The notes under the pieces were generated by a model. It saw only the letters and a list, made by a program, of their open reading frames with translations. It made no database searches and was not told where the DNA came from. Shown here one piece after another: positions 1-64,000 of a stretch of DNA of 64,000 nucleotides. The position numbers were made by a program, and so were the translations under genes. How positions within the stretch are numbered: the stretch's first letter is position 1; each line of letters opens with the position of its first letter. The DNA is from Thermodesulfobacteriaceae bacterium (GTDB lineage Bacteria > Desulfobacterota > Thermodesulfobacteria > Thermodesulfobacteriales > Thermodesulfobacteriaceae), in the NCBI GenBank assembly GCA_049414625.1, contig JBMSAU010000110.1, positions 13,915 to 77,914 on the forward strand, in the 5' to 3' direction.

Positions 1-625
1 TAACAAATATGCCAACAGCTTTATTTCTTACTTTTTCTGCCAATGTCAATATAAATTCCTGGGTTTGTAAACTTTCATAAACAAATTTAAGAGAAAAGCT
101 TATGTTGTTTACATTCATATTGTTTAACTGATCTACGAGTTTTGGATACGTATCTACATATTTATGTTGATATCTCATTTCTTTTGGTGATATGCTAAAA
201 TGAAATTTTATGTTATTACAATAAACAAAGTCATCTATTATAGGGTTTGTTCCATTTGTTTCTATTATGACAAAATCTTTTCCACTATATTCATTCCATA
301 GTTTTGATACTTCAATTATAAATGCTTGTCTATCTTCTGTCATTAAAGGTTCTCCACCAGTAAACATAAGCAAATAATCATTTAGCTCATAACTAACATT
401 CTGAACAGAATCAACTATATGGTTTGTTAATATGTAGTTTATCAGTTCCTCAGGACTAAAATCTTTACCTGGATTTGACCAATTCTCATAGCTATCACAG
501 AATTTACATCTTAGATTACAACTAGCAAATCTGATTAACAATACAGGTAATCCTATATATGCTCCTTCTCCTTGCAATGTCTTGAAAATTTGATAAATAC
601 GCTGTTTATTAACTTTGGTTGTCAT
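1..625 (-). CDS. queE: 7-carboxy-7-deazaguanine synthase (radical SAM), partial, runs off the window edge
   Basis: Not in the ORF track. Reverse translation from the ATG at 623-625 gives MTTKVNKQRIYQIFKTLQGEGAYIGLPVLLIRFASCNLRCKFCDS..., matching the QueE QGEG...CxxxCxxC signature. Exact CTAAATT-N7-ATG lies upstream (633-639). Confidence 0.85.
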   Translation of the reverse strand, partial: MTTKVNKQRIYQIFKTLQGEGAYIGLPVLLIRFASCNLRCKFCDSYENWSNPGKDFSPEELINYILTNHIVDSVQNVSYELNDYLLMFTGGEPLMTEDRQAFIIEVSKLWNEYSGKDFVIIETNGTNPIIDDFVYCNNIKFHFSISPKEMRYQHKYVDTYPKLVDQLNNMNVNNISFSLKFVYESLQTQEFILTLAEKVRNKAVGIFV

Positions 626-719
626 GCTAATAAATTTAGGTATATTGTAGCAAAAAACTAATCTAAGTGGTATTTATAGGCTTTTTTGATTATTTTTGTG
701 TCCTACATATTTAGTTGCT

Positions 720-748
720 ATTCTACCCTGAAGATAAATACCCGTCAA
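720..748 (-). promoter_or_regulatory. sigma70-type promoter upstream of queE: -35 TTGACG, 17-nt spacer, -10 TAGAAT
   Basis: On the minus strand, TTGACG (748-743), then a 17-nt spacer, then TAGAAT (725-720). It is preceded by the hairpin CTCCA...TGGAG. It is homologous to the module at 51817-51885. Confidence 0.55.
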
Positions 749-1356
749 TCTTTTCGCAATTCATCTCCACTTTTGTAGAGGATGGAGACATCAAGCATAC
801 AGGTTAAACTTATAGTCTTGTACTCTTTATCAAGTTGATCTTTAGCTGATTTTCCGTTTGCTGTAACTAGCAAAGGTTCGTTACGTGTAAAACCTTTAAT
901 GATAGCTCTGTTTTCCAAAACAATGGGAGCATTTGACCAATTGTAAACTGGGATCGGATTTCTTTTCTCTATCTTCAATACCTGAGATAAAGTGAGCATA
1001 CCAATACTTTGATAGAGATTAATTTTAGCCCAGAAATTTTTGTTGTTAAGTAGGTTATGATGTAGTTGTTCAAATGTTAGTGAAGCTATACCATGTGGAA
1101 CATGTATTGTAATTCGTGTATCAGCAACACCTGTTATTAAACAACTATCTTTATTGTTTGCTTCAAAGACTAACAGATATAATTCATTAACAAATTTTAC
1201 TTCTATATCAGATAACTCTTTTGTAATATAATTTCCATTTACAATAAATATTTTTTTGTCAAAATTCCAATATTTTCGTATGTTTTTCTGTATTTGTTCT
1301 CGCAATATCTGCATATTCTTAGTTGCTGTTAGTTGCTTTATATAATATCTAGACAA
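745..1356 (-). CDS. hypothetical protein
   Basis: ORF track entry with a TTG start. CTAAAATT variant lies just upstream. The 3' end overlaps the hairpin/promoter module for queE. Confidence 0.6.
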   Translation of the reverse strand: MSRYYIKQLTATKNMQILREQIQKNIRKYWNFDKKIFIVNGNYITKELSDIEVKFVNELYLLVFEANNKDSCLITGVADTRITIHVPHGIASLTFEQLHHNLLNNKNFWAKINLYQSIGMLTLSQVLKIEKRNPIPVYNWSNAPIVLENRAIIKGFTRNEPLLVTANGKSAKDQLDKEYKTISLTCMLDVSILYKSGDELRKD

Positions 1357-1556
1357 AAAATTTTAGAATACAAAAGGATGATTAATTTTTTGTTTAGATT
1401 GACTAGATAATTTATGTTCTAATTCTTTTTGTTTCTCTATAATTTTAGTTGCTTGAACATGAAATATAATCATAAAACTAGCGGGTAAATTAAAAATATC
1501 TAAATCTTTAATTTCCAAAACCAGAGCATTGCTCAAAAATGTTATTGGACTTAATT

Positions 1557-2441
1557 TTACTGTATGAAGATGTTGAAAAAATGTTGTATAGGTTCAAATG
1601 TAATCTCATTTTGATTTCCACATTCCTGACACGTAAACATATACTTTAAATTAATTCTTTCCTGACGATAAGGTTCAATAGCTTTGTTGAGTTTTCTTGT
1701 TATGATTTTGACTAGACTTTCAGGTAAATCTCTTAATACAGATACGTTTCCACTTGTAGCATTATACATTAGTTTAATTTTCTCCTGAGGTCCAGTTTCA
1801 AATATATATAGACTGTGAACATACTCAAAATTTGTAAAGGGAGCATTTATTACATCCTCAATATTTATACAAGCCAATGGGAAACCAACTCTTATTCTAA
1901 TATCTAGATTTTCCACATTTATATTTATATCTGTTGGTTCAAGACTCTTTTCTGGTAATTCAAAAATCAGTGGATAGATAGGTTTCTCTATCTCAAATTG
2001 CTCTCTTAGGTTTTTTATATGTTCAAGTATGTCAATATTGGGATCGTTGAATAAATTCAAATCATATGTGAGCACAAAATTATTTTCACTGTTGCATTTG
2101 GAACAATATTCCTTCACTTCAATAACAGTTAATGTTGCTAGCAACTCAATTATCGGTAGTATGAGATAATGTTTTTCTTCTAGTGTGATTTTTTGACTAA
2201 CTTGATCATACTCTTCTACACAATTCTCAACATAATTATCTATGATTTTATACAGGAACTTTATTCTCTCTAGACTTTTTTCTTCCTTATCTACATTACC
2301 AGCTGTTTGCAATGCTAAAAGATTGTTCATAATATTTATTCTTTGTTTTGCTAGTGGTTCTTTTACTGTTACGTATTGATTACTTTGAGGTAGATAAACT
2401 CTGATTCTCTTGCGAAGCTCTTCAAACTTACTCTTTTGCAT
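1557..2441 (-). CDS. hypothetical zinc-ribbon protein (CSKC...CQEC)
   Basis: The ORF track extends to a TTG at 2477. The first ATG is at 2439-2441 (MQKSKFEEL...). Two CxxC pairs are present. Confidence 0.55.
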   Translation of the reverse strand: MQKSKFEELRKRIRVYLPQSNQYVTVKEPLAKQRINIMNNLLALQTAGNVDKEEKSLERIKFLYKIIDNYVENCVEEYDQVSQKITLEEKHYLILPIIELLATLTVIEVKEYCSKCNSENNFVLTYDLNLFNDPNIDILEHIKNLREQFEIEKPIYPLIFELPEKSLEPTDININVENLDIRIRVGFPLACINIEDVINAPFTNFEYVHSLYIFETGPQEKIKLMYNATSGNVSVLRDLPESLVKIITRKLNKAIEPYRQERINLKYMFTCQECGNQNEITFEPIQHFFNIFIQ

Positions 2442-2534
2442 GTTTGGTATTGCTTTGTATTGTATAAAAAATAGCAAATATTTATTATGAAGGACAAGAA
2501 GAAGAAGAAGAAAGGCGGAAAAAAGTAATCAATG

Positions 2535-3029
2535 CTATATAACCATAATAGTTCTATGACTAATCAATTTTGATAGTATAACCTCGTATCTTGTAATGCG
2601 AATATGATAATTTTTATTCAATGTTGTAATATAGTCTTTAATTTTTTGTTCACTACACAAAACAATTATTGAATCTGTGGTCATATCTTTAATCTCCGTT
2701 TGATCAAAATAATCTACTCTCAATATTCTTTTGTTTATTTCTGCTATATAGTTTGTTTTGAATTTTTTGTGAAATTCTATCATCAGTGATTTCTTATCTC
2801 TGCTAGACGTGATACCAAAATCACTACTCAAAATGTCATTGTATTGATCTGATTTAATGAAGTCAACTAACCTATCAAACTTTCTAACATTTGCTGATAA
2901 ATATCTCATAGTTTGAAAGAAGCCATCAATTAAATCTATCTCAAATAGGTAGGGATCTTTAAATACATACACGGATGGTAAAATACCATTATCGCGGAAT
3001 ATATGTTTAATCAATGTATCTGATAGCAT
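2535..3029 (-). CDS. hypothetical protein
   Basis: ORF track entry. One-mismatch motif CTAAACT-N7-ATG lies upstream. Confidence 0.6.
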   Translation of the reverse strand: MLSDTLIKHIFRDNGILPSVYVFKDPYLFEIDLIDGFFQTMRYLSANVRKFDRLVDFIKSDQYNDILSSDFGITSSRDKKSLMIEFHKKFKTNYIAEINKRILRVDYFDQTEIKDMTTDSIIVLCSEQKIKDYITTLNKNYHIRITRYEVILSKLISHRTIMVI

Positions 3030-3074
3030 ATAACTAAGTTTAGATATGTTGTATTTTAAAGCTAAAATTTAACC

Positions 3075-4643
3075 ATGATGTTTGTTAGCCTACAGTTCAA
3101 GCTTGAACTGAAAAAAGAAGACAAAGAAAAACTCATAAAGCTAATGCGCAAGCAATCCTCTGCTATTCGTGTAGCATACAATATGCTAAAGGAGTTGGAA
3201 AAAGAAGAAACAAAAAACCCTCACTCTCAGATATACCACAGATTAAGACAGTTATTTCCTGAGTTGCCAACAGGATACATTAATTCAGCCATATACAAAG
3301 CTAAACAGTATACTACTGATAAATCAGTGGTATTTGGAGGTAGAAGACTTTTTGAAAAGCTTTGCAAAAACCACCTTACAGGAAAAGCAAGAGAAAAACT
3401 TAAAAAGCAATGGAGAGAACTAAGACAAGGAACATTGATTGCCATAGGTTCAAAACATAAAACCGTACAGGGTAATCAACTACTCAGGTTTGTGGAACTG
3501 GATGGAAAACTACATCTAAGAATTACCACAGGAAAAAGAGAGTTTATCTACGCAAAAGTGTTAAGAGAACCCAGCAATAGCAAAGATAAGTGGATAACTT
3601 TTATGATTATGCTTTTAGAAAGTTGGCAAACAAAAAACTACTTCGCCTACACAGTAGAACTAAAGCTAAGAGATGGAGAAGTTTATGGAAGCGTATCTTT
3701 TGAGATCCCAACACCTGAAGTGAAATACACCAAAGAAAACGGAGTAATAGCAGTAGACACAAACGCATCACCAATTCACTTAGCCATAGCAGAAGTTTCA
3801 AAGACTGGAGAACTGTTAAGCTATCAAACTATTAGCTTACACTACCTTTTAGGACTTTCCAAAAACACCAAGGATCATCAAGAGTGGATATTAGCCCATC
3901 AGATAGTGGATTTGGCTATTGAGAAAGGCAAAGCTATAGCAGTGGAAAATCTAAAGAAACTCAAAAAGGGAACCCGTGGAGATGGCAAGGCTAAACTGAG
4001 AAGAATACTTCACAGCTGGAACGCCAAAAAGTTTTTACAAAAGCTAAAAAGAGTAGCAAAGCTAAAAGGTGTAGAAGTGATAGAGGTCAACCCTGCCTAT
4101 ACCTCAGTTATCGGTATGCTAAAGTATGCACCGCAATTGAACATAGACAAGGATATTGCAGGTGCTTATGTAATAGGAAGAAGGGCACTGGGATTTAAAG
4201 AAGATACACCCGAGAATTACGAAAGACTACTAAAGGACAAGGCATATCTGGAGTTTGCACTGAAAAGATATGAAGAAAGAGAAAAGGAACTTAGAGAAAT
4301 TATAGAGAAGGAAAGCAACAAATACAAGAGAAATGCACTAAAAAGCGAACTAAAGAATGTAGAGAATGCAAAGAACATTTTAGTTAATCTCATACAAAGC
4401 CTTCAGAGTGAGTCAAGCTCCTGTGAGGGAGCCGATGGAAGGAATCCCGAGCAGGGAGAGACTAAAGAAGTCTCTCAAGTAGCTTGGCAAGTTCTGAAGG
4501 TAGCCTTCCTCTTCCCTATCCTTGGAAAGGTCTTACCAAGAGACCTTTCTTCTCTGAAGCCCATATTGGTGGAAGGGATGTGGGATAGGGTGAGGTATTC
4601 TAAAGGGTTAGCTCCTTTAGAGGCTGGAGGGGCGTCCCGATAA
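3075..4643 (+). CDS. tnpB: TnpB-like (IS200/IS605 OrfB family) RuvC nuclease lacking the zinc-ribbon insert
   Basis: The N-terminus SLQFKLELKKEDKEKLIKLMRKQSSAIRVAYN is TnpB-like. RuvC-I is VIAVDTNASP, RuvC-II is AIAVENLKKL, followed by VNPAYTS. RuvC-III is DKDIAGAYVIGRRAL. No CxxC...CxxC lies between NPAYTS and RuvC-III. G+C is visibly higher than in the flanks. Confidence 0.8.
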   Translation: MMFVSLQFKLELKKEDKEKLIKLMRKQSSAIRVAYNMLKELEKEETKNPHSQIYHRLRQLFPELPTGYINSAIYKAKQYTTDKSVVFGGRRLFEKLCKNHLTGKAREKLKKQWRELRQGTLIAIGSKHKTVQGNQLLRFVELDGKLHLRITTGKREFIYAKVLREPSNSKDKWITFMIMLLESWQTKNYFAYTVELKLRDGEVYGSVSFEIPTPEVKYTKENGVIAVDTNASPIHLAIAEVSKTGELLSYQTISLHYLLGLSKNTKDHQEWILAHQIVDLAIEKGKAIAVENLKKLKKGTRGDGKAKLRRILHSWNAKKFLQKLKRVAKLKGVEVIEVNPAYTSVIGMLKYAPQLNIDKDIAGAYVIGRRALGFKEDTPENYERLLKDKAYLEFALKRYEEREKELREIIEKESNKYKRNALKSELKNVENAKNILVNLIQSLQSESSSCEGADGRNPEQGETKEVSQVAWQVLKVAFLFPILGKVLPRDLSSLKPILVEGMWDRVRYSKGLAPLEAGGASR

Positions 4644-4663
4644 GGGATCTTTAGAACAGCCTC
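4399..4663 (+). ncRNA. candidate omega-RNA-like structured RNA overlapping the tnpB 3' end
   Basis: Perfect local stems: 4417-4421/4428-4432, 4456-4462/4470-4476 (7 bp), 4525-4533/4541-4549 (9 bp) and 4620-4626/4657-4663 (7 bp). Long-range pairs: 4401-4408/4552-4559 and 4514-4521/4583-4590. The in-frame translation here is low-complexity and not protein-like. Confidence 0.45.
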
Positions 4664-4675
4664 AGCATCGTAATC

Positions 4676-5932
4676 ATGTTTAAATTGGGTAACTTTGCTT
4701 TTGTTGGTAAAGATGTATCAGACAGATATAAAGATATTGATTACTTTTTGTATCAACAACATCTTGATGTTCTAGCAACATCAAACTGGGTATTATTCAA
4801 ACCATTTTATCAAAAAGATATTAACACTTCTAGATTGCATAATAAAATCAAAACGCTATTAATAGTTATGTTGCTTGTTAATGATCCCGGCTATACAAAT
4901 TTAGTAAATTGGTTCAAAGGTGTAGACGGATTGCAAGTAGCTGATTCAATTCCACATCTTATATTGCGGCATTTCAAAGTTCTTGAACAATATTTAAGGG
5001 AAGGTGTAAATTTTACAGGTGTAACAAAATTTACAACAAACAGTTTCAGTAAACAATTAGCTAGGGCAAAAAACAGACTAACAAATGTAAGTAACTTAGT
5101 GTACTTAGCTAAAGAACTGGATGTCAGTCTGCAGTACAACAATACACTAGAAAATGATGCAGGTATACAATTATTAAATTTTGGTATAGAGATGGCATCG
5201 GGTATTATTACAAATGTAGCAATATTAGCTGCTATTGGTGAATTGCTTGTAGATACTATTAATCAACTGATACCAAATCAAATATTTACTAGCTTAGATA
5301 GTGGTTTAAACAAAATAACTGACATTATTAGAAATTTAGTGTTAGCTAAACAACCAGCTTATCCTCAAGCATATGAGAGTAGTACATACTTACTATCAGT
5401 TAACATTAATATGAGATTTGTTGCAAACAGTTTCAATGAATTTGTTGAGAATATATTAGTACCTCTTATTGGTTTGTATATGATATCTGCTCCTACTTTA
5501 TGGAGTGATTATTGGTCTAATAATGATGATGCTATATCTCAATTTCTTAAATCTGGAACATTTCTAAGCAGATTATTTACTGCTCCACCTTATATGTTTT
5601 CATGTCTAGTTCCAGGACAAGTTTTTATACCAGTAGCCGCAGTTCAAAACATTAGTTTTACTCCATCTAAAGAGACTTTTATTTCAGGTCATCCAAAGTA
5701 TGTTGATGTAAATATGACTGTCATTGATCTCATACCTGTTTTATTGTTTTCATCAACAACAACAGATGGAACACCATCATTCAATCCTCTAGCAGGAGGC
5801 TTCCAAGCTCCAAGTAACTATAGAAAGCGATTCATAGAGGAGTTAATGAAACTTGAGAATGAATTTGAAGTTAAAGAGGATGCTCAAAAAATTTTAGTGT
5901 TAGGTCATCCTATACTTAAAAATATAAAGTAG
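4676..5932 (+). CDS. tail/baseplate-associated protein, short paralogue of 58854-60902 without the M23 domain
   Basis: Shared blocks with 58854-60902: FGKDV near the N-terminus, LVPGQVFIP versus LVPGKIFIP, SKETF..G.PK, LENEF versus LDNEF, and GHPILK. Confidence 0.65.
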   Translation: MFKLGNFAFVGKDVSDRYKDIDYFLYQQHLDVLATSNWVLFKPFYQKDINTSRLHNKIKTLLIVMLLVNDPGYTNLVNWFKGVDGLQVADSIPHLILRHFKVLEQYLREGVNFTGVTKFTTNSFSKQLARAKNRLTNVSNLVYLAKELDVSLQYNNTLENDAGIQLLNFGIEMASGIITNVAILAAIGELLVDTINQLIPNQIFTSLDSGLNKITDIIRNLVLAKQPAYPQAYESSTYLLSVNINMRFVANSFNEFVENILVPLIGLYMISAPTLWSDYWSNNDDAISQFLKSGTFLSRLFTAPPYMFSCLVPGQVFIPVAAVQNISFTPSKETFISGHPKYVDVNMTVIDLIPVLLFSSTTTDGTPSFNPLAGGFQAPSNYRKRFIEELMKLENEFEVKEDAQKILVLGHPILKNIK

Positions 5933-5954
5933 CAACAATACTAAATTTTTTTGT

Positions 5955-7775
5955 ATGAAGTTTGATAACTGTGCTTCATGTATGTTAAGAGATCGTCCTA
6001 TTGTTATGGAGGATTACATAGATAATGATTCAGATCAAACTATTATGTTAGTTGGTGAAGCACCAGGTTACACAGAAGCAAAAACGGGTAAGCCATTTAC
6101 AGGTAAATCAGGCTCCATAATTCGCAACATTATAAAACAAATCAAAAACTACAATATTGTAATAACAAATAGTGTTTTATGTCATCCAGATAAGAATGAA
6201 ACTCCAAATGATACTGTGCTAACAAAATGTAGACCAAACATCATTAATCAAATACAAAAATATTCACCAGTTAAAATTATTACACTAGGTAATAGAGGCT
6301 TGCAACAAATATGTAAAATTTACCAACTTAAGCATATCAAAGCATCACAAAAAGGATTTATAGACACTGTTTTGGATAGGAATACTAAACAAAAGATAGA
6401 AATTTATGCAACATATCATCCTGCTTACTATTTGAGAAGTAGAGAAGAGGATATCATAAATCATATTTTGGATACATTTAAGCAAGTAACAAATAATCCA
6501 AATCTAGTCTACATAGATACAGCAAGCAAAGTAGAAGCAGCAAAACAATTAGAGTTCTTACAATCAGAATATGATAGTGCTAAGAATTTAGATTTGGATA
6601 TTGATTTAAATGGATATGATATAATATCCTGCTTTGAATATGAAAATTATATGTTGTTATGTTTATACAAACCTGAAGCAGGCAAAAAGATTATCGGATT
6701 ACCAATTCAAACTTTTGTACATAATTTTGAAGCAGACAAAAAATTCAATTTTGCTACATTTGTAACAGGAGATAAAAAAGAACTCAGAATTGTTAGCAGA
6801 AACTACAGTAAAATACTTAGCGACTACATAAAAAATATAAATGGTAAAAGCTCTTCATTTGGAGTTATAGAGGGCAGTTTAGTTCAGAATTTTGCATTAT
6901 TCCTATCAGTATCTAGAAATAGATCGTTTCACAAACCCAGTTATGCATATTTGGATATAGAAGTTTTAAACAATGAAGGAGAATTTCCAGATCCAGTTAT
7001 AGCTGATAGACCCATCATATGTTACAGTTATATGGATAACAATAAGAACAAAATATATAGTTGTTACTTGCAAACAAAACATGTAGATTTACAAACAGTA
7101 AAAAAATATTTACCAGAACAAGTTAGTCAAGAAATTGAATTGATTGCTTTCGAAAATGAAAAGGATTTAGTTGTTCACATAACCAATAAAATAAAAGATG
7201 AGTTTGCTTTGTATGTTGGTTGGAATGTTGGCTTTGACGTATCATACATCATAAACAGATACATAAAGCTAACAAACGATAGTTCCATTATTCCCTGTAA
7301 AGTGAATGATGAAAAGAATGTGGGTACAGATTGTGACTTGGTCTATGGTGCAACAATAGATTTGTTAAAGATGTATCGCAATATAAAACCAGATCTAACA
7401 TCTTACTCTTTGGATAATGTCTCAAAATTAGAATTAAAATCTAGCAAAGTAAAACTAAACAAATCCTTAAAACAAATCTGGGATGAAGACCCAAGCTTAG
7501 TTATTGCATACAACATATATGACACTATTCTGGTTAGCATGATAGATGAAAAATATAAGTTTGTAGATCAATATCACTATTTGAGATCTTTGTATGAATT
7601 ACCTTTTAATGAGAAATTTGTTAACAGTAAAGTTTTAGCTACAACTATTAAGTTGATTGCAGTTGCTCTGAGACATAATCTAATTCCAACTATGTTAGTT
7701 AGCAAAACAATTGATTCGTATACAGGAGCATATGTAAGAGAGTTTATAAAAGGTGTATTTAGAGTAGAATCTTAA
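5955..7775 (+). CDS. family-4 uracil-DNA glycosylase domain fused to the family-B DNA polymerase N-terminal/3'-5' exonuclease domain (polymerase fragment 1)
   Basis: GEAPG...PFTG.SG matches the UDG4 signature. ExoI is YLDIEV, ExoII is GWNVGFDVSYI, ExoIII is AYNIYD. The protein ends at YTGAYVREFIKGVFRVES, just before polymerase motif A. Exact CTAAATT-N7-ATG lies upstream. Confidence 0.85.
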   Translation: MKFDNCASCMLRDRPIVMEDYIDNDSDQTIMLVGEAPGYTEAKTGKPFTGKSGSIIRNIIKQIKNYNIVITNSVLCHPDKNETPNDTVLTKCRPNIINQIQKYSPVKIITLGNRGLQQICKIYQLKHIKASQKGFIDTVLDRNTKQKIEIYATYHPAYYLRSREEDIINHILDTFKQVTNNPNLVYIDTASKVEAAKQLEFLQSEYDSAKNLDLDIDLNGYDIISCFEYENYMLLCLYKPEAGKKIIGLPIQTFVHNFEADKKFNFATFVTGDKKELRIVSRNYSKILSDYIKNINGKSSSFGVIEGSLVQNFALFLSVSRNRSFHKPSYAYLDIEVLNNEGEFPDPVIADRPIICYSYMDNNKNKIYSCYLQTKHVDLQTVKKYLPEQVSQEIELIAFENEKDLVVHITNKIKDEFALYVGWNVGFDVSYIINRYIKLTNDSSIIPCKVNDEKNVGTDCDLVYGATIDLLKMYRNIKPDLTSYSLDNVSKLELKSSKVKLNKSLKQIWDEDPSLVIAYNIYDTILVSMIDEKYKFVDQYHYLRSLYELPFNEKFVNSKVLATTIKLIAVALRHNLIPTMLVSKTIDSYTGAYVREFIKGVFRVES

Positions 7776-8023
7776 TGAGGATTTTTTTGTGTAATAGCAA
7801 CTACACTAAATTTAAAGATATGAGTAGTTTGTCTAGGCCGTATTACATTTTACTAAATAATAGTTCAGATGAAGATAATTTGTCTAGCATTATACAATTT
7901 GTTAGAAAACAACTAGGTCCAAATGCTAACATAAAAGTTATAAGAAAGCCACCACAATATATTGATCCGCTGTTCCGATTGAGATATGAAGGAACTACAA
8001 TAGATATTTATGAAGAAGCTTAA
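7775..8023 (+). CDS. hypothetical protein
   Basis: ORF track entry. The start overlaps the upstream stop as TAATG. Confidence 0.5.
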   Translation: MRIFLCNSNYTKFKDMSSLSRPYYILLNNSSDEDNLSSIIQFVRKQLGPNANIKVIRKPPQYIDPLFRLRYEGTTIDIYEEA

Positions 8024-8035
8024 CAAAAAAACATC

Positions 8036-9478
8036 TTAAACTATTTCATAATCCCAACCAAATAAATTGAAGAACTTTTTTCTACCATGAACCATAAATA
8101 ATATGGCAGGATTAAGTTCAACTCCAACTGTGTATATTTTTGATGTCCGTTTTTTAGGATTGTATGTTATTGTTGCAACCTGATACATTGTATGTATCCT
8201 AACTGTGTATGGTTTTACAATCGTTATTGGATCTGAGAGTAACTGATAAGTCATTATCTTTCTACGACCATTAACATAGAAGTAATAGTTGTCAATTAAC
8301 TGAGGCAGTTCAACCTCTAATATATCTTCTTGACCTCCTGGTAGTTGTATGTGAAATCTAACTTTTGAGACTAATGTAACTCTGTTATTGCTAAATGGTT
8401 TAACATGATCAATGTCAACTTTCTTAATCTTTATACCTTGATCTTCCATAATTCTAATCATTGCAGGTATTATGGTGCTATATTGTTCAATCCTATCATT
8501 CTTTATGATTCTCTCATCTTTCTGAGTTAAAAATCTAGAGAATGTTGGTATATGCAATTCTTTTCTCTCGAATGTTATGCTGCTAATATCAGGTATATGT
8601 TTTCTCTCTAGTGAGATATTTAATGTATGTGAAGCAGATATAAACTTTTTGAATTGATATTCTGTTTTGTTAGTCGGTTTATAGTTTGTAACATTTTGAT
8701 CTGCTATTGAGTATAATTTGTTTGTAGTAGTTGTTTGTTTATCTGTCTCCTCGGGAGCAAACTTTTTAAGATATTTATCCAAAATTTCTATAATCAAATA
8801 AGGTTGTCTGCTAACATTTGTTAGTTTAAGTATTTGCATTTTTACATCATTATCGTAGCCTCTACTTGTAACTATTGCCACGTATATTTCCGAAAACAAA
8901 TTAAGCCAATTGCTTCCATAATAGAGAATTTTACCGATAACATCATTTCTGATATTGTTTATGTTTAGTATATTTGCTGCGAACTGAGGATCAAATATCA
9001 ATACTAAAATGTTATTACTGTTTTGTTGCAAAACAAAATGATTCTCAATTATTTTGGTTAATGTTCTGTTTAGTTGTATGTATCTGGATTGATAATAGTT
9101 ATGTAAACTGCTAAATATTAGTGTTAAGTCTATGAAGTTAGCAACAGTCAAACTAAGTTTGTTATATGCTTTCTCTGGTTCTGCTACATCATCATTACTT
9201 TGTGATAGCATAGGAATTTTTGTTCTCCAATTTAAAACTGTAATGCCCTGTTGTGTTAAGGCTTTACGATATTCTATGTATGCATTCTGATTAGTTATAG
9301 TTAGCTTTGGAATAACAACCGTTGGTCTTAGCCTTGGTTTTATGTAATTGTTTATAAGTGACTTTATTATATTGTAGGTGTTAAAGGTTAAATCAAGTAG
9401 AAATATCTTTTGATTGTTAGATCGGATATAGGGTATTCTTACAATTCTTGGCTTTTGATTACTTTTGGTAGATAACAT
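8036..9478 (-). CDS. hypothetical protein
   Basis: ORF track entry of 480 aa. The start overlaps the upstream stop as TAATG. The C-terminal YYFYVNGRRKIMTYQLLSDP is faintly reminiscent of the RNAP beta FIINGxERV block, which is not enough for a call. Confidence 0.6.
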   Translation of the reverse strand: MLSTKSNQKPRIVRIPYIRSNNQKIFLLDLTFNTYNIIKSLINNYIKPRLRPTVVIPKLTITNQNAYIEYRKALTQQGITVLNWRTKIPMLSQSNDDVAEPEKAYNKLSLTVANFIDLTLIFSSLHNYYQSRYIQLNRTLTKIIENHFVLQQNSNNILVLIFDPQFAANILNINNIRNDVIGKILYYGSNWLNLFSEIYVAIVTSRGYDNDVKMQILKLTNVSRQPYLIIEILDKYLKKFAPEETDKQTTTTNKLYSIADQNVTNYKPTNKTEYQFKKFISASHTLNISLERKHIPDISSITFERKELHIPTFSRFLTQKDERIIKNDRIEQYSTIIPAMIRIMEDQGIKIKKVDIDHVKPFSNNRVTLVSKVRFHIQLPGGQEDILEVELPQLIDNYYFYVNGRRKIMTYQLLSDPITIVKPYTVRIHTMYQVATITYNPKKRTSKIYTVGVELNPAILFMVHGRKKFFNLFGWDYEIV

Positions 9479-9714
9479 TATACATTGTTGCTGTTTGTGT
9501 CTTTGAGATCTGTAGTGTATAAAGGTTGTCCTTTACTGTAGTCTACAATACCATCAACAATGTAAGTTGGTTTGTTGTATTTTTGCTCGATCTCCTTAAT
9601 CAGGTGAGCATATTTGCTTCTGACTAATATACAATCATCAATCAATAAACCAAAAACATCACAACTAGTATCAGTCTTAACAAAATCTTTGAGTATATCG
9701 CCCAGTCTGAACAT
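9478..9714 (-). CDS. hypothetical protein
   Basis: ORF track entry with an ATG start. It is coupled to the downstream gene. Confidence 0.5.
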   Translation of the reverse strand: MFRLGDILKDFVKTDTSCDVFGLLIDDCILVRSKYAHLIKEIEQKYNKPTYIVDGIVDYSKGQPLYTTDLKDTNSNNV

Positions 9715-9749
9715 AGAGTATTAGTGCTCATCTAAAAAAGTAAAAAAAA

Positions 9750-10907
9750 TTATCTTGAAGCAATTACCAATCTAGGTAATGTCTCTATTTTTTGTTTTAC
9801 AAGTTGATTGTATTTTTGTTCGTACTCTTGATATTTTTGTTTATAATAATTTCCGTGTTCTCTGTTTTGTCTATTATCCTGTTGTTGTTGTTTCTTTTGT
9901 TCTTCTAATGCTTTGACTGTAATCCAATATAGCGGAACATCTCTGAAAATATATGCTAGTGCTATAATAGCAACAAATATCAATACTTTGAAGCTAGTTA
10001 TTGCGTCTATTACAGTGGTGAAAGCATGTTGAGCAAATTTGAAGAAGAGTAGCATGAGATATCCTACAGCAACAAGGCTAGCAATTCCTACTACAATTAA
10101 AGTTGATATTTCTTCTTGATGTTCTTTATTTTCTGTGTCTTGTTTTGAAGTAGTTTCATTATCATTTTGTTTGGTATTATTCTGATTATTTTGTTTGGTA
10201 TCATCCTGTTTTGTATTATTCTCAGTTTGTTCAACTTTAATTAATTGATATACAAAACTATCCAATGATATGTTTTCTTTAATTAACATTTGTTGATATT
10301 TTTTAAGTTCTTGACCGTTATACACTAATGCAAAGCTTAAAACAGTCATCAGTTCCATATTATTTAATTCCATCGGTACTTGTCTGAATTTCTCTATCTT
10401 TTGATAGATTAATGATCTTCCAAATAGGAATTTAAAACCTAATCTTGCAATTAGATTTTGTCCCATTATCATTTTGTTTGATATAATTCTTGCTACTTGT
10501 TTAGAACCATGAGTGTAGATGAAGAATCTTAGTATTGTTAGATGCAATGCTCCGTAGTCAACAAATTTTTGTTTGTGTTCTTCTTCCTTAACCGCATTCA
10601 TCAATTTACGATGCATTGAATCATAAAACTTATTTAAGTCTCCACATTGTTTTATTATATTAACTGGTTCTTTTAAAACTTGAGTATCAACTAAATATAA
10701 CTGACCACTACTATGTTGTATAATGACTTTTGTATCTCTGCTAATAATATTTTCTAAGTCTCTAATTTTAAAACCTCTTTCCAGATCAAGAGTTGAAAAT
10801 TCAGCTATTGCAAAATTTTCTGGTTTAGTCTTCCTTCCAAATTCTTCTACAATTTTATCAAGATATAAAGTATACAAAGCGTTTATATTTACAGTTACAG
10901 TTGACAT
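9750..10907 (-). CDS. hypothetical membrane protein with a Q/N/T-rich linker
   Basis: The ORF track starts at a TTG (10931); the first ATG is at 10905-10907. Hydrophobic helices STLIVVGIASLVAVGYLMLLFF and VLIFVAIIALAYIF are present. Confidence 0.6.
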   Translation of the reverse strand: MSTVTVNINALYTLYLDKIVEEFGRKTKPENFAIAEFSTLDLERGFKIRDLENIISRDTKVIIQHSSGQLYLVDTQVLKEPVNIIKQCGDLNKFYDSMHRKLMNAVKEEEHKQKFVDYGALHLTILRFFIYTHGSKQVARIISNKMIMGQNLIARLGFKFLFGRSLIYQKIEKFRQVPMELNNMELMTVLSFALVYNGQELKKYQQMLIKENISLDSFVYQLIKVEQTENNTKQDDTKQNNQNNTKQNDNETTSKQDTENKEHQEEISTLIVVGIASLVAVGYLMLLFFKFAQHAFTTVIDAITSFKVLIFVAIIALAYIFRDVPLYWITVKALEEQKKQQQQDNRQNREHGNYYKQKYQEYEQKYNQLVKQKIETLPRLVIASR

Positions 10908-10930
10908 TTTACTTTGTAGCTTGTTTGTCA

Positions 10931-12124
10931 ATGTTGTTACTGCAAAATAAACAAAGCTTTATTGTTAGATACACTGCAAGCAATGTCAAACAGTATGCAT
11001 CGTATATTTTGAAAAGGTTGTTTGATAGAGATGTTGAATTTATGGATTTCGAGAATAATAAAACAAGACTTGATAGAATTATATTCCTATCTGGTCAACC
11101 ATCTATAATTGGTTCATACAGTGAATTGTTAGCCAGAGGTTTACCTAAACCATTTTGTGTTGTTTTTGATGAAAAAATAATGGATAGATATGAGCAACCG
11201 TTTTTAGGTCAGTTTCATGCTTCAGGTTTTGAACAACCTTTAATAAAATTATACCTTGCTGTTAGAGATGACTCACTAATAAACTTATCTGATAACAATA
11301 CAAATGTAGCAGGTTATACGAACTTTCAGATTGAGATTGTAGCTCACATAACTAGATTACCCTATCAAATGGATTTGGCTTTGCATTATAGTACACAGGC
11401 TCAGATGATTGAAAGTCAAACAACCATAACAAATCTATTTACAGTTGGTAGATATCACCTAATCAAAATTCCTTACATAATATATCTACCTAGAGAATTA
11501 TTCGTTGCTACAGAAAATAACGATTTACTTGGTAGCATTGATTTATACAATACACTCAGAGATGATACAGAAACAGTAAAGGTTTATCCTGTTTCTGGAC
11601 AAACTAATCAAGTTGGATTAGTTATAAATATGCATGCTTACGTTAGAATAGATGCTGCATCATGGACACAGAACATAATTGTTGATAGTCAGGAACAGAC
11701 TTTTAGAAGTGATTGGTCTGTATATGTTGATATGCCCTACATTAAATTTGTTGATTTGATAACTTACATTCCAATTAGAGGTGTAATTGTTAAGATATTT
11801 ATCAAGAATGATGTAACTGCAGAACCTTTATTGGTCCCTACTAGTATTGATGATTTGACATTGTTTCATATACAAGAGATTAATATTGATACATTCTATG
11901 CTAGAGATACATTCGTGATTGATATACCTACAGACATAAACTTAAGTGATATAAAAAAGATAGAAGTTATAAACTTTAGCAGTCAGATAACAGATCCAAG
12001 CACTAACTTTATAGGAGGTATGTTAATTAAGAAATTGGAATATACATTAGATAGTAATAATGGACGTATACAGGTTTTGAACGAAGTATATCCAGGTAAA
12101 GTTAGGGTTTATTACTGGCGTTAG
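10931..12124 (+). CDS. hypothetical protein
   Basis: The ORF track starts at a TTG (10901); the first ATG is at 10931. Confidence 0.6.
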   Translation: MLLLQNKQSFIVRYTASNVKQYASYILKRLFDRDVEFMDFENNKTRLDRIIFLSGQPSIIGSYSELLARGLPKPFCVVFDEKIMDRYEQPFLGQFHASGFEQPLIKLYLAVRDDSLINLSDNNTNVAGYTNFQIEIVAHITRLPYQMDLALHYSTQAQMIESQTTITNLFTVGRYHLIKIPYIIYLPRELFVATENNDLLGSIDLYNTLRDDTETVKVYPVSGQTNQVGLVINMHAYVRIDAASWTQNIIVDSQEQTFRSDWSVYVDMPYIKFVDLITYIPIRGVIVKIFIKNDVTAEPLLVPTSIDDLTLFHIQEINIDTFYARDTFVIDIPTDINLSDIKKIEVINFSSQITDPSTNFIGGMLIKKLEYTLDSNNGRIQVLNEVYPGKVRVYYWR

Positions 12125-12195
12125 TTCCTCGCAAATGTATTTCTTTTTTTTACAAACATGAGATAAACTTTTACAATTACACTAAATTTTTTATC

Positions 12196-12645
12196 ATGAA
12201 GCAAACAGACAAAATACAAAAATTTATTCATGATTTTCGTCTGCAAATTGATTATGAGCGCAAACTAATTACAGTAGATAAACACTTTTTAAATTTATCT
12301 GATAAGATATATGCTCCAGTATTTAAGTATCATGATGTAGATTATGCTCTTAGGTTTATAGCTAATGTTGTATTACATCAAGATAAGTTGGATACGCATC
12401 AATTAAAAGAACTACCTCCAGAGGTTATTAATGTGGCCAATAAGTTAAAAAATTTCAAAGTTTATGTTGCTAACTCAAAAAAGAATTATCGTGTTTCAAT
12501 TTATCATAAAGGTAGAGAATATCAAACATTAACTGATGTTAAAGTTGTATGGCTCTGGTGTTTATATGATTTGATAGTTTACTTGACTAATGCAAAAAGT
12601 CATCTAAATTTATATGTATGTCAGACAGAAGACAGGAAGAGTTGA
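12196..12645 (+). CDS. hypothetical protein
   Basis: ORF track entry. Exact CTAAATT-N7-ATG lies upstream. Confidence 0.65.
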   Translation: MKQTDKIQKFIHDFRLQIDYERKLITVDKHFLNLSDKIYAPVFKYHDVDYALRFIANVVLHQDKLDTHQLKELPPEVINVANKLKNFKVYVANSKKNYRVSIYHKGREYQTLTDVKVVWLWCLYDLIVYLTNAKSHLNLYVCQTEDRKS

Positions 12646-12788
12646 TAAAAATGCTTAGAATGTATACTCATTTACTACATTTGAATAGACCAACAATTCA
12701 AATTCATAAACAGAATAATCTAGATACATTGATAAAATTACAAATGCAGTTACTCAAGAAAATGAAGAAATAATCTAAATTTTTTTAT

Positions 12789-13226
12789 ATGCACACACTA
12801 TACAGATTACTAGACGATTATTTCATGATTAGACTTAGTGATAACAAAATTATTTTGAGCTATCAGATTAGTTACAACATTAATAGAATATTAACCAGCA
12901 TTGAATATGTAATACGTAGGCACCTATATAAAATACCTAATCATTTTCAAAAATATTTCATACACGTAACATTAAACTGTTTGAATTTAAAAAGTAACAT
13001 ACAATTTGACTTTGCAAGAAAAGAAGTAGTTATAATAACAAGACAAAAAAATGTAAAAGTGTTAGAAGAATTTTTAACTACCTACAAATACAAGTTTCTA
13101 AATACATATGCTTTCAAAAGTTCTATGTTAACAATGATATTTCCTCTGTTTATAGAGAATCAAATTAATGCAGAAACTATACTGTGGTATGTTTTGCTAA
13201 TGACACATCCTATCAATCAATTGTGA
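12789..13226 (+). CDS. hypothetical protein
   Basis: ORF track entry. Exact CTAAATT-N7-ATG lies upstream. Confidence 0.65.
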   Translation: MHTLYRLLDDYFMIRLSDNKIILSYQISYNINRILTSIEYVIRRHLYKIPNHFQKYFIHVTLNCLNLKSNIQFDFARKEVVIITRQKNVKVLEEFLTTYKYKFLNTYAFKSSMLTMIFPLFIENQINAETILWYVLLMTHPINQL

Positions 13227-13279
13227 AAACTAATGTTGCAGTTATAGAAAAAACAATACAAAAAAAGTAAAATAAGTTT

Positions 13280-14227
13280 TTACGACATTAATAGATCTAC
13301 TATCAAAGCAGCAGCGAACCAATTTCCTACATCATCGTATTCATCTTTAGTTACATTAAGTTTTTTGATTTTGTCTAGTTGCTTTTTATCTAGTTTGCTA
13401 ATAATGGAAGGTATGTTTCTAATAATATCGTTAGTTGCTAGAGGATGTTTGCTCACAATAGAACGAATTATATTAGTTAAATCTTTTCTATCATCACTGT
13501 TAATATAATCCATAACTTTTAGGTATTCCAATTTGTTATACATTTCCTGAGCAAATATCTTATTCTTCGTTTTTGCATACAATATAGCATAAACGAAAGA
13601 CATCACTAATCTTGTTCTATCATAGTTATCGTTTATGTTCAGTTTTATCTTAGGTTCTGTTTTTGTTGCAGGTTGTTCTTCGCTAGATTCTTTGGCTAGT
13701 ATAGAATCGTATACTTTCAATTTGTATATGTTGTATGATATTAAATCTAGTAAGGAATTTTCTGCATTAGGATCAAACAATTTATAGATACCAAAAATAC
13801 TCTTTGGTCTCAATAATCTGAATGCAACTCTATCTTTAACAAGTTTGCGTAACAAATCCGTATTTGTTATGGGTATGTTAATCTTTTCAGTGAAGCCTGT
13901 CGTACTTATAGTCATCTGAGCAACATTCACATTCATTAATGATAGTCTATACAATCTACCTAGGATTAAGTTTATAGCAAAAACTATGTCCTGTATAAGT
14001 TTATCAAAACGTGTTTCCTTATTTGTTTTGATTTTGATTGTTATTTGTTCATTCTTGAGATTTATTGTTGCAAAACTTAACTGTTTTTCAATGTCATCTA
14101 GATTGATTTTTTGTTCGTTTTCGATGTTTAATGAGAATGACGGAGTCGTAAGTTTTGTTATATTACTAAAAAAGTGATAGTAGATTGAAGATAGTAATAT
14201 ATCATTTGCATTACCTATTCTAGACAT
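13280..14227 (-). CDS. hypothetical protein
   Basis: ORF track entry. GGGAGGAG lies 6 nt upstream of the ATG, inside the end of the upstream gene (Shine-Dalgarno-like coupling). Confidence 0.6.
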   Translation of the reverse strand: MSRIGNANDILLSSIYYHFFSNITKLTTPSFSLNIENEQKINLDDIEKQLSFATINLKNEQITIKIKTNKETRFDKLIQDIVFAINLILGRLYRLSLMNVNVAQMTISTTGFTEKINIPITNTDLLRKLVKDRVAFRLLRPKSIFGIYKLFDPNAENSLLDLISYNIYKLKVYDSILAKESSEEQPATKTEPKIKLNINDNYDRTRLVMSFVYAILYAKTKNKIFAQEMYNKLEYLKVMDYINSDDRKDLTNIIRSIVSKHPLATNDIIRNIPSIISKLDKKQLDKIKKLNVTKDEYDDVGNWFAAALIVDLLMS

Positions 14228-14230
14228 TTT

Positions 14231-15160
14231 TTACTCCTCCCTATTTCTATTTTGTAAAATTTCTACAAGTAAATCATTGAAGTCAGATTGTGATGCAACA
14301 TCTCCCTCCGGAGCATAATCTACTACATTAACATTACCTTCCCTATCTATTATAACAGTTAGGTTGACAGATGGTATATACACAGCATACTCATTATCAT
14401 TTTTCTTATAAATGGTGTATTCACATTTGTTTGCCTCTGTTGGAACAACGGAAGTTACTTCAAGTCTTTTTTCATTCAAATCAACTTTGATTACAGGAGA
14501 TATGAATAGTGATGTTATGAATATGCTATCATTTGTTGCGTATATGTTTACGAATTGATTGTTTGGTGTAAATGTTCCAGCAATCATAAGACTATCATCA
14601 TTACTGTTATCGATCTCTATTTGAGTATCATCTTCTGTTTCGGCTTGTTCTTCTTCTGATTCAAGAGTTTCACTTTCAGATTCAAAATCAAATTTATCAT
14701 CAAAGTCGAAGTCAACTAAGTTATCTAAATCATCTAGATCTGTTTCCTCTGTATTATTGGGTGTTTCATCTTCCATGTATAGATCACTTAAATCCAATAC
14801 TTCAACATCATTTTCTTCTTTAATTTCTTCATCCTCTTGTTCATCCATAAAATCAAAATCAAAATCGTCTAAATTATCTACTTCCTCATTATTTATTGCA
14901 TCTTCTTCATTTTCATCTTCTACTTCCTCATCGTTATCATCCTCATCTAAATCTATCACAATATCCTCTTCCTCATTGTTTATCAATTCTTCTTCTTCAA
15001 TATCAACTTCAATATTATCAGGTTCATATTGTTCTTCATCCTGTGGTAAATCAGGTTCATTAATTACCTCATCTTGTTTAATCAATTCATCTTCCTGTAT
15101 ATCTTTAGATTCATCAAAATTTTGAAAATTGTCCTGTGAAAGATACTCTTTTTCGTCCAT
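14231..15160 (-). CDS. extremely acidic (D/E/N-rich) protein
   Basis: The ORF track starts at a TTG (15163); the ATG is at 15158-15160, with an exact CTAAATT-N7-ATG. The first ~180 aa are dominated by D/E runs. The C-terminal ~120 aa have ordinary composition. Confidence 0.65.
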   Translation of the reverse strand: MDEKEYLSQDNFQNFDESKDIQEDELIKQDEVINEPDLPQDEEQYEPDNIEVDIEEEELINNEEEDIVIDLDEDDNDEEVEDENEEDAINNEEVDNLDDFDFDFMDEQEDEEIKEENDVEVLDLSDLYMEDETPNNTEETDLDDLDNLVDFDFDDKFDFESESETLESEEEQAETEDDTQIEIDNSNDDSLMIAGTFTPNNQFVNIYATNDSIFITSLFISPVIKVDLNEKRLEVTSVVPTEANKCEYTIYKKNDNEYAVYIPSVNLTVIIDREGNVNVVDYAPEGDVASQSDFNDLLVEILQNRNREE

Positions 15161-15266
15161 CAAAGAAAATTTAGCTATGTTTAAGTGAGATAGTTTTGCA
15201 AACCTGTTTAGTTTTCATGAATAAGATTAATATAGCCTCAGATACAACTACACTAAATTTTTGTAT

Positions 15267-16364
15267 ATGTTTCGGTTATCTACTCTAGATGCAAAAAATA
15301 TAGTCGACGCTATCGATTCAAGGTTTGAGAAAATTACTGTCTTTTTGGATATTGATAATTTATTCTTTGATCTCTACTATGATAGCATATATGCTGACAT
15401 TAACGATTTTCTTGGCCAATTAAGAAAGTCTGCTCAGGAAGTGTTGTATTCTCTATTTAACTTCCAACAGTATCTAGTTCAAGAATCACAGAAAAATAAT
15501 TTAAAGTATCCAACCATCATTTTATACACTAATTTTTCTGCTCCAAATAAAATACTTAAAATAATGCCAAAATATAAGCAGCATAGACGAACACTCAAAA
15601 TATTACCGTCTACACAATTAATCAAATTTCTCAAAGCTAAATATGGTGAGTTTAATGTTAATGAGATAAAATCTGTAGCAAAGAGATACTTCTACAAACT
15701 GATACAAAACATAATAAACAATAATTTTCGAAATACAGTTTTTGTTATAAGTAGGAATATGGATAGTGATTACATACCATATCTTATACTAAAAACATAT
15801 ATGAAAAATACGAATGCTTACTTCATTGTTAGTTGTGATAAAGATTACATACAATTGTTAGCCTACGATAACTTATTCATATATCGCAGGCGCAATATAA
15901 AAGTTGAGAATGAATTGATAGGAGATTACATAAAGGTTGATTACAAAATACTAACAGGCAAAAATTTAGACATTAAACTGAAGCATCCTTTATTGCATCC
16001 TATATATCTAGCATTAGCAGGAGATAGTAGTGATAATATACCTTCATTAAGAAAGAGATTAAACATTAAGAAAGTTGAAGATATCTTAAATAATTATGCA
16101 GATGATTTGATTAAAGCTATGCAGAAAGAAAGTATTGATGATGTCATGCAAATATTATCTAATATTTTCAAAAAATCTGTTGATGAACCAATTATGCAAC
16201 AATTGAAAACAAATCTAACTGTAACAACGTTCTTTGCACAAGATAGTTTATATGATCAGATTGATAAAAGTTTTGTATTAAATCAATTAAAATTTCTAAA
16301 CTCATATCATGAAAATTTAACTAGAGATAAACTTGATGAAATTATAGCTCAGAATTTGATTTAG
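15267..16364 (+). CDS. FEN-family 5'-3' exonuclease / RNase H-like flap endonuclease
   Basis: LALAGDSSDNIPSL matches the GDxSDNIPG(V/L) helix-3-turn-helix motif of 5'-3' exonucleases. The ATG at 15267 is chosen by the exact CTAAATT-N7-ATG (the track starts at a TTG at 15261). Confidence 0.7.
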   Translation: MFRLSTLDAKNIVDAIDSRFEKITVFLDIDNLFFDLYYDSIYADINDFLGQLRKSAQEVLYSLFNFQQYLVQESQKNNLKYPTIILYTNFSAPNKILKIMPKYKQHRRTLKILPSTQLIKFLKAKYGEFNVNEIKSVAKRYFYKLIQNIINNNFRNTVFVISRNMDSDYIPYLILKTYMKNTNAYFIVSCDKDYIQLLAYDNLFIYRRRNIKVENELIGDYIKVDYKILTGKNLDIKLKHPLLHPIYLALAGDSSDNIPSLRKRLNIKKVEDILNNYADDLIKAMQKESIDDVMQILSNIFKKSVDEPIMQQLKTNLTVTTFFAQDSLYDQIDKSFVLNQLKFLNSYHENLTRDKLDEIIAQNLI

Positions 16365-16369
16365 TTTTT

Positions 16370-17044
16370 TTATGTAAGGAATGTGAATAGATTTCTGCTT
16401 ACAATTCTAGTAAAGTATGGTGTAAGCATTTTCGGTGAAAGTTGTTGCAGATTATCCAATTTCATTTGTGGTCTACCCTTGTATATTCTCTGAAATCTGA
16501 AATAATAGTTACCATCAAAACGATACAGGCTATGAAAATTTCTCTCTTTAATGAAATCATAATAGAGTGCATACACAGAACCCTGATTTATCAGCAATGG
16601 TATCAAACCTGAATGTCTTTCAAAATACAATATATAAACAATCATAGGCTGTTTAACATATAAATCCAGTAGATAAACATAGCCTGTTTCTGCTATCTTC
16701 CAATTACCAGGTGGATAATCTCTTTCTCCTTTGAATTTAAGTTCAGTAAATGGAACAACGTATTGTGTTATTATCATCATTCTGTCTTCATGCAAACTTT
16801 TTGGCCAGTGTCTACATACTAATACTCTGTATAATGCTTGTCTATCATCAAAATAGAATGTTTTGCCCAACGAAAGAAACCTATTTGCAAGCAACGGATT
16901 AGGTAAAGCCATATACAAATCAATTAGTAATCCTTTCTGTGGATGATAGTTTAGTTTAATAGTGTAAAAGCTACGAAACAAAGGTATGTATAGTTTTTTG
17001 TTATTGAAATTAAATCTTATGTTTAGATGCCTATGTTCTTCCAT
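16370..17044 (-). CDS. hypothetical protein
   Basis: ORF track entry. Confidence 0.6.
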   Translation of the reverse strand: MEEHRHLNIRFNFNNKKLYIPLFRSFYTIKLNYHPQKGLLIDLYMALPNPLLANRFLSLGKTFYFDDRQALYRVLVCRHWPKSLHEDRMMIITQYVVPFTELKFKGERDYPPGNWKIAETGYVYLLDLYVKQPMIVYILYFERHSGLIPLLINQGSVYALYYDFIKERNFHSLYRFDGNYYFRFQRIYKGRPQMKLDNLQQLSPKMLTPYFTRIVSRNLFTFLT

Positions 17045-17064
17045 ACTTTCAGCTGCTTTACAAT

Positions 17065-19080
17065 ATGACTTTTATTGTGGATGCAAAAGCATACAGTCCA
17101 TTTGTAAAAGATCGTATCAAAAATCTTGAAGTTGAGTATGATGAATTGTATGTTGACACAAATAGTATAACTTACAACTTTAGAGTTGACAGTTATTATA
17201 GTGATAGTTCTGCTCCAGTTTTATTTGTTAACAGAACAATTGATCTCAAAGTGATAACCAAAAAAGTAAATACTTTCAATAGATTGCTTACTGATATAGA
17301 GAATGAAGCTTTTGGTTCCTATATTTGGAAGTATCAAAATACAATACTAGGTCTTGGTAGAAGAATTTCAGATCGTATTGCTTACACAGACTTTGATATA
17401 GAGCATACGAACTCTTATCCGTCAATCAAATTAAGATTTCAACTGGATAGATCATTATTACCTATTGTTGATGTTCGCACTATATACACTTCACAACGTT
17501 TATCAGTTTCAGATATTATGAACAAAACTATTAATAAATTTAACGAATTGATAAGTAGTTTTGCTATCTCAAAGATAAAATTTCTGTCGCATCCTTTTAA
17601 TGATGTTGAAGCAAGCTACTTTACAAAAAGTTATAGAAATGATTTAGTGCTCACATTGTATGATATACTAAACCTCTGTGTGCAAGACTATAAGCCTGTA
17701 GATTTATCTCTGTTATCTTATATTGCTCAACAAGAGAATGAATTAACTTTATATCTAATTCCGCTTACTGTTGATAATATAAATCCTAATTCAGATTTTC
17801 CTGTTTTAACAAATATATTTGTTGATCAAAACATTTATCTTACAGAGAATGAATACAGTTTTAAGAAATATGATGATGTGATCGAAATACTCAAGAGTAA
17901 CGCTTCGCAGCATACTAAACACAAAGCCATCGCTATTTTTAATCACAATTTACAACAACCAGATACAAATACACAAAGAAGAACAGATGTTGTAGATAGT
18001 GATGGAAATTATTTGTCTGCAATGGAAAATATCTCCAATGAATCTAGTAGTATGTTTGATTATAAACAGATAACAGAATCACTACTAAAACTCAATACTT
18101 TTGTAACAAGAAACTCAAAACTAATTAAGTTTAACAATGATGATGTAATTATGGTTTATAATGACCGATATAGCAGTGAGCTAGACCTAGATTTTGATTT
18201 TCCATTTTTATGTAGATACAGTGAATTTTATTTACGACCTACATCCAATTCTACAATTATTAGGATAGCTAATTTGGTTATTCCATTTAATCTAACAATA
18301 GGTTTAGTAAATATATTGGATGTTGATCTAACTCCATCTACAAATAATACAATCACACCTCAATCATCTAGCAATAATCTTTATAAACGAGTAGAACAGG
18401 GATTAGAACAAAGATTGAATGAGTATATGCAAGCAAATAATCTGCAAGAAAAAAGAGTCATCAAATACTATAGGGTTCTACCAAATGATTTGGATAACAT
18501 TACTCTAATAGTTAATGTGTTAGAGAGAAGTCTTGTGTTAGCACATCAGTTAGCTAAAACAGATGAAAAGCAAATGTATGCTAGAAGAGCAGAACAATTG
18601 CTAAATGAGAATAAAAGCAGTATTGCACCCATTATAAATATTACACCAACTAACTTTTCCAATCTTATCAAGAATTCACATAGCACACTATCTGATTTGT
18701 TGAGAAAAGATTATTATCATTTTGGTAGACCTGAACAAGTTTCTATTATTTTCACATCGCTAGGCAATCTTGGTAATATCAATCAGCAATTATATAACCT
18801 AATAAACGTAATTAAAGATGGATCAGGATCAGAACAAAACATATTAGAAATGTTAAATCAGTTTGCTACAAACGTTAACAATATTTTACGACTTTTTACT
18901 TATCTACCAGATAACAATAAGCAAATTCTACGAAATATTATAGATGATGTCCTAACAAATTTAAACTATCTGCTAGGATTGATTGACAAAATTATAACAA
19001 CAGATACCACAAGATCTATGATAATAAATCAAATTGAGAGCATTATGTATAGTATACAGCAAAAAACGAGTTTTGTTTAG
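17065..19080 (+). CDS. hypothetical protein (671 aa)
   Basis: ORF track entry. Confidence 0.65.
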   Translation: MTFIVDAKAYSPFVKDRIKNLEVEYDELYVDTNSITYNFRVDSYYSDSSAPVLFVNRTIDLKVITKKVNTFNRLLTDIENEAFGSYIWKYQNTILGLGRRISDRIAYTDFDIEHTNSYPSIKLRFQLDRSLLPIVDVRTIYTSQRLSVSDIMNKTINKFNELISSFAISKIKFLSHPFNDVEASYFTKSYRNDLVLTLYDILNLCVQDYKPVDLSLLSYIAQQENELTLYLIPLTVDNINPNSDFPVLTNIFVDQNIYLTENEYSFKKYDDVIEILKSNASQHTKHKAIAIFNHNLQQPDTNTQRRTDVVDSDGNYLSAMENISNESSSMFDYKQITESLLKLNTFVTRNSKLIKFNNDDVIMVYNDRYSSELDLDFDFPFLCRYSEFYLRPTSNSTIIRIANLVIPFNLTIGLVNILDVDLTPSTNNTITPQSSSNNLYKRVEQGLEQRLNEYMQANNLQEKRVIKYYRVLPNDLDNITLIVNVLERSLVLAHQLAKTDEKQMYARRAEQLLNENKSSIAPIINITPTNFSNLIKNSHSTLSDLLRKDYYHFGRPEQVSIIFTSLGNLGNINQQLYNLINVIKDGSGSEQNILEMLNQFATNVNNILRLFTYLPDNNKQILRNIIDDVLTNLNYLLGLIDKIITTDTTRSMIINQIESIMYSIQQKTSFV

Positions 19081-19082
19081 TA

Positions 19083-19703
19083 TTATTGTTCAAGCATTGT
19101 TATGTCAATACAAATACCTAGATCTGCATACTCTAATGTTGAGTATAATGTGATATGATCTTGTATGAGATATTTGTCTTCATTAAACAAAACAATTAGT
19201 ATTCTCTTGTCTTTTATATTGTTGTTGTAATTTTTTTGAATGATTTTATCATCGGTTGATATATAGAAAGCTACAATTTTGTTTTCATATTCTAATATTC
19301 CTTTGTCAAATATTAGTTGATCGTTATTGATTAATACATCTAGTTTTAATGAGCAAGGGTAGTTATTGTTTACATTGCCAAGTATATCATTCAGTATATA
19401 TGTTAATTCATCAATGATTTTACATTTATTGTTTACATTATTTAATGTCTCAAACTTACAAGCAAACGATAGATTTTTGCTTACAACTACTTTGATATTT
19501 GCTCTGCAATAATCACTTATTAGATTTTTGTTTAATATAATCTTGTCATCATATAAAATACCTTCAATGTAATTTTTGTAAACTATTGGCTTTCCTTGTT
19601 CTGTTACAATAGTAAAATTTTTTACATCACTAGGTAAATCAATTAATGGATCTTTGATTTGAATAAATTGTGAGTTGCTTAATACATAGGCATATATATT
19701 CAT
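19083..19703 (-). CDS. hypothetical protein
   Basis: ORF track entry. Exact CTAAATT-N7-ATG lies upstream. Confidence 0.65.
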   Translation of the reverse strand: MNIYAYVLSNSQFIQIKDPLIDLPSDVKNFTIVTEQGKPIVYKNYIEGILYDDKIILNKNLISDYCRANIKVVVSKNLSFACKFETLNNVNNKCKIIDELTYILNDILGNVNNNYPCSLKLDVLINNDQLIFDKGILEYENKIVAFYISTDDKIIQKNYNNNIKDKRILIVLFNEDKYLIQDHITLYSTLEYADLGICIDITMLEQ

Positions 19704-19733
19704 ACAAAAAAATTTAGTTTAGTTGCTAAACTA

Positions 19734-21656
19734 TTAGGCTAGCACACGCTTCCAATCAATGTTTCTGCTAGCAGGAACATCAAACAATTGTTTCACCTTT
19801 TCCTTAAACTTTTCAACTAATAGTTCTTGTTTTTGTTGAATAGTTACTTTATCAGATTTTAGTTTTAGGTAGTATATATATGTCTCTCTTGTTTGCGAGA
19901 ATCTATATACTCTGGCTACTGCTTGATGCAGATCTACATCTCTAAAGGGTAAGTCTGCATACATAACTATCCTGCCTTCTGTTAAAGTAAAGCCAAATGA
20001 TAAAGATGAATATGTTGCTATCAGTATTGTTCCTGGTTGCTGCTTGAATATTTGAATTGATTTTTTACGTTCTTTCAAAGATTGTTCTCCTGTAACAATT
20101 ACAATATTCCTAATACCATGTTTCTCAAGAGTTTGTTTTATGGCTTCCAATGTGTATTTGTAGTTCGTGAATATTATTATTCTTTCCTGCTTGGAAACTA
20201 AATCTTTTATGAGCTTAATATTCTTTTCATATAACTCGATGACTAACTCTATTAATCTTTGTTTATATATACTACTTAATTCTTTAGTGAAACAAATCAA
20301 TTTACCCATAAATAGTTGCGACATTGCTTTGTTAAATTGTTCAGCTAAAGTATGTTCGTTTCTACTTTGCAGAAAATCATAGATTTGTTTGCGAGCGTAA
20401 ACTAAATCTCTTGTTAATTTAATTTGATTTTGTTTGGCGTTTTCCCTAATCATTTTTACATAATCACTAATTTGATTATCTGTATCAACTTGTTCTATTT
20501 TTGATAGCACATCAATTAGGTTTTGTTTATAGGTGTTGTAGTTTTGATTTACTTGTTGCAGACAACCTGATGACTGATCTCTGGCTTGCTCAATAATACT
20601 ATCAACTATGTATTTATCAATATTATCTACATTTGTTTCTATAACTATTTCATGTTTTGGTGGTAAGGATAGACTGCTACTAATTTGACTTCTTGTTACT
20701 CTGATCATACTTAAACTAAGTCTATGCTTTATCAAATCTATAGCATGTGTAGCATAAGCTGAATTATAGGCTTTAATGAAATAAGGGTAAGCATCCATAT
20801 CAAATAAAGGATCCAACAATAAAAATGCTCCTGATAGTTCAGCATATCTACCTTTGACTGGAGTTCCAGATAACAATAATACATCATTAATGTTGTTAGC
20901 AATGACAAATTTGTATAGAGATTGCATTGTCTGTGTATCAGCATATCTTATGACTTGAGCCTCATCTATGATAAGGAAAATTCTCTCAATATTATAGTTC
21001 CACGGAACATGTATTTTTGAAACATTATTAAAGTTTGTTATGATTGCAATATGATTATGGTTTGGTTGATCTAAAGGAAAAGCGCAAACCTGTTCTCTTG
21101 GTATGTTGGTTAATTTCTCAAATTCATCTAGCCAATTTAATATAAGTGTTTTGGGACAAACAACAATAACTTTTGTTCCATAGGCCAGTGATGTATATAG
21201 AGATGTTAGTGTTTTACCTGTGCCAACATCAAAGGCCAAATAATAACCTCTTAGTTTGAGGTTATCCTTATATTCACCGTAATGCTGAACAAATTTATTT
21301 TGATGTGGCATTAACTCAACTTTGAAGATTTGTTTCGCTTTATCTAAATGTTTTGGTGTATCTGGTTTATGATCAAACAATATATGATGCAATACAGTAT
21401 TCTCAATTAGTTCACGAGCAATTTTTAGTTGATTGTTGGATATTAGTGATAGAACAATCTCAACTGTAAAAAAGCGATGAAATTTGTAGTATGTTTTGCT
21501 TCCTACTCTTACATCATCGATAATCATTTTTAAAAAATTTTTGTCCTGTTCACTAACATAATCTAGCAAATTCAAATCCGTTAGATAGAAGTTTTTGCTT
21601 TCAATAATTTGCATAAACATAAATCGCTGAGATATTATCGTCAAAACAACAAACAT
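19734..21656 (-). CDS. SNF2-family DNA/RNA helicase
   Basis: Motif I DVGTGKT, motif II IIDEAQ, motif III LLLSGTP, motif VI QAVARVYRFSQT. An alternative ATG at 21612-21614 would remove the overlap with the upstream gene. Confidence 0.85.
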   Translation of the reverse strand: MFVVLTIISQRFMFMQIIESKNFYLTDLNLLDYVSEQDKNFLKMIIDDVRVGSKTYYKFHRFFTVEIVLSLISNNQLKIARELIENTVLHHILFDHKPDTPKHLDKAKQIFKVELMPHQNKFVQHYGEYKDNLKLRGYYLAFDVGTGKTLTSLYTSLAYGTKVIVVCPKTLILNWLDEFEKLTNIPREQVCAFPLDQPNHNHIAIITNFNNVSKIHVPWNYNIERIFLIIDEAQVIRYADTQTMQSLYKFVIANNINDVLLLSGTPVKGRYAELSGAFLLLDPLFDMDAYPYFIKAYNSAYATHAIDLIKHRLSLSMIRVTRSQISSSLSLPPKHEIVIETNVDNIDKYIVDSIIEQARDQSSGCLQQVNQNYNTYKQNLIDVLSKIEQVDTDNQISDYVKMIRENAKQNQIKLTRDLVYARKQIYDFLQSRNEHTLAEQFNKAMSQLFMGKLICFTKELSSIYKQRLIELVIELYEKNIKLIKDLVSKQERIIIFTNYKYTLEAIKQTLEKHGIRNIVIVTGEQSLKERKKSIQIFKQQPGTILIATYSSLSFGFTLTEGRIVMYADLPFRDVDLHQAVARVYRFSQTRETYIYYLKLKSDKVTIQQKQELLVEKFKEKVKQLFDVPASRNIDWKRVLA

Positions 21657-22123
21657 AAATAATAGACAAAACTATTTACAAAAACTACTCGTGGTATGTA
21701 TTTTTGCTCTATAATTAGGTTAAGAAATGTACTAACTATCAAATTATTTTCTACACCTACAGAATGATAACTATGAATTTCGAGATTACTGTTTTCCATA
21801 TCTATAGTAATACGTTTTTTGTAATACATAAGTATTATTGTTAAATTTTGAAGGTAATTGGTTTTCAGTGTGTTTGGAAATGATATGAATGGTAATATAG
21901 GAACATATATATTTGGACAAAATTTGCTCAACATTATGTAAACGATAAATTTGGAGTAATCAACATTTTCTATTTTGTTGCAATTAGCTAGTAGATCTAG
22001 CAGAGTATCTTCAAAATTGTTGCTGTAGCCAAAACCATCAAACCATACGTCTACATAGGCTGAATTATAGTGTATAAATTTGATAAGTCTATTTATCGTT
22101 TCGTAAGCAGATTTAATGATCAT
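21641..22123 (-). CDS. hypothetical protein
   Basis: ORF track entry. Exact CTAAATT-N7-ATG lies upstream. Confidence 0.6.
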   Translation of the reverse strand: MIIKSAYETINRLIKFIHYNSAYVDVWFDGFGYSNNFEDTLLDLLANCNKIENVDYSKFIVYIMLSKFCPNIYVPILPFISFPNTLKTNYLQNLTIILMYYKKRITIDMENSNLEIHSYHSVGVENNLIVSTFLNLIIEQKYIPRVVFVNSFVYYLCLLF

Positions 22124-22148
22124 AACAGAAAATTTAGATCATTTTTCA

Positions 22149-22619
22149 TCACATGAGTAGCGTTATGTAACTCAATATTGGAGCATTAAAATCTCTGACA
22201 TAACTATTTATCAAAGCAACATTCGCAAATAAGTTTGCAAGTATGACATTCTGTATTGGTATTGCTGATGAAGGTGATAATATTAACTTAGAATTTTTAT
22301 GTTTGTAATAAAATAGTGTTTTTATTTTGAAAGACAACTCATAAAATATAATATGATGCAAAATTTTGTTTATGTTTTTGCATAATATTATCCTTATATT
22401 ATCTAGCAAATCGACATTATGAAAATCAATATCTGTTGTGTAATTTGCTTGCAACAATAACATGTAAGTTATTATCTTTTCAAATGAATCAACACTATCT
22501 AACAAACTTAACATAACATTACCAAATTCTGATGATCTATAGTAAAGTCCGTAATACAAATAAGGATAATGTAGTTTTGAGAATAATACATCCTGTAACA
22601 AAGTCAGACTGGAATACAT
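22149..22619 (-). CDS. hypothetical protein
   Basis: ORF track entry. Exact CTAAATT-N7-ATG lies upstream. Confidence 0.6.
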   Translation of the reverse strand: MYSSLTLLQDVLFSKLHYPYLYYGLYYRSSEFGNVMLSLLDSVDSFEKIITYMLLLQANYTTDIDFHNVDLLDNIRIILCKNINKILHHIIFYELSFKIKTLFYYKHKNSKLILSPSSAIPIQNVILANLFANVALINSYVRDFNAPILSYITLLM

Positions 22620-22649
22620 GACAAAAAATTTAGTGTATTTGTAAAAAAA

Positions 22650-24251
22650 TTATTTGCCTGCGTATGCGAATGCAAATACTCTATTATTCATATTCTTAAC
22701 ATCTTGCTTAACTTTGTTTATATCCATAGAAGTAGATACGATGCGTCTTTTATGTAGCGTTTGTAGTATCTTTGCTCCAACCAATATTACACCTATACCA
22801 ATCAATCCTGCGATACCAACTTTGGCAAAAGTAGGTATATCGGAATATACTTGCTGCAATTTCTCTATTAGAGATTTACCAGTAGTTTGAACTTTTTCTG
22901 CTACATCACCAATCTTTTCAACAACTTCACCAGATTTTTGTTCTACATTAGCAGCAGTATCTTGAGCTTGTTTAGCAGCTTCCACTATTTTATCTGTATT
23001 CAACGCTGTAAGCAAGCCAATTATAAAACCAAATATACCAGCACCAACAACTGGAGTAGCAGCTTTCAATATACCAACTAGAGCTGGAATTATACCTGGA
23101 TTTGCTTTTCTCTGACTAACTTTTGCGTAAGCTTCTTTGCTTACAAATTTACTTACTAGCTTTTTGTAATTGTTTATTCCTTTCTTACCAGCTTGTTCGA
23201 AAATCGATACAGCTTCTTTTGCTACTTGTTTGACATCCAAAGTAGGATTTGTTACAATAAGAACACTAGCTATATCATCTAGCACAGCATATGTAAGTTT
23301 GTCATTAGGTATGCTTGCAAATTCTCTAGCTGCTACTCTTACAGCTCTCTTCTTCATAATAAGCATTATTATTCCGACAATGCTTGCTGTTGCAACTGCT
23401 GTTGTGATGGTTGGATAATGTGTTACAAAATCTTTTATAAACTTAACTATAGATTCAACCTGTGATCCTATTTTTGAAAGTATTTGTGATAACTCGGCTT
23501 TTAGTTTGCTGAAGAATGTAATTACCTCTTGGATGAATCTTTCAATAATATCACGAACCTTCATATAAACCTTCACAAATGGATCTTGTAGAATTCGTTT
23601 TTCCTCGGGAGTTAATACCTTATCTTTTATTTTTTCTTTAACTTCAGCTTTAAATTTTTCCCAACCTTGCTTAAAGTTCTCTGCTCCTTTCTTTTCCGAA
23701 ATGTCTTGTGAATCTTGTTCCATTTTTACACCATAAACTTTGGATATATAGGAAGATGCAATAGCTGCAAAGTATGATTCAACATTAATCATAGACTCAA
23801 CATTTGCTTCCTCACCCTGTTCAACGTTAATTACCTCTATAGTAAATACAGCATCTTGCTCACCATATTTTGATCTAACATGAGATTGATCAATCATTAT
23901 ATGCAAACTTTCACCTGGATTTGTAACTATGCTATTAGCCACTACTGCAGCACTATGTACAAATTCTTTAGGATTTTTTATGAATGGTATTGATGGATTT
24001 GCTACGTTAACATAAACATCTACTTCTGATACTGGCAGATCTACTTCACCTACAACCACATTATTAATTTTTACTGTTGCTGATTGTTTTGAAGCTTCAA
24101 ATACTATTGTCTCATCTAAATCATCAAATACATCAAAATCTTCTATTGCTGATTCTTTGGTTGTTTTACTATTGCTGACAATGGTTCTAATTACTCCTAA
24201 ATATTGTCCTATCAAAAGACTATAAGGTGAAAGATATTCAGCTGTCAACAT
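22650..24251 (-). CDS. membrane protein, paralogue of 37471-39111
   Basis: SATVKINNVVVGEVDLPVSEVDVYV aligns with NATVHIKNVAIGKTSIPVSDIRVEV in 37471-39111. Several hydrophobic helices lie in the C-terminal half. Confidence 0.65.
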   Translation of the reverse strand: MLTAEYLSPYSLLIGQYLGVIRTIVSNSKTTKESAIEDFDVFDDLDETIVFEASKQSATVKINNVVVGEVDLPVSEVDVYVNVANPSIPFIKNPKEFVHSAAVVANSIVTNPGESLHIMIDQSHVRSKYGEQDAVFTIEVINVEQGEEANVESMINVESYFAAIASSYISKVYGVKMEQDSQDISEKKGAENFKQGWEKFKAEVKEKIKDKVLTPEEKRILQDPFVKVYMKVRDIIERFIQEVITFFSKLKAELSQILSKIGSQVESIVKFIKDFVTHYPTITTAVATASIVGIIMLIMKKRAVRVAAREFASIPNDKLTYAVLDDIASVLIVTNPTLDVKQVAKEAVSIFEQAGKKGINNYKKLVSKFVSKEAYAKVSQRKANPGIIPALVGILKAATPVVGAGIFGFIIGLLTALNTDKIVEAAKQAQDTAANVEQKSGEVVEKIGDVAEKVQTTGKSLIEKLQQVYSDIPTFAKVGIAGLIGIGVILVGAKILQTLHKRRIVSTSMDINKVKQDVKNMNNRVFAFAYAGK

Positions 24252-24291
24252 ATTTTTAGTTAGCTAAATAATAAGTTCAATCAAAAAATAA

Positions 24292-24885
24292 TCATAGAAT
24301 CAATTCAACATAAGCTTTCTGTGTCTCATAAAGTCTAATTTTACTAAGTTGTATTTTTGCTGGAATTAATCCTATAGTTTTCATTCTATCAAATATTTTT
24401 ACAAACCAATTACATAAATTTTCTGCAGTCGGAACAAAATCAACGATTATGAAGCTCTGTTTATGTTCATTGGTAAATTCTTCATAATATCTATTGAATT
24501 TTGAAAATAGAGATTTTTCCTTATCTGTTGATACTAACTCTAGCTTACCATCCATCTCAGTAATGGTGTAATAAACTAAGCATTTAGACCAATCTAGTCT
24601 GTTATTTGTTACTCCGGTTATTGATTCAAACAATGGATCATTTATATCCAAGATGAATTTATGATCGATAAATCTTTGTATAAAATCGTTTAGATAGTTG
24701 AAAAATGTGAAATCTAGCACCATACCGCTTTCATCTAGATCAGATGTAATAAATAATTCCAACACATATTCATGTCCATGTAGAAATCTACATTTATTTG
24801 GTCCCAATGATTTTGGTAAATTTTGCGAATGTACCCTGTGACCTGCAACAAAATTAATTTTTTTGGTTATAAGCATTTCACTCAT
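24292..24885 (-). CDS. queD: 6-carboxy-5,6,7,8-tetrahydropterin synthase
   Basis: FVAGHRV...NKCRFLHGHEY...GMVLDF...IDHKFILD matches the QueD/PTPS pattern. The ATG at 24883-24885 is chosen by the exact CTAAATT-N7-ATG (the track extends to 24918). Confidence 0.85.
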   Translation of the reverse strand: MSEMLITKKINFVAGHRVHSQNLPKSLGPNKCRFLHGHEYVLELFITSDLDESGMVLDFTFFNYLNDFIQRFIDHKFILDINDPLFESITGVTNNRLDWSKCLVYYTITEMDGKLELVSTDKEKSLFSKFNRYYEEFTNEHKQSFIIVDFVPTAENLCNWFVKIFDRMKTIGLIPAKIQLSKIRLYETQKAYVELIL

Positions 24886-24895
24886 ACAAAAAAAT

Positions 24896-25606
24896 TTAGA
24901 TTGGTTGGTTTGTTTCAAGTAATGTTGATGCTACTTCTGTAAGCAATATATCTCTTTCTGCCATATAACTTACTAACTCAAATTCATCTTTAAATACTTC
25001 TTTTACAAAGAGTTTATCAATAGCTTTACCATAAACATAAACAGATGTTAACACATCTCTATATACATCAGCATCAATAGCATTTTCCATGCTAATCATT
25101 AATTCTATATTCTCTAGCTCATCATTAGTTAGTTCATTCTTGGCTTCATTCACTATTTGAGCAACCCGAAGTTTTATATCATCTTCCTTGATGTAACAAT
25201 ACTTTGGTAGCAGATTTTGTTCAATCTTTTCCTGAACAGTTACTATTATGTTATTGATCAATGTGCTTATATTTTCATACTCCTTAGCTAACGACACATC
25301 TTCAAAGAGCATATACTCCAAAGCCTTACGATAAAATTCTTTCACATCAGTAATATAAGTTTGATCCTCTTTAATCTCATTTTTGCTATTGTTTTCTGTT
25401 TGTTCTTGTTTTACTACCGATTTTATAACTTTTGCAAAGGATAATAGATTTTCATCTATTGTCGAACTCGCTTCATTTATAATTTTCATTTGAATTTCTA
25501 CTATCTCTTTATCTTTTTGTTCTATGGGTAACGGAACTATTGAGGATGATTCATCAACGTTTTCATCGCTGTTTAGAATAACCTTAAGTAAATCATCTCT
25601 AAGCAT
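24896..25606 (-). CDS. hypothetical acidic protein
   Basis: ORF track entry. Confidence 0.6.
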   Translation of the reverse strand: MLRDDLLKVILNSDENVDESSSIVPLPIEQKDKEIVEIQMKIINEASSTIDENLLSFAKVIKSVVKQEQTENNSKNEIKEDQTYITDVKEFYRKALEYMLFEDVSLAKEYENISTLINNIIVTVQEKIEQNLLPKYCYIKEDDIKLRVAQIVNEAKNELTNDELENIELMISMENAIDADVYRDVLTSVYVYGKAIDKLFVKEVFKDEFELVSYMAERDILLTEVASTLLETNQPI

Positions 25607-25641
25607 TTACTTGTAGCTTAACATTCTAAGCAATGAAAAAA

Positions 25642-26331
25642 TCAAATCTGTTGCTGAGACAATTTCAATAACAAATAGTTTCTGTATTTTAGGAATTTAC
25701 TATCTACTCTTTTATTTTGAGGAACATTTTTTATATTTATCACAGAATTGATTTCTGTTGATATGGATACAGTGTAATCATATAATAGGTATATGATCAG
25801 TATAGCTATATGTCTATCTGTTTCTGTATTGTATTTGTTTGATGACAGTAGTTTAATGGTATGATAAGTGAAATATGCTAAAGGTAAAGAACCATAATAT
25901 ACCATTGGAGACAAATCTTTGTTAACAGTATAATTACTTTTGTATGTTATTAATGAAGGCTCCTTTAAAACAATTGGATATTGTTTACTCATACTAATAG
26001 CCATACCAACTCTATCAAAAGCTAATCCTAATACATCATAATTATCAAAGAAGTTTAATAATTGCTCAAAGGGAACAACATAATAATCATTTGTTTCTAA
26101 TTCATCATTTACACAGTGTAATAGGTAGAGAATAGATGTCAAAGCCAAATCAGATTTTGGATCTACAATTGCATGATTGATACCATTTATGGATTGTATG
26201 ATAAATTTTTTGTTTGTATTAATGCTAATTTGTTTTGGGAGCTTAAAGTTAACATTTTTATCATAAGGAAATCCAAAATATTTCAAAGCCATATCAATGT
26301 TAGCAAATAGATTTGGATTTCTGACTAGCAT
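25642..26331 (-). CDS. hypothetical protein
   Basis: ORF track entry. Exact CTAAATT-N7-ATG lies upstream. Confidence 0.65.
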   Translation of the reverse strand: MLVRNPNLFANIDMALKYFGFPYDKNVNFKLPKQISINTNKKFIIQSINGINHAIVDPKSDLALTSILYLLHCVNDELETNDYYVVPFEQLLNFFDNYDVLGLAFDRVGMAISMSKQYPIVLKEPSLITYKSNYTVNKDLSPMVYYGSLPLAYFTYHTIKLLSSNKYNTETDRHIAILIIYLLYDYTVSISTEINSVINIKNVPQNKRVDSKFLKYRNYLLLKLSQQQI

Positions 26332-26409
26332 ATCTAAAAATTTAGAGTGGATGTGGTGTTATTTATTGTCACTTTAAGATTGTTTTACAACGGATCTAAA
26401 TATATTAGT

Positions 26410-26745
26410 ATGTTGTACGTTTTCAACTCACAAATTATACCACTGAATTGGCAATTAGCAGATTCTTATACCGTTAAGATTAAAAGGATTGATGTGAATC
26501 AGGCGAGACAATTAGTTAATCAGAATCAATTTATATCCGCCATCGGACATGAATCAACAGCGAAATTGCTGTCAATGTTGTTAGGGATAGACATTCCAAT
26601 AAATAGAATTCAAGTTGAAATGGTTTCGGGAGATATAGGGTTACATTTTGTATTAAAAAAGAGATTACAAGAAGGACAAATAATTAAAGACATTCAGGAA
26701 TTGCAAGAAATTGGGTTTGATTTAGTAATGAGCGAAGTTTTATGA
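26410..26745 (+). CDS. DUF1874 / AcrIII-1-like viral ring nuclease (cyclic tetra-adenylate degrading anti-CRISPR family)
   Basis: ISAIGHESTAKLLSMLLG...NRIQV...GD...KKRLQEGQII resembles the GH(D/E)ST...NR...R(L)EEG pattern of SIRV1 gp29 / STIV B116, recalled from memory. The size (112 aa) fits. The ATG at 26410 follows CTAAATA-N7; the track starts at a GTG at 26347. Confidence 0.55.
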   Translation: MLYVFNSQIIPLNWQLADSYTVKIKRIDVNQARQLVNQNQFISAIGHESTAKLLSMLLGIDIPINRIQVEMVSGDIGLHFVLKKRLQEGQIIKDIQELQEIGFDLVMSEVL

Positions 26746-26833
26746 TCAATATTTTCATTTCTATCCATTTTTTCAGTTTTTTTATGAAACAAAAGTAACT
26801 CAAGGAGTTAGCTTCACAAAAAAATAGAATTTA

Positions 26834-27634
26834 TTATTCTATTGCTTCTGCTAGCTCATCTAAATCTTTTAGCAAATGATTTACTTTTGATTTGTTAGCA
26901 TCATCAAGTAAACTCCACATATCAACATAAACTTGTGTATCATCCAACGCATAACTGAACAATATTAACATTAACAAAACATCATAGTTTTTATTCTGTT
27001 TAATTTTGTTTATGAATAACAATGTTTTACTAGCAATCATACGGAAAATCTTTCTTGATGGTAAGTTATAATCAAGAGTTAGTTTTAATGCTTCAGTTAA
27101 ATCTTCTATATTCAAATCAGAAGCATTTATGTATCTATATAGATGATACAATCTCTTATCGAGATTTAATAATTCTGACTCGTTTAATTTTAATCCCAGG
27201 TTGATCTCAATAATTTTATAGTGTTTACTCAATATATTAGATAAAACTAAATTTTCCAAACCAAATTGTCTTAATAATATGTTTAACTCATTGTTAAGTC
27301 GTTTTAAAATCGATGTTAAGACATTTATTGTATTTTGATTGGGATCATCCTTGAATGAATAATACATAAAACGGTATATATCAAGTATAATATCCTTTGA
27401 TGGATAAGAATTAATTTTTTGCTCCAGTGTGTCTATCATCTTTTCTGCGTAATCATATCTACCTATTTGCAGCATAGCAAGGAAGATTCTATTGAATAAG
27501 ATTATGTCAGGTATGTCATATTCATGTTTAAACACATCTTCAACAATATCTTCAAAATCAGTTTCATTAAGATTTGATGTTAGCTTATAGAAGGCTCTAA
27601 CCTCAGCTAAACTGTTTAGTAACATTTTATACAT
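26834..27634 (-). CDS. hypothetical protein
   Basis: The ATG at 27632-27634 is chosen by the exact CTAAATT-N7-ATG (the track extends to a TTG at 27664). Confidence 0.6.
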   Translation of the reverse strand: MYKMLLNSLAEVRAFYKLTSNLNETDFEDIVEDVFKHEYDIPDIILFNRIFLAMLQIGRYDYAEKMIDTLEQKINSYPSKDIILDIYRFMYYSFKDDPNQNTINVLTSILKRLNNELNILLRQFGLENLVLSNILSKHYKIIEINLGLKLNESELLNLDKRLYHLYRYINASDLNIEDLTEALKLTLDYNLPSRKIFRMIASKTLLFINKIKQNKNYDVLLMLILFSYALDDTQVYVDMWSLLDDANKSKVNHLLKDLDELAEAIE

Positions 27635-27737
27635 AATAAAAAATTTAGATATGTTAGAATCCAAGCATTGCTAAATAATTTGTAGTTGTTTTACTTAGTA
27701 TTGTTATATCATTTGCTTTTGATGTAACTTTTTTATA

Positions 27738-29033
27738 CTATTCATTATTTATACTCCCTTCAACGAATTGCTTTGGAATAGCTATTACAAGTCCTATTGG
27801 TAAATCTCTGAAGTAAGTTATTTTATTTGTTTTTTTGCTTTTGACTCTAATTGTTATATTTGCATCAACGCTATCACCATCAAAGTCTCCTCCCAGTGGT
27901 GCACAAGCTAACGGATGTATTTGTATTGTATCTTGATCTGCTATAACTGGTTTTGCTGCTAGCCAAGATGTCTTATGCAAAGCTGGGTCTCTTTTATAAA
28001 CCACTACAGCATCTGGTAAAACATCTTGCTCTAAAACCTTTCTAAAGAAGTTTATCAATTCTTGTGGAAACAGAGTAGGATAATTGGAAATCTTGTTTAT
28101 AAGCTTAGTTATATCATTAACAGCAGGTTTAATCTCTTGTCTTGCAGTTTTTGTTATCTCTATAAATTCTTGTTTGTGTTTTGTTAGTATGCTATTAATT
28201 ATTTGTGGCTTGTATAGTTGCAACAGAGCTGTAAATGGAATAGCAATTTGGTCTATCTCAAGATTTGGATTAGGACTAATAACAGATCTTGCTGTGTAGT
28301 TAACTGTTTTGCTAGCAAGTTGTTCTCTAATAAAACCTGTTTTTGTTCCAAATTGTTCTGCTAACAAATCTATTAGTTTAACGATCAACCTATACAATTT
28401 TGAGCTATTAGCATTACCAACTTCAAAAGTTTTGTTTTGTTCTATTATTTTTGAGTAAACATCTGTTAACGGATGTATTGATATTTTGTTGTCTATCTTT
28501 GAGTAATCTCTCCAACCAGGAGGAAGCACAATTATTTTGTTTGTTATCAAATTCTCAACTTTATTGTTTGATAATTTGATTATCTCATTTATTAACTGAC
28601 CGGATACACTATTCTGTTGAGCAATATACTCAATCAATTTAATCAGTTTGTTTTTCTCAAAGAAGTCTGCGAAGCCTTGCATCAAGATTTTATGATTTGT
28701 GTAGCTAATCTCTTTCTCATCTTCCAAAACTAAATTCCCTTCTTCATCAATTGCTAAAATCCTATCTGGTCTGTTTCTGAATGCTCTGATTGTGGGTAAA
28801 TTATCCAGAATCATCAACACAGGAAACTTAGGGATATATACATTCAACGGTATATATCCCATTTGCTCAAACCATTTTGAACTTTTTCTCTCACCAAATA
28901 GATATTGTGAGTACAATCCATTTATTTGGCTCAGTAACTTTTGTTCATTTAAGTTTGCAGGTAATGGTTCCATAATAGCTGGAGCATTATGCTCCTTAAT
29001 AAATTGTTCCACATTTAGTAGTTCAAAAATCAT
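27738..29033 (-). CDS. multisubunit RNA polymerase beta-prime, N-terminal fragment ending just after the catalytic loop
   Basis: TVNYTARSVISPNPNL..IAIP aligns with VDYSGRSVI..P.L..CGLP. KRDPALHKTSWLAAKPV aligns with NRAPTLHRLGIQAFEPV. IHPLACAPLGGDFDGDS aligns with LHPLVC..YNADFDGDQ. Confidence 0.85.
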   Translation of the reverse strand: MIFELLNVEQFIKEHNAPAIMEPLPANLNEQKLLSQINGLYSQYLFGERKSSKWFEQMGYIPLNVYIPKFPVLMILDNLPTIRAFRNRPDRILAIDEEGNLVLEDEKEISYTNHKILMQGFADFFEKNKLIKLIEYIAQQNSVSGQLINEIIKLSNNKVENLITNKIIVLPPGWRDYSKIDNKISIHPLTDVYSKIIEQNKTFEVGNANSSKLYRLIVKLIDLLAEQFGTKTGFIREQLASKTVNYTARSVISPNPNLEIDQIAIPFTALLQLYKPQIINSILTKHKQEFIEITKTARQEIKPAVNDITKLINKISNYPTLFPQELINFFRKVLEQDVLPDAVVVYKRDPALHKTSWLAAKPVIADQDTIQIHPLACAPLGGDFDGDSVDANITIRVKSKKTNKITYFRDLPIGLVIAIPKQFVEGSINNE

Positions 29034-29066
29034 TGATTTTGATTGCTCAAGAAAACAGCAAAAAAA

Positions 29067-30623
29067 CTAAAGCATATCTTTGATTGATTTTACGAATTTA
29101 TTCACATATTCTTGTTCCAAGCCAACTACATAATTTTGAACAAAGTTTATTGCTTCATCGCTATCCTCAACAACAATCACAGACGCATTTTTTGCTTTAT
29201 TAACAACAAGCATAACAATATCCAAAGGTAAATGTTGTCTCAATTTGTCTGATAACTCATTTAAAAACTTTAGTGAATATTTTCCTTTTAGTGATAGACC
29301 TCTGCTTCCATGACTGAACACAGGACCAACTATTAGATTGTATAGCAACATACCAAAGATATGCGGTGCAATTGACTTTAATATTTTTTCAGCTTCACTT
29401 CTGTTTTTAGCCGCTTTCAATATGGATATTAAATCATTGCTAGTTAATGTTGTAGTTTTCCAAGCAACCATACCTGATATATCTCGTAATGTTGTAAGAT
29501 CAAGATTTGCATTATAATCTTTCAATATACTTATTAACTCCATTTTTATGATATGTTCCAACATAGTTAACTTAACCTCTCCTCTACATATACGTTTAAA
29601 CAGATTTATCAAATACTCATTCAAAAAGTCTGGATTTTGTCTATTCAAAAAGCCTGCTAGCTTATACTCATCAGTCTGAGAGTTATATAGGAAATATCTC
29701 TTCTTAACTCCTGTTCCAAATGCAGAGTCTCCAACAAATTCCAATTTAACTTTTGGATAATGTGCTAGTACTTTTTGTTTGTATGTGTTTGTAGCAAATC
29801 TATGAGCATAAGTGTAAACCAAGGGTAAAATACTATTATTCAAAACATCTTCATGCAAAATATCATATTTATCGTAAACAAAGAAGCTATCTGTATCGTT
29901 ATACATTATGAATTGAGTATTTGCATCAAACTTTTTACGAGCGCTAATAAAATCATTTATATTAACAGACAAATCATTAATATTTTTTGTTTGTATATAA
30001 CGATTAATCAAAGCTGATGTTGTTAGAGATATATATTGTCCTGTTATTGTTATGGCTTCAGCAATGTATATATTGTAGAATGGAAATGAATCTGTTCCGA
30101 AGACACCGTACATGCTATTCATGGCAAGTTTGGTTGCATTCTGTATGAGATCTGCAACTTGATCGCCTTGCTTTGCCTTTGCCTTATATATATCTCTCAT
30201 TTTAATCCATTCAACTAAAGTCTTTTCTAGTAAGATAGATAACTGATTACCATTTGTTAGTAATCCATTAGGAGTAACAATTATGTTTTTGTTTTGTATT
30301 AAGTCCAGTAAATCTTGTCCATTCATTTCATGATTGGTAAATCGTTTTGTTGTTATAAACCATTTGTATTTGACAATTTCATCATACAATCCAAACCAAA
30401 ACAATGTTCCAAATATCCTACCTGCAAACCTACCTTTTGCAAAATTATTCCAATAGGATAAATCAGCTTCATTATTTGTTTCAATACATAACAATTCTTG
30501 CAAGTATTTCTCTTCGTTTTTTATGTTTGATCCTGATACAAATCCATGAACATCTAGAATATTGTTTGCTACCATGAGATTTGGATATAGTGAATTTACG
30601 TCAAAAACTTTTATTGTTGGCAT
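29067..30623 (-). CDS. family-B DNA polymerase, polymerase (palm/fingers/thumb) domain (polymerase fragment 2)
   Basis: Motif A is VFDVNSLYPN, motif B is KLAMNSMYGVFG, motif C is YNDTDSFF. The ATG at 30621-30623 (MPTIKVFDV) has its own exact CTAAATT-N7-ATG; the track extends to 30656. Confidence 0.9.
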   Translation of the reverse strand: MPTIKVFDVNSLYPNLMVANNILDVHGFVSGSNIKNEEKYLQELLCIETNNEADLSYWNNFAKGRFAGRIFGTLFWFGLYDEIVKYKWFITTKRFTNHEMNGQDLLDLIQNKNIIVTPNGLLTNGNQLSILLEKTLVEWIKMRDIYKAKAKQGDQVADLIQNATKLAMNSMYGVFGTDSFPFYNIYIAEAITITGQYISLTTSALINRYIQTKNINDLSVNINDFISARKKFDANTQFIMYNDTDSFFVYDKYDILHEDVLNNSILPLVYTYAHRFATNTYKQKVLAHYPKVKLEFVGDSAFGTGVKKRYFLYNSQTDEYKLAGFLNRQNPDFLNEYLINLFKRICRGEVKLTMLEHIIKMELISILKDYNANLDLTTLRDISGMVAWKTTTLTSNDLISILKAAKNRSEAEKILKSIAPHIFGMLLYNLIVGPVFSHGSRGLSLKGKYSLKFLNELSDKLRQHLPLDIVMLVVNKAKNASVIVVEDSDEAINFVQNYVVGLEQEYVNKFVKSIKDML

Positions 30624-30675
30624 AAATGAAAATTTAGATTGGATGCAAAAAAACAAGCCGCCTAAATTTTTTTGT

Positions 30676-31674
30676 ATGCTAGACGTTAGGAATATCTTTA
30701 ACTACTATGTATATAAGCCTATTTATTACAAACGAAATCACATATTAATACGGTGTCCTTTCTGTGGAGACAGTGTTAAAAATGTTATGCATGCTCATTT
30801 GTATATTGAACCAGATTTGATGGTATTTTGGTGTGCAAGATGTTATGAAGGTGGTTCGCTAGCCTATCTGCTAACCAAAATCAGAGACAGATTTTCAATT
30901 GATGTAAATCCGATAATAAACCAATTACGTAATGTTATAGTTAGTAATACTAGCTTACAAAAATCAAAACAAATAAACTTAGATATAACTTACATTGAGA
31001 TGCAAAAACTAAAACAAAAATTAAGTCAAGAATCTATTGCTAGGTATAGAAATGAGCTAGAGTATTACTTCATCAAAAAGCAAATCAATATCAGTGAACA
31101 TGTATTACATCAATTACCGATTGCTATGTATGATGTAGTGTACGATTATTTGCTACCACATAAAGATAGATTGGATAATTCACTAGTCGTATTTACAATC
31201 GGTAGTAGAGTAATTTACAGATATGATTATTTGAGTTTGTTACATAACTTCAAAACAGAAAGAAGGTTTATGAATCTCTATCTAGCAATAGGTAAAAGCT
31301 ATCAAGCTCTACAATATAGTTTGTTTACATTGCTACCATACAACTTTGATAGAAAGTTTTATCAATCATACAATCTAAGCAGAAAAAATTTACTACTTGT
31401 TTCTGAAGGATTAACTGATATGATATTGTATGCAGAACATTTACTAACAAGTGTAGATACACCAATAACTTGCTTAGTGTTAAATGGTAAATGGTATGAA
31501 ATTATAAAAGACTTTGAACCTTTGTTTGACAATATTACAGTAATTGTTGATAATGATGCTGCAACTAAAGCATACATAGCTGGTCTCAAGATAAACAGTA
31601 AACTAAGTTTTGTTATACCAGTTACAGGTAATGATCTTAGAGAGAGTAAAAAATATCTTGAAGTAGAAATTTAA
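30676..31674 (+). CDS. DnaG-like primase (zinc ribbon plus TOPRIM)
   Basis: CPFCGDS...CARCYEGG forms the zinc ribbon. LLVSEGLTDMI and VIVDNDAAT are TOPRIM E..D and DxD elements. The ATG at 30676 is chosen by the exact CTAAATT-N7-ATG (the track starts at 30562). Confidence 0.7.
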   Translation: MLDVRNIFNYYVYKPIYYKRNHILIRCPFCGDSVKNVMHAHLYIEPDLMVFWCARCYEGGSLAYLLTKIRDRFSIDVNPIINQLRNVIVSNTSLQKSKQINLDITYIEMQKLKQKLSQESIARYRNELEYYFIKKQINISEHVLHQLPIAMYDVVYDYLLPHKDRLDNSLVVFTIGSRVIYRYDYLSLLHNFKTERRFMNLYLAIGKSYQALQYSLFTLLPYNFDRKFYQSYNLSRKNLLLVSEGLTDMILYAEHLLTSVDTPITCLVLNGKWYEIIKDFEPLFDNITVIVDNDAATKAYIAGLKINSKLSFVIPVTGNDLRESKKYLEVEI

Positions 31675-31690
31675 TGAGCACATTTTTTGA

Positions 31691-32584
31691 ATGATAGATT
31701 TACTACAACAAAACTATTCTAAATTGAAAGCAATAGAAGAGTTTAGTTTTAAACATATGCTTAGTTCATCAGCAGCTAAAGACTTTGTTGATAACTTAGT
31801 TGCAGAACAAAACAACCCATATTTAAGCAAGATATACAATCATCTTATAGATAACAACATATTAGTTATAACATATGACAGAGATTTGATTAGCAGAACT
31901 ATAACATACTTTCTTGGTTTAATAGTTAGAGGTCCTATGGTTTTAGGTTTCCATAGTCCAGAGAATAAAAAGATTTATTTGTTGCTAGATAACAACTACA
32001 TAGTATCCAAGCATACAAACCAACATATTAATAAGAGAATTATACAAACATTAATACATGAAACTGTTCATTATTTTGCTACAGTAAAACCAAAAGAATT
32101 TTGTGAACAATTTGATACAATAATACAACGATTCTTCAAACTTGTTTTCTCAAACATAGACCCTAGGTTGGAGTATTATAAAATTGCAGATAGTTATTAT
32201 GATTTGTTATATAACAGTAGAAAACAAATCTTTACAAAAAGTTATTATCAGACTTGGTTTGATACATTTATAAACTATGGGCGTGATGAAGTATTAAATG
32301 CTTTTGTTAAAGATTCACAGTATGATAAGGCATTTAACTACATGATTAAACATCCAGTTTATTTAAAGATTGTTGCTACACTCTATGTGGCAAATGGAAA
32401 AAGAGAAGCTATACCCTATTCTTTCTTTGCTGATATGTATAATGCCTATGTTAAGCTAACAGGTCAGTTAACAATTAACCTATACTATCAGGAGTTATTT
32501 TATCCCGATGAAGTAATATGTGTGCTATCAGAAACAGATAAAAAGAGAGACAATATATTACAAAAGTTGTTACACTTGATCTAA
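31691..32584 (+). CDS. hypothetical protein with an HExxH motif (possible zinc metallopeptidase)
   Basis: LIHETVHYF is the only recognisable element. Confidence 0.45.
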   Translation: MIDLLQQNYSKLKAIEEFSFKHMLSSSAAKDFVDNLVAEQNNPYLSKIYNHLIDNNILVITYDRDLISRTITYFLGLIVRGPMVLGFHSPENKKIYLLLDNNYIVSKHTNQHINKRIIQTLIHETVHYFATVKPKEFCEQFDTIIQRFFKLVFSNIDPRLEYYKIADSYYDLLYNSRKQIFTKSYYQTWFDTFINYGRDEVLNAFVKDSQYDKAFNYMIKHPVYLKIVATLYVANGKREAIPYSFFADMYNAYVKLTGQLTINLYYQELFYPDEVICVLSETDKKRDNILQKLLHLI

Positions 32585-32594
32585 ATTTTTTTGT

Positions 32595-34187
32595 ATGAGT
32601 AATTTGACATATAAACCGACACAGTTATTAACTGCTACTATGTTATGCGTTCCATTTCTAAGATTTAACGATCCAAATAGATTGCAGATGGCTTCCAACC
32701 ATCTAAGACAATCTCTACCTTTGGTTAATGCTGAAATTCCGAGGATAAGAACTGGATTTGAGAATGTAATTGTTAAGAAAGCAGAAAGCTTTTACATTGA
32801 GACAAATACTTTTGAGAAAATTGATGAATTTATAGTTAAAACAGATGAAGGTTTGAAGTTTAATGCTATGTTTTTAAAATATGATGAGAAATTAAAAGTT
32901 GCATACAATCCTTATCATATATGTTTTGTCAGAGATATTGTTAGCGGTGGTTGGTGTCCTGAGCTCAAACTAGGAGTAAATGCTTTAGTTGGTTATATGT
33001 CTTACTATGGTTTCAACTATCAAGATGCCGTAGTAATATCTGAATCTTTTGCTAAAAGACTAAAACATATCGAGAGAAAAGTATTTATTATTAGATTGCC
33101 TGCAAATAGTCAATTAAAACATATCAGTAGTAATGACAATACTATTAGTTTGATACCAATACCAGGTAAAACATACAATACACTAATATCCTATGAGTAT
33201 ATTGAAGCAGGTGTATTACAACGAAAACAAATTAATGTTGACAATTTGCTTGTAGTTGATGTAAGAGTTAAAGCTCTACCAAATTACAGATTACCTGCAT
33301 CAGTAGCAGAATTCATCAAGAAAGCAAAGAAACCATTCAAACTAGCAAAATTAGAAACAGAACCTACACAAAAATATCCTATTGTTATACAAATAATTGG
33401 TTATGTTACCAGAGAAGCAACAATAGGAGATAAACTAACAAATAGACATGGAAACAAAGGAGTCATTGGCTTGATTGTTCCTGATGAAGAAATGCCCAAA
33501 ACAAAAGACGGAAAGATATTAGATATATTGTTCTCTCCTCTTTCTGTTCCATCCAGAATGAACCTAGGCCAATTAATGGAAAATTTGCTTGCAAAAATTG
33601 TCGTTAAGGTTGAACAACAGGTATTAGATTTGCTTAATAGGAATATGAGGGATAAAGCTCAAAAAATGTTGCTAGACTTTTTAAAGAGAGTTGAAAAACG
33701 AAGTTCATTTCATCATTTAATTGACAATGTTTTAACTAAAAGATGGGATTTATTGGAGTATAACCTAACAAAATATGGATTGAGCATCATACAACCACCT
33801 TTTAGTGAATTGAATGCAGAAGAGATAAAACAATTAGCCAAAGACTATAATGTCAAGGAAATAGATTATGTTAGAGTAGACAATTATGATGTTAGCATCA
33901 ATGTGGGTTATCAAACTATATTAAAACTAGAACATTTAGCATCAAGCAAAGTAACAGGAGCAGGCATAACAAACAATGAATACACTAATCCACAAAGAAT
34001 CGGAGAAATGGAAACTTGGAATATCATTGCTCACGATTATGATGAAATTAAGAGATTATTCCGCAGAAGTTATGAATTTGAAAAACTATCCTACTATAGC
34101 GATAAGTTTGGCTTTGATAGTTATATATTCAAACCTGATGTAAATAATGTATATCAAGTTTACAAGAAAGTTTTATTCAATGAGTAA
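32595..34187 (+). CDS. multisubunit RNA polymerase beta, C-terminal fragment
   Basis: [24 protein letters not shown] aligns with [39 protein letters not shown] aligns with [28 protein letters not shown] aligns with PLGVPSRMNIGQ. Exact CTAAATT-N7-ATG lies upstream. Confidence 0.9.
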   Translation: [530 protein letters not shown]

Positions 34188-34214
34188 TCTTTTTTTATTA
34201 CAGCACAAATGTAG

Positions 34215-34880
34215 ATGCATATAACAGAAGTAGTTGAGTATGTAAAAGGTATGCTAACAGGCTATGCAATTGATTTGGAGATAGATGATCAACAAATACA
34301 GAACATCATAAAAAATAGTGTCATATCGATACTAAACCAATATGTTCCACAAGTTAAGATCAGAACAATACCTCAAGCAAATTTTGATAATACAACTTGG
34401 ACTGTGGAATTACCTGAACAACAAGTTGTTAATATATTACATGTTAGCACGAAGCCATTTCCTCTGTATCCGTTATTATTGGCTAATCAACAAAGTTTGA
34501 TAGTTGCTCAAGAATTTGTTTCGAATAGAATTATAGATAGTTACTCCTATATATATGATGTTAGATTTAGTTTCATACCTCCAAACAAATTACAACTATA
34601 CAGTCAACCAATGTCTGATATAGTTGTAATGTATAGTTGCAGTTACAAAGATGATTTATCGGATGTCCCAAACAGTCTTGAATATTTGGTTAAAGCTCTT
34701 GCTCTTGCAAACGTTAAAATAGCAATAGGCAATATACGTACAAAATATCAAAGTTTCGACACTCCATTTGGAAGCATAACACTAGCATATGATATAAAAC
34801 AAGAGGGTATGGATGAACTGAGAACAATAATAGAGGAATTGAAAGTATCTCCTCCACCTATACCCGTTATAGTAGTGTAA
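34215..34880 (+). CDS. hypothetical protein
   Basis: ORF track entry. Confidence 0.6.
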   Translation: MHITEVVEYVKGMLTGYAIDLEIDDQQIQNIIKNSVISILNQYVPQVKIRTIPQANFDNTTWTVELPEQQVVNILHVSTKPFPLYPLLLANQQSLIVAQEFVSNRIIDSYSYIYDVRFSFIPPNKLQLYSQPMSDIVVMYSCSYKDDLSDVPNSLEYLVKALALANVKIAIGNIRTKYQSFDTPFGSITLAYDIKQEGMDELRTIIEELKVSPPPIPVIVV

Positions 34881-34909
34881 GTATAGCAACTTGTCTAAAT
34901 TTATATTAC

Positions 34910-35317
34910 ATGAGTACTTCTACTTTAAGACAAGGACTCTATACGATTGTCAGAGATCGTGAGAGCGGCAAATTGGGTTTATGCGCGCCATTCACTGTCA
35001 GGAATGTTGTATTACCTCTAAACATTAATCAATATAAAATCCATTTCATAACAAGATTTGACGAAAACAAACATGAAAAAATAATAGAGGTATTTCTGAT
35101 AGATGAAGAATTACAGAAACAATTGAAAAATATGTCTCCATATGGTGTTTATATTATACAAGATATAGAAACAAATTATTATGGCTTAAATGTACCTTTT
35201 TATTTCAGATATGAAACTCCATTTCAATTAAGAGTTGATGGACAAATATACACCATCGCATTCATACGCTATGGTAAGATAAAAGATAAAAAGTACAAAA
35301 AAGTAGCAAGAATATGA
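34910..35317 (+). CDS. hypothetical protein with two internally repeated modules
   Basis: CTAAATT-N8-ATG lies upstream. GLCAPFTVRN...YKIHFITRF parallels GLNVPFYFRY...YTIAFIRY. Confidence 0.6.
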   Translation: MSTSTLRQGLYTIVRDRESGKLGLCAPFTVRNVVLPLNINQYKIHFITRFDENKHEKIIEVFLIDEELQKQLKNMSPYGVYIIQDIETNYYGLNVPFYFRYETPFQLRVDGQIYTIAFIRYGKIKDKKYKKVARI

Positions 35318-35334
35318 AAAAATCTCTTTTTTTG

Positions 35335-36366
35335 CTAGGCTAGGTTTGTGGATAATAACACTACTAACAAATCTCTGTATAACGGATGACTCTCATCAAG
35401 ATATGTAGATAGGTTATTTGATAGTTCATTTGCAAAAGTTGTTAATCTATCATCTTCTATGTCAAATGAAGTTGTGTAGTATATGTATGCTCTTGGATTA
35501 GTAGCAAACAGTGTAGCTAGAAATTCAATTAACTGATTTGAGACATTACCAAATGTTATAGTTATTCCTGATGGCGTATTTGTTAGCAATGCTTCCAAGG
35601 ATTGTAAGTATTGATCTCTTGTAATGGTAGGCTGTATCGTTTCAGGTAGAATAGCAATTCCTACTAGTAAATCCTTAACTCCGCTTATAGCGTTATCGCA
35701 ATACGGAGATCGTATTAGGTTAGTGTAAACATGATCATAAAATCCTATTATATCCAATAGAATTCTACAAGAATCACCTGTTAAACACTCAGACCTGTAA
35801 ATTTGTGAACTAAAACAAATTGGTGTTTCTACATTATCATTTATACATATGAATGTATCTGTATGTATGGTACAGGATTGTTCGTAAAATTGTTCCTCGT
35901 ATTCCAAAAATCTGTTATCAATCTCATGTAACATCAAGTATAAAATTTTGTAAATAGTTGCCATCTGTTTATTGTGTTGTTCAATATAATCTAGCAAATC
36001 ATAAACATATTTATCTCTTTGTGAAACAAAACAAATTGATGTTTCTACATTATCATTTATACATATGAATGTATCTGTATGTATGGTATAGGATTGTTTT
36101 AGAAAATCGTAAAATTGTTTTTTGTATTCCAAAAATCTGTTATTAATCTCATAGACCGAATCACAAATTGTACTCATACTGTTTGTAGAATTCAAGCAAA
36201 TATTATTGGTAAAACCTAAATGTAAAAGGAAAAGTTCGTCTTTTTGATTGTTATATAGTATGTTCTCAACTAAAACAGAACAATCAATATTATCTGAGTC
36301 TTCATTACTACAACTTGAACAATATATATTTCTAATCAAGTCAACTATATAAAAATATTGCTTCAT
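35335..36366 (-). CDS. hypothetical protein containing an internal ~125-nt duplication
   Basis: ORF track entry. NRFLEY(K/E)(K/E)QFY...TIHTDTFICINDNVET(S/P)ICF occurs twice. Confidence 0.6.
   Translation of the reverse strand: MKQYFYIVDLIRNIYCSSCSNEDSDNIDCSVLVENILYNNQKDELFLLHLGFTNNICLNSTNSMSTICDSVYEINNRFLEYKKQFYDFLKQSYTIHTDTFICINDNVETSICFVSQRDKYVYDLLDYIEQHNKQMATIYKILYLMLHEIDNRFLEYEEQFYEQSCTIHTDTFICINDNVETPICFSSQIYRSECLTGDSCRILLDIIGFYDHVYTNLIRSPYCDNAISGVKDLLVGIAILPETIQPTITRDQYLQSLEALLTNTPSGITITFGNVSNQLIEFLATLFATNPRAYIYYTTSFDIEDDRLTTFANELSNNLSTYLDESHPLYRDLLVVLLSTNLA
35812..36152. repeat. two near-identical ~125-nt direct copies (35812-35936 and 36027-36152) inside one CDS
   Basis: Aligned by eye. 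The copies differ by a few transitions and one 9-nt indel. Confidence 0.85.
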
Positions 36367-36399
36367 GTTGGTAGTTGCTTACTGATTAGCACAAAATTT

Positions 36400-37212
36400 A
36401 TGCTTGCACAGCAAAAGCCAATATCATCTAAGCTAAGAAACAAGCTATTGGTATTGATAAATAGATTAGGAGTAAGAAGTTTGAATGATCTCATACTAAA
36501 TCAAAAAATAAACAAGAAATTTTACAAGTATGTATTTGACATACATGTTAATGCAAACGATATTAGTGAAACTCTTGTTAACAATCTATACACAAACATA
36601 AAGCAATTTTATGCAAAACATGGATTAAATATAACTTTAAATAGTTCAGATATTGCAACTCTGATAGGACTTAGGGCTGGAACCTATGCAACCTTAAAGC
36701 TTATTAAACAAAAAGTTTTGTTTGATGAAAATTATGCTCAGATAAAACCTAGTTCTGATGTGACAATAGATAGTTTTATAGAATCTGCTATTACAACAAA
36801 GGATTACAATATATCTTACTTCTTACTGTATTTGGATTATACACCTGATGATTTATTAAATTTGTTGCTTGATGGTATTAACATACTTACAAAAGCAGAC
36901 AAGTATGATAGCGATTACAATTTTGCTGCTGTAACAATGATTTTGTATATATCCATGATTGTTAAAACTATTCGTGATAGTTATAATAGATTGGTTAGAT
37001 CGTCTCCACTATATGGAACAATATTGTATTTATCCTTCATGATAAGATATTATGTTATATTATTGGATTTGAGAAACAATTTAAAAAATATAATGACTAA
37101 AATTAGTGACACTGAAATAGAGGGAACAACATTAAAGAAATATAAACAAATAAAACAGGATTATCTCAGATTTCTAATACAACCCACAAAAATTTATCCA
37201 TCAAGCATGTAA
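36400..37212 (+). CDS. hypothetical protein
   Basis: The track starts at 36358, overlapping the divergent gene start. The ATG at 36400 follows CACAAAATTT. Confidence 0.5.
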   Translation: MLAQQKPISSKLRNKLLVLINRLGVRSLNDLILNQKINKKFYKYVFDIHVNANDISETLVNNLYTNIKQFYAKHGLNITLNSSDIATLIGLRAGTYATLKLIKQKVLFDENYAQIKPSSDVTIDSFIESAITTKDYNISYFLLYLDYTPDDLLNLLLDGINILTKADKYDSDYNFAAVTMILYISMIVKTIRDSYNRLVRSSPLYGTILYLSFMIRYYVILLDLRNNLKNIMTKISDTEIEGTTLKKYKQIKQDYLRFLIQPTKIYPSSM

Positions 37213-37214
37213 AA

Positions 37215-37430
37215 TTATACTACATCTTCGGCTTTAACAGGAACAAGTATTATATCTGCCATAATCGCTTCACAATTATTCTTTTCTTCTTCATCTAACT
37301 CAATAATTTCTCCTGGATATATGTAGTCGAGTTTACGAATAGGATTATCTTCTTTTACATCTAGCATGCTAATCAATATTGGTTGACTTGATCCACTTTT
37401 ACGATTGATGATATATTTTTGTCTACGCAT
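37215..37430 (-). CDS. hypothetical small protein
   Basis: ORF track entry. Confidence 0.5.
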   Translation of the reverse strand: MRRQKYIINRKSGSSQPILISMLDVKEDNPIRKLDYIYPGEIIELDEEEKNNCEAIMADIILVPVKAEDVV

Positions 37431-37470
37431 TGTAAATAGATGCTAAATAGGTAAAAAAGCTAACAAGGTT

Positions 37471-39111
37471 ATGGCTTCATTGCAAGCAAGTGATCTAGTA
37501 ATAGCTTACAATGTTGGGAAAATACTTAAAAATGTCAAAATATACACTAGTAAACAAGAAGTTGCTCTTACAGATGATGTAGATATATTAGATGTATTAC
37601 TTGAACAAACATCTAGTAATGCAACAGTACATATAAAAAATGTAGCCATAGGTAAAACCAGTATACCCGTTTCTGATATTAGAGTAGAGGTAGAAGGTAA
37701 TGTAAATAGAGTTGTTACATTTAAAGACGAAAAACAAGTTAAGGAAATACAAACAAAGCTAGCAGATTCAATTAACCAAAATCCAAACGGTAAAATTAAA
37801 ATGATTTTTAAGGAAGCAGAAAGAAAAGTCGAAGTGTATTATAACGATCAACTTATATCAGAGGGTAGATTAATATCACTAAATCCAGTTAACTTAGTTA
37901 GCAAAGGAACTGCTGTTAAAGAGTTTGCTCAGGAATTTGATTTTAGCGAACAACAATTAAACGAAGGTAGTGGAATAGTAGCTATAAAGAAGGAAGATCA
38001 AAGTGTTATATTGATGTTTGATGATGGTGAAGAAGTAAAAGTTGATAGGACAATCTTTGAGTTCATGAAACCAATAATAACTGCCGTAAAACAAGAACAA
38101 ACAGGAAATCAAAATAATACCATATCAAATCGTGGTGCACTAAAGCTTCCTGTGGTTGTGTTCAAAGTGGTTATAACTAATCTCTTTAGAGTTCTACGAG
38201 CTGTTATAACCAATAAATTCCTACTAGTGTTTCTGCTTGGTGCAGGTTTAAGTATAATACTACTTAAATTTGTCATTCCTTATATTACTTCAATTCAAGG
38301 AGTTGATCAAGTTTTAGGAAAAGTTTCATCTACATTCAAATCTATTATTAATCATCTTGGTATTGGAAAGGGAATTGAAGAGACAACAACATCAGCAACA
38401 ACAGATGTTATACATGGTCAGCAATCAATGCAACTTACACCACCTGCTGATACTACAACTCAAACATCTCAAGTAAGTGAATCAGCTATACTTCCAAGAA
38501 TAGCTATTGGTGCTGGTATAGGATTAGTTATAGCCTTTGCAATAAGAAAGTTGCTTAATAGTAAAAACAATTTAAAACAGGAATCTATTGAGCAAATAGT
38601 TGAAAAAGAGTTTACTATTCCTTCAGCAGTTATTCCAGATTTTAATACTGTTGCAAGTTCTAATCCGAATTTAGCCTTAGTTATAAGTGTACTCTGTTTG
38701 TATTCAATCCTCTGGATCGGATACTACATACTTGATAAATTTGGACAAGGTTTCCTATCAGGTATTTTATCGATTTTAAGTATATTATCATTTATTGGTT
38801 TTATGGTAATTATAGCTTACGCAATGTCTGGTGGAAAGCTAGACACTACTAATACCTTTCTTGCGATAGTAAAAACTGGCTATCAGGTTGTGAAATTTAT
38901 ATTCAGTGGTGTTGCTTATTTATTTCAGAATTTCGGGCAATTACCAGGGCTTATACAATTTATAGCGATATTTTCAACAGGAGTATTTCTACTTGTTGCT
39001 TTCACACGTATAAGATCAATGCTAACAGGTGGTAATGCTATCACTATGGTAAACAGAGTTAGACAAGGACCAACGGCTCAAGATGCAGCTCTAGCTTATC
39101 GTGCAGCATAA
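37471..39111 (+). CDS. membrane protein, paralogue of 22650-24251
   Basis: The N-terminal domain is shared with 22650-24251. There are at least 6 hydrophobic helices in the C-terminal half. Confidence 0.65.
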   Translation: MASLQASDLVIAYNVGKILKNVKIYTSKQEVALTDDVDILDVLLEQTSSNATVHIKNVAIGKTSIPVSDIRVEVEGNVNRVVTFKDEKQVKEIQTKLADSINQNPNGKIKMIFKEAERKVEVYYNDQLISEGRLISLNPVNLVSKGTAVKEFAQEFDFSEQQLNEGSGIVAIKKEDQSVILMFDDGEEVKVDRTIFEFMKPIITAVKQEQTGNQNNTISNRGALKLPVVVFKVVITNLFRVLRAVITNKFLLVFLLGAGLSIILLKFVIPYITSIQGVDQVLGKVSSTFKSIINHLGIGKGIEETTTSATTDVIHGQQSMQLTPPADTTTQTSQVSESAILPRIAIGAGIGLVIAFAIRKLLNSKNNLKQESIEQIVEKEFTIPSAVIPDFNTVASSNPNLALVISVLCLYSILWIGYYILDKFGQGFLSGILSILSILSFIGFMVIIAYAMSGGKLDTTNTFLAIVKTGYQVVKFIFSGVAYLFQNFGQLPGLIQFIAIFSTGVFLLVAFTRIRSMLTGGNAITMVNRVRQGPTAQDAALAYRAA

Positions 39112-39135
39112 TATTTTTTTGTTAGCATCAGCTAA

Positions 39136-39957
39136 ATGGAGAAAAAAGCGAAAGCTTTGCAATTCATAGCCTATCTAACAGAGCTTACAAGATACTATCC
39201 TTATAGATTTGCTTTGATATATAATCCTCTACTTAAAAAATATATTGAAGATTATTTTCGAAAAACAAAAATCGGCACAGAATTTGTAGAAGCAAGAGGA
39301 AATATTTTAGTTAGTAAAACAGGTATCTTAACACCATACTACTTTAAAAACAATTATTTGCTTTGCCCTATATTCTCTAATATAAGTTTTGCATTTGATG
39401 ATAAGAGTTTGCAAACTATAGATATGTTGACTCATGCTGGAAACTATCAATTACCATATCTAACTAACTTAGCAGGAACTATATCTATCTCATATCTTGA
39501 AATGATGAACCCTATTGTATCAAAAATACATAGCTTATGGTTTTCTTTTGTTCAGCAGGCAAGTTATGACTCCTATAGTGCTCTTGAAATTCCTTATGGA
39601 CATATATTTATATTTACAACAACTCCAGATTTAAAATCTCCTTTATCAGGTATACTTTTGTTGGGAGCTATTCCAAGCAGAGATCCTATAACTAACATAC
39701 TGCAAGGCAATATAGCAGATAACACATTAGTTGAGGTGCAAGTTGAGTATATATATAGAAGTTATCGTAGGTTTTATATATCTGATCAAGTTATCTCTAC
39801 TATATATGATCCAGTTAATCAAGTAATTGATGAAAACGTAGCAAATACTACTGTTTACAAATCTATATATGCAATCAAAAAATTAATTGATGCTTTTATA
39901 CTAACAGATGATATTTTCTGGTTAGGAGCTCTTACCAATACCTCCAACGCTCAGTAA
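39136..39957 (+). CDS. hypothetical protein
   Basis: ORF track entry. Confidence 0.6.
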   Translation: MEKKAKALQFIAYLTELTRYYPYRFALIYNPLLKKYIEDYFRKTKIGTEFVEARGNILVSKTGILTPYYFKNNYLLCPIFSNISFAFDDKSLQTIDMLTHAGNYQLPYLTNLAGTISISYLEMMNPIVSKIHSLWFSFVQQASYDSYSALEIPYGHIFIFTTTPDLKSPLSGILLLGAIPSRDPITNILQGNIADNTLVEVQVEYIYRSYRRFYISDQVISTIYDPVNQVIDENVANTTVYKSIYAIKKLIDAFILTDDIFWLGALTNTSNAQ

Positions 39958-40564
39958 TAACATTTTTGTAAATTTGTCCGTACTTGTATATTTTTTGTGA
40001 GTAACTGTAATTTATGTCACATGCATGTCTGTATTGTTTGCAACCATGTTCAGTTCTCCAAACACAAACTTTACCTCTGCATTTAGTGTATCCATAGTTC
40101 TTGCAATTTATACATTGATCATAACAAACACTGTGATCAAAAGATTTAGCTCTTTTGCATTCAATTAATGGCCAATTACCACCATTATACATTTGCATCG
40201 TTAACCATAATCTTTTCTCTCTGCTTTCTGTGGCACTTGGATTTTTAACATGCAAGATATTAAACAAATAATGTATACCTGCTTGTATGTTTCCTGTATA
40301 GCTATAAATGTTATATTGAGTTATAACTTCTTTTGGTATAAGGTTTGGAGTTAATTGCATAAAACCAATAGAACCAAGTCCGTCTAGAGATGTTCTCCAT
40401 TTACATCCTGTTTCCGCTTGAATTAAACCAAGTACGTACCACCAAGGAGCATCATCAGCTACCATAATCTTTGTGTAATATTGAACATGTCTAGCTAGAG
40501 ATCTACAATCATTTGCATAGGAAATATTTATGAGTGTGAATATTAGTAAAAACAATGTTAGCAT
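39932..40564 (-). CDS. secreted lytic transglycosylase (SLT domain) with a Cys-rich C-terminus
   Basis: Signal-like N-terminus MLTLFLLIFTLINISYA. Catalytic region LIQAETGC, then IGFMQL, then MQMYNGGNW (the E-S/T, GLMQ and AYNAG pattern). Confidence 0.75.
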   Translation of the reverse strand: MLTLFLLIFTLINISYANDCRSLARHVQYYTKIMVADDAPWWYVLGLIQAETGCKWRTSLDGLGSIGFMQLTPNLIPKEVITQYNIYSYTGNIQAGIHYLFNILHVKNPSATESREKRLWLTMQMYNGGNWPLIECKRAKSFDHSVCYDQCINCKNYGYTKCRGKVCVWRTEHGCKQYRHACDINYSYSQKIYKYGQIYKNVITERWRYW

Positions 40565-41052
40565 GTTTTTTGATTGCTATTAATGTTTAGCATACAAGAT
40601 AACACTTGTTTGAAATTATTTAAAGATATTAGCCCACAATCATCAAATAGAGTTACATATTCACTAACATTAATATACATCATATTGCAAACAACATATA
40701 TTGGACTTCTATTACCCGCTATCACTAGAAACATCTTTTTGTCTTTATGTTTTGAAATGTATTGATTGTACAATCTTCTTATTAATGACTTTTGTTTAAT
40801 GGGATTATGAAATTGTTTCCATTTCTTGCATTCAATAACTATATCCACAAGTTCAGGAAATATCTGATAATATAATCCAAAATCAATATCACCTTTATCT
40901 GTTTTGCTAGAACCTGACGATCTTGATCTCTTAACTTTTAGTTGATCATCGTTAGGTTTTATTTTGCTCCATTCTTCTAACCAATTTTGTAGTATGTTTG
41001 CAATCTTGTCTTCAAACTTTTTACCTTTTTGTTTTCTATTGCTATACTTCAT
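40558..41052 (-). CDS. putative PD-(D/E)xK nuclease (Hjc/resolvase-like)
   Basis: GDIDFG...VDIVIECKKWK fits D...ExK. The ATG at 41050-41052 is used (the track extends to a TTG at 41088). Confidence 0.45.
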   Translation of the reverse strand: MKYSNRKQKGKKFEDKIANILQNWLEEWSKIKPNDDQLKVKRSRSSGSSKTDKGDIDFGLYYQIFPELVDIVIECKKWKQFHNPIKQKSLIRRLYNQYISKHKDKKMFLVIAGNRSPIYVVCNMMYINVSEYVTLFDDCGLISLNNFKQVLSCMLNINSNQKTC

Positions 41053-41082
41053 TTTAGCGCTTAGCTTCAGCGGGTTAATAAG

Positions 41083-43281
41083 ATGCAAGAGAACACTCTT
41101 GTTAGTTTATATAATTATCTTGCATTTGGATTTTCAAATGAAAATATTAACAATAGTCCAGATACTCTCATTGAAAGAAGTGTTTTTGGAATTAAAGATA
41201 CTAAACTACATGAATACAATAAAACATTACTCGCATTAGTTGATTGTATACCTGGCTTTCATATAGCTACATGTTACTTCAATAACCAACTACCTAATTT
41301 ACATACTGATTACAAATTTGATAGGTTATATCTATATAGGTTTTTGTTTGATGATATGACAACAATAGCTAAAAATCTAGAACAAACTCTAGATATTAGT
41401 TATGCTAATAATTACGTTGTATTACGATATCAAAATAGTGAACTAATACCTGGCAATCTGTATTTTAGTAACTATCCTCAGATAAAAAATTTACATTACG
41501 TTGTTGAAAAGGGAGTAGACTACTATCAGCTAGAAGCAAATAAACCTTTTGTCTACTTTTTATTGTTAACTCAAGACTTTCTCAACAAACAACAAGTACA
41601 AGCAACTGATAAATTCTACATATATTTATTTGGCTTAGCGAACTCAAGTTATTTGGAACACGAGACATCAATATCAATAGATGATGTATTTAAACAAAAC
41701 TACATAAGGAATTTGTATGGGTTTGTTACTCCATACTATATCAAAACTGTTGATACCAATTTACTATTTGATAATAATCAGGTTAAAATTAGAGCACAAG
41801 TTTATCGTCACAGAGAATTCTTTAATCCTTATAATGATATCATATCAGAGAAATTTAAAAAGCAGTTAGAGCGCCCTATATTGCTAGCTAATCTTTACAT
41901 CAATTTTATGGATAATCAAAATCTGAACAAAGATTTATATAACATACAATCATTTCTTGCTACAATAACTCGATTTGCATCCATTTATCCAAGAGGTATG
42001 CACGTAGATACATATGATACTATATTTGACAATAGAAATAGTTTGTTCGGTGGTAATATTGTTTTACGTAATGCCAAAGCTAACGGTATAGATATAAACG
42101 TTTATGCTATCAAACTACCTAATAATTTTGAACTGGATAGACAATTACATTATTTTTCCTTAGCATTCTACGAATTTGAAGAAATACCTCTAAGCAAAAT
42201 CTATTCAAACTACATTGATGATTTGGTTTATGATTTTGATAGTTTTAAAGTTGAATATAATTTACCAGAGAACATACAAAATTTATGTACAGCTACTATA
42301 AGAGAAGGAAACAAAACCTTAACAGGTATATGGAAATACAGCTATCTGGGAACAAAAAGACGGAAACATTTCATAAGTCCAATTAGTGTACTATCATACA
42401 ATATTGAGTTAGAAGATACTCTGGAACAAAAAATCATAACTCTATATGAGTTCGACATATGTCCGCAAACAAGATATAGGATTATAGATGCTGATTTACC
42501 ATTTGAGGAAGAAATAAAATATGATGATTTAACATTTTTATTGCTACGTATTGGACCTGGTTTGTATCAAATTATGAGCAATGAAGTTCTAAACAGAATC
42601 AATATTAGCTGCGATACAGAGTATGGAGATATTTTAGTCAGAGAGCTAACATATATATATAAGCCAACTATTAAAGCATTGCTAGAAGGTAAAGTCAGTT
42701 TTCATATACATCATATCCCGACAAACAGATACTATGAGATAGATTTTAAACTGAATTTAGCTTTACCTTTTACCTCTGAGTATATTGTTAGAGAAATGTT
42801 CGATCGTACAATAGAAGAATTGTTTATAACACCGGCTATAACAAGTGATAGCTTACAAACAAATAAGTTTATGCTCGTAAACTATTATAATGCATCGAGC
42901 TTGACCGAACCAAGAGAACCAAGAGAACCAAGAGATACATGTCCAAATACCTATGTATGTTCTACATCGGATACCAGTTTAGCTTTTGCTCGTCTACAAG
43001 ACACATGTCCAAATACCTATGTTTGTTCTACATCAGATACCAGTTTAGCTTTTACTCATCTACCATACATTCTATGTTTAAGAGGTGAAACCATATGCTA
43101 TCATATTTGTAAAAATGCATTTGATATACAACAGTTAGAAAATATGTTAAAAGATAATCTGTTAGTTTACATACATGAATCGTATAGACTTGTATCATCT
43201 GCTATGCTATTACCATACACAGATACAGAGATAAGAGACTTACAAATAAACCACAATACCTATTATGCAGTCAGAATGTAA
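41083..43281 (+). CDS. hypothetical large protein with C-terminal tandem repeats
   Basis: ORF track entry of 732 aa. Confidence 0.65.
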   Translation: MQENTLVSLYNYLAFGFSNENINNSPDTLIERSVFGIKDTKLHEYNKTLLALVDCIPGFHIATCYFNNQLPNLHTDYKFDRLYLYRFLFDDMTTIAKNLEQTLDISYANNYVVLRYQNSELIPGNLYFSNYPQIKNLHYVVEKGVDYYQLEANKPFVYFLLLTQDFLNKQQVQATDKFYIYLFGLANSSYLEHETSISIDDVFKQNYIRNLYGFVTPYYIKTVDTNLLFDNNQVKIRAQVYRHREFFNPYNDIISEKFKKQLERPILLANLYINFMDNQNLNKDLYNIQSFLATITRFASIYPRGMHVDTYDTIFDNRNSLFGGNIVLRNAKANGIDINVYAIKLPNNFELDRQLHYFSLAFYEFEEIPLSKIYSNYIDDLVYDFDSFKVEYNLPENIQNLCTATIREGNKTLTGIWKYSYLGTKRRKHFISPISVLSYNIELEDTLEQKIITLYEFDICPQTRYRIIDADLPFEEEIKYDDLTFLLLRIGPGLYQIMSNEVLNRINISCDTEYGDILVRELTYIYKPTIKALLEGKVSFHIHHIPTNRYYEIDFKLNLALPFTSEYIVREMFDRTIEELFITPAITSDSLQTNKFMLVNYYNASSLTEPREPREPRDTCPNTYVCSTSDTSLAFARLQDTCPNTYVCSTSDTSLAFTHLPYILCLRGETICYHICKNAFDIQQLENMLKDNLLVYIHESYRLVSSAMLLPYTDTEIRDLQINHNTYYAVRM
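42907..43065 (+). repeat. in-frame tandem repeats: 3 x 9 nt (GAACCAAGA, 42907-42933), then 2 x 66 nt (42934-42999 and 43000-43065)
   Basis: Read directly from the sequence. The protein reads EPR-EPR-EPR, then DTCPNTYVCSTSDTSLAF(A/T)(R/H)L twice. Confidence 0.9.
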
Positions 43282-43314
43282 TATTTTTTTATTTGAAAAG
43301 CGATTTCAAATCTA

Positions 43315-43866
43315 ATGAAAATTTTCTGCCCAGAGAATTTCATTAAGATAGGAACAAACTTTTACTTGGATAATAACTCTAACCTATTGCATATAGCAAA
43401 TGCAGAGATCATACAGCTAGGTAATTTACTTTATCTCTCAGGTAGTATTCCTGTTGAAGTTAGGTATAATGTTTTTGAGATAGTAGATTATGAGATAAAG
43501 TTTATCAAAACTAAGTTTTATAAACTTAAGTTATCAAACAATTTGGAAACATATATCAACTATATGAACAAAGATATTGATAAACTAAAACTAATACCTG
43601 TTGTTAATATAAATAGAAATCAAAAAATTAGAACAAATACAATGCATACAAAGATAGATAATATAGCAAAGTATAGAAGTTTGTTAAATCAGGGTTTATT
43701 AACTTATGTGGGACAAAACTATATAAGCACTAAACCAGATAACTACTTGATTGAGGATGATGGTGTTTATGTAAAAGTAGTTAGTAAGGAAGTAGTTGAA
43801 TTTCCGTTTATTATTGAATTCAGTAAAGATATAAGTTTGATTGATTGTCTCTACTATTTACAGTAA
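43315..43866 (+). CDS. hypothetical protein
   Basis: ORF track entry. Confidence 0.6.
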   Translation: MKIFCPENFIKIGTNFYLDNNSNLLHIANAEIIQLGNLLYLSGSIPVEVRYNVFEIVDYEIKFIKTKFYKLKLSNNLETYINYMNKDIDKLKLIPVVNINRNQKIRTNTMHTKIDNIAKYRSLLNQGLLTYVGQNYISTKPDNYLIEDDGVYVKVVSKEVVEFPFIIEFSKDISLIDCLYYLQ

Positions 43867-43875
43867 ACAAAAAAA

Positions 43876-45210
43876 TCAGAATAATTTGTATGGATCTCTA
43901 TCAGCTTTAATGTTTATTATACTTTCGTATTTAATCCAAAGTGAATTCTTGGGAATAAAGACTATATCATTTCTATCAAACACAAAATCAGATATAAATA
44001 TCATAACATCATTATCATTCATTTTATCCTTTAAATGACTTAACACTTTTTTGGGACTTGTTCCGCCTCTTCCACGAACTTCAATATTTTCAAAATCTTT
44101 TTTGCTTCTTAATATCACTGGACCATAAAAGTCTACATCAAAGTAGTATACTTTTATTCTGCTCATCTTGATTAATTTTGAGAATTTACCAAACACATCC
44201 TCGAGAAATTCTGTTGGAATTGATCCGGATGTATCTATTACTGCATAAAGATATCTGGGATAACCTTTATACATAAATTTTGTTCCCAATAGATCAGGAT
44301 TTAGTTTATTGATCTTCATAGGAGTTCTTCTCACATCATAAATTTTTTTACCATATAAATCATAATCTCTAGCAAATTTTTCAAGATATTTCCTCCAGTC
44401 GAATTGTGAATGTTCTTTTGCTTTGACCAATTCTACAAAATTTCCTCGGTTAGTTCCTACATCTTTAATGCTTTCCAATACTCTATTAATCAAAATGAGT
44501 CTCATATCATCTGTTATATCCGGAGCATCTTGTATCAATTCACCATCTATCATATTGTTAAAATCAAGTGTCATATAATTATAATGTTGTATATTATTTT
44601 CTTGTTTAACAGAACATGTATTGCAATTGCTTTCGCTATTTATAGATGTCCCTTTATCTTCTTTTTGTTGCATTCTTTTGTATATTTCATATGCTAATTG
44701 TTCTATTGTCATTGCTAAAGCATCTTCTATTCTAATACCAAATAGTTCTTCAATGTCATTTAGGAATATATCTTTCTTCAGAAAATCTCCCAAATCTGAA
44801 GATTTGCCTAGTTTAAACATTTTTTTGATATCTTCAATTTTTTCATTTTTGTTAGCATAAATTTTTGTAGTGGTAAATTTATCAATCTTATATGCTAACT
44901 GATATATGATCTCATTAATAAATGCATTAGCGGCCATGTTGTAAATATCAGGTGGAATAATTTCTTTAACATTGTTATATCTCTTTATATGGTTGAAGAT
45001 TATATGCATTGCTCCATGAACTAGATATTTTAATAATGTAGATTCATCCTTTATTACATTTCTATTTACAATGATACAATCATCCTTTACTATTATGGGA
45101 ACACCAGATAATGATGCTTCTGCAATCTTTATGAATTGTAACATATGTCTGATTTCAATCGGAATCTGATTCATTAAATAAATCTTTCTTACTGCGTTTC
45201 TGATATCCAT
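43876..45210 (-). CDS. vWA-domain protein with an N-terminal metallopeptidase-like region (DUF2201-like architecture)
   Basis: AVIDTSGSI is a DxSGS MIDAS motif. The N-terminal VHGAMHIIFNH is His-rich. Exact CTAAATT-N7-ATG lies upstream. Confidence 0.6.
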   Translation of the reverse strand: MDIRNAVRKIYLMNQIPIEIRHMLQFIKIAEASLSGVPIIVKDDCIIVNRNVIKDESTLLKYLVHGAMHIIFNHIKRYNNVKEIIPPDIYNMAANAFINEIIYQLAYKIDKFTTTKIYANKNEKIEDIKKMFKLGKSSDLGDFLKKDIFLNDIEELFGIRIEDALAMTIEQLAYEIYKRMQQKEDKGTSINSESNCNTCSVKQENNIQHYNYMTLDFNNMIDGELIQDAPDITDDMRLILINRVLESIKDVGTNRGNFVELVKAKEHSQFDWRKYLEKFARDYDLYGKKIYDVRRTPMKINKLNPDLLGTKFMYKGYPRYLYAVIDTSGSIPTEFLEDVFGKFSKLIKMSRIKVYYFDVDFYGPVILRSKKDFENIEVRGRGGTSPKKVLSHLKDKMNDNDVMIFISDFVFDRNDIVFIPKNSLWIKYESIINIKADRDPYKLF

Positions 45211-45217
45211 GACATTA

Positions 45218-45254
45218 AATTTAGATTAGTTGTTTCTAGCATCCACTCTAAATT
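45218..45254. promoter_or_regulatory. divergent pair of CTAAATT elements, each exactly 7 nt from its ATG (45210 minus strand, 45262 plus strand)
   Basis: AATTTAG at 45218-45224 and CTAAATT at 45248-45254. This is a representative of the window-wide cassette. Confidence 0.6.
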
Positions 45255-45261
45255 TATAATC

Positions 45262-46941
45262 ATGCTTGGTTTGCTAGAGTTATTGAAACCATCAACATAT
45301 GTGATTGAAGTATCATTCTTCTGTGCATTACAAAATAAAAAGATGCTAGATTTAATCAAAAACATTCTACCCTATTGGAGTATGCTTGCAACTGAGGAGC
45401 AAAAACCTTTATTATCAATGTTAAATACATTTGTGAATAAGGGTATACCAGAACATGATTTCAAACTATCACAGCCATTGGAGTTTTATTACAAACTATT
45501 TGATGTAGCAAATCTCGATGAATTGCAATCAACAATATTGGATAGGTTATATAAAATACAATTTATTGCTAAGGTATATGAGAAGATTCAACTACTCCAG
45601 CATCCAATACATGACTATAATAAAGTTGAAATGCTTGTTAGTGAATTGTTATCTGATCTTAATGAAGTTAGAGATAAAGAGCTAACAGAGAAAATCTTCA
45701 ATGCAAAAGATTTATTAAATGTAACAGAAATATCTGATTTGAAATTGGTTAGTTTGATACCAGAGCTAGATTTAGTATTAGGAGGATTTTATGTTAATAA
45801 TCTTTATCTGTTTGCCGCAGGATTGGGACAGGGTAAATCATTTACATTACTTAACATGGCAGTAGGATTTTCAGTTTTCCTAAAAGCATTTGAAAACTAC
45901 TATAAAGATTGGTATGGTAAAAAACCAGTTGTTTTATACATATCACTGGAAAATACTAGCGTTCAGATCAGGAACAGATTATACACATTACTAAATGATT
46001 GCACATTAACAATACCAAAAGAAAAAAATACTCCTTTGAAACAATTATTCCAAGCTGTGGATAACTTCTATATTATATCTTTATCAGATGAGATAGTGGA
46101 TTATGTTTACATAGAGAATATTGTGTTGTCGATGCAATCAAAAAATATGCATCCAGTTGTCATTGTGTTAGATTATATGGATGAGTTATATGCTCCTGCT
46201 AACATAAGTGAACATAGACATAAGTTAGGTTATAATGCTAGAATGTTAAGAAAGATAGCTATGAATCACAATCTACTAGTTGTATCAGCTACACAGATAA
46301 ACAGAAAAGGCATTGAAGAAGGTAATATATCCATTACACATTTATCAGAATCGATAGAGCATGGTAAAGTAACAGATGCATTGATTGGTTTGGTTCCGGT
46401 AACAATAAACAAAGGTTATGTTATTACAAATCAACCTTTAACCAGAGATATTATTAAAAGCAGTCTAGACAACAAAGCAGATGCAATTGGAATGATAAAT
46501 AGCATGTATCTCAAAGTATTAAAAAATAGACCAAATCTATTAACAGGATTTGGGTATGCAATTAGTAATCAAAGTTTAACAGGATTTAGATCTCTCATAT
46601 ATGGATTGAATTATGAAATCTCAATCTATCTTGTTCCAAGTTTACATTCATATTTAGGAGATGATTATATAACTACAAACTATGATATATTGCATAGCAG
46701 TGTTACAAATAGAATAGCACCATTCGTAAAAAATCTTGATGTTAAGGATTACAGTAAATATCAATACGGATTAGAGTTAATATCAAATCTACTTGGTATT
46801 GATATAAAACAAATAAATGTAAATAATGAAAACATAGAAAATGACTTTGTAGTAAGTAATATCAATCAAAACATAGATGCACTTGATATCATAGATGATT
46901 TTGAAGCATTCGAACAAAAAAGTTTAGATTTAGATATATAG
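45262..46941 (+). CDS. DnaB/RecA-fold replicative helicase
   Basis: Walker A is AAGLGQGKSF. Walker B-like is VIVLDYMDE. SATQINRKG is also present. Exact CTAAATT-N7-ATG lies upstream. Confidence 0.7.
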   Translation: MLGLLELLKPSTYVIEVSFFCALQNKKMLDLIKNILPYWSMLATEEQKPLLSMLNTFVNKGIPEHDFKLSQPLEFYYKLFDVANLDELQSTILDRLYKIQFIAKVYEKIQLLQHPIHDYNKVEMLVSELLSDLNEVRDKELTEKIFNAKDLLNVTEISDLKLVSLIPELDLVLGGFYVNNLYLFAAGLGQGKSFTLLNMAVGFSVFLKAFENYYKDWYGKKPVVLYISLENTSVQIRNRLYTLLNDCTLTIPKEKNTPLKQLFQAVDNFYIISLSDEIVDYVYIENIVLSMQSKNMHPVVIVLDYMDELYAPANISEHRHKLGYNARMLRKIAMNHNLLVVSATQINRKGIEEGNISITHLSESIEHGKVTDALIGLVPVTINKGYVITNQPLTRDIIKSSLDNKADAIGMINSMYLKVLKNRPNLLTGFGYAISNQSLTGFRSLIYGLNYEISIYLVPSLHSYLGDDYITTNYDILHSSVTNRIAPFVKNLDVKDYSKYQYGLELISNLLGIDIKQINVNNENIENDFVVSNINQNIDALDIIDDFEAFEQKSLDLDI

Positions 46942-47008
46942 TTTTTTTGCTATGGAATTATAAAATGTCATAGGAAAAAAGAAAGTTCAAGCAAAGATTT
47001 CACATAGC

Positions 47009-47036
47009 TTGAAAAGGCTTAAGTTAAGCTTAAATT
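47009..47036 (+). promoter_or_regulatory. candidate sigma70-type promoter (TTGAAA, 16-nt spacer, TAAATT) with an embedded palindrome GCTTAAGTTAAGC
   Basis: -35 at 47009-47014 and -10 at 47031-47036. The palindrome lies at 47017-47029. The ATG at 47044 is only 7 nt after the -10. Confidence 0.35.
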
Positions 47037-47043
47037 CATAGAC

Positions 47044-47790
47044 ATGGATACTCTGGAAATTATAGGACAAAGGCTAAAACAAGCACGAGAAACTGTAGGC
47101 TACACGCCAGAAGAGGTCTCACAAAAGCTTGGAATTAGCACGGATGAAATTTTGCTTTTTGAAAGCGGAAGGAAAAGCCCGCCACTTAGCCTTTTGAGAA
47201 AACTTGCCAAACTCTATGGAGTCTTTGATAGCTACTTCTATGGGATAGATAAACCCGAAGGAACCGCCTTTACCCTACTTCTTGATAAAGCCAAAAAACT
47301 CTCTTTTCCTCCTGAAACCATAAGCCAGCTTCACCGCTTTGTTTTTCTGTGTAGGGAGATAGTAAAGCTTAGGCAAAAGCTTGGCATTCCAAAGCCTGAA
47401 ATTCCTCGCCATATAGATAACCAAGAGAACTTGGGAGAACTCTTGGAGAATATGGGTATCCCAGTAATCAGGATGTCCTTAGGCAAAGAACTTTCTTCCG
47501 CCATGGTTTGTGATAAAAGGTTTGGTGCGTTTATCCTCGTGAATTCCGATTGTCCTGACCAAAACCAGCTTATTGCCCATGAGTATGCCCGCATCCTTCA
47601 GGGAGAAAAAATTCATCTAAATGCTAAAGATTGCCCAAAAGCCATGCCACTACAAAGCAGAACTTCACGACCTGTGTCCAAGGTTCTTTGGGAACTTGTT
47701 TTGACTGCGGTAAAACACGGACTGATAAGCACCAGTTATGCATCCGATTTGCTTGAAATAAGTCCTATGGAAATTGAAGAGTTTTCATAA
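47044..47790 (+). CDS. XRE-family HTH regulator fused to an ImmA/IrrE (DUF955)-like domain with a degenerate metal site
   Basis: IGQRLKQARETVGYTPEEVSQKLGISTDEILLFESGRKSP is a Cro/C1 HTH. The C-terminal GAFILVNSD...LIAHEYARIL aligns with ...HELGH..., but the second His is replaced by Arg. Confidence 0.8.
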   Translation: MDTLEIIGQRLKQARETVGYTPEEVSQKLGISTDEILLFESGRKSPPLSLLRKLAKLYGVFDSYFYGIDKPEGTAFTLLLDKAKKLSFPPETISQLHRFVFLCREIVKLRQKLGIPKPEIPRHIDNQENLGELLENMGIPVIRMSLGKELSSAMVCDKRFGAFILVNSDCPDQNQLIAHEYARILQGEKIHLNAKDCPKAMPLQSRTSRPVSKVLWELVLTAVKHGLISTSYASDLLEISPMEIEEFS

Positions 47791-47791
47791 A

Positions 47792-47828
47792 GCCCGCACG
47801 GGCTTCTTATTGGTGCGGGCAATTTTTC
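47792..47828 (+). terminator. rho-independent terminator
   Basis: GCCCGCAC (47792-47799) pairs with GTGCGGGC (47813-47820), followed by AATTTTT. Confidence 0.6.
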
Positions 47829-47980
47829 CTGATGAATTTTGATAAGACTGTAAGCTGATGGTAAGCTGTTAGTTCTATAGCATCGCCCTCCAGATCTATC
47901 ACCCTAACTGGTCCCGTCCCCTCCCTCTCAATGAAAAAAAAGGGAGGGCGGAGAGGGTTTGTTCTATGTTTCTGGTCTCA

Positions 47981-48427
47981 TCAGTCTTCATAGTAGACTC
48001 TGTAGTTATCATCCTCCTGATAACTCCTTAGCAGGCTTTCTGCTTCGTCCTTTGTCAACAGTTCTGCATATTCTCCCTCTTTCAAGGTTGACAGTTTTCC
48101 GATAGGTTTGCCCTTGTCAAAGATTACCACGTATCTCAACTCACTCGCGCTAAAAGCATCACGGGTATTCTCATGGGTCGCCAAGTAGATGTGTGGAGTA
48201 ATCTGATACAACCGAATGATGTCGTGATACCATCCGCCATCATTATGGCGTACATTACCAAATCTCCTCCAGCAATCACACCTCTCGTAGATCGTAACGA
48301 TAGGCGTTAGACTGTTCAAAGATTCCATCCACTGCTCTTCCGTATGATACACGTATAAGCTAATGTCTCCAAGGCGGGAACTCCACCAGAGTTCCCTATC
48401 GTCTGGGTAGTATGCGGTTTGTTGCAT
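47981..48427 (-). CDS. hypothetical acidic protein (island gene)
   Basis: ORF track entry. AGGAGG lies 9 nt upstream of the ATG. CCTAAATT lies 35 nt upstream of the ATG. Confidence 0.65.
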   Translation of the reverse strand: MQQTAYYPDDRELWWSSRLGDISLYVYHTEEQWMESLNSLTPIVTIYERCDCWRRFGNVRHNDGGWYHDIIRLYQITPHIYLATHENTRDAFSASELRYVVIFDKGKPIGKLSTLKEGEYAELLTKDEAESLLRSYQEDDNYRVYYED

Positions 48428-48590
48428 GTTTATTACCTCCTGTGGGTTTTATTTGTTTATTAAATTTAGGTAGATTTTTATTCTGATCTTAAAGTGATTT
48501 TTTTGTTATTGTTTTTTACTAAATAGATAACATGCTAGTTGAGAGTCTCTTATAGCTTCTCTTCATTCCTTTATCTCCTTATTTATAAAT

Positions 48591-48610
48591 GGAGCCGTAG
48601 GAGAGGCTCC
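48591..48610 (-). terminator. hairpin GGAGCC-N8-GGCTCC followed by an A/U-rich tail on the minus strand
   Basis: It lies directly downstream of the stop of 48625-49086. Confidence 0.4.
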
Positions 48611-48624
48611 TGAGGAAGTAAAAG

Positions 48625-49086
48625 TCAATAGACTTTTATCTTTACTGGATTTAAAGCTGTCATTAATCTTGGAAGTAGTTCCTCTAAGTCTTCTTGACTG
48701 CCTACGAAGATATAACCTCCATCAAGCTCTAATTTTGCAATCGTCTCAAGTTCTTGCTTATCCCAAACATACACTGCAAAGTATTCCTCTTCAAATCCAA
48801 CAAAAGCATGGACTATATACAAATCACACATCACAACCCGATAAACATCTATATGGTAGAGAATGTCCGACCCTTCTACTCTAAAAAGTATCTCAAGAAC
48901 CAATGCTGCTCCTTCATTTGCGAAATGATTTTCTTTTGGGTTTTCTTCCACTTCCACCTCATAATCATTAATAGAGTGCACAATCTCAAAATGCTTTCCA
49001 TACGGTGGAACAAACGGAACAAGCACTTCCTTCGTTCTTGCAAAACCTAAGTCTCTTAGTATTTTGTCAAGTTTTTCTTTCGTCAT
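48625..49086 (-). CDS. hypothetical acidic protein (island gene)
   Basis: The ATG at 49084-49086 is preceded by AAGAAGGAGGTGAAGCT. The track extends upstream to 49152. Confidence 0.6.
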   Translation of the reverse strand: MTKEKLDKILRDLGFARTKEVLVPFVPPYGKHFEIVHSINDYEVEVEENPKENHFANEGAALVLEILFRVEGSDILYHIDVYRVVMCDLYIVHAFVGFEEEYFAVYVWDKQELETIAKLELDGGYIFVGSQEDLEELLPRLMTALNPVKIKVY

Positions 49087-49160
49087 AGCTTCACCTCCTT
49101 CTTTAGTGTTTTCGGTTATGTTCTTAAGTTCTTCCATCTTCATGGCAAACACCTCCTTTG

Positions 49161-49619
49161 TTATATTCTCACAACGGGTAGGTTATTCAGTTCTTCCTCA
49201 GCTCTTTCTCTTGCTTCTTCCCACAAAGCGTCCTCTTCATCTTCTCCGTAATAATCACTTAACCTCTCTGCCCATTCTTCTGTAAGCCTCTCATACGCAT
49301 ATTCGTAGGTCTCATACACATTGTTATACCAAAACAGATTCTTCCTACCATACTCGTCGAAATACGGCGGAAACTCAATCTCACGACCTCCAAAATCGTC
49401 AGGAATGAAAACCTTTTTCCCTTCCAATTTCTCAGACAAGAAAACACTCTTTCCTACTCCAGGTGGGATACTCCAAAACTCTTCGTAATCCTCCTCATCT
49501 GTAAATTCTACAATGAGAAAGGTATGAATACGATTAGCCGCATCAATTGTACTCCAGATCACTCTTAGATCCCTCATAGCTTCTCCTCCTTCTTGGGTTA
49601 GCTGTTGCTTCTTCCTCAT
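49161..49619 (-). CDS. hypothetical acidic, aromatic-rich protein (island gene)
   Basis: Two Shine-Dalgarno-preceded ATGs are possible: 49617-49619 (TAGGAGGTGAAGAC) and 49575-49577 (AAGAAGGAGGAGAAGCT). The track extends to 49679. Confidence 0.6.
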   Translation of the reverse strand: MRKKQQLTQEGGEAMRDLRVIWSTIDAANRIHTFLIVEFTDEEDYEEFWSIPPGVGKSVFLSEKLEGKKVFIPDDFGGREIEFPPYFDEYGRKNLFWYNNVYETYEYAYERLTEEWAERLSDYYGEDEEDALWEEARERAEEELNNLPVVRI

Positions 49620-49800
49620 GTCTTCACCTCCTAAAGTTTTATTTATATATTTAATTTTATACAACTTTATAAAAATCAAGAGGGCATATTATGATTTGCG
49701 TCATGTCCTCATTCCCTTTGAATATGCGTGTAGAACAGAGAACTCAGTGTTAGGTCTTTGTATCTTTTCCAGATAAGCTTTAGAAAGTCCCTTATTTGAC

Positions 49801-49860
49801 GGGACACCCTTCACAGTATTGAAAATCAACCTGTTCAGAAGGGTAGGGTGTCCCATTTTT
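49801..49860 (+). terminator. long hairpin GGGACACCCTTC...GAAGGGTAGGGTGTCCC followed by T7 (plus-strand orientation)
   Basis: Stems 49801-49812 and 49838-49854; T-run at 49856-49862. Confidence 0.45.
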
Positions 49861-49937
49861 TTGTCAAATTATAGGAATACAATAAGTTCAATAACAAAAA
49901 AAGAGGGAGGAAGAGGGCAATTATGAAGAGCTTCTAA

Positions 49938-51674
49938 TTACCTTTGAACGATAAGTCTACCTACTACATTAGGATAGATTACAGATACTCCGAATCTATG
50001 AACAGCAGTCATTGCTTGACCAAGAGTATTTGCAGGATAAGGTATCATATGGGTTGCATAAGGTGCATATATTGCAGTAGAGAAGAATTCTTGTTTGGAT
50101 TTGAGTACAAGTAAGTTCCTACCAACAGGAAGTATAGGTGTAGGCAATACCTTTATCCATTCTTCAGATCCATCTTTGCTTCTGGTGTATATCTTGAATG
50201 GGTCTGCTTTCGTTACAGGGTCGGATACCCACTTACCTATGTTAACAAGTAGTGAAGCATCTTCAACATTCATCACAAGTATGGGTTCTACTTCGGGAAC
50301 AGGTGTATTCCTGAGTATCTTACCAAGCAGGTTAGATATTGCATAAGGGAAATGAGTCATAACGTACATGCCTGGTCCCCAACTGTAAGCAGCAAGAGCA
50401 GCAGCAGTCATATCTACAGATTCTTCTATGTTATGAACAAGTGATGCATTATACAAGTTCATTAGAAGGAATGCATCAGTGTTAAGTGCAATTATAGCAG
50501 ATAGTATGCTACTTACTTCGCCGAGTATGTCGAGATTGAAGAGAACTTGAGCATCAAAAGCCATTTCGGGAGATACAAGTATTGTGCTTTCAAGCCTGTT
50601 TTCAGCAAGAGTTTGTCTTGCAAGTTCAAGTCTGAGCTTCCTAGCAGGATCTCTCGCTTCATAGGCTACTCTTGCATATATCTCTATACCTTGAACTTCA
50701 GGAGCAGTTCCACCAGTTACTATAACAGTTATAGTGAAATCACCAGATTTGAAGTCTACTCTACCAGTTACATTAACAGTGTAGGTATTGGCACTAATAG
50801 TTACAGTCCCAGCTCCGGTTATAGCACCAGATGATTCAATATTGGAAGATACATTTATTGTTCCAGATGTCGCACCATCAGTTATACGAACAGCTATTAC
50901 TCTAAAATCAGGTGTTACTCTAAGCTTATTGTCAGGAGCAACAGTCGCAGGAGGCAACAAGTTAGCATCACGTAGAATGTTATACACATTACCTCTTATT
51001 ATCTCTTCTGCAGAAGGAGTTGTAGCGGGAACAAATACACCCTGCCCAGGAGCTGTTCCGTAATAGCCAAGAGAATCTCCACTGAGAAGTCTACCAGTTG
51101 TCATGTCTACTGATAGATAGGATGAGAATGGATAAGGATTTGTAGAGTTAGTTAGTTCTTCATAAAACCTGAAGAAGTAAACATAGGCACCTGGAGCAGA
51201 CATATTCCTGACATCATATACTTGCGTTGCAACAAGTCTTGGATACATAAACCTTATCAGTGGTGCCAAATACATAAAGTATGGTATCACATTAGCAGAT
51301 GTATTTTCTGTAGCTATAGCCCTAAGACTATTTTCATACAAAACTTTAATGGCTTTGGATAGTGAATATACTTCTGCCTCTGATAGATTACCTTGTTCTG
51401 CAACTATATCGGTTACTATTGCATTGGATATTAAATCAATTACAGTCTTATCACCTTGTAAAGCTCTTTTTGCCAGTTCTGATATTTTATCTACAAATTC
51501 TGATGGATTTTTAGATGCATTAACCTTAGTTATATCCGAATAAAATTCTTTTACTATTTTCTTGGCATCTTCAACATTCTTATTTGCCATTTCCATTGCT
51601 AGACTGTAAATTCTTTTCGTAGATATAATTGAGTCAGATGGGTAAAATCTTGATAGTCTTACGTCTTTATCCAT
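49938..51674 (-). CDS. probable major capsid protein (T4 gp23 / HK97-fold-like)
   Basis: A/G/T/V-rich composition and higher G+C than neighbours, as in highly expressed genes. Spine-helix-like segment ARKLRLELARQTLAENRLES...EMAFDAQVLFNLDILGEVSSIL. A beta-rich insertion is also present. The call rests on family resemblance only. Confidence 0.55.
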   Translation of the reverse strand: MDKDVRLSRFYPSDSIISTKRIYSLAMEMANKNVEDAKKIVKEFYSDITKVNASKNPSEFVDKISELAKRALQGDKTVIDLISNAIVTDIVAEQGNLSEAEVYSLSKAIKVLYENSLRAIATENTSANVIPYFMYLAPLIRFMYPRLVATQVYDVRNMSAPGAYVYFFRFYEELTNSTNPYPFSSYLSVDMTTGRLLSGDSLGYYGTAPGQGVFVPATTPSAEEIIRGNVYNILRDANLLPPATVAPDNKLRVTPDFRVIAVRITDGATSGTINVSSNIESSGAITGAGTVTISANTYTVNVTGRVDFKSGDFTITVIVTGGTAPEVQGIEIYARVAYEARDPARKLRLELARQTLAENRLESTILVSPEMAFDAQVLFNLDILGEVSSILSAIIALNTDAFLLMNLYNASLVHNIEESVDMTAAALAAYSWGPGMYVMTHFPYAISNLLGKILRNTPVPEVEPILVMNVEDASLLVNIGKWVSDPVTKADPFKIYTRSKDGSEEWIKVLPTPILPVGRNLLVLKSKQEFFSTAIYAPYATHMIPYPANTLGQAMTAVHRFGVSVIYPNVVGRLIVQR

Positions 51675-51816
51675 AACGTTCTTCTGCTAAAAAGTTGTGA
51701 GTAAACAACTTTAAATATTAATGCAAAAAATTTTTTACAAGTATGCTAAAGATAATACTGTAAGAAAACAAACATTTTATTATTGGATGCTATCATTTAA
51801 CACACCTCCGCAAGAA

Positions 51817-51885
51817 GTCTCCATCTTCCGTAAGGTGGAGATTAATTGCGAAAGACTTGACAAGGTTCTTATTTTGGACTATATT
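51817..51885 (+). promoter_or_regulatory. hairpin plus sigma70-type promoter: -35 TTGACA, 17-nt spacer, -10 TATATT
   Basis: Hairpin CTCCATCTT-CCGT-AAGGTGGAG at 51819-51840. -35 at 51857-51862 and -10 at 51880-51885. It is homologous to the queE promoter module at 720-800 on the minus strand. Confidence 0.55.
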
Positions 51886-51889
51886 AATA

Positions 51890-51995
51890 AATGTCCCGAT
51901 AATCAAGGGACCTAGGGCTGGAGCGGCCCGAAGTTAAGCCTGTGGAGAGGCGAAAGCCTCTATGAAGCAGGAAGCTCCACCTATTGGAGCGGCTC
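51890..51995 (+). ncRNA. candidate small structured RNA transcribed from the 51857-51885 promoter
   Basis: A 5' hairpin GTCCC-N9-GGGAC is followed by a G+C-rich element of about 85 nt. Within it, GGGCTGGAGC pairs with GCTCCACCT, CCTG pairs with CAGG, and AGAGGC-GAAA-GCCTCT forms a GNRA-capped stem. No credible ORF is present. Confidence 0.35.
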
Positions 51996-53316
51996 ACTCG
52001 ATATTGTTCTCAAATTGCCAAACAAGATAGTTAACTGATCCAACTTTCTTTGATTCTGGTGTTACAATAGGGTCCAAGTATCCCAACATATCTGTTACAA
52101 GTCTTATTTTGTGACTTAATCTCTTCATTGCAAATTTATGAGCATATGTAGCTTTTAACTGTAACATAACTTCTGATATAGGATTATGTATTTTATCCTC
52201 TACATATTCAACTTGCATTATCTTATACAAAATGGATAGAGATGTTGAATGCTTTCTGGGCAATTTTCGTGTTCTAATTCTCTCATACACCAAGTGCATT
52301 AGTTGTCTAACCAATGGATGCAATAAGAATGTTTTGAATCTTACTGTTTTGCTTTTTAGTGAGCTATACAAACCACAATTTTTTATATAATTGTAGAAGT
52401 CATTGCTTGGAACAAATGTAAATAGAAAGTAATAGGGATCTTTAAACTCCTGTCTAACCAATGGATCAAATATAGCACTTATCTCTCCATATAATAATGT
52501 CATTATCTCAAAAGAATGTTTACCCATAAGTCTTTCTAATAACCTACTTCCACCGTAGTCCTTGAATGATTTTGCAAATCTTCTCCTATAATTGCTTTCA
52601 TATGTTACATCTACAATTAATTGTTTATTGACTGATGTATCTGTATACACAATAGATGTTTCCGTTTCTTGTATTGTTATATATTTAACTTTCTTTCCTT
52701 TTGTTACAGTAGTTACTATGTTTGATTGATTATTATCTAGCTCTTGCATATCAACTTGAAAGCCAGTTTGTTGTAAAACCATATACAACAAATCTAGCAA
52801 GGATAAATTACTTTCCATTAAACTTTCATCATTCTTGAGCAAATACAATATCAAAAAGTTCAATATAGGTAATGTTTTATGTTTTGATTCATATAAGATT
52901 GGTTTTGTTTCATCTAAAATATTTTTAAACACTACTTTCCTATACAGATTAGATAATTTTGCATCCATACTCTCTGTTCCAAATCTATCCAAGAACTTAT
53001 CTGCGATTGAGTAAATAAATACATATCGTTGTCCATTAACTATTATGTAGTTTCCAATAAACCTAGGAATGAATGTTTTATAATTACAAATTGCTCCATC
53101 CTTTTTGTCCTTCAAACTATATTTGATAGTATAAACAGATACTAATCCGTCTGTTGACATGAGATCTTCTTCCTCAATTTGTAAATCAATTAATTCAGCA
53201 TCAATCAGATCACAAAACCAAATTATGGTATTTTTAACATCTTCTGTAATATTGTTTAATACTTGTTTGCGATATGAAATGGGTTTACTGTCTATGTTTA
53301 GGTTTATGAAATACAT
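51994..53316 (-). CDS. multisubunit RNA polymerase beta, N-terminal fragment
   Basis: FIGNYIIVNGQRYVFIYS aligns with FIINGxERVIVSQ. The C-terminal LDPIVTPESKKVGSVNYL aligns with ICPIETPEGPNIGLINSL. The ATG at 53314-53316 is chosen by the exact CTAAATT-N7-ATG (the track extends to 53400). Confidence 0.75.
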   Translation of the reverse strand: MYFINLNIDSKPISYRKQVLNNITEDVKNTIIWFCDLIDAELIDLQIEEEDLMSTDGLVSVYTIKYSLKDKKDGAICNYKTFIPRFIGNYIIVNGQRYVFIYSIADKFLDRFGTESMDAKLSNLYRKVVFKNILDETKPILYESKHKTLPILNFLILYLLKNDESLMESNLSLLDLLYMVLQQTGFQVDMQELDNNQSNIVTTVTKGKKVKYITIQETETSIVYTDTSVNKQLIVDVTYESNYRRRFAKSFKDYGGSRLLERLMGKHSFEIMTLLYGEISAIFDPLVRQEFKDPYYFLFTFVPSNDFYNYIKNCGLYSSLKSKTVRFKTFLLHPLVRQLMHLVYERIRTRKLPRKHSTSLSILYKIMQVEYVEDKIHNPISEVMLQLKATYAHKFAMKRLSHKIRLVTDMLGYLDPIVTPESKKVGSVNYLVWQFENNIE

Positions 53317-53365
53317 GATAGTAAATTTAGTATGGGTGCTCAAAAAAAATGTTTTATTTTTTTTG

Positions 53366-53992
53366 TTATAGTAATATATCATCTGAATCTGATGATACAT
53401 TTACAGTCACATCAGATAGATCCAAATCCAATTCATCTTCTATTGTATCTGATTTATCAATTTCGGATATTTTCTTTTTAGATGGTGCTTCTGTTGTATA
53501 TTTATTGTATAGTTCCCAGAATCTTGTAGCATCTCTTTCAATTCTTTTTAATGTGACACCTTTTCTCATTAGTTCTTCAATTGCATTAATAACCCTATCA
53601 ATCTCCTCTTTGACATTTTCCAATACTTCATCATTTATCTCATTGTCCATTTTTGTTCCAATTTCTCTTAGATATAATGCATGATTTTCTTTTATCACTG
53701 CTATGTATGGAGATGTTTTCAATCCTGTAGCTGATGTCAATCTGTTTGAATAAATCAATGCTACTGTATATCCATTCGCATCATACAATTTGGTTCCTAG
53801 TAGCAAATTCTCTCTTTTCTTAATCACAATTACGTGATCTTTGGATATTGGCTCAATTATTTTGAATTTTTTATTTGCTGGAAATCCGACTAAATTGCTA
53901 CCTACTAACGTACAATAATATATTTGTTCATCATATTTAATTGGTTTGAATACACTTGATAATTTTTCTATGGAGATTACTCTGACCTTCAT
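53366..53992 (-). CDS. hypothetical protein
   Basis: The ATG at 53990-53992 is chosen by the exact CTAAATT-N7-ATG (the track extends to a TTG at 54010). Confidence 0.6.
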   Translation of the reverse strand: MKVRVISIEKLSSVFKPIKYDEQIYYCTLVGSNLVGFPANKKFKIIEPISKDHVIVIKKRENLLLGTKLYDANGYTVALIYSNRLTSATGLKTSPYIAVIKENHALYLREIGTKMDNEINDEVLENVKEEIDRVINAIEELMRKGVTLKRIERDATRFWELYNKYTTEAPSKKKISEIDKSDTIEDELDLDLSDVTVNVSSDSDDILL

Positions 53993-54022
53993 GTCTATAA
54001 ATTTAGACAAGTTGTAAAAAAC

Positions 54023-55180
54023 TCAAAACCAATCAATTTCATTTGAAGTATCTTTAACAGGAGATCTACCCAAATACATAAACAAATACAAAACTAAATG
54101 CTTTGCTATGTTTGAATACGTTTGCAATGAATACTTACTTAATATATCCTCTCTAATCTTAGGTATTGATATTGTTACACTATATAATTTATTTATCTGA
54201 TTCATATTGGTAGCATCCAATGGAAATCCGACTACACTTATGATTTTATTTACAATCATTTTTAATTCATCATAACTCAATTTTTGTAATTGTTGAATGT
54301 ATTGTTTGAATGTTTGTTTTGATATTTTGTTTCCGAGCATCTCGATTATAGTATCAACTAAATCGTCTATTGGTTCAGGTTCCATTTTGAAGTTAATTAT
54401 TGCATCATGATAATACCTACTGTAATCCCGTTCAGCAATCTCATCTTTAGTAATTTTCTTCTCTTTTGCTATATGTATTAGATTGTCTTTCAATCTGTTA
54501 GCATAGTTATTAACTCTTGCTCGCAAATAACCCGTCCACACATTATGTATTTTTTTCGGATTGGATTCTCTATCAACTAATATTAATTGAGCCTTTCTTT
54601 CTGCAATTGACTCTAATAATCCTGATATGGATGAGAAATTGCTTGGATGTAATAAGTTAGATCTGGGTAATAGTCTTCTGGCTTGTTCAAGATCATGCTT
54701 GTTAAGTATTACAACAGACTTAGTTACTTGAACTATAAACATGATAGCAGAAAACATAAAGTAAAGATTACGAAGTATGGCTAGCTTATCTATAACTGGA
54801 TTGTTATCACAATCTACTAACGTAACAACATCAGCATGTAAGACAATAGCCGCAAGATGCCATCTGTTCATATAGTAAATTGGATTAGATAAACTTGGAT
54901 CAAGAGTTTTATGAAGTTTGAATACTAATTCCTTTAATTCCTTTTGAACTATGCTGGTATTCGTATGCATCTTATCAAACAATAGAGGACGAAATTTTTC
55001 TACACTGATAACATTTAAGTTGTCAACGTATGGTCTTATTTGAGTTGTAATTCTATCGGTTGTACGATACAAAGTTAGCATATAATCTTCAAAATTTTGA
55101 AAACCAAAATAGCGCACAATATGCTCAATTAGTTCTTTTTGTTGATTATTTAACCAGTGAACATATTTACAGTTCGTCAT
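54023..55180 (-). CDS. hypothetical protein
   Basis: ORF track entry. CTAAATT-N8-ATG lies upstream, within the palindrome AGCTAAATTTAGCT. Confidence 0.6.
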   Translation of the reverse strand: MTNCKYVHWLNNQQKELIEHIVRYFGFQNFEDYMLTLYRTTDRITTQIRPYVDNLNVISVEKFRPLLFDKMHTNTSIVQKELKELVFKLHKTLDPSLSNPIYYMNRWHLAAIVLHADVVTLVDCDNNPVIDKLAILRNLYFMFSAIMFIVQVTKSVVILNKHDLEQARRLLPRSNLLHPSNFSSISGLLESIAERKAQLILVDRESNPKKIHNVWTGYLRARVNNYANRLKDNLIHIAKEKKITKDEIAERDYSRYYHDAIINFKMEPEPIDDLVDTIIEMLGNKISKQTFKQYIQQLQKLSYDELKMIVNKIISVVGFPLDATNMNQINKLYSVTISIPKIREDILSKYSLQTYSNIAKHLVLYLFMYLGRSPVKDTSNEIDWF

Positions 55181-55235
55181 AATAGCTAAATTTAGCTGCG
55201 TTGTGTATTACTAATACATAAACAGTTGTGAACTA

Positions 55236-55257
55236 CTCCATCTTCTACAAGATGGAG
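55236..55257 (+). promoter_or_regulatory. perfect hairpin CTCCATCTT-CTAC-AAGATGGAG upstream of the tail sheath gene
   Basis: It shares the 10-mer CTCCATCTTC with the hairpin at 51819-51840. Confidence 0.4.
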
Positions 55258-55294
55258 ACTTCTCACCTAAATTTTTAAAAGCACATAATGAAAT

Positions 55295-57034
55295 ATGTTT
55301 ATTCCAAATCAACTTGCACCTGGTGTTTACATCAATGTTGTATTTGCACCTGAACCATTAATTGGATTACCTGAAAAATACAATGCATTATTCTTTATTG
55401 TAGCAGAGAAAGGACCTGCAAATAAACCAGTGTATATAACATCAGCTCAAAGATTTCTTGATACTTTTGGTCAGCCAGATCCGAAATTCCCATTAACATC
55501 ACTTTATGCATATGAATATGTTAGGAATGGTGGACCAGCATATGTGGTTAGATTACTTCCAAGAAATGCTACAAAAGCTAATGCTACCTTAGCTCTTGTT
55601 CCTGATCCGGATGATGCAGATACCTATGTATGGGCATATGGGTATGTAGATTACTCTACTAATACATTTATTGGTCGCGATGAAATTAATGATAGAAACG
55701 TATCACTACCTGTATCTGCAACTTATGCTCCACCAGAACCTAACAAAGCAGTTATAATTGCGCAATTTGGTGAATACGGTATGTATTACAATACCTATAG
55801 ATTGAGATTTTCATTACCTTTACTTAGAACAAATAAAACATTTAATGTAGTTATAGAAAGAGTTATAGGAACACAAACTGAAAATGTTGCGGTATTCAAT
55901 AATGTTACTTTTGAACCAAATGTAAATGAATTGGGATATCCAACACAAATTAATCATACTCTTTACACATTTAATCAACCAGCATTTGAATACTTAAAGA
56001 CTAACTACATAATAAAGTATAAAGATTATGAAACGAATACTATTACAGATACTAATACAAGACCAATAGATTCTGTTGACATAGTGTATTCAACTAATAC
56101 AATATGGAATTTTGCAGGTGGTTCTGATGGTGGATTAAGAGATCCGCTTACAGGTTTGGTAAATTTCTCATTGTTTGCTGATCTAGTTGTAGAAGCCGTA
56201 TATGGTTATACTACATTACTTCCAAACAGAATACAAGGACTTATTGATGATGAAACAATATTCATCAAATACATTGTTGATCCCTGTGATGAGAGATTTC
56301 CCTACACAAAGAGAAGATCAGTATGGAATGCTTTAGTTGATTTGGCTCAATCCAAGTATATGCTTAATGCTGGTGCTATAGTTCTGAGTAACATAGCTGA
56401 TTTGTTTGACTGGACAGATATAGGACTTTTAGATTCAACCAACCCTCCTATACCTAGACATTATCTACATGCAACTTACTATTCAAAAATTGAGGATGTT
56501 GATGGCAGAATATATCCTCATCTTAGATATGTTGTTCAAAATATTGCTAGATTAAGAGCACAACAACAAAGTATTGAACCACTTGCTGGTGTTATTAATG
56601 CTACGATACCAACAGGAGTAGATGTTATACCGAGATTAACAGTTCCTGAGAGATCAAGGCTGGTAGAACTTGGAATTAACTTTGCTCACAAAGATCCTTT
56701 CTATGGTGTATTTACTGATCTTGATAGAACTACATCACTTGCTCTCGGTAAATTTCTGTATGTAATTGAGGATGTTGTTGATATTAAGAGAGAGCTAGTT
56801 AAATTGCTAAGACCGTTTGTACATAAATTAGAAACTTATGATTGGGAGAGCATCAAGAGTTTAATCATAGACTTCTTACTAAAACCAAGAGTAGCAAGTG
56901 GTTTAATAAAGGAATATGAAGTTAACTTGAGATTATCCGAAGAATTAACTAGACAAAATGTACTAGGCATAGATATGAATCTACGATATGCTCGCGAAAT
57001 AGAACGTATTGCAGTAACAATATATGTGAGATAA
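55295..57034 (+). CDS. contractile tail sheath protein
   Basis: The N-terminus APGVYINVV...ALFFIVAEKGPANKPVYITSAQRFLDTFG matches the typical sheath PGVY...G...GP.N.P..(V/I)TS...F...FG pattern. The size is 579 aa. Confidence 0.75.
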   Translation: MFIPNQLAPGVYINVVFAPEPLIGLPEKYNALFFIVAEKGPANKPVYITSAQRFLDTFGQPDPKFPLTSLYAYEYVRNGGPAYVVRLLPRNATKANATLALVPDPDDADTYVWAYGYVDYSTNTFIGRDEINDRNVSLPVSATYAPPEPNKAVIIAQFGEYGMYYNTYRLRFSLPLLRTNKTFNVVIERVIGTQTENVAVFNNVTFEPNVNELGYPTQINHTLYTFNQPAFEYLKTNYIIKYKDYETNTITDTNTRPIDSVDIVYSTNTIWNFAGGSDGGLRDPLTGLVNFSLFADLVVEAVYGYTTLLPNRIQGLIDDETIFIKYIVDPCDERFPYTKRRSVWNALVDLAQSKYMLNAGAIVLSNIADLFDWTDIGLLDSTNPPIPRHYLHATYYSKIEDVDGRIYPHLRYVVQNIARLRAQQQSIEPLAGVINATIPTGVDVIPRLTVPERSRLVELGINFAHKDPFYGVFTDLDRTTSLALGKFLYVIEDVVDIKRELVKLLRPFVHKLETYDWESIKSLIIDFLLKPRVASGLIKEYEVNLRLSEELTRQNVLGIDMNLRYAREIERIAVTIYVR

Positions 57035-57055
57035 TTTTTTTTACTAACAAAAAAA

Positions 57056-58015
57056 TTAAGATAGATGGATAGTTTGAATTGTTGCAGGATAAACTTTTAT
57101 TTTTTGATTTCCAAATGTTGTTAATATGCTTTCAAAGTAAAAGTTTGGAGCTAAGACCTGATTATCATTTTCAACAATCTTTAAAATTGGTTTAATAATA
57201 GCACTTGGATAAAGTAAAGGTCTATTAACTTTGTTGTTTATAATAATGTCTATAATCAAGTTTTCATCTTCATTATAAAGAAAACCTGTTATATCAAAAA
57301 TAGTATAGGTTATGCCAGAACGATTTATTGTTATTAATTCATTAGTTGATTCAACAGGTAATGTATATCTGTTACGAAGCATATTAAAATCAGAAATTAG
57401 TTTTGCTTTCGATAAATTAATTGCATAACTATAAACTTCAACATTCAAAAATCTGTTACTCATCATTCTAGCAAACAATGATGAATCTTGTTCATAATCT
57501 ACAATCAAATCTACTATTAAAGCATTTGTTTTTGGTAAACGAAATCTTAAAAAGTTTTGTTGTAATAGGGAATTAGCATAAAATACTGGAATCGTATCCA
57601 TATTTAACAATATCCGGTGTGCTAGTATTGGTAAGTAAATATAATCCAAACTACTATTGATATTTAGTTCAGCTAAAGTATGCTCTTGTGTTGTATTTGT
57701 AATTACATCTTGATAAACTATTTTGTAGATTATTTTATTTAGTGTCCAGTTAAAATTATAGACTTGTCTAAAGAGATAAGGTGTATAATATTCTGGTGTT
57801 GTTATTAACCTAATATGCTTATCAAAAGTCAAAGTTGTATAAGAACTTAGCAGACTCGTAGGTATTTCCAAAAACAGAAGACGATAAGAATTTCTGAGTG
57901 TATTTATGTCATAGGTGTAATCTGTATGTTCTGCGTACAGGTTAAAAGTTGTTGAAATTATATTTGCTTCTATTAGTTTGAGTAAATTTTCCAGATGTCT
58001 ATTAACAACATACAT
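57056..58015 (-). CDS. hypothetical protein (tail/baseplate gene neighbourhood)
   Basis: ORF track entry. Confidence 0.6.
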   Translation of the reverse strand: MYVVNRHLENLLKLIEANIISTTFNLYAEHTDYTYDINTLRNSYRLLFLEIPTSLLSSYTTLTFDKHIRLITTPEYYTPYLFRQVYNFNWTLNKIIYKIVYQDVITNTTQEHTLAELNINSSLDYIYLPILAHRILLNMDTIPVFYANSLLQQNFLRFRLPKTNALIVDLIVDYEQDSSLFARMMSNRFLNVEVYSYAINLSKAKLISDFNMLRNRYTLPVESTNELITINRSGITYTIFDITGFLYNEDENLIIDIIINNKVNRPLLYPSAIIKPILKIVENDNQVLAPNFYFESILTTFGNQKIKVYPATIQTIHLS

Positions 58016-58027
58016 TTGCTTTATGCT

Positions 58028-58852
58028 TTAACCTATATTGCCAAGCAGAAATTTCTCAAATTCTGTTATACTATCTTGTTTACGTACAAGTAAATTAGGT
58101 ATTGCTAACTTGATATTCTCAAAATACAACTGTCGTATTGGATATAAATATTTTATGGTTTGCTTAAATCTTAGCATTTTAGCATACTTACAATTACTAT
58201 TCCTATACAACTTAAATACATCATCATTACAAGTTAAAGTTTGAGCAAGCCAAGTCTCGATATAAACACTAGTTATATCCAAACCTAGTAGTTCTGCTAA
58301 CTGTTGTATTCTGTCAAATGCTTTTTGACCATTCAAGCCATTTATCATGTTAAGCCAATCTGCCATTTGCTCTAGTATTGACATTGCAATATCAGCAGTT
58401 AACGTTAGATTTTCTATCCTAGCAAATGGCGTTTGTTCTTCAGGATAATACAACAAAGCCAAGTACACATTTTTATCTTTGATCCTGAGGGTTAAATTAT
58501 CTGATTCAGTATCTTGAGATTCTGCTTCAGATAACAACCTAGACAAAGGTCTATTTGTTTTTTGTAAATTAGCTTCGTTCAAATATACACATACATAATG
58601 TATACCAGTAGTGTAATAAACATTACTATATTTTGCATCATGTAAGTCTATAGTCTCTTCGTTATCTAGCAAATCATATATTTCCAGAGCAATATCTCTA
58701 TCCTGTGTAAAATATAACAATGGTATACAATAAAGTTCGTTTTCCTGTTTTAATATATGTGTTGTTTTAAGAATGATATACAAATTAGATAAATTTGTTA
58801 GCAATGTTACATTATCACTGTCTACAGTAATAGGAATTTTATCTTTACTCAT
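58028..58852 (-). CDS. hypothetical protein (tail/baseplate gene neighbourhood)
   Basis: ORF track entry. Confidence 0.6.
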   Translation of the reverse strand: MSKDKIPITVDSDNVTLLTNLSNLYIILKTTHILKQENELYCIPLLYFTQDRDIALEIYDLLDNEETIDLHDAKYSNVYYTTGIHYVCVYLNEANLQKTNRPLSRLLSEAESQDTESDNLTLRIKDKNVYLALLYYPEEQTPFARIENLTLTADIAMSILEQMADWLNMINGLNGQKAFDRIQQLAELLGLDITSVYIETWLAQTLTCNDDVFKLYRNSNCKYAKMLRFKQTIKYLYPIRQLYFENIKLAIPNLLVRKQDSITEFEKFLLGNIG

Positions 58853-58853
58853 T

Positions 58854-60902
58854 CTAGTTGGGTGCTATTCGACGTGTGGGAATTCCAGCAACTCTACTCA
58901 AATCTACTAATTCCCACTTACCATTATAATATTCAAGAACTGCTATATGAAAGTGATGTCCTGTAGACAGTCTGGATATGTATTCTGTTCTATTTATTTC
59001 ATAATGTTTCATATCAACTACAACTATTTTACCATCACTAGTTTTTGCTCTTAATATGTAGTTTGCATCTCTAGAACCAAAAGAACAAATACCAAAATAG
59101 CGACTTATTCTATTTATAATATTTGTTCCCATATCTATTTTTGGACTTCCAGTTGGTATATCAGTACCTGCATGATGTCCTAGACCAGGTCTTACATCTA
59201 ACGGAACTGATGATGCAAATCTGAATTTGTTGTTATATAGTATGTTAGGTATTTGAGATATTAAACTGGTTGCACTATATTGTGTTGTTACAATATTTCC
59301 GTTACAGTCTAATGAAACTTCATCCAAACATAATCTACCAGAACGACTAATTTGTTGTTGTAATTGCTTACGTACATTATCATCTTCTGTAAATACCCAC
59401 CTGTTATTTCTCAGAATGTAGGTTGTTATACGACCTCTTTCATACTTTACCTTAACTGGAACCTGTTCTCCATTAATAATTACATAATTATTACATCCGA
59501 TTGTTTTTATTGGTATTCTTGTTTTTGCATTTGGTTTGGTATAAGTATCTTTTTTTGGTGGAGCAATCGGTCCAGTAGCTCCAGTTCCTGTTTCAATGCT
59601 CAATCTATCCTTTGTTAGAGTCTTCAAAATTGGATGACCCATTGCTAACATAATCTCTCTAGACTGAAATTCATTATCTAGTTTAGATATATCTTGCTCT
59701 AAAACATACTTAATGGGATCAAAGAAATATGCTCCAGTAAATAGCGGTAAAGTCGGTTGAGCAAGATACTTGAGATCTTTAGTTGCAACAACTATGTTTG
59801 CTATATCAGAGACAGTTAAGTTGATAGTTACTTTTTTAGGCCATCCGTTAGCAAAAGTTTCTTTGCTTGTTTGTAAATTAAAATCTGTTATAATTCCTAA
59901 TGGTATGAATATTTTACCAGGAACTAAGAGTGTAACATAGTGAGGTTCACCAGCAAATAATTGAGAATAGTTTTGTAATATGGCTAATATATGTTTAATT
60001 AACCTGTTTGTTGCTTCAAATCTATTTAGATAGTCAGGTCCAGCTTGTTGCAAGGTCATACCTGTTAGATATAAAGATGGAACAAATATATTCTCGTAAA
60101 ATTGTCTAGTAGAATTTGCTACCAAAGTTATTGTTATTGAGCATTGACAATTGTAAGAGGTAGATGTATACACTCTTGGTAGTTGTATGTTTTTAATTAA
60201 CTTGGATAACAGTATGGCTAGAGTTGCTGTTTCCATAAGAGTTTCAGGTAGATTAGTTAGTATATTTGATGTTGGTTCATTTGTTGTAGTTGATTTATTA
60301 ATTCCAATTAAATCGATTATAGATTTTGCAAGACTACTACCTAGATAAACTGATATACCATATTGTCTGAGCAACTGAACAAACCGTTCATCTAGATCTA
60401 ATTCAGAATCGCTATAACGATTAGTTATTGTCTGACTAATGTCTACATTATCAGCTAAAAATCCTACCAAAACAGATCGCCTCAAGCTACTAACCAATTT
60501 ATTAACATTAACTCCTCTTATTACATCCATTGTATCAAATCTTTTAAGTTTTTCTGAATTACCGGATAATGATAATATATACTGAGCAATTTTATCGTTA
60601 TAATATCTGGCTCTGCCTCCAACAGACCTAATAAGCTTGTAAAATTCAAATACGTTGCTAGCAGATAGTTCAACTTTAGTTTTGTTCAAATCCAACGTTG
60701 TTAACAAACCGATTAGTAGAATTGATTGTATAGTTGTTAGTTGTCCTAAATTTATGTTTATAGGATCTAAGGGAAATAAATAACAAATGTCACTTGTTAT
60801 AATTGTATCTTTATAAACTTGACTCATTAATGCATCTGTATTTGAAGTCACATCTTTTCCGAAAACAGTGATAGTTCCAAATCTGCTTTCTAGGGTATAC
60901 AT
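58854..60902 (-). CDS. tail-associated protein with a C-terminal M23/LytM peptidoglycan endopeptidase domain
   Basis: GHHAGTDI provides HxxxD and GHHFHIAV provides HxH. The central region is paralogous to 4676-5932. The ATG at 60900-60902 (MYTLES...FGKDV) is preferred because it aligns with the paralogue's N-terminus; the track starts at a TTG at 60926. Confidence 0.75.
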   Translation of the reverse strand: MYTLESRFGTITVFGKDVTSNTDALMSQVYKDTIITSDICYLFPLDPININLGQLTTIQSILLIGLLTTLDLNKTKVELSASNVFEFYKLIRSVGGRARYYNDKIAQYILSLSGNSEKLKRFDTMDVIRGVNVNKLVSSLRRSVLVGFLADNVDISQTITNRYSDSELDLDERFVQLLRQYGISVYLGSSLAKSIIDLIGINKSTTTNEPTSNILTNLPETLMETATLAILLSKLIKNIQLPRVYTSTSYNCQCSITITLVANSTRQFYENIFVPSLYLTGMTLQQAGPDYLNRFEATNRLIKHILAILQNYSQLFAGEPHYVTLLVPGKIFIPLGIITDFNLQTSKETFANGWPKKVTINLTVSDIANIVVATKDLKYLAQPTLPLFTGAYFFDPIKYVLEQDISKLDNEFQSREIMLAMGHPILKTLTKDRLSIETGTGATGPIAPPKKDTYTKPNAKTRIPIKTIGCNNYVIINGEQVPVKVKYERGRITTYILRNNRWVFTEDDNVRKQLQQQISRSGRLCLDEVSLDCNGNIVTTQYSATSLISQIPNILYNNKFRFASSVPLDVRPGLGHHAGTDIPTGSPKIDMGTNIINRISRYFGICSFGSRDANYILRAKTSDGKIVVVDMKHYEINRTEYISRLSTGHHFHIAVLEYYNGKWELVDLSRVAGIPTRRIAPN

Positions 60903-60945
60903 AAGCTGACTTGCTTGCTGTTTCAATTAAATGATAACAAAAAAA

Positions 60946-61374
60946 CTATATAACTACCTGAGCAATATAATCTACTCCATTAATTCTTACTCTCACTTCA
61001 TAAAATGGTAGAGCATCAGATTGAGTTACTGCATCCACTTGATCATGGATAACATACTCATTTGTTGTTGGATCTTTAAGCAAATACTTTAAATTTAATT
61101 CTATACTTTCAATTAGTAATAAGAGTTCGCGAGCTTCTGTTTCACTTAGACCATAGTTAATCATGTTACGAACTATATCCTCTCTAAAATCATTAAGTGA
61201 AGGATAATGAGTTTTACCAAGCAAATTGTATAAATAACTACCTCCAGTTAAATCTATTATAAAAGCATTTTTTGGAAAACTTAATGTTTTTATGATAAAG
61301 TATAATAACTTTAATGCTTCATCATCAATATCTCTTAAAATTGACCCATCATAAATGTTTTGTATTGGAAGCAT
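60946..61374 (-). CDS. hypothetical protein
   Basis: ORF track entry. Confidence 0.6.
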   Translation of the reverse strand: MLPIQNIYDGSILRDIDDEALKLLYFIIKTLSFPKNAFIIDLTGGSYLYNLLGKTHYPSLNDFREDIVRNMINYGLSETEARELLLLIESIELNLKYLLKDPTTNEYVIHDQVDAVTQSDALPFYEVRVRINGVDYIAQVVI

Positions 61375-61381
61375 CTACATA

Positions 61382-62437
61382 ATGCTAGATATTAAGAGAA
61401 TATATGCCACAGATAATTCAGAGATTACAAACTTATTCAAAAAAGTTCCTCTAAAAAAAGATGAAACTTCTGTTATGAAACTTTACCAACTAACTTGTAA
61501 AGGTTCTGCTTCCGTTAACTATACAGAAACAGAAAAAAATAAATTAATTAGGATACCCATATTTACTTTATCTGTTAACAAAACAATTATTTACATTCCA
61601 AAGTATGATTTATATAACGTTGACATTGTAACTCCTGTTAAAGAGTTAGAAGAATATTTTGGAAAGTTTTATGCCAAGTTTTTAGCAACTCTATCAGATC
61701 AAGGAAAAATAGTTATAGTTAGAGATATCGTTTTACCCAGATTTATAGCCGTTCAATGTCCTACGTATGTAGCTGATAGATTTGTCTTGAATTCACTGCC
61801 CAAAATTGTTAGTGATTTATATATCATATTTAAAAGTAAAGATGAAGTCACTGTAGATGCTTTGTTATCTCCGATTAGTAAGATTAAATTGATGCTTGAT
61901 ATGTATAACAATATCAACAACAGGTTTGATATATTAGTAGAGTATTTATCCAGCAATGTTGAAATATTTTTGGAACAGGTCTTGGAGATGTTTAAATACT
62001 TTCTATTTTCACAGAAAGGACTAAATGTTAGTCAAATCAAAGATGAAGTTCATGCTAAAATAACACTTTACATTTTACATCACTTTATATCTCCATTAAT
62101 GTTTCCGAATTTGACTGATCAACAAAGAGAACAAATCATAAACAAGTTTTCAAAACGATTGAACTATAAATTTGTTTACAATCCAAATTACATACCAACA
62201 CTGGGAAATCTGTTCTCATCAATATCCGAGTTAGATAAAGAGTTATACTACTATCAAGATGTAACAAGAGTATTTGCTCGTGCCTATAAAATACATCCGT
62301 ATTTGCTATGGACTTTAAGTAATATTTATGGTATGTTGCATACTCTTATTGCGAATCAATTCAACATACAAATAATGAAGATACCTTTGTTATCAAGGTT
62401 TATTACCTTACAACTTCCTCTAAAAAGAGGAGAGTAA
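61382..62437 (+). CDS. hypothetical protein
   Basis: The first ATG is at 61382 (the track starts earlier, at 61355). Confidence 0.55.
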   Translation: MLDIKRIYATDNSEITNLFKKVPLKKDETSVMKLYQLTCKGSASVNYTETEKNKLIRIPIFTLSVNKTIIYIPKYDLYNVDIVTPVKELEEYFGKFYAKFLATLSDQGKIVIVRDIVLPRFIAVQCPTYVADRFVLNSLPKIVSDLYIIFKSKDEVTVDALLSPISKIKLMLDMYNNINNRFDILVEYLSSNVEIFLEQVLEMFKYFLFSQKGLNVSQIKDEVHAKITLYILHHFISPLMFPNLTDQQREQIINKFSKRLNYKFVYNPNYIPTLGNLFSSISELDKELYYYQDVTRVFARAYKIHPYLLWTLSNIYGMLHTLIANQFNIQIMKIPLLSRFITLQLPLKRGE

Positions 62438-62439
62438 AA

Positions 62440-63096
62440 ATGATTTACATAACTTATAAATATAACATGAGACAATCTCCTGCAACTAAATCATTAAAAC
62501 ACTTCGAGCAAAGAATATTTGATCGCATACATCAGATCGAGAAAGGATTACTTGAATTACAAATATCTCCTTTGTTTAAGTTTAATAAAAATGAGTTTAG
62601 ATGGCTCTTGTTTTTGGATGTAGAAACCATCACTAAAATTAGAGAACCAAATAAAGGATTAACATTAAAAACTTTCACAGGTAGAGGCTTACATGTTTTC
62701 AATTTTGTTGCTTACAAGATTCGTGATATTATTAAAACTAGACAAATGTTAAAACAAAACGAATGCATAAAAAATAAGATTGATATAGCAACTACATTAA
62801 GAGTAACACCAATGAGATTTTTAGGTTGCTTTTCAACAAAACATAAAATATGGCTACATCCTTATTTAGTTGAACATGGTGATTACGAACAAATAAAATA
62901 TCTTGCTTCCAAACCACCGAGTGTGTATTTGCAAACAAAATTTGCAAAACAAGTTTGTGATTATTTATCCATACCATATAACAAACACGATTTAGATACG
63001 TATGCTAGAATAATAGTTGAACCTTTCAAAAAAATTATTAAAAGCGAAAGTAACATTTTGGATATTGTAAATCATATGCTAAACTGTGTACAATAA
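62440..63096 (+). CDS. hypothetical protein
   Basis: ORF track entry. AGAGGAGAG lies 5 nt upstream of the ATG (Shine-Dalgarno-like coupling). Confidence 0.6.
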   Translation: MIYITYKYNMRQSPATKSLKHFEQRIFDRIHQIEKGLLELQISPLFKFNKNEFRWLLFLDVETITKIREPNKGLTLKTFTGRGLHVFNFVAYKIRDIIKTRQMLKQNECIKNKIDIATTLRVTPMRFLGCFSTKHKIWLHPYLVEHGDYEQIKYLASKPPSVYLQTKFAKQVCDYLSIPYNKHDLDTYARIIVEPFKKIIKSESNILDIVNHMLNCVQ

Positions 63097-63112
63097 AGCT
63101 AAATTTTAAAAC

Positions 63113-63556
63113 ATGAGGAACTTTGCCATACCTAGAAACCTATTGAACATATCCTTTAATGTTGTTTATGCAGATAAATTCATTATTTGTAGCATGGAAC
63201 CCAGTACTAGTGATGAAGATAGTCTTCTGATTGCAGGATTAGATCACACAGAAATTGTTGCTAATAATAAACGAGTAAAATTTTCCAACTTAGAAAAAGG
63301 TTTAAGATTGTATACAGGTAGTTATTACTATGTTGTTAAGGATATCGTACATGTAAAACAAAATAATCTAGTTCCATTTTACATTGCAAAACCATTTATG
63401 GAAATCGGAGAATTTAGAATCTTTGGTCCGTTTAGAGTTAATTTAGAAATAACAGAAAACGAAACTGAGGAATATGAAATAGCTAATCTAAAAATAAGTT
63501 TTGAAAAGAAATTTAATTTGTTAGAGGTATTAGATACTAACTTTGCGGCAAATTAG
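63113..63556 (+). CDS. hypothetical protein
   Basis: ORF track entry. Exact CTAAATT-N7-ATG lies upstream. Confidence 0.65.
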   Translation: MRNFAIPRNLLNISFNVVYADKFIICSMEPSTSDEDSLLIAGLDHTEIVANNKRVKFSNLEKGLRLYTGSYYYVVKDIVHVKQNNLVPFYIAKPFMEIGEFRIFGPFRVNLEITENETEEYEIANLKISFEKKFNLLEVLDTNFAAN

Positions 63557-63578
63557 CAAATTGTCTAAATTTTTTACA

Positions 63579-63830
63579 ATGAGGAAAGTCAAAGTTCCAA
63601 AAAAAGAAATTTCCAATTTAGATCAATTAATACTCGATTTCATGAATCTACCGTCAATTGACAGAATGAGAAGAATTATGTATTGCATGTATAATGTAAA
63701 TACATATGATGAAGATACAATAAAAATTGATCCTTATTTGTTACCGATGTTTAGAAAATTAAAATCTATGTATCCAACGGTTAGGGATGAAGTCTTATTA
63801 AGAGCAACGATGCTAAATTTATCAAAATGA
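63579..63830 (+). CDS. hypothetical small protein
   Basis: The ATG at 63579 is chosen by the exact CTAAATT-N7-ATG (the track starts at a TTG at 63543). Confidence 0.55.
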   Translation: MRKVKVPKKEISNLDQLILDFMNLPSIDRMRRIMYCMYNVNTYDEDTIKIDPYLLPMFRKLKSMYPTVRDEVLLRATMLNLSK

Positions 63831-64000
63831 AAGAGTTCTTGAGTATAGCAAAACAATTAGTAGATTTAACAAAAAATGATTCATTTGCAAATCATTTTAC
63901 TGAATCTGCAGAGAGAATATCAAAATACTGGATGGAGATTATGCAATTTGCTATTAATAGAAAAAATTTTGATTCTGATGTAGAATGTATTAAGCATCTG
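63827..64000 (+). CDS. hypothetical protein, partial (runs off the window)
   Basis: Not in the ORF track. The ATG at 63827 overlaps the upstream stop as ATGA and follows an exact CTAAATT-N7. The frame stays open for 58 codons to the window end (MKEFLSIAKQLVDLTKND...). Confidence 0.5.
   Translation, partial: MKEFLSIAKQLVDLTKNDSFANHFTESAERISKYWMEIMQFAINRKNFDSDVECIKHL

What the first reader, a model, noticed from the sequence alone, without database searches (positions are those of the whole stretch)
715..860. A ~140-nt module (gene tail, hairpin, canonical sigma70 promoter, leader hairpin) duplicated in inverted orientation 51 kb apart
The minus strand of 715-860 and the plus strand of 51745-51890 align at the nucleotide level.
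- Both contain GCTAAAGAT...TTTAAC...GTCTCCATC, then a loop, then GTGGAGAT.
- Both continue with AATTGCGAAA(A)G and then A(T/C)TTGAC.
- The promoters are TTGACG, 17 nt, TAGAAT in the first copy and TTGACA, 17 nt, TATATT in the second.
- Both then continue through TAAAT(A)TGT...ATAATCAA.

The alignment needs a 1-nt indel inside the hairpin loop, which shifts the reading frame. Conservation is therefore at the DNA/RNA level, not the protein level. The first copy drives queE. The second drives a non-coding G+C-rich element.

These are the only two near-consensus host-type promoters I found. This fits an early class of transcripts made by host RNAP, alongside the CTAAATT class.
Basis: seen in the sequence. 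Interest (0 to 1): 0.6.

Follow-up and report, generated by a model that had tools for sequence, protein, structure and literature searches.

The report
IS605 transposon left ends in phage
The two look-alike "hairpin plus promoter" modules are the left ends of two decayed IS200/IS605-type jumping genes that invaded this hot-spring phage, one a 197-bp gene-less mini-transposon carrying a TnpB guide RNA and the other a stump with the first 13-14 codons of tnpB, so the promoters are transposon baggage and not a phage early-promoter class.

Summary
The shared sequence is real, but it is shorter than described and has a different meaning. Only the stretch from the target motif TTTAA to the -10 box is significantly alike (window 808-720, minus strand, versus 51796-51884). 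The "gene tail" and "ATAATCAA" matches are at chance level.

This core is the left end (LE) of a thermophile IS200/IS605 family. It has the TTTAA target, a GCAAGAAG guide-like box, a 10-bp subterminal hairpin, and a TTGACA-17-TATAAT promoter. The same LE sits in front of tnpA+tnpB in Thermus phage YS40_Isch, Thermovorax and Caldanaerobacter. It sits in front of tnpB in Hydrogenobacter, and it heads about 18 gene-less mini elements.

- **Copy B** (51801-51997) is a complete mini element: LE, promoter, omega-RNA scaffold and right end. A 97%-identical phage has the empty site.
- **Copy A** (808 to about 668, minus strand) is LE, promoter and the first 13-14 tnpB codons (M*DTKIIKKAYKY). It is cut off and joined to queE's own upstream region.
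- **A third relic** lies at 55228-55279.

This is a known kind of element (PATE, IS605). An earlier follow-up in this scan reached the same reading for 51886-51995 of this same window. The scan has no record of it on other DNA.

The parts
804..808 (-). Copy A: target / transposon-adjacent motif TTTAA directly 5' of the left end
   Evidence: TTTAA(C) lies 15-16 nt 5' of the hairpin in 40 of 44 family loci. S. islandicus IS605 TnpB7 uses TAM TTTAA (PMC11043419).
668..803 (-). Copy A: stump of a tnpB-bearing IS605-family element (left end, promoter, 11-nt leader, first 13-14 codons of tnpB), truncated at about 668
   Evidence: The family profile built without the window hits 809-719 at E=2e-12. 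It matches Hydrogenobacter sp. RSW1 element L043 almost base for base through ...AAAGCCTATAAATACC. The translation M*DTKIIKKAYKYH compares with L043 TnpB MQETKIIKKAYKYRIYPNKEQ.
764..788 (-). Copy A left-end hairpin (TCTCCATCCT / AAAAGTGGAGA), inner stem decayed
   Evidence: DNA fold -3.8 kcal/mol, z -1.2, against -8.2 for the family consensus.
720..748 (-). Copy A transposon promoter TTGACG-17-TAGAAT
   Evidence: It is homologous to TTGACA-17-TAGAAT in front of tnpB in L043.
667..708 (-). Copy A: relic tnpB start (ATG 708-706, second codon now TAG, then DTKIIKKAYKYH)
626..666 (-). Native queE upstream region with the phage CTAAATT-N7-ATG cassette. It is not part of the element.
   Evidence: The sequence from TTAGATTAG onward is shared with the queE locus of IMGVR_UViG_3300005856_000023, where no LE precedes it.
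51796..51800 (+). Copy B: target / TAM TTTAA
   Evidence: The empty site in the related phage reads ATCATTTAG|TCGATATT.
51801..51997 (+). Copy B: complete 197-bp gene-less miniature IS200/IS605 element (PATE): left end, promoter, 5' hairpin, omega-RNA scaffold, right end
   Evidence: Family profile E=1e-52. The alignment with 18 mini elements is. The precise empty site is in L055. It is 90-94% identical to multi-copy elements in Hydrogenobacter sp. RSW1.
51818..51841 (+). Copy B left-end hairpin (10-bp stem, CCGT loop), flanked by the GCAA/TTGC outer pairs
   Evidence: DNA fold -9.5 kcal/mol, z -5.0.
51857..51885 (+). Copy B transposon promoter TTGACA-17-TATATT
   Evidence: 11 of 12 consensus matches. 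The hexamers are conserved in most intact family members.
51893..51911 (+).
   Evidence: The loop GAUAAYCAA is kept while the stems differ among mini-element subfamilies (GTCCC/GGGAC, AACCCT/AGGGTT, AGCTCT/AGAGTT, GCTTAGC/GCTAAGC). It is absent from the tnpB 3' end of the Hydrogenobacter full-length element.
51914..51997 (+). Omega-RNA (reRNA) scaffold and right end. The right-end hairpin is at 51975-51989 and is shortened by 7 nt. The terminal motif CTCAC is at 51993-51997.
   Evidence: It aligns with the tnpB 3' end of YS40_Isch and with the RM378 mini element. 9 base pairs show compensatory changes. There is a sub-threshold Rfam RAGATH-18 match, 32.6 bits, E=1.3e-4. The right-end hairpin folds at -5.9 kcal/mol.
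51998..52013 (+). Would-be guide of the omega-RNA (TCGATATTGTTCTCAA), antisense to the last codons of the 468-aa gene
   Evidence: The position directly after the UUCAC-type end follows PMC11043419. This is inferred and not tested.
55228..55279 (-). Third relic: TTTAA, the left-end 5' part, one hairpin and the right-end terminus (…GATGGAGTAGTTCAC). It is a left-end/right-end fusion.
   Evidence: Profile hit E=2e-6. The relative keeps a 48-nt longer version at the same site. The hairpin folds at -9.8 kcal/mol.

Best explanation
The duplicated module is the left end (LE) of an IS200/IS605-family transposon. The family resembles the element that the Thermus phage YS40_Isch record annotates as ISCsa5, and it circulates among hot-spring thermophiles and their phages.

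Anatomy, 5' to 3': the target/TAM TTTAA; 8-9 variable bases; the box GCAAGAAG; a 10-bp subterminal hairpin (TCTCCATCYT-loop-ARGGTGGAGA); GAATTGC; and the element's own sigma70-type promoter (TTGACA, 17 nt, TATAAT).

In autonomous relatives this promoter sits 6-11 nt before the tnpA or tnpB start codon.

Shown here: copy B is the LE half of a complete 197-bp gene-less derivative (a PATE). In it the promoter is fused to the omega-RNA scaffold and the right end, and it inserted 3' of TTTAA with no target duplication. Copy A is the LE, promoter and first 13-14 codons of a tnpB-bearing copy. A deletion or rearrangement removed the rest and joined it to the queE leader. A third relic at 55.2 kb is a left-end/right-end fusion.

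Inferred from the IS608 and IS605 paradigm: the hairpin and the GCAAGAAG box are what a Y1 (HUH) TnpA transposase recognises on single-stranded DNA. The promoter transcribes tnpA or tnpB, or the omega-RNA in mini elements. That RNA would need a TnpB supplied in trans. Both window copies look immobile now, because the copy A hairpin has decayed and the copy B right-end hairpin is shortened. No cognate TnpA or TnpB is in the assembly.
For: The same LE lies directly upstream of tnpA+tnpB in Thermus phage YS40_Isch, and it heads a mini element in Rhodothermus phage RM378.

Pattern scans found 7 viral and 34 genomic loci, mostly Aquificaceae and other thermophiles, with several copies per genome. 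Of 44 loci, 40 have TTTAA(C) at a fixed distance. tblastn finds tnpA+tnpB or tnpB behind the LE in L003, L045, L027, L043 and L034.

The alignment of 19 mini elements shows the order LE, promoter, omega-RNA, right end, with unique flanks. A family profile built without the window hits copy B at E=1e-52, copy A at 2e-12 and relic C at 2e-6.

Precise empty sites exist: copy B is absent from a 97%-identical phage; site D is occupied in that phage and empty in the window; phiYS40 is empty where YS40_Isch is occupied.

Copy A matches the LE-to-tnpB start of Hydrogenobacter element L043, including KIIKKAYKY.

The omega-RNA stems covary, and there is a RAGATH-18 sub-threshold hit.

The TAM TTTAA and the UUCAC end match the experimentally characterised S. 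islandicus IS605 TnpB7 (PMC11043419). PATEs that encode omega-RNAs are described in PMC10055086.
Against: The assembly holds no Y1 transposase and no cognate TnpB. Mobility and omega-RNA use therefore depend on unseen partners.

There are no expression data.

The left boundary is ambiguous by one base (TTTAA|C versus TTTAAC|). The phiYS40 comparison carries an extra 16-17-nt indel at the junction.

Some family members have lost the -35 box or its spacing, so the promoter is not indispensable to the element.
Confidence: 0.9

Rival explanations
1. This is an exaptation and is not exclusive of the main reading. Although they came from a transposon, the two promoters are now used by the phage as host-RNA-polymerase (early) promoters. 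Copy A would add early transcription of queE. Copy B would make a small RNA, or an antisense RNA against the 3' end of the neighbouring 468-aa gene.
For: Both promoters keep near-consensus hexamers with exact 17-nt spacing, even though the copy A hairpin has decayed. The arrangement of copy A next to queE is shared with a second phage, UViG_3300034404_000011.
Against: queE has its own conserved phage cassette. In UViG_3300005856_000023 it is expressed from the same leader without any LE. At site A that phage has lost the -10 box. Copy B is simply absent from it, so neither promoter is needed by the lineage. The two phages that share copy A are 98-99% identical in this region, which is too close to show selection.
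Confidence: 0.2
2. The module is a genuine phage regulatory cassette (terminator-like hairpin, early promoter, leader hairpin) that the phage duplicated to define an early transcript class.
For: There are two copies with promoter-like hexamers, in intergenic or gene-end positions.
Against: The same sequence is the end of tnpA/tnpB transposons, and of multi-copy mini elements in bacteria, archaeal and candidate-phylum genome bins, and unrelated phages. Empty sites exist in close relatives. The hairpin has no T tract, and 0 terminator-like sites were found. Copy A continues into a tnpB start and not into a shared leader. Other equally good sigma70-like sites exist in the window.
Confidence: 0.03
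3. The similarity between two AT-rich intergenic stretches is due to chance.
For: The outer parts of the claimed alignment are at chance level.
Against: No shuffle out of 2000 reaches the core score. No matches to the pattern are expected by chance. Profile E-values are 1e-52 and 2e-12.
Confidence: 0.01

Closest known systems
PATE-like, protein-less IS200/IS605 elements that encode omega-RNAs (Geobacillus stearothermophilus; Meers et al. 2023, PMC10055086)
   Same: They have left and right ends with subterminal hairpins, no open reading frame, and an omega-RNA in the right end that would need TnpB in trans. They are multi-copy and are mobilised in trans by TnpA. Copy B fits this description.
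   Different: The sequence family, TAM and right-end terminal motif differ (TTTAA and TTCAC here). Here the element sits in a phage genome, and a conserved sigma70-type promoter is fused within about 10-30 nt of the omega-RNA. A mini-element-specific hairpin with a GAUAAYCAA loop lies between them.
Sulfolobus islandicus IS605 TnpB7 system (PMC11043419)
   Same: The TAM is TTTAA. The guide RNA scaffold ends in UUCAC, directly followed by the guide. The native right-end motif is TTCAC. In this family, TTTAA flanks the left end and TTCAC (CTCAC in copy B) ends the right end.
   Different: It is an archaeal element with a resident tnpB. No sequence comparison with its RNA was made here. The window copies have no intact tnpB.
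Element annotated as ISCsa5 (IS200/IS605 family, tnpA+tnpB) in Thermus phage YS40_Isch (MK257744.1), and the gene-less mini element in Rhodothermus phage RM378 (NC_004735.1, 25.4-25.7 kb)
   Same: They share the LE hairpin, the GAATTGC box, the promoter and the omega-RNA/right end. They are also phage-borne. phiYS40 provides an empty site.
   Different: YS40_Isch carries the autonomous form. RM378 keeps 53 tnpB codons. Window copy B keeps none, and copy A keeps 13-14 and lacks a right end.
Multi-copy mini elements and a tnpB element of Hydrogenobacter sp. RSW1 (Aquificaceae)
   Same: Identity to copy B is 90-94%, including the GTCCCGATAATCAAGGGAC hairpin. Its LE-tnpB junction (L043) is nearly identical to copy A.
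   Different: These are chromosomal copies with intact right-end hairpins. The copy B right-end hairpin has a 7-nt deletion and CTCAC in place of TTCAC.
RAGATH-18 RNA (Rfam RF03064), the reRNA of IS607 TnpBs (PMC11061315)
   Same: Window 51939-51973 matches the model over its full length at 32.6 bits, E=1.3e-4.
   Different: The score is below the gathering score of 44.9. The RAGATH-18 paper concerns IS607 (serine recombinase) elements. Here the ends are of the IS605 (Y1 transposase) type.

Membership tests
IS200/IS605 family (IS605-type element and its PATE derivatives) | Subterminal hairpins at both ends instead of terminal inverted repeats, with the left-end and right-end hairpins alike | tested here: met
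   The left-end stem TCTCCATCTT/AAGGTGGAGA and the right-end stem CTCCATCTT/AAGATGGAG are near-identical across the family. DNA folds give z -4 to -5 for the consensus, the copy B left end and relic C. Compensatory T-A to C-G changes occur in the stem.
IS200/IS605 family (IS605-type element and its PATE derivatives) | Insertion 3' of a short specific target (TAM) without target-site duplication | tested here: met
   TTTAA(C) is present in 40 of 44 loci. Occupied and empty pairs at site B and site D show no duplication.
IS200/IS605 family (IS605-type element and its PATE derivatives) | The same ends flank a Y1 (HUH) transposase tnpA and/or tnpB in autonomous relatives | tested here: met
   tnpA+tnpB lie behind the LE in L003, L045 and L027. 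tnpB lies behind it in L043, L034 and L071.
IS200/IS605 family (IS605-type element and its PATE derivatives) | The right end encodes a structured omega-RNA/reRNA that ends at the transposon boundary | tested here: met
   It is homologous to the tnpB 3' end. 9 base pairs covary. There is a RAGATH-18 sub-threshold hit. Expression and TnpB binding were not tested.
IS200/IS605 family (IS605-type element and its PATE derivatives) | TnpA-dependent excision and integration through single-stranded DNA | not testable with these tools
   This needs an excision assay. Only the footprint (precise empty sites) was seen.
PATE (gene-less IS200/IS605 derivative) | Both ends are present and there is no protein-coding gene between them | tested here: met
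   Copy B is 197 bp. The only open reading frame is a 64-aa frame that runs through the flank, the left end and the omega-RNA. Copy A fails this test: it has no right end and is a truncated tnpB element.
Bacterial sigma70-type promoter | -35 and -10 hexamers at 16-18 nt spacing | tested here: met
   Copy A matches 10 of 12 positions and copy B 11 of 12, both at 17 nt. The hexamers are kept and the spacers vary in most intact family members.
Bacterial sigma70-type promoter | A transcription start 6-8 nt downstream of the -10 box | not testable with these tools
Intrinsic terminator | A G+C-rich hairpin followed by a T run | tested here: not met
   No terminator-like sites were found in either region. 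The hairpin is followed by GATGAATTGCG.

The most novel reading that the evidence does not exclude
The phage-borne mini elements may be working 'promoter plus omega-RNA' cassettes. They would borrow a TnpB from the host, or from a co-resident element, to cut sibling phage genomes that lack the insertion. That would be a homing-endonuclease-like drive between co-infecting phages.

One hint points this way. Both empty alleles seen here carry changes in the 5-nt TAM next to otherwise 96-98% identical flanks. Site B reads TTTAG instead of TTTAA in the relative. Site D reads TGTGA instead of TTTAA in the window. These could be escape scars. My rough estimate that both arose by chance is about 0.001. 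This estimate is post hoc, rests on two sites, and was not computed with a tool.

Different deletion joints all place the LE promoter next to the omega-RNA (at least three are visible). This may be selected and not accidental.
Probability: 0.1. Interest if true: 0.7.

Novelty: new member of a known kind. Interest (0 to 1): 0.3.

Why it matters
This removes a false lead. The "host-type early promoters" of this RNA-polymerase-encoding hot-spring phage are imported transposon ends, so they should not be used to infer the phage's transcription programme.

It also adds some positive knowledge:
- It defines a widespread thermophile IS605 family by its TAM (TTTAA), its right-end terminal motif (TTCAC), its LE promoter and its omega-RNA.
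- This phage lineage has been invaded at six or more sites, and the relics decay by different deletions in sister phages.
- The element-bearing genomes found are mostly Aquificaceae, which hints at the host range of the phage.
- The relics mark where gene order differs between sister phages. They also rewrite gene ends: the last 19 codons of the 203-aa gene come from a left end, and the stop codon of the 468-aa gene comes from a right end.

Tried and rejected
- **Rfam at gathering thresholds:** no match in the whole window. Only a sub-threshold RAGATH-18 hit appeared at E-value threshold.
- **ARAGORN:** no tRNA or tmRNA.
- **blastn of copy A against the phage collection:** no match. The link came from copy B's downstream element.
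- **Own assembly:** no Y1 transposase, no YS40-type TnpB, and no further copies except a distant right-end-like hairpin on the small contig C129. The window's own TnpB-like gene (3075-4643) is unrelated to the family's TnpB, and its 3' RNA does not align with copy B. It is therefore not the cognate partner.
- **Copy A as a decayed copy of the B-type mini element:** rejected. The part after the -10 box matches the tnpB start of L043 instead.
- **The copy A -10 region as a decayed right-end terminus** (it resembles GGTGGAGTAGTTCAC, as seen at the same site in UViG_3300005856): rejected for the same reason.
- **One inversion splitting a single tnpB element** into the copy A stump and the tnpB 3'/right-end relic seen 5 kb away in UViG_3300034404: rejected. 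The predicted junctions do not match the queE upstream region of UViG_3300005856, and the middle of tnpB is missing.

Full report
**1. Observation**

Reading both regions and aligning them confirms a shared core. On the minus strand of the window, from about 808 to 720, and on the plus strand at 51796-51885, both carry this order of features:
- TTTAAC;
- about 8 variable bases;
- G(C/A)..GA(A/T)GTCTCCATC, a loop, then GTGGAGAT;
- (G/T)AATTGCGAAA;
- TTGAC(G/A), 17 nt, then TA(G/T)A(A/T)T.

A gapped pattern for the core finds exactly these two places in the window, with none expected by chance. It finds no others in the 2.0-Mb assembly.

A shuffle test separates signal from noise:

| Segment | Result |
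|---|---|
| Core, TTTAA to the -10 box | score 46 versus 13.7 +/- 2.2; 0 of 2000 shuffles as good |
| "Gene tail" 9-mer GCTAAAGAT | 605 of 2000 shuffles as good |
| "ATAATCAA" leader match | 333 of 2000 shuffles as good |

Its 5' third is native phage flank, which a relative that lacks the element also carries.

The promoter hexamers are as stated. They are not unique in the window: 23230(+) and 2866(-) are equally good.

**2. What it is**

The decisive lead was the G+C-rich element downstream of copy B. It matches the extreme 3' end of a tnpB gene in Thermus phage YS40_Isch, whose product the record annotates as "IS200/IS605 family transposase ISCsa5". It also matches an unannotated intergenic stretch in Rhodothermus phage RM378.

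I then read the left sides of those two elements. The module under study sits there, immediately upstream of tnpA in YS40_Isch:
GCAAGAAATCTCCATCTTCTAAAGGTGGATATGAATTGC..TTGAAA-16-TATAAT-ATTCTT-ATG.
It also stands at the head of a roughly 340-bp mini element in RM378.

Comparing YS40_Isch with phiYS40 places the element's ends at TTTTAA(C)|...GTTCAC|.

Scans with the LE pattern returned 7 viral and 34 genomic loci. They come from Hydrogenobacter sp. RSW1 (7 loci), an Aquificaceae genome bin (5), an uncultured bin (11), Caldanaerobacter, Thermovorax, Pseudothermotoga, and bins labelled Patescibacteria, Woesearchaeota and Sericytochromatia. Four are chance hits. The other 40 all have TTTAA(C) 15-16 nt before the hairpin, and GCAAGAAGTC.

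Behind the LE lies one of three things:
- tnpA+tnpB (L003, L045, L027);
- tnpB alone (L043, L034);
- in 18 cases, after only 120-170 nt, the right end.

The aligned mini elements show one architecture: TTTAA | LE hairpin | TTGACA-17-TATAAT | structured RNA | right-end hairpin GCTCCATCTTCTATAAGATGGAGTAGTTCAC | unique flank.

The RNA part has 9 base pairs with compensatory changes. It gives a sub-threshold Rfam match to RAGATH-18 (32.6 bits, E=1.3e-4). RAGATH-18 is the motif from which TnpB guide RNAs (reRNAs) derive (PMC11061315).

The TAM TTTAA and a scaffold ending in UUCAC directly before the guide are exactly what was shown experimentally for Sulfolobus islandicus IS605 TnpB7 (PMC11043419).

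**3. The copies in the window**

A profile built from the family without the window scores three places:

| Place | Coordinates hit | E-value |
|---|---|---|
| Copy B | 51795-52010 | 1e-52 |
| Copy A | 809-719 | 2e-12 |
| Third relic (C) | 55259-55221 | 2e-6 |

*Copy B.* The element spans 51801-51997 and is a complete 197-bp gene-less element. Phage IMGVR_UViG_3300005856_000023, whose capsid protein is 97% identical, has the empty site. It reads ...ATCATTTAG|TCGATATT..., against the window's ATCATTTAA[C ACACC...GGCTCAC]TCGATATT. Its closest relatives are 90-94% identical multi-copy elements in Hydrogenobacter sp. RSW1, a genome that also holds a tnpB-bearing family member. The left-end hairpin is intact (-9.5 kcal/mol, z -5). 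The right-end hairpin has lost 7 nt, and the terminal motif reads CTCAC.

*Copy A.* This is not a second mini element. From TTTAA through ...AAAGCCTATAAATACC it matches the LE-tnpB junction of Hydrogenobacter element L043 almost base for base: TTGACA-17-TAGAAT, GACAACTAAAT, then ATG. It translates as M*DTKIIKKAYKYH, against L043 TnpB MQETKIIKKAYKYRIYPNKEQ. Similarity stops at about 668. From TTAGATTAG (666) downward the sequence is queE's own upstream region. It is identical to the region in front of queE in UViG_3300005856, where no LE is present and queE lies about 40 kb from the 203-aa gene. The copy A hairpin has decayed (-3.8 kcal/mol, z -1.2).

At the same insertion site UViG_3300005856 keeps a different wreck. 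It has the left-end start, a deleted hairpin, and the -35 box fused to the right-end terminus AAGGTGGAGTAGTTCAC, followed by a different gene. UViG_3300034404_000011 has the window's version. The insertion therefore predates the split of these phages and has decayed independently in each.

*Relic C.* The stretch 55228-55279 (minus strand) is a left-end 5' part joined to a right-end 3' part through a single hairpin. The sister phage keeps a version 48 nt longer at the same place.

*Further sites.* Site D is occupied in UViG_3300005856 and empty in the window. Sites E and F exist in UViG_3300034404.

**4. How it most likely works**

*Shown:*
- the element's anatomy and its family-wide conservation;
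- its association with tnpA and tnpB;
- target specificity;
- precise presence/absence polymorphism without target duplication;
- covariation in the RNA part.

*Inferred from the IS608 and IS605 paradigm* (PMC10055086; the IS608 and IS200 details below are from my own knowledge of that literature):
- A Y1 TnpA recognises the left-end and right-end hairpins on single-stranded DNA.
- The boxes 5' of the hairpins (GCAAGAAG at the left end, GCAGGAAG at the right end) probably act as the DNA "guides" that pair with the cleavage sites (TTTAA(C) and GTTCAC). The two boxes differ at one position, and so do the two cleavage motifs, which fits this.
- The LE promoter drives tnpA or tnpB as near-leaderless mRNAs, because the -10 box lies 6-11 nt from the ATG.
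- In mini elements the promoter drives the omega-RNA, whose guide would be the 16-20 nt after the right end (51998 onward). That RNA needs a TnpB supplied in trans.

The hairpin is not a terminator.

The assembly has no TnpA and no cognate TnpB. The phage contig is 31.8% G+C against about 40-43% for the rest of the bin, so the true host may be another organism. The relatives of the element suggest an Aquificaceae host.

**5. Comparison with what is known, and novelty**

Gene-less IS200/IS605 derivatives (PATEs) that keep an omega-RNA and depend on TnpB in trans are described in PMC10055086. IS605 elements also occur in thermophile phages (YS40_Isch). This finding is therefore a new member of a known kind.

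An earlier follow-up in this scan (e1-2945852) reached the same reading for 51886-51995 of this same window. I reached it independently before seeing that note.

What this report adds:
- the duplicated module is specifically the left end;
- copy A is a truncated tnpB element and not a mini element;
- the queE juxtaposition is a lineage-specific junction;
- the lineage carries relics at six or more sites.

**6. Loose end**

Both empty alleles differ from the occupied ones inside the 5-nt TAM (TTTAG at site B, TGTGA at site D), although their flanks are 96-98% identical. With two sites this is only a hint. It is what would be expected if TnpB plus omega-RNA had selected TAM-escape variants among element-free phages. 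I give that reading about 10%.

**7. Verdict**

The element is an ordinary though neatly documented IS605/PATE relic. Interest is 0.3.

Noticed in passing
window 55228-55279 (minus strand): This is a third relic of the same transposon family: TTTAA, the left-end 5' part, one hairpin and the right-end terminus (a left-end/right-end fusion of about 47 nt). It lies between the divergent genes 54023-55180(-) and 55295-57034(+). Its left-end bases AAATTTAGG, read on the plus strand, supply the CCTAAATTT motif upstream of the 55295 gene. The sister phage has a version 48 nt longer.
   Followed up: yes
window 13222-13226; L055 (empty site B): Both empty alleles of insertion sites have a changed TAM. 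The window reads TGTGA where UViG_3300005856 has TTTAA plus a relic (site D). UViG_3300005856 reads TTTAG where the window has TTTAA plus copy B. This could be chance, or escape from TnpB cutting.
   Followed up: partly
window 51893-51911 and the mini elements in L015, L016, L022-L036, L048: A hairpin between the LE promoter and the omega-RNA core has a conserved loop, GAUAAYCAA, and covarying stems across mini-element subfamilies. It is absent from the tnpB 3' end of the full-length Hydrogenobacter element. Its function is unknown; it could be a 5' stabiliser or a processing signal.
   Followed up: partly
window 745-803 and 51994-51996: The insertions rewrote gene ends. The last 19 codons and the stop (the TGA inside the -35 box) of the 203-aa gene 745-1356(-) are encoded by the left end. 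The stop codon of the 468-aa gene 51994-53400(-) is the TCA of the right-end terminus; in the element-free relative the protein ends ...NNID with TAA instead of ...NNIE with TGA.
   Followed up: yes
window 668-720 versus L056 and L063: Gene order differs between sister phages exactly at the copy A stump. The 203-aa gene is followed by queE here and in UViG_3300034404. In UViG_3300005856 it is followed by a homologue of the gene at C110:92255, and queE lies about 40 kb away.
   Followed up: partly
L075:1207-1585 (UViG_3300034404_000011), corresponding to C110:9343-9727, outside the window: The sister phage carries the C-terminal ~115 codons of a family tnpB plus the omega-RNA and right end. The window's contig has about 385 nt of unrelated sequence between identical flanks at that place.
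   Followed up: partly
window 3055-4663: The separate 1.6-kb TnpB-like insertion is absent from both sister phages (their homology skips C110:16969-18577). Its protein is unrelated to the TnpB of the family studied here.
   Followed up: partly
window 48457-48515 and C110:92185-92260: A phage intergenic cassette of about 75 nt (CATGTTATCTATTTAGTAAAAAACAATAACAAAAAAATCAYTTTAAGATCAGAATAAAAATCTACCTAAATTTA) occurs at least twice in the contig. It also follows the right-end terminus of the site A relic in UViG_3300005856.
   Followed up: no
contig C110 versus the rest of assembly G000: The 94.4-kb phage contig is 31.8% G+C, while the large contigs of the bin are 40-43%. The phage may not belong to this bin's organism.
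   Followed up: no
L017, L039 versus L003: A second, independent mini-element type derives from the YS40-type autonomous element by a deletion between two CTTA repeats. The deletion fuses TATAATATTCTTA directly to GTAGGGCTGG. It is found in an IMG/VR contig and in a genome bin labelled Patescibacteria.
   Followed up: partly

What the first reader, a model, noticed from the sequence alone, without database searches (positions are those of the whole stretch)
3062..4675. Zinc-ribbon-less TnpB-like nuclease with an omega-RNA-like structured 3' region, wired into the phage expression signal
The ORF 3075-4643 has the TnpB N-terminus and all three RuvC acidic residues (AVDTN, AVENL, DKDIAGAY). The segment between NPAYTS and RuvC-III is only about 17 aa and has no CxxC pairs. 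It is followed by an atypical coiled-coil-like extension of about 80 aa.

The last ~245 nt of the ORF plus about 20 nt after the stop (4399-4663) are much more G+C-rich than anything nearby. They contain several perfect 7-9 bp stems plus nested long-range pairings, and they translate into a low-complexity tail. This is what a guide-RNA scaffold overlapping the tnpB 3' end looks like.

I can see no left-end sequence or tnpA. The AT-rich phage sequence, carrying a CTAAAATT variant of the phage start cassette, runs right up to the ATG. The gene therefore looks domesticated rather than part of an intact IS.
Basis: partly seen in the sequence, partly recalled or inferred. Interest (0 to 1): 0.75.

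Follow-up and report, generated by a model that had tools for sequence, protein, structure and literature searches.

The report
TnpB insertion sequence landed in phage
This is a recently inserted, left-truncated copy of a very abundant hot-spring bacterial jumping gene that encodes a zinc-finger-less TnpB-type nuclease and a conserved guide-RNA-like structure, not a gene the phage has tamed; the wider element family moves in a way not described for TnpB elements.

Summary
The ORF at 3075-4643 is a TnpB/Cas12-fold protein with D228/E291/D360 and no zinc finger. Window 4396-4663 is a G+C-rich, strongly structured stretch.

The guide-RNA-scaffold reading is well supported. The fold is on the sense strand and is kept by compensatory changes in about 100 close copies and 10 distant subfamilies. 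One RNA motif is conserved in two different reading frames.

The "domesticated, wired into the phage signal" reading is not supported. Window 3055-4663 is a 1,609-bp insertion that is absent from two sister phages (97-98.6% identical). It belongs to a multi-copy Aquificales element, and the bases just before the ATG are the element's own -10 box. The copy lacks about 41 nt of its left end.

The zinc-finger-less architecture is already described (Pfam SSO2105_N; TnpB clade RIIIr-4). Relatives carry an IS607-type serine tnpA.

What looks new is how the Thermocrinis-type subfamily inserts:
- It has no tnpA.
- It has perfect 17-bp terminal inverted repeats.
- It makes 9-12 bp target duplications.
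- It has a one-sided GKCA motif exactly 10 nt upstream of the left end (P about 3e-40).
- Its right end is always intact, while its left end can be truncated or extended.

The mechanism of mobility is unresolved.

The parts
3055..4663 (+). Whole inserted element (1,609 bp). It is a left-truncated copy of a tnpA-less, TnpB-encoding insertion sequence of Aquificales.
   Evidence: Window 1-3054 and 4664-9000 are contiguous in sister phages L045 and L046, apart from one A. The stretch is 81-87% identical at nucleotide level to more than 100 bacterial copies, with sharp edges at 3054/3062 and 4663-4666.
3055..3074 (+). Remnant of the element's left end. It holds the element's own -10 box TAAAAT (3063-3068). 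The outer ~41 nt (17-nt terminal inverted repeat, TTGACA -35 box) are missing.
   Evidence: Canonical left end: GAGGCTGTTCTAAAAATACAAACCCATTGACACACAAGAG-TTTTAAAGCTAAAATCTAACCCTG-ATG. The promoter scan finds only a hybrid site, phage TTTAGA (3039) -18- TAAAAT.
3075..4643 (+). ORF of 522 aa: a zinc-finger-less TnpB-like RuvC protein (Pfam SSO2105_N).
3756..3758 (+). Codon of D228 (RuvC-I, AVDTN).
   Evidence: Invariant in 20 diverse and 69 family sequences.
3945..3947 (+). Codon of E291 (RuvC-II, AVENL).
   Evidence: Invariant or nearly invariant.
4152..4154 (+). Codon of D360 (RuvC-III, DKD-IAGAYVIGRR). It is Asp in relatives that share at least 38% identity and His in 13 of 13 more distant family members.
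   Evidence: The His form matches clade RIIIr-4 of Altae-Tran et al. 2023.
4212..4406 (+). Helical-hairpin (coiled-coil-like) extension after RuvC-III, residues about 380-444.
   Evidence: AlphaFold2 helices 380-386, 389-412 and 416-444, pLDDT about 91.
4396..4504 (+). RNA domain 1: long-range stem P1 (4399-4409 with 4491-4501), P2, the GGAAGGAA hairpin P3 and the variable hairpin P4.
   Evidence: Fold. Covariance model R2 hits all 10 distant subfamilies. 93.5% of cells are paired and 18 of 33 pairs change on both sides, with 0 of 500 shuffles reaching this.
4456..4476 (+). Variable hairpin P4, GAGAGACT-aaaga-AGTCTCTC. Other copies carry wholly different but still paired stems. It encodes a disordered protein linker.
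   Evidence: The stem is swapped with pairing kept while the peptide changes from ETKEVSQV to RVAKTTLQS or RGNKASSS. Protein residues 446-466 have pLDDT about 30.
4502..4622 (+). RNA domain 2: outer stems, P5, P6 hairpin, P7.
   Evidence: Covariance model R1 hits all 10 distant subfamilies, E from 6e-18 to 1e-3. 94.2% of cells are paired and 20 of 34 pairs change on both sides, with 0 of 500 shuffles reaching this. It is the only hit in the window.
4612..4663 (+). RNA domain 3 and the right end: a hairpin at 4612-4634, then the 17-nt right terminal inverted repeat at 4647-4663 (ATCTTTAGAACAGCCTC).
   Evidence: Two covarying pairs in the hairpin. A frame-breaking 1-nt indel at 4633 occurs in 18 of 22 copies. 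Conservation stops at 4663.
4664..4683 (+). Flank that would supply the guide if the RNA works like a TnpB omega-RNA (AGCATCGTAATCATGTTTAA). It overlaps the start of phage gene 4676..5932.
   Evidence: Inference from TnpB geometry. No terminator-like site follows the ORF.

Best explanation
Window 3055-4663 is a recent, lineage-specific insertion into a hot-spring phage. The inserted DNA is a mobile element that is very abundant in Aquificales (Thermocrinis, Hydrogenobacter, Ca. Caldipriscus).

The element descends from IS607-type transposons but has lost the serine-recombinase tnpA. It consists almost entirely of one gene, for a zinc-finger-less TnpB-family RuvC protein with an intact D-E-D triad. 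The last ~250 nt of that gene plus 20 nt downstream also encode a three-domain structured sense RNA that ends exactly at the right end of the element.

The most likely working is that of a TnpB/omega-RNA pair. The mRNA 3' part is bound, and probably processed, by the protein as a guide-RNA scaffold. The guide is read from the DNA just beyond the right end. The complex recognises DNA next to a short motif.

Shown here: the insertion and its empty site; family membership and fold; the missing Zn finger; the conserved sense-strand structure with covariation; and dual coding.

Inferred, not shown: that the RNA is a guide, that the protein cleaves DNA, and how the element inserts.

The phage copy lacks the outer 41 nt of the left end, has no target duplication and sits at a site without the family's target motif. 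It therefore arrived by a non-canonical event and is probably immobile. It is not a long-domesticated phage gene.
For: Insertion and empty site:
- Sister phages L045 and L046 (98.6% and 97% identical) read ...GTTGTAT-A-AGCATCG... where the window carries 1,609 bp.
- L047 shares the identical junction, so the insertion is inherited within a phage sub-lineage.

Mobile element:
- 2,049 protein hits at 85-90% identity.
- 44 genomic loci, with at least 12 copies in one Thermocrinis MAG and 4 in the isolate Hydrogenobacter sp. RSW1.
- More than 431 metagenome loci.
- pN/pS of 0.13-0.15.

Protein:
- TIGR01766 scores 60.7 bits against a cutoff of 32.
- AlphaFold2 pLDDT 83.9.
- Foldseek hits to Cas12f, TnpB and Cas12k with probability 1.0.
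- D228, E291 and D360 are invariant in 69 relatives.
- No Cys pairs are present.

IS607 ancestry: an overlapping MerR-HTH+Resolvase gene lies upstream in L130, L140 and L144-146. NCBI names its homologues 'IS607 family transposase'.

RNA:
- Folding z = -5.1.
- Codon periodicity collapses after 4335.
- Whole-stem swaps keep the pairing.
- 1,310 G.U cells against 27 A.C cells, which marks the sense strand.
- The same architecture appears in 10 subfamilies.
- GGAAGGAAY is conserved in two reading frames.
- Covariance-model hits and covariation counts.

TnpB-like geometry: GKCA lies directly 5' of the duplicated 10 nt. In an empty site, the motif is therefore immediately followed by the sequence found beyond the right end.
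Against: - No RNA or cleavage data exist for this family.
- No Rfam family matches.
- NCBIfam's 'guided_TnpB' model scores below its cutoff (52 bits against 100).
- The Zn-finger (TNB) domain, which in solved TnpB and Cas12f structures helps feed DNA to RuvC, is absent.
- The tail is also under protein-level constraint. The ORF stays open in 21 of 23 copies; W471, R489, D490, S492 and L494 are invariant; and residues 465-510 are predicted to fold. Part of the conservation is therefore not due to RNA.
- The phage target sites lack GKCA, so the window copy's RNA, even if functional, may not be able to target the empty phage allele.
Confidence: 0.75

Rival explanations
1. It is a domesticated TnpB-like nuclease that the phage has recruited, stripped of transposon ends and driven by the phage's own start cassette.
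For: - The left terminal repeat and -35 box are indeed missing.
- The only promoter-like site is a hybrid of a phage -35-like hexamer and the element's -10 box.
- The phage has a real cassette, CTAAATTTTTTTnnATG (21 of 67 ORFs). The element's CTAAAATTTAACC-ATG resembles it, with similar spacing.
- The insertion is inherited in at least two phage genomes.
- The ORF and the RNA module are intact.
Against: - Sister phages 97-98.6% identical lack it.
- No relative of the protein was found in 2.9 million viral contigs.
- The bases before the ATG are element DNA, present in all bacterial copies.
- The T variant and the extra ATG also occur in the nearest bacterial relatives.
- The right end is intact.
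- The differences between the two phage-borne copies are two dense patches typical of gene conversion from other copies, not of independent evolution under phage selection.
Confidence: 0.07
2. The conserved 3' structure is not a guide-RNA scaffold. It would instead be a cis-acting transposon end (single-stranded DNA or a protein-binding site), or an mRNA 3' stabiliser or translational regulator of a thermophile gene.
For: - It ends exactly at the transposon end and includes the terminal repeat.
- Deletion derivatives keep left end plus 3' module (L044, L122), and solo 3' modules exist (L019 6386-6634). Cis-acting ends would behave this way.
- G+C-rich structures are generally favoured in thermophile RNAs.
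Against: - About 230 nt in three domains, with 38 of 67 modelled pairs covarying, is far more than IS607-type end repeats need.
- Abundant G.U pairs point to the sense-strand transcript.
- Position, size and overlap with the ORF 3' end match omega-RNAs of solved TnpBs.
- Solo modules are equally expected for guide RNAs acting in trans.
Confidence: 0.15
3. The Thermocrinis-type elements, including the ancestor of the window copy, are non-autonomous passengers. They would be moved in trans by an unlinked transposase that recognises the 17-bp terminal inverted repeats. This could be a DDE-type enzyme (which would explain the repeats and duplications) or an IS607 serine TnpA.
For: - Perfect 17-bp terminal inverted repeats and 9-12 bp target duplications are the classical DDE signature.
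- Other short units share the same termini.
- Altae-Tran et al. report inverted repeats for all DDE-associated TnpBs, and solo TnpBs sharing ends with transposase-bearing partners.
- Relatives carry a serine tnpA.
Against: - No second protein-coding partner with these termini was seen in about 0.5 Mb of flanks.
- The target motif is strictly one-sided: 34 of 76 on the left, against 1 of 97 for the mirror motif on the right. A two-fold symmetric DDE transpososome does not predict this.
- Duplication length varies from 9 to 12.
- Left ends that are truncated, or extended by donor flank, still join precisely at the right end. This is not expected from two-ended cut-and-paste.
- Serine recombinases make no duplications, and IS607-type relatives show none.
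- No Thermocrinis or Hydrogenobacter TnpA appears among the named top hits.
Confidence: 0.3

Closest known systems
TnpB clade RIIIr-4 (Altae-Tran et al. 2023, PNAS, PMC10691335); Pfam PF27229 SSO2105_N
   Same: - TnpB-family fold with no C4 zinc finger between RuvC-II and RuvC-III.
- Predicted to be catalytically active.
- Represented in viruses.
- TnpBs are especially common in Aquificae.
- Distant members of the window protein's family carry His at the RuvC-III position, as that clade does.
- The exact protein carries PF27229 in the precomputed annotation.
   Different: - The window protein and all relatives that share at least 38% identity keep Asp (DKD or SKD) at RuvC-III.
- I could not place it in the published tree.
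- I found no published description of the transposon ends, target site or RNA of this clade.
IS607-family transposons (serine-recombinase TnpA plus TnpB)
   Same: - Three related subfamilies have an overlapping MerR-HTH+Resolvase tnpA directly upstream.
- Their left ends (GGAGGTTCACAAC..TTGACA) resemble the Thermocrinis-type left end.
- The 3' RNA module is shared.
   Different: - The window and Thermocrinis-type element has no tnpA.
- It has perfect 17-bp terminal inverted repeats and makes 9-12 bp target duplications.
- IS607 elements have neither repeats nor duplications (PMC6188088 abstract).
ISDra2 / IS200-IS605 TnpB with omega-RNA (reRNA)
   Same: - Fold matches to 8h1j, 8exa and 8bf8.
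- The guide-RNA-like scaffold overlaps the 3' end of the ORF and stops at the right end.
- A short motif lies on the left-end side. In the empty site it directly precedes the sequence found beyond the right end.
   Different: - No Y1 TnpA and no zinc finger.
- The protein is about 115-150 aa longer, with a helical hairpin and a translated tail.
- The element inserts 10 nt downstream of the motif, with duplication, not directly at it.
- IS200/IS605 elements have no terminal inverted repeats or target duplications (PMC13565253).
One-ended, replicative or rolling-circle transposition (Tn3-family one-ended events, IS91/ISCR) and 5'-truncating target-primed copying (non-LTR retroelements). This comparison is from my own knowledge, not tested.
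   Same: - One constant end (the right end).
- A variable other end that can be truncated, or extended into donor flank (89-nt transduction in L051).
- Variable-length target duplications.
   Different: - No HUH, DDE or reverse-transcriptase gene is present in the element.
- Two-thirds of copies do end at a precise left inverted repeat.

Membership tests
TnpB / OMEGA RNA-guided nuclease family | RuvC (RNase H-fold) domain with the split D-E-D catalytic triad | tested here: met
   TIGR01766 scores 60.7 bits against a cutoff of 32. D228, E291 and D360 are invariant in 69 relatives. Foldseek matches TnpB, Cas12f and T. thermophilus RuvC.
TnpB / OMEGA RNA-guided nuclease family | N-terminal WED/REC architecture shared with TnpB and Cas12f | tested here: met
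   Foldseek alignments of 398-502 columns to Cas12f, Cas12k and TnpB, probability 1.0. TIGR01765 (N-terminal domain) scores 25.9 bits, below its cutoff of 47.
TnpB / OMEGA RNA-guided nuclease family | C4 zinc finger (TNB domain) between RuvC-II and RuvC-III | tested here: not met
   There are 15 Cys-free residues between NPAYTS and D360. The Pfam TNB profile matches only positions 3-28 of 60. This loss is known in some TnpB clades.
TnpB / OMEGA RNA-guided nuclease family | Structured RNA scaffold overlapping the ORF 3' end and ending at the right transposon end | tested here: met
   Conservation stops sharply at 4663.
TnpB / OMEGA RNA-guided nuclease family | Target-adjacent motif on the left-end side that precedes the guide-matching sequence in the empty site | tested here: inconclusive
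   GKCA ends 9-12 nt before the left end in 34 of 76 flanks (P = 3e-40) and directly precedes the duplicated bases. The geometry fits, but the motif could equally be the preference of whatever enzyme inserts the element. It is absent at the two phage sites.
TnpB / OMEGA RNA-guided nuclease family | RNA-guided DNA binding or cleavage | not testable with these tools
   This needs biochemistry. No published data were found for this clade.
TnpB clade RIIIr-4 (Altae-Tran 2023) | Lacks the C4 zinc finger | tested here: met
TnpB clade RIIIr-4 (Altae-Tran 2023) | RuvC-III catalytic Asp replaced by His | tested here: not met
   The window protein and 68 relatives have Asp360. 13 of 13 more distant family members have His. 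The protein is therefore in or next to that lineage but not typical of it.
TnpB clade RIIIr-4 (Altae-Tran 2023) | Placement inside the clade in the published tree | not tested
   The published tree and alignments were not available to the tools.
IS607 family | Serine-recombinase TnpA (MerR-like HTH plus resolvase domain) upstream of tnpB | tested here: not met
   Absent from the window copy and from about 120 Thermocrinis-type copies, where only 65 nt precede the ATG. Present in related subfamilies L130, L140 and L144-146.
IS607 family | No terminal inverted repeats and no target-site duplication | tested here: not met
   The element has a 17-bp perfect inverted repeat and 9-12 bp duplications in 26 of 67 copies with both flanks. 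The Ammonifex and Sulfurihydrogenibium relatives do conform.
IS200/IS605 family (including the IS1341 group) | Y1 (HUH) TnpA, or ends with subterminal hairpins; insertion directly 3' of the target motif; no inverted repeats or duplications | tested here: not met
   No Y1 gene is present. Inverted repeats and duplications are present, and the insertion lies 10 nt from the motif. The family definition is taken from PMC13565253.
DDE-type insertion sequence | Terminal inverted repeats and a fixed-length target duplication | tested here: inconclusive
   The repeats are met. The duplication is present but varies from 9 to 12 nt, and the target motif is one-sided.
DDE-type insertion sequence | A DDE transposase gene inside the element | tested here: not met
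   The only ORF is the TnpB-like gene.
TldR (TnpB-like nuclease-dead repressors) or other exapted TnpBs | Inactivated RuvC triad, an immobile single-copy locus and a fixed genomic neighbourhood | tested here: not met
   The triad is intact. The element is multi-copy and inserted at many sites. It is polymorphic among sister phages.

The most novel reading that the evidence does not exclude
The Thermocrinis-type elements may have swapped IS607-style serine recombination for a new, self-contained mode of movement. In that mode the zinc-finger-less TnpB-like RuvC protein, probably with its 3' RNA, itself selects the target (one-sided GKCA motif). It would make the staggered break that yields the 9-12 bp duplication, or drive a copy-in that starts from the right end.

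This would explain four observations together:
- high copy number with a single ORF;
- perfect 17-bp inverted repeats;
- an always-intact right end;
- left ends that are truncated or carry transduced donor flank.

It would make a TnpB-family protein a transposase or integrase, not only a homing nuclease.
Probability: 0.2. Interest if true: 0.9.

Novelty: new variant of a known kind. Interest (0 to 1): 0.6.

Why it matters
TnpB-only elements are the most numerous TnpB loci in prokaryotes. It is still unclear how they spread without a linked transposase.

This family has thousands of near-identical copies in hot-spring Aquificales, one cultivated host with four copies, and copies caught entering a phage. 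It offers clear, countable insertion signatures that do not fit the two known TnpB transposon families (IS200/IS605 and IS607):
- inverted repeats;
- 10-bp duplications;
- a one-sided motif at a fixed 10-nt offset;
- one-ended insertion products.

It also gives a well-supported structure for the RNA of the uncharacterised zinc-finger-less TnpB lineage. This is a compact thermophilic protein-RNA pair of possible interest for genome-editing tool development. It is also a clean example of a sequence constrained simultaneously as protein and as RNA.

For the phage itself the finding is ordinary: a polymorphic insertion-sequence copy.

Tried and rejected
- Rfam scan of 2500-5500 at E up to 10: nothing relevant.
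- blastn of 2500-6000 against 50,697 phage records: no match.
- Search for relatives of the protein in IMG/VR viral contigs: none.
- Literature searches for TnpB with target duplications and inverted repeats, TnpB plus Thermocrinis, IS1341, SSO2105/ISC1913 and RIIIr-4. These yielded only the clade definition, with no description of this element's ends or RNA.
- A two-fold symmetric target site, which would point to a DDE transpososome: rejected, since the mirror motif occurs in 1 of 97 flanks.
- A protein-coding partner sharing the terminal repeats in the fetched flanks: none found. Only short derivatives and left-end-extended variants turned up.
- IS607 TnpA in Thermocrinis or Hydrogenobacter: none among the named top 120 hits. 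This is not conclusive, because most hits are unnamed metagenome proteins.
- dN/dS between the two phage-borne copies as a test of domestication: abandoned, because the differences are two recombination patches.
- The upstream in-frame ATG and the T variant of the -10 region as phage adaptations: rejected, since they are present in the nearest bacterial relatives.
- MAFFT/RNAalifold alone on the variable hairpin: the register differs between variants, so only its five outer pairs were modelled.
- The idea that the target motif matches a conserved RNA segment (UUGGCAA in P2): judged to be chance for a 5-mer and dropped.
- The idea that the RNA's terminal 17 nt guide cleavage at both inverted repeats: no GKCA lies next to them, so it was dropped.
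Full report
**1. What is in the window**

ORF 3075..4643 (+) encodes 522 aa. G+C is about 0.30 in the flanks and 0.35-0.40 in the gene body. It reaches 0.50 at 4401-4600.

Profile searches place the protein in the TnpB family:
- NCBIfam TIGR01766 ('TnpB-related protein') scores 60.7 bits against a cutoff of 32, over residues 271-344.
- The 'guided_TnpB' model and the N-terminal TIGR01765 model match below their cutoffs.
- Pfam's Cas12f1-like TNB profile matches only its first 28 of 60 positions, ending at NPAYTS.

An AlphaFold2 model built on 69 family members has mean pLDDT 83.9. Its 21 best PDB matches are all Cas12f, Cas12k, TnpB (8h1j, 8exa, 8iaz), Fanzor2, TranC or CasLambda, with probability about 1.0.

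D228, E291 and D360 are invariant in those 69 sequences. Fifteen Cys-free residues separate NPAYTS from D360, and no member of the wider family has a CxxC there. Residues about 380-444 form a confident helical hairpin. Residues 446-466 and 512-522 are predicted disordered.

**2. It is an insertion, and the empty site exists**

The protein has 2,049 database relatives. The best 120 are 85-90% identical and full length, and many are labelled Thermocrinis. A scan of one genome per species found 44 loci, all in Aquificales. At least 12 are in one Thermocrinis MAG, four in the isolate Hydrogenobacter sp. RSW1 and two in Ca. Caldipriscus. Metagenomes gave more than 431 further loci. Nucleotide similarity to the window runs from 3054/3062 to 4663-4666 and stops sharply.

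The neighbouring phage gene (4676..5932) led to two IMG/VR phage contigs, 98.6% and 97% identical to the window. In these, window 1-3054 is directly followed by window 4664 onwards, with a single A in between...GATATGTTGTAT-A-AGCATCGTAATCATG.... No viral contig in IMG/VR encodes a relative of the protein.

Hence 3055-4663 (1,609 bp) is a lineage-specific insertion into a 40-nt spacer between two divergent phage genes. A metagenome contig (L047) has the identical junction, so the insertion is inherited within a phage sub-lineage.

**3. Anatomy of the element family**

In bacterial copies the element extends about 41 nt further left than in the window. The canonical left end reads GAGGCTGTTCTAAAAATACAAACCCATTGACACACAAGAG-TTTTAAAGCTAAAATCTAACCCTG-ATG. 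The first 17 nt are the exact reverse complement of the last 17 nt of the element (...ATTTTTAGAACAGCCTC). The left end also carries TTGACA-N17-TAAAAT.

So the 'CTAAAATT' before the window's ATG is the element's own -10 region. The window copy has lost the left inverted repeat and the -35 box. The only promoter-like site left is a hybrid of a phage TTTAGA and the element's TAAAAT. No terminator-like site follows the ORF.

The phage does have a genuine start cassette. CTAAATT lies upstream of 21 of 67 ORFs, a 31-fold enrichment, usually as CTAAATTTTTTTnnATG. The element merely resembles it. The window's T variant and extra ATG also occur in its closest bacterial relatives.

**4. Insertion signatures**

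Of 121 copies with a left-end anchor, 80 have the full left end. Of 67 of those with both flanks, 26 are bracketed by perfect or near-perfect direct repeats of 9-12 nt (four of 9 nt, 14 of 10, three of 11, five of 12). The rest are plausibly recombinants or assembly chimeras. For example, two Hydrogenobacter copies have reciprocally swapped flanks.

Registered on the start of the duplication, the five preceding bases read T-G-K-C-A. C is found in 26 of 28 sites, A in 20 of 28 and G in 20 of 28. Over all 76 distinct left flanks, GKCA ends 9-12 nt (mode 10) before the left end in 34, against 1.2 expected (P = 3e-40). The mirror motif on the right occurs in 1 of 97. The target preference is therefore one-sided.

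A second class of copies has left ends truncated by about 10-41 nt that still abut a duplication: L001, L003, L009, L053, L087, L099, L111 and L118. Two of these lie in tRNA 3' ends. The right end is intact in all of them.

A sister phage (L051) carries an independent copy, 87.7% identical, at window position about 16363. This copy has several unusual features:
- It has no duplication.
- One target base is replaced.
- Its left end is truncated by about 13 nt.
- That left end is preceded by 89 nt of phage DNA from window 2662-2750.
- The join lies at an AAAAC microhomology.

The window copy is of the same non-canonical kind: no duplication, one base replaced, and no GKCA at the site.

**5. Ancestry**

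A profile search with 45-50% identical relatives shows that the family is widespread in thermophiles. Hosts include Ammonifex degensii (at least six copies), Sulfurihydrogenibium, Hydrogenobaculum and the archaeon Thermofilum. The precomputed Pfam family is PF27229, SSO2105_N.

In three separate subfamilies the gene is preceded, with overlap, by a 195-202 aa MerR-HTH+Resolvase gene (L130, L140, L144-146). NCBI names the homologues of that gene 'IS607 family transposase'. Ammonifex copies without it are deletion derivatives. The ends of these subfamilies are IS607-like: GGAGGTTCACAAC...TTGACA on the left and ...CCAGG on the right, with no long inverted repeat and no duplication.

The Thermocrinis-type element is therefore a tnpA-less descendant that has acquired inverted repeats and a duplication-making mode of insertion.

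**6. The published clade**

Altae-Tran et al. 2023 describe a major TnpB clade, RIIIr-4. It lacks the C4 zinc finger, has the RuvC-III Asp replaced by His, is predicted to be active and is represented in viruses. They also note that TnpBs are especially common in Aquificae.

In my alignment, 13 of 13 distant family members have His at that position. The window protein and all relatives that share at least 38% identity keep Asp. The zinc-finger-less architecture is therefore known, and the window protein belongs to an Asp-retaining part of that lineage or a neighbour of it.

Only two papers in the library mention the clade, and neither characterises its ends, target or RNA. A 2026 review states that IS200/IS605 elements have neither inverted repeats nor duplications. 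It also states that prokaryotic OMEGA systems outside IS605/IS607 remain uncharacterised.

**7. The 3' region is a conserved sense-strand RNA structure that overlaps coding sequence**

Window 4385-4680 folds at -126 kcal/mol with z = -5.1. The reverse strand gives z = -3.2 and an ORF-body control +0.3.

Across 23 full copies, third-position diversity exceeds that of positions 1 and 2 by 2- to 10-fold up to about 4335. It then drops to about 1 over most of the tail.

The hairpin at 4456-4476 is replaced in other copies by entirely different, still perfectly paired stems. The encoded peptide changes completely, and that protein segment is predicted to be disordered.

In 103 distinct modules the predicted pairs contain 1,310 G.U cells but only 27 A.C cells, so the structure is read from the sense strand.

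Ten subfamilies with only 40-48% protein identity fold into the same three-domain architecture. The motif GGAAGGA(A/G)Y is conserved in frame 0 (Gly-Arg-Asn) in four of the eleven loci examined and in frame 1 ((Trp/Arg)-Lys-Glu) in six, which cannot be protein-level conservation.

Two covariance models were built only from Thermocrinis-type copies. Each finds exactly one full-length, sense-strand hit at the ORF 3' end in all ten distant loci, and none in the insert-free phage loci.

| Measure | Domain 2 (4502-4622) | Domain 1 (4396-4504) |
|---|---|---|
| E-value range of the ten hits | 6e-18 to 1e-3 | 3e-12 to 5e-6 |
| Cells forming a standard pair | 94.2% | 93.5% |
| Same, after shuffling | 78% | 76% |
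| Same, with 3' partners slid 1-3 columns | 45-60% | 38-53% |
| Pairs changed on both sides | 20 of 34 | 18 of 33 |
| Shuffles reaching the observed values for these two measures | 0 of 500 | 0 of 500 |

The tail is also constrained as protein:
- The ORF stays open in 21 of 23 copies.
- W471, R489, D490, S492 and L494 are invariant.
- Residues 465-510 are predicted to fold.

The region is therefore dual-coding. The last ten or so codons are free: a 1-nt indel is present in 18 of 22 copies. No Rfam family matches.

**8. How it most likely works**

Shown:
- It is a mobile-element insertion.
- It encodes a TnpB-fold protein with an intact triad.
- It carries a conserved sense RNA that ends at the right end of the element.

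Inferred from established TnpB biology: the RNA is the omega-RNA scaffold, and its guide is transcribed from the flank beyond 4663. The family's target geometry supports this. In an empty site, GKCA is immediately followed by exactly the sequence that lies beyond the right end of the filled site. That is where a TnpB target-adjacent motif should be.

Unresolved: what inserts the element. Inverted repeats and duplications suggest a transposase that recognises both ends. Four observations argue against a classical symmetric DDE event and against serine recombination:
- the one-sided motif;
- the variable duplication length;
- the always-intact right end;
- left ends that are truncated or carry donor flank.

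These observations fit a process anchored at the right end, with the left junction made either at the inverted repeat or by host repair. I could not find a partner transposase, but I also could not scan whole genomes for it.

**9. The phage copy**

The window and L047 differ at 7 of 1,480 flanking positions. They differ at 37 positions within the element, all in two patches (3312-3415 and 4334-4543) and none in the remaining ~1,180 nt. This is the pattern of gene conversion from other copies. It implies that the phage replicates in cells that carry the element, that is, in Aquificales. The NCBI record for the contig, however, is labelled as a Thermodesulfobacteriaceae MAG.

The copy has an intact ORF and an intact RNA module (124.9 bits). 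It has no left repeat, so it is probably immobile. There is no evidence that the phage uses it.

**10. Verdict**

The TnpB and guide-RNA-like parts of the interpretation are supported. The domestication and phage-wiring part is not. The protein architecture is already known. The element's insertion signatures and its RNA structure appear to be undescribed and are the interesting part.

Noticed in passing
window, upstream of many ORFs (e.g. 5955, 12196, 12789, 15267, 32595, 63579): The phage has a strongly recurring start cassette, CTAAATTTTTTTnnATG. The 7-mer CTAAATT lies within 35 nt upstream of 21 of 67 ORFs of at least 80 aa, a 31-fold enrichment. With only about 14 nt between the motif and the ATG, this may mark very short-leader or leaderless late transcripts.
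   Followed up: partly
window ~16363 (empty here); L051 1363-3083: A sister phage contig carries a second, independent copy of the element (87.7% identical) at this site. It has no duplication, one base is replaced, the left end is truncated, and 89 nt of phage DNA from window 2662-2750 are joined at an AAAAC microhomology. This looks like 5' transduction from an earlier donor site in a phage.
   Followed up: partly
window 3312-3415 and 4334-4543 compared with L047: All 37 differences between the two phage-borne copies fall in two dense patches. The flanking phage DNA differs at 0.5%. This suggests gene conversion from host-borne copies, and hence an Aquificales host.
   Followed up: partly
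whole window / contig: The exact protein's contig (94,403 bp) is deposited at NCBI as a Thermodesulfobacteriaceae MAG. The window is 97-98.6% identical to IMG/VR viral contigs and encodes phage-type DNA polymerase and baseplate-like proteins. It is probably a mis-binned phage genome.
   Followed up: partly
L013 and L027 (Hydrogenobacter sp. RSW1): The left flank of one copy matches the right flank of the other, and vice versa (AGCTATAATA / GTTTATCGTA). This indicates a chromosomal inversion by recombination between two copies.
   Followed up: no
L009 and L111: Two copies sit in the 3' end of tRNA genes with 12-nt duplications. Their left ends start exactly at the TTGACA box. This is a recurrent truncated form whose origin is unexplained.
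   Followed up: no
L002 2776-2956 (also L049, L050, L065, L084, L091, L096, L028, L031, L125): Units of about 180 bp are bounded by the same 17-nt termini in inverted orientation. In L002 the whole composite (unit plus element) is bracketed by a 9-nt duplication, TGAACATTT. Deletion derivatives (L044, L122) and solo 3' modules (L019 6386-6634, L034, L061) also exist.
   Followed up: partly
window 5955-7775: The 606-aa ORF matches phage DNA polymerase families over residues about 273-603. Its N-terminus contains a GEAPG motif reminiscent of family-4 uracil-DNA glycosylases (my reading, not tested). This may be a UDG-polymerase fusion.
   Followed up: no
L145 211-807: An IS607-type relative (serine tnpA plus an SSO2105_N gene) lies next to a gene with an STIV_B116-like domain. 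The context is therefore that of an archaeal virus or provirus.
   Followed up: no
window 4437-4445 and homologous positions in L127-L143: The RNA motif GGAAGGA(A/G)Y is translated in two different frames in different subfamilies while the ORF stays open. This is an unusually clear case of overlapping RNA and protein constraint.
   Followed up: yes

Follow-up and report, generated by a model that had tools for sequence, protein, structure and literature searches.

Family-B DNA polymerases (PolBs) encoded by two separate genes have been described in both phages and Archaea. The PolB of Rhodothermus phage RM378 is presented, in the part of PMC3061061 that cites Petrov et al. 2010, as split into two distant genes. 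In the T4-related Aeromonas phages 25 and 44RR and Acinetobacter phages 133 and Ac42 the enzyme is made as gp43A and gp43B (PMC2988022; PMC3061061), and gp43A and gp43B of phage 25 co-purify and are active (PMC2988022). In Methanothermobacter (Methanobacteriales) PolB1 and PolB2 are encoded by non-adjacent genes and form an active two-subunit enzyme without splicing (PMC4104785; PMC3061061); their split lies far downstream in the palm, ~83 residues past the fingers split of Pfu polymerase (PMC3061061). Finally, jumbo phages of the phiKZ group combine a divergent PolB with a stand-alone 3'-5' exonuclease (PMC7824862).

Here we analyse a two-gene PolB in a stretch of 64,000 nt (hereafter the window), which comes from an uncultivated, probably hot-spring phage. 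The original prediction that such an arrangement is unusual for a phage was overstated, as it is preceded by RM378, by gp43A/gp43B of the T4-like phages and by the stand-alone exonuclease of the phiKZ group. The arrangement itself is as predicted: the halves are encoded by two ORFs on opposite strands, 21.3 kb apart (Table 1). We consider it likely that they arose by natural fission of a replicative PolB of the T4/RB69 type, fused to a uracil-DNA glycosylase (UDG), into two separately expressed subunits that would assemble non-covalently.

The two genes and the joint between their products

Subunit 1 (fragment 1) comprises, in this order, a UDG domain, a PolB N-terminal domain, a 3'-5' exonuclease and the first palm strand. 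It matches the Pfam family DNA_pol_B_exo1 (E 3.6e-12), covers positions 61-397 of the 856 positions of the phrog_262 profile, aligns with residues 109-402 of RB69 gp43, and ends with ...YTGAYVREFIKGVFRVES. The motifs by which a PolB exonuclease is recognized (ExoI DxE, ExoII NxxxFD, ExoIII YxxxD) are all three present, in the very ORF to which the original prediction had assigned them, and the corresponding columns D144/E146, F237/D238 and D333 are invariant in an alignment of 49 PolBs. The prediction had, however, missed the fused UDG domain. Family-4 UDGs are characterized by motif A GE(A/G)PG, motif B HP(S/A) and four Cys residues for a 4Fe-4S cluster; the N-terminal region of subunit 1 possesses all of these (the Cys residues are C6, C9, C76 and C92, invariant in the alignment) and is thus a putative family-4 UDG. 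It is matched by NCBIfam models for type-4 UDGs (E 3.9e-28) and UDG_fam4 (E 8e-27), with scores under the NCBIfam equivalog cut-offs, and by the family-4 UDG structures 4zbx, 1l9g and 1ui0 in the PDB. Some relatives, those of the P0016 type, have lost the GEAPG motif and kept the four Cys residues.

Table 1. Positions in the window of the polymerase halves, their motifs and neighbouring elements
Feature	Position	Strand	Basis
AGCAAC element upstream of exonuclease-half cassette	~5931-5936	+	
CTAAATT-N7-ATG cassette of exonuclease-half gene	5941..5957	+	exact pattern match
Subunit 1 gene (fragment 1), 606 aa	5955..7775	+	ORF
Putative family-4 UDG domain, aa 27-166	6033..6452	+	Pfam UDG E 9e-24
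UDG motif GEAPG	6054-6068	+	
UDG motif FTGKSG	6096-6113	+	
UDG motif YHPAYY	6414-6431	+	
ExoI LDIEV	6951-6965	+	motif coordinates
ExoII WNVGFD	7221-7238	+	motif coordinates
ExoIII YNIYD	7509-7523	+	motif coordinates
First palm beta-strand, C-terminal GAYVREFIKGVFRVES, break directly after	7725..7772	+	colinear alignment, AF2 model
RNA polymerase beta' N-terminal piece gene	27738..29033	-	Pfam RNA_pol_Rpb1_2 E 1.4e-25; phrog_2987, phrog_2986
Subunit 2 gene (fragment 2), 518 aa from ATG: palm, fingers, thumb	29067..30623	-	ORF
KKRY	29691-29705	-	
Motif C YNDTDS	29886-29903	-	
Motif B KLAMNSMYG	30105-30131	-	
N-terminus MPTIKVFDVNSLYPN, motif A strand, catalytic Asp = residue 8	30579..30623	-	
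CTAAATT-N7-ATG cassette of polymerase-half gene	30621..30637	-	exact match, sequence read directly
Cassette of DnaG-type primase gene	30662-30678	+	pattern match
DnaG-type primase gene, divergent from polymerase half	30676..31674	+	phrog_19847 DNA primase E 1.1e-11

Subunit 2 (fragment 2) matches Pfam DNA_pol_B (E 6e-16) and covers positions 401-585 of phrog_262. Motifs A, B and C lie in this ORF as predicted, motif A reading FDVNSLYPN, and the complete set of PolB polymerase signatures (A DxxSLYPS, B KxxxNSxYG, C DTDS, plus KKRY) is found. Residues D8, N10, S11, L12, Y13 and P14 are invariant among six stand-alone polymerase halves. The reading frame is open 33 nt farther upstream, to a TTG at 30656; we place the start at the ATG at 30623, because this codon is backed both by the upstream cassette and by the homologues (494-528 aa), which begin at the same point.

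Joined end to end, aa 191-606 of fragment 1 and the whole of fragment 2 are colinear with one-piece PolBs of the T4/RB69 type; colinearity was taken from the alignment of the concatenated halves, as separate halves were mis-anchored by MAFFT when aligned with full-length PolBs. On the phrog_262 profile fragment 1 stops at position 397 and fragment 2 resumes at 401. Between them the two ORFs, each with its own start and stop codon, cover a complete PolB without gap or duplication, and the concatenation is a family-B DNA polymerase of the T4/RB69 gp43 type, except that it is not a single polypeptide. The break had been placed exactly at motif A; it is indeed near this motif but not inside it, lying 5-6 residues upstream of the catalytic Asp, in the turn between two palm strands. 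The joint, GVFR(VES/MP)TIKVFD with the break at the slash, is 5 residues longer than in contiguous enzymes (3 from fragment 1 and 2 from fragment 2). An AF2 model of the concatenated halves (55-row alignment; pLDDT 84.9, pTM 0.80, compared with pLDDT 31.7 for the concatenation without an alignment) shows the overall PolB fold, with N-terminal domain, exonuclease, palm, fingers and thumb, and places the joint (416/417) in the turn that connects strands 410-413 and 419-426. Its best structural matches in Foldseek are full-length RB69 gp43 (E about 1e-29, TM 0.62). Because the model treats the halves as an artificial single chain and was guided by aligned one-piece PolBs, we take this fold as a consistency check and not as independent proof.

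Conceivably, a split intein, trans-splicing introns or a programmed DNA inversion could restore a single chain from two halves of this kind. Nanoarchaeum (PMC4104785) and phage MIJ3 (PMC6892783) do have split-intein PolBs, and inverting exactly 7776-30623 would put the halves head to tail. Yet a split intein is recognized by N-intein blocks and by C-intein blocks that end in HN followed by Cys, Ser or Thr, and comparison with contiguous homologues leaves only VES after the N-terminal part and only MP before the C-terminal part, so that the 5 surplus residues give no room for an intein. The search for introns returned no Rfam match in the window. On these two grounds the intein and intron ideas were dropped, in agreement with the original prediction, which had seen neither. 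At or near the borders of 7776-30623 the only inverted repeats are copies of the common putative promoter motif, for which reason the idea of an invertible segment was abandoned as well; moreover, all assemblies have one and the same orientation, and inversion would not fuse the frames, which would stay divided by the stop codon of one and the start codon of the other. Rejoining by any of these routes is therefore extremely unlikely. Under the fission that we favour, the subunits would instead form one holoenzyme non-covalently: the C-terminal strand of subunit 1 (GAYV..GVFR) would lie paired with the motif A strand that opens subunit 2, and the packing of the subunit 1 N-terminal domain against palm and fingers would be that of a one-piece enzyme.

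The phage, its assemblies and its gene-start signal

We reconstructed a genome of ~92 kb, in a clade whose genomes range over ~92-127 kb. The clade is characterized by a T4-type replisome, a gp23-like capsid and two sets of phiKZ-like split multisubunit RNA polymerases. Helicases of the SNF2 and the DnaB-like type are also encoded by the phage. Directly downstream of the polymerase half comes the gene for the N-terminal piece of RNA polymerase beta'. Searches with tblastn found no close relative among ~50,700 phage genomes, the best match being T4-like gp43 with 25-28% identity. An identity with the moraphage lineage (PMC12619734) was considered and dropped, since moraphages use sigma factors.

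The same layout, with the halves on opposite strands and about 21.3-21.6 kb apart, is found in three assemblies (the window and two IMG/VR contigs), and the polymerase half is present on at least 11 metagenome contigs with 97-100% identity. An assembly or chimera artefact could be suspected from the metagenomic source and from the differences between strains, which include a 1.6-kb TnpB insertion and a 40-kb block. However, both halves have the same arrangement in all three assemblies, and distant relatives from unrelated samples have their stop and start codons at the homologous position, which makes an artefact barely conceivable. No assembly contains a contiguous polB, which the original prediction had named as evidence against itself. 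The layout is exactly the outcome expected of one ancient inversion of 7776-30623, and a single event of this kind that had one of its ends within or between the polymerase genes may have brought the halves onto opposite strands.

Each half is preceded by an exact CTAAATT-N7-ATG cassette, as had been noted originally. The window contains 25 such cassettes, against 0.74 expected (a 34-fold enrichment; 0 of 100 shuffles reach 25), and an ATG stands exactly 7 nt downstream of 23 of the 44 copies of CTAAATT. An extended context of the cassette is common to many gene starts, and the very compact gene-start signal of the clade can be written as CTAAATTT-N6-ATG. A TAAATT-N7/8-ATG element also occurs upstream of halves in distant relatives (loci L005, L008 and L015). 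Most likely the cassette serves the phage-encoded multisubunit RNA polymerase as a compact promoter, giving nearly leaderless mRNA; both polymerase genes would then be transcribed and translated separately, each from its own signal.

Relatives, selection and the origin of the split

Relatives at 27-55% identity possess stand-alone halves whose break falls at the same position. Each of the polymerase halves P0002-P0006 (34-37% identity, 494-528 aa) begins at the motif A strand, and the exonuclease halves P0016, P0051 and the gene at L013 end 10-12 residues past GAYV/GGFV. That the two kinds of halves pair in these distant lineages is deduced from separate contigs: the available flanks of the relatives' polymerase halves (L005-L011, L048-L052) contain no exonuclease half, and at L015 the gene next downstream of the exonuclease half bears no polymerase flag in the existing Pfam annotation. 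IMG/VR yielded no intermediate relatives of the split clade, and a profile search with the alignment of exonuclease halves recovered nothing new.

It is unlikely, in our opinion, that the halves are independent enzymes without a stable complex, that is, an exonuclease-free polymerase and a UDG-exonuclease serving as a repair or proofreading nuclease in trans. The polymerase half of RM378 is reportedly active alone, which would count in favour of this possibility. The phage also has the multisubunit RNA polymerase, the SNF2 helicase and the DnaB-like helicase in common with the phiKZ group, whose PolBs are without a fused exonuclease, a separate one being encoded elsewhere (Iyer et al., PMC7824862). 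On the other hand, the window polymerase is of the T4 type (phrog_262) and not of the divergent phiKZ type, and subunit 1 retains the N-terminal domain and the first palm strand, which are integral to the core of a one-piece polymerase. Furthermore, the position of the break varies by no more than 2 residues over the whole range of 27-55% identity, and this points to an interface under constraint.

Purifying selection acts on both halves, with dN/dS of 0.14-0.15 for fragment 1, 0.38 for fragment 2 (a value that rests, among close strains, on ~29 substitutions) and 0.09 for P0005 versus P0006. These values bear on the possibility that polB was disrupted and survives only as two decaying fragments, while another polymerase replicates the genome. 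Room for such an enzyme is left by ~25 kb of the strain-specific block and, were it very divergent, by several large uncharacterized ORFs without a recognizable family. Nevertheless, tblastn with PolA and PolB queries, run on the window, on the other 28 kb of the genome and on parts of the extra 40-kb block lying outside positions 87.7-112.4 kb of contig IMGVR_UViG_3300005856_000023, detected just these two genes, and no further PolA or PolB came up among the large ORFs screened with Pfam. The second intact polymerase that the original prediction had set against its own reading thus has no PolA/PolB candidate in the reconstructed genome. In addition, all exonuclease and polymerase motifs are intact, the gene-start cassette is present on both genes, and the two-piece form has been retained in lineages that are just 27-37% identical. 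Decay is accordingly very unlikely, and the original view of expressed genes rather than a pseudogene pair holds, given the intact motifs, the dN/dS values (0.09-0.38), the conserved break and the three assemblies.

The nearest unsplit relatives include contiguous UDG-PolB fusions from metagenomes (P0017, P0018 and P0023), with 29-33% identity to the window over the exonuclease region. They share with the window the order of UDG, N-terminal domain, exonuclease and polymerase, but are single polypeptides with an uninterrupted GAYV..G....V..D..SLYPS. Since one-piece UDG-PolB fusions exist elsewhere, the pair in the window can be regarded as the fission of such a gene, and the contiguous fusion is likely to be the ancestral form.

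Significance and comparison with known split polymerases

Naturally split replicases reveal sites at which a polymerase can be cut and still work, which is useful for enzyme engineering; split Pfu polymerase, for instance, is fully active and shows new substrate tolerance (PMC3061061). The window adds a new, evolutionarily stable cut point in the first palm hairpin, 5-6 residues short of the catalytic Asp in motif A, as well as a probably thermophilic source of a split PolB and a UDG domain fused to the proofreading subunit. The undescribed phage clade also bears on the origin of split multi-subunit information-processing enzymes in viruses. We would tentatively raise the possibility, which is far from the likeliest, of a modular polymerase, in which the palm-fingers-thumb subunit works with or without a detachable uracil-sensing, proofreading subunit (Fe-S UDG plus exonuclease). 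Excision of template uracil ahead of the fork would then be coupled physically to the replicase, which would fit a hot environment with fast cytosine deamination and would represent a bacterial-virus counterpart of the uracil read-ahead pocket of archaeal PolBs and of the poxvirus UDG (D4) subunit. Separate promoters would allow the subunit ratio, and hence fidelity, to be tuned, and the relatives with four Cys residues but no GEAPG would keep the domain as nothing more than a structural or DNA-binding Fe-S module.

Among the known cases, RM378 is a thermophilic myovirus with a gp23-like capsid and in this resembles the window phage, itself probably thermophilic; its PolB is likewise split without an intein, close to where the N-terminal domain meets the palm, with a polymerase part (Rm378p092) of 522 aa versus 518 aa. 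In contrast to the window, RM378 carries its two genes on one strand, separated by 57 kb, the exonuclease half (Rm378p024, 313 aa) has no UDG domain, and the polymerase half starts ~20 residues earlier (MNINKYRYRGAYIE...), so that the GAY strand stays on it. The halves of the two phages are just 26-28% identical over partial stretches. At the genome level RM378 was discarded as a close relative, as it shares almost nothing else with the window phage (4 weak matches), and it uses a sigma factor. The two splits are most likely independent fissions.

The gp43A/gp43B phages, like the window, make a T4-type PolB from two cistrons, and the families of these pieces (phrog_2062 and phrog_1918) also match the window halves. 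Their split is in the fingertip, after about residue 500, whereas the break in the window is ~100 residues earlier, in the palm; their cistrons share a strand and are separated by 2 bp to 3 kb (2.5 kb in Ac42), as opposed to 21 kb and opposite strands. The PolBs of Methanothermobacter and Nanoarchaeum equitans are archaeal and encoded by non-adjacent genes, and the split intein of Nanoarchaeum is absent from the window. With the phiKZ group the window phage has in common split multisubunit RNA polymerases, SNF2 and DnaB-like helicases, and exonuclease and polymerase functions on separate, distant genes. The module of that group is defined by a divergent PolB with a long helical insert and by the absence of a DnaG/AEP primase, whereas the window has a polymerase of the T4/RB69 type (phrog_262, with RB69 as the best PDB fold match) and, adjoining the polymerase half, a DnaG-type primase (phrog_19847), in a genome of ~92-127 kb as compared with >200 kb. 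The position of the split in the window coincides with none of those in RM378, the T4-like phages and Methanothermobacter; as a whole, the split resembles the known phage and archaeal cases, with another break point and with a fused UDG.

Division of the polymerase between two genes

The family-B DNA polymerase (PolB) of this phage is divided between two genes on opposite strands; this gene fission is real, conserved and most likely functional, and the observation and main interpretation of the original prediction are upheld. The exonuclease half (fragment 1) matches the Pfam family DNA_pol_B_exo1 (E 3.6e-12) and the polymerase half (fragment 2) matches DNA_pol_B (E 6e-16); ORF calls, Pfam matches, a motif check and pattern matching agreed with both predicted reading frames, their quoted motifs and the exact CTAAATT-N7-ATG cassette before each gene (see table). 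The assignment of exonuclease and polymerase halves also stood, but a uracil-DNA glycosylase (UDG) domain fused within fragment 1 had been overlooked (Pfam, E 9e-24). A small gene lies 3' of the exonuclease half; no family was found for it, and an alternative start at ATG 7775, overlapping the fragment 1 stop codon, is less likely than the one tabulated.

When residues 191-606 of fragment 1 are joined to fragment 2, the chain is colinear with one-piece PolBs in an alignment, and its sequence across the joint is ...GAYVREFIKGVFR[VES|MP]TIKVFDVNSLYPN, compared to ...GAYVxEPxxGxxx-xVxSFDxxSLYPS in contiguous enzymes, a surplus of five residues only. Against the phrog_262 DNA polymerase profile the match of fragment 1 runs to position 397 and that of fragment 2 starts at 401, and residues 109-402 of RB69 gp43 match residues 329-600 of fragment 1. 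By these alignments, the break lies about 5-6 residues upstream of the catalytic Asp of motif A (D411 in RB69 numbering), and therefore inside the palm rather than at a boundary of domains. When the artificially concatenated halves were modelled with AF2 (55-row alignment, pLDDT 84.9, pTM 0.80), the joint (416|417) fell in a turn flanked by strands 410-413 and 419-426, and full-length RB69 gp43 gave the best PDB matches (E about 1e-29, TM 0.62); because the alignment behind the model consists of one-piece PolBs, the model serves as a consistency check only.

The predicted absence of inteins and introns was borne out: with just three extra residues following the N-terminal part and two preceding the C-terminal part there is no space for split-intein blocks, and an Rfam search of the window returned no family, group I and II introns included. 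The idea that segment 7776-30623 is a present-day invertible element, which had been proposed for checking, finds no support, as the only inverted repeats at or near its ends are copies of the promoter motif; even after such an inversion the frames would stay separate, because the fragment 1 stop codon and the fragment 2 start codon intervene. Nor is the layout an assembly artefact, since both halves (97-100% amino-acid identity) recur in two IMG/VR contigs from separate samples with their relative arrangement unchanged: about 21.6 kb apart on opposite strands in a 53.9-kb contig, and, in a 129-kb contig, at positions that fit the same map when the contig ends are joined. The polymerase half recurs at 97-100% identity on at least 11 metagenome contigs. 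One of these samples, IMG 3300005856, is presumably from a Yellowstone geothermal source, as its listing under W. P. Inskeep indicates. It appears under that name among the datasets of a Hydrothermarchaeota study (hydrothermal sediment; PMC9599585).

Coordinates of the features discussed (window coordinates unless a locus is named)
Feature	Coordinates	Strand	Details
Exonuclease half (fragment 1)	5955-7775	+	606 aa; UDG domain aa 27-166; ExoI LDIEV, ExoII WNVGFD, ExoIII YNIYD
Polymerase half (fragment 2)	29067-30656	-	518 aa from ATG 30623; A FDVNSLYPN, B KLAMNSMYG, C YNDTDS, KKRY
Small gene 3' of exonuclease half	7820-8023	+	likeliest start ATG 7820 (67 aa), cassette 7806-7822
Gene-start signal, examples	5941, 7806, 12182, 15253, 19717, 22633, 24899, 30637, 30662, 32581, 45224/45248
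Paired signals of divergent genes	30631-30668, 45218-45254
Split multisubunit RNA polymerase genes	27738-29033; 32595-34187; L058 11367-12752	-; +; -
gp23-like capsid gene	49938-51674
G+C-richer region	46000-52000
TnpB insertion	3055-4663		1.6 kb; ORF 3075-4643 (+)
GTP cyclohydrolase I gene	L053 12470-13102	+	just past window right end
40.35-kb block	IMGVR_UViG_3300005856_000023 78,509-118,861		corresponds to window about 667-787; parts seen L060 1-9161, L002 1-6441
P0016 (exonuclease half)	L015 10001-11737
P0051 (exonuclease half)	L016 532-2235
P0011 (interrupted polB frame)	L012 7764-9368

Conservation of the break and the likely ancestral fusion

The nearest unsplit matches include P0017 (1235 aa), P0018 (814 aa, cut by the contig end) and P0023 (1215 aa), single chains with the order UDG - exonuclease - polymerase that run uninterrupted across the break point; thus the window genes derive from fission of a UDG-PolB fusion gene. 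Some of these fusions, which reach 1235 aa, bear an extra N-terminal extension. A joint match to the UDG and PolB parts was absent from the phage genomes of the INPHARED collection. The window UDG domain retains GEAPG, FTGKSG, YHPAYY and all four Cys, and its best matches are archaeal and thermophile type-4 UDGs.

A large protein database yielded five relatives of the polymerase half (34-37% identity, 494-528 aa), all of which start at the motif A strand (e.g. MIYIVDINSLYPH, MSKENTYVVVIDINSLYPN); no exonuclease half was found in the 4-10 kb either side of them on their contigs (L005-L011, L048-L052). Two more stand-alone exonuclease halves came from an exhaustive HMMER search covering 1.8 billion representative proteins: P0016 (578 aa, C-terminus GAYVQQPVPVLITSNK) and P0051 (567 aa, C-terminus GGFVQDPITSVIYC), each with an N-terminal UDG-like domain; the gene after P0016 encodes 195 aa on the same strand, with no Pfam match in the existing annotation. 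A further relative (L013, 53% identical), on a low-coverage contig, contains a frameshift, and its shifted frame continues to ...YTGAYVRQFINGVFRC-stop. Judging from where the halves start and end, the break position has been kept to within about two residues in lineages just 27-55% identical. Fragment 1 has a dN/dS ratio of 0.14-0.15 and fragment 2, with few substitutions, one of 0.38; for P0005 versus P0006, two distant polymerase halves, the ratio is 0.09. In both P0016 and P0051 the GEAPG catalytic motif is lost while the four putative Fe-S cysteines are invariant, and P0016 additionally lacks 12 residues around the F-G--G motif; loss of the former with retention of the latter suggests a structural or DNA-binding role outlasting glycosylase activity. 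In P0011, from a T4-like contig with genes 46/47, 44 and regA upstream, homology of the polB frame breaks off inside motif A (SFDLTSL|NLDMG...), with a stop 110 nt short of the contig end; this may reflect a sequencing error or one more interruption at the same hot spot.

The evidence best supports a two-subunit replicase, in which subunit 1 would contribute uracil recognition or excision, the N-terminal domain, proofreading and the first palm strand, and subunit 2 catalysis and the binding of DNA and dNTP. Assembly would proceed by strand pairing at the cut hairpin together with the usual contacts of the N-terminal domain with palm and fingers. The gp43A and gp43B proteins of phage 25 co-purify and are active (PMC2988022), and Methanothermobacter PolB and an engineered split Pfu polymerase are further precedents of active split PolBs (PMC3061061). 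Because a single inversion of 7776-30623 gives exactly the observed layout, with the exonuclease half on the plus strand and the polymerase half on the minus strand starting at its far end, we propose that an ancient inversion took place, whether as the event that split the gene or as a later rearrangement.

Gene-start signal and the remainder of the genome

The window holds 25 exact CTAAATT-N7-ATG patterns, where chance predicts 0.74; an ATG stands exactly 7 nt downstream in 23 of the 44 CTAAATT copies, and a (T)AGCAAC-like element precedes many. The extended signal, (T)AGCAAC-N4-5-CTAAATTT-N6-ATG, is found throughout the window, lacks a Shine-Dalgarno sequence, and in divergent gene pairs occurs as two copies only ~24 bp apart. 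In distant relatives, too, the halves are preceded by related elements, TAAATT-N7/8-ATG. In phages that encode a multisubunit RNA polymerase, early promoters typically show a conserved AT-rich motif of ~10 nt centred near -10 (PMC7598289), and by resemblance to it CTAAATTT, 6-7 nt 5' of the ATG, probably serves the phage RNA polymerase as a promoter that gives a nearly leaderless mRNA.

The genome beyond the window was traced via the IMG/VR contigs. Through the 53.9-kb contig, sequence beyond the right end of the window connects to window position 1, so that, combining strains, the window-type genome would be a circle of about 92 kb. The further 28 kb encodes GTP cyclohydrolase I, an AAA ATPase, both ribonucleotide reductase subunits, ThyX, a RecA-like protein and a second beta'-N RNA polymerase piece, with no DNA polymerase among its genes. 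A second intact DNA polymerase, which the original prediction named (together with lack of expression) as evidence against it, did not emerge: across the window, the further 28 kb and parts of a 40.35-kb block, tblastn with PolA and PolB queries matched nothing but the two halves. This block is present in one strain (the 129-kb contig), where it brings the genome to about 127 kb, and is missing from the window and the 53.9-kb contig; the ~15 kb seen holds small ORFs, mostly of 110-260 aa, plus one of 434 aa and one of 307 aa with a LigD 3'-phosphoesterase domain. The GTP cyclohydrolase I gene (Pfam E 2e-30), which neighbours those for the AAA ATPase, the ribonucleotide reductase small subunit and the RecA-like protein, could feed a 7-deazaguanine DNA modification pathway.

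The window also encodes a gp23-like capsid protein, an SNF2 helicase, a DnaB-like helicase, and a DnaG-type primase divergent from and adjoining the polymerase half. Around the capsid gene G+C is 0.36-0.39, versus about 0.29-0.31 elsewhere. An insertion 1.3 kb upstream of the exonuclease-half gene encodes a TnpB-family protein (NCBIfam TIGR01766, 60.7 bits, cut-off 32 bits; guided_TnpB family, E 6e-14) that is also similar to the RM378 'transposase' Rm378p058; as it is missing from both IMG/VR contigs, we regard it as a polymorphic IS200/IS605-type element.

Comparison with known split polymerases and phages

The window RNA polymerase pieces, a beta' N-terminal and a beta C-terminal part, match phiKZ/AR9-type PHROGs. 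The beta' N-terminal piece is encoded by two different genes, of which one lies inside the window and the other outside it, and the beta C-terminal piece by one, which suggests, by analogy with phiKZ-like jumbo phages, that there may be virion and non-virion RNA polymerase sets. While split RNA polymerase genes are shared with those phages, this phage has only about 92-127 kb, a gp23-like capsid and a T4-type replisome. No close relative was found among about 50,700 deposited phage genomes, and the source phage belongs to an undescribed, probably thermophilic clade.

The rarity claimed for such a split in phages was too strong. In the closest described case, Rhodothermus phage RM378, Rm378p024 (313 aa, exonuclease) and Rm378p092 (522 aa, polymerase) are annotated 57 kb apart on the same strand, and the split is located between the N-terminal and palm domains in a statement of PMC3061061 that cites Petrov et al. 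2010. With its N-terminus MNINKYRYRGAYIE..., the RM378 polymerase half starts about 20 residues before ours, RM378 lacks the UDG domain, and the two genomes have almost nothing else in common, which favours independent fission events. In T4-like gp43A/gp43B the split is in the fingertip rather than the palm, and the cistrons lie 2 bp to 3 kb apart on one strand (PMC3061061). The phiKZ group combines a divergent exonuclease-less PolB with a stand-alone exonuclease encoded at another site of the genome (PMC7824862), unlike the T4-type polymerase of the window, and the split inteins of the Nanoarchaeum and phage MIJ3 PolBs (PMC4104785; PMC6892783) are absent from the window halves. Compared to these systems, the new features are the cut point inside the palm, the fused family-4 UDG and the placement of the two genes on opposite strands.
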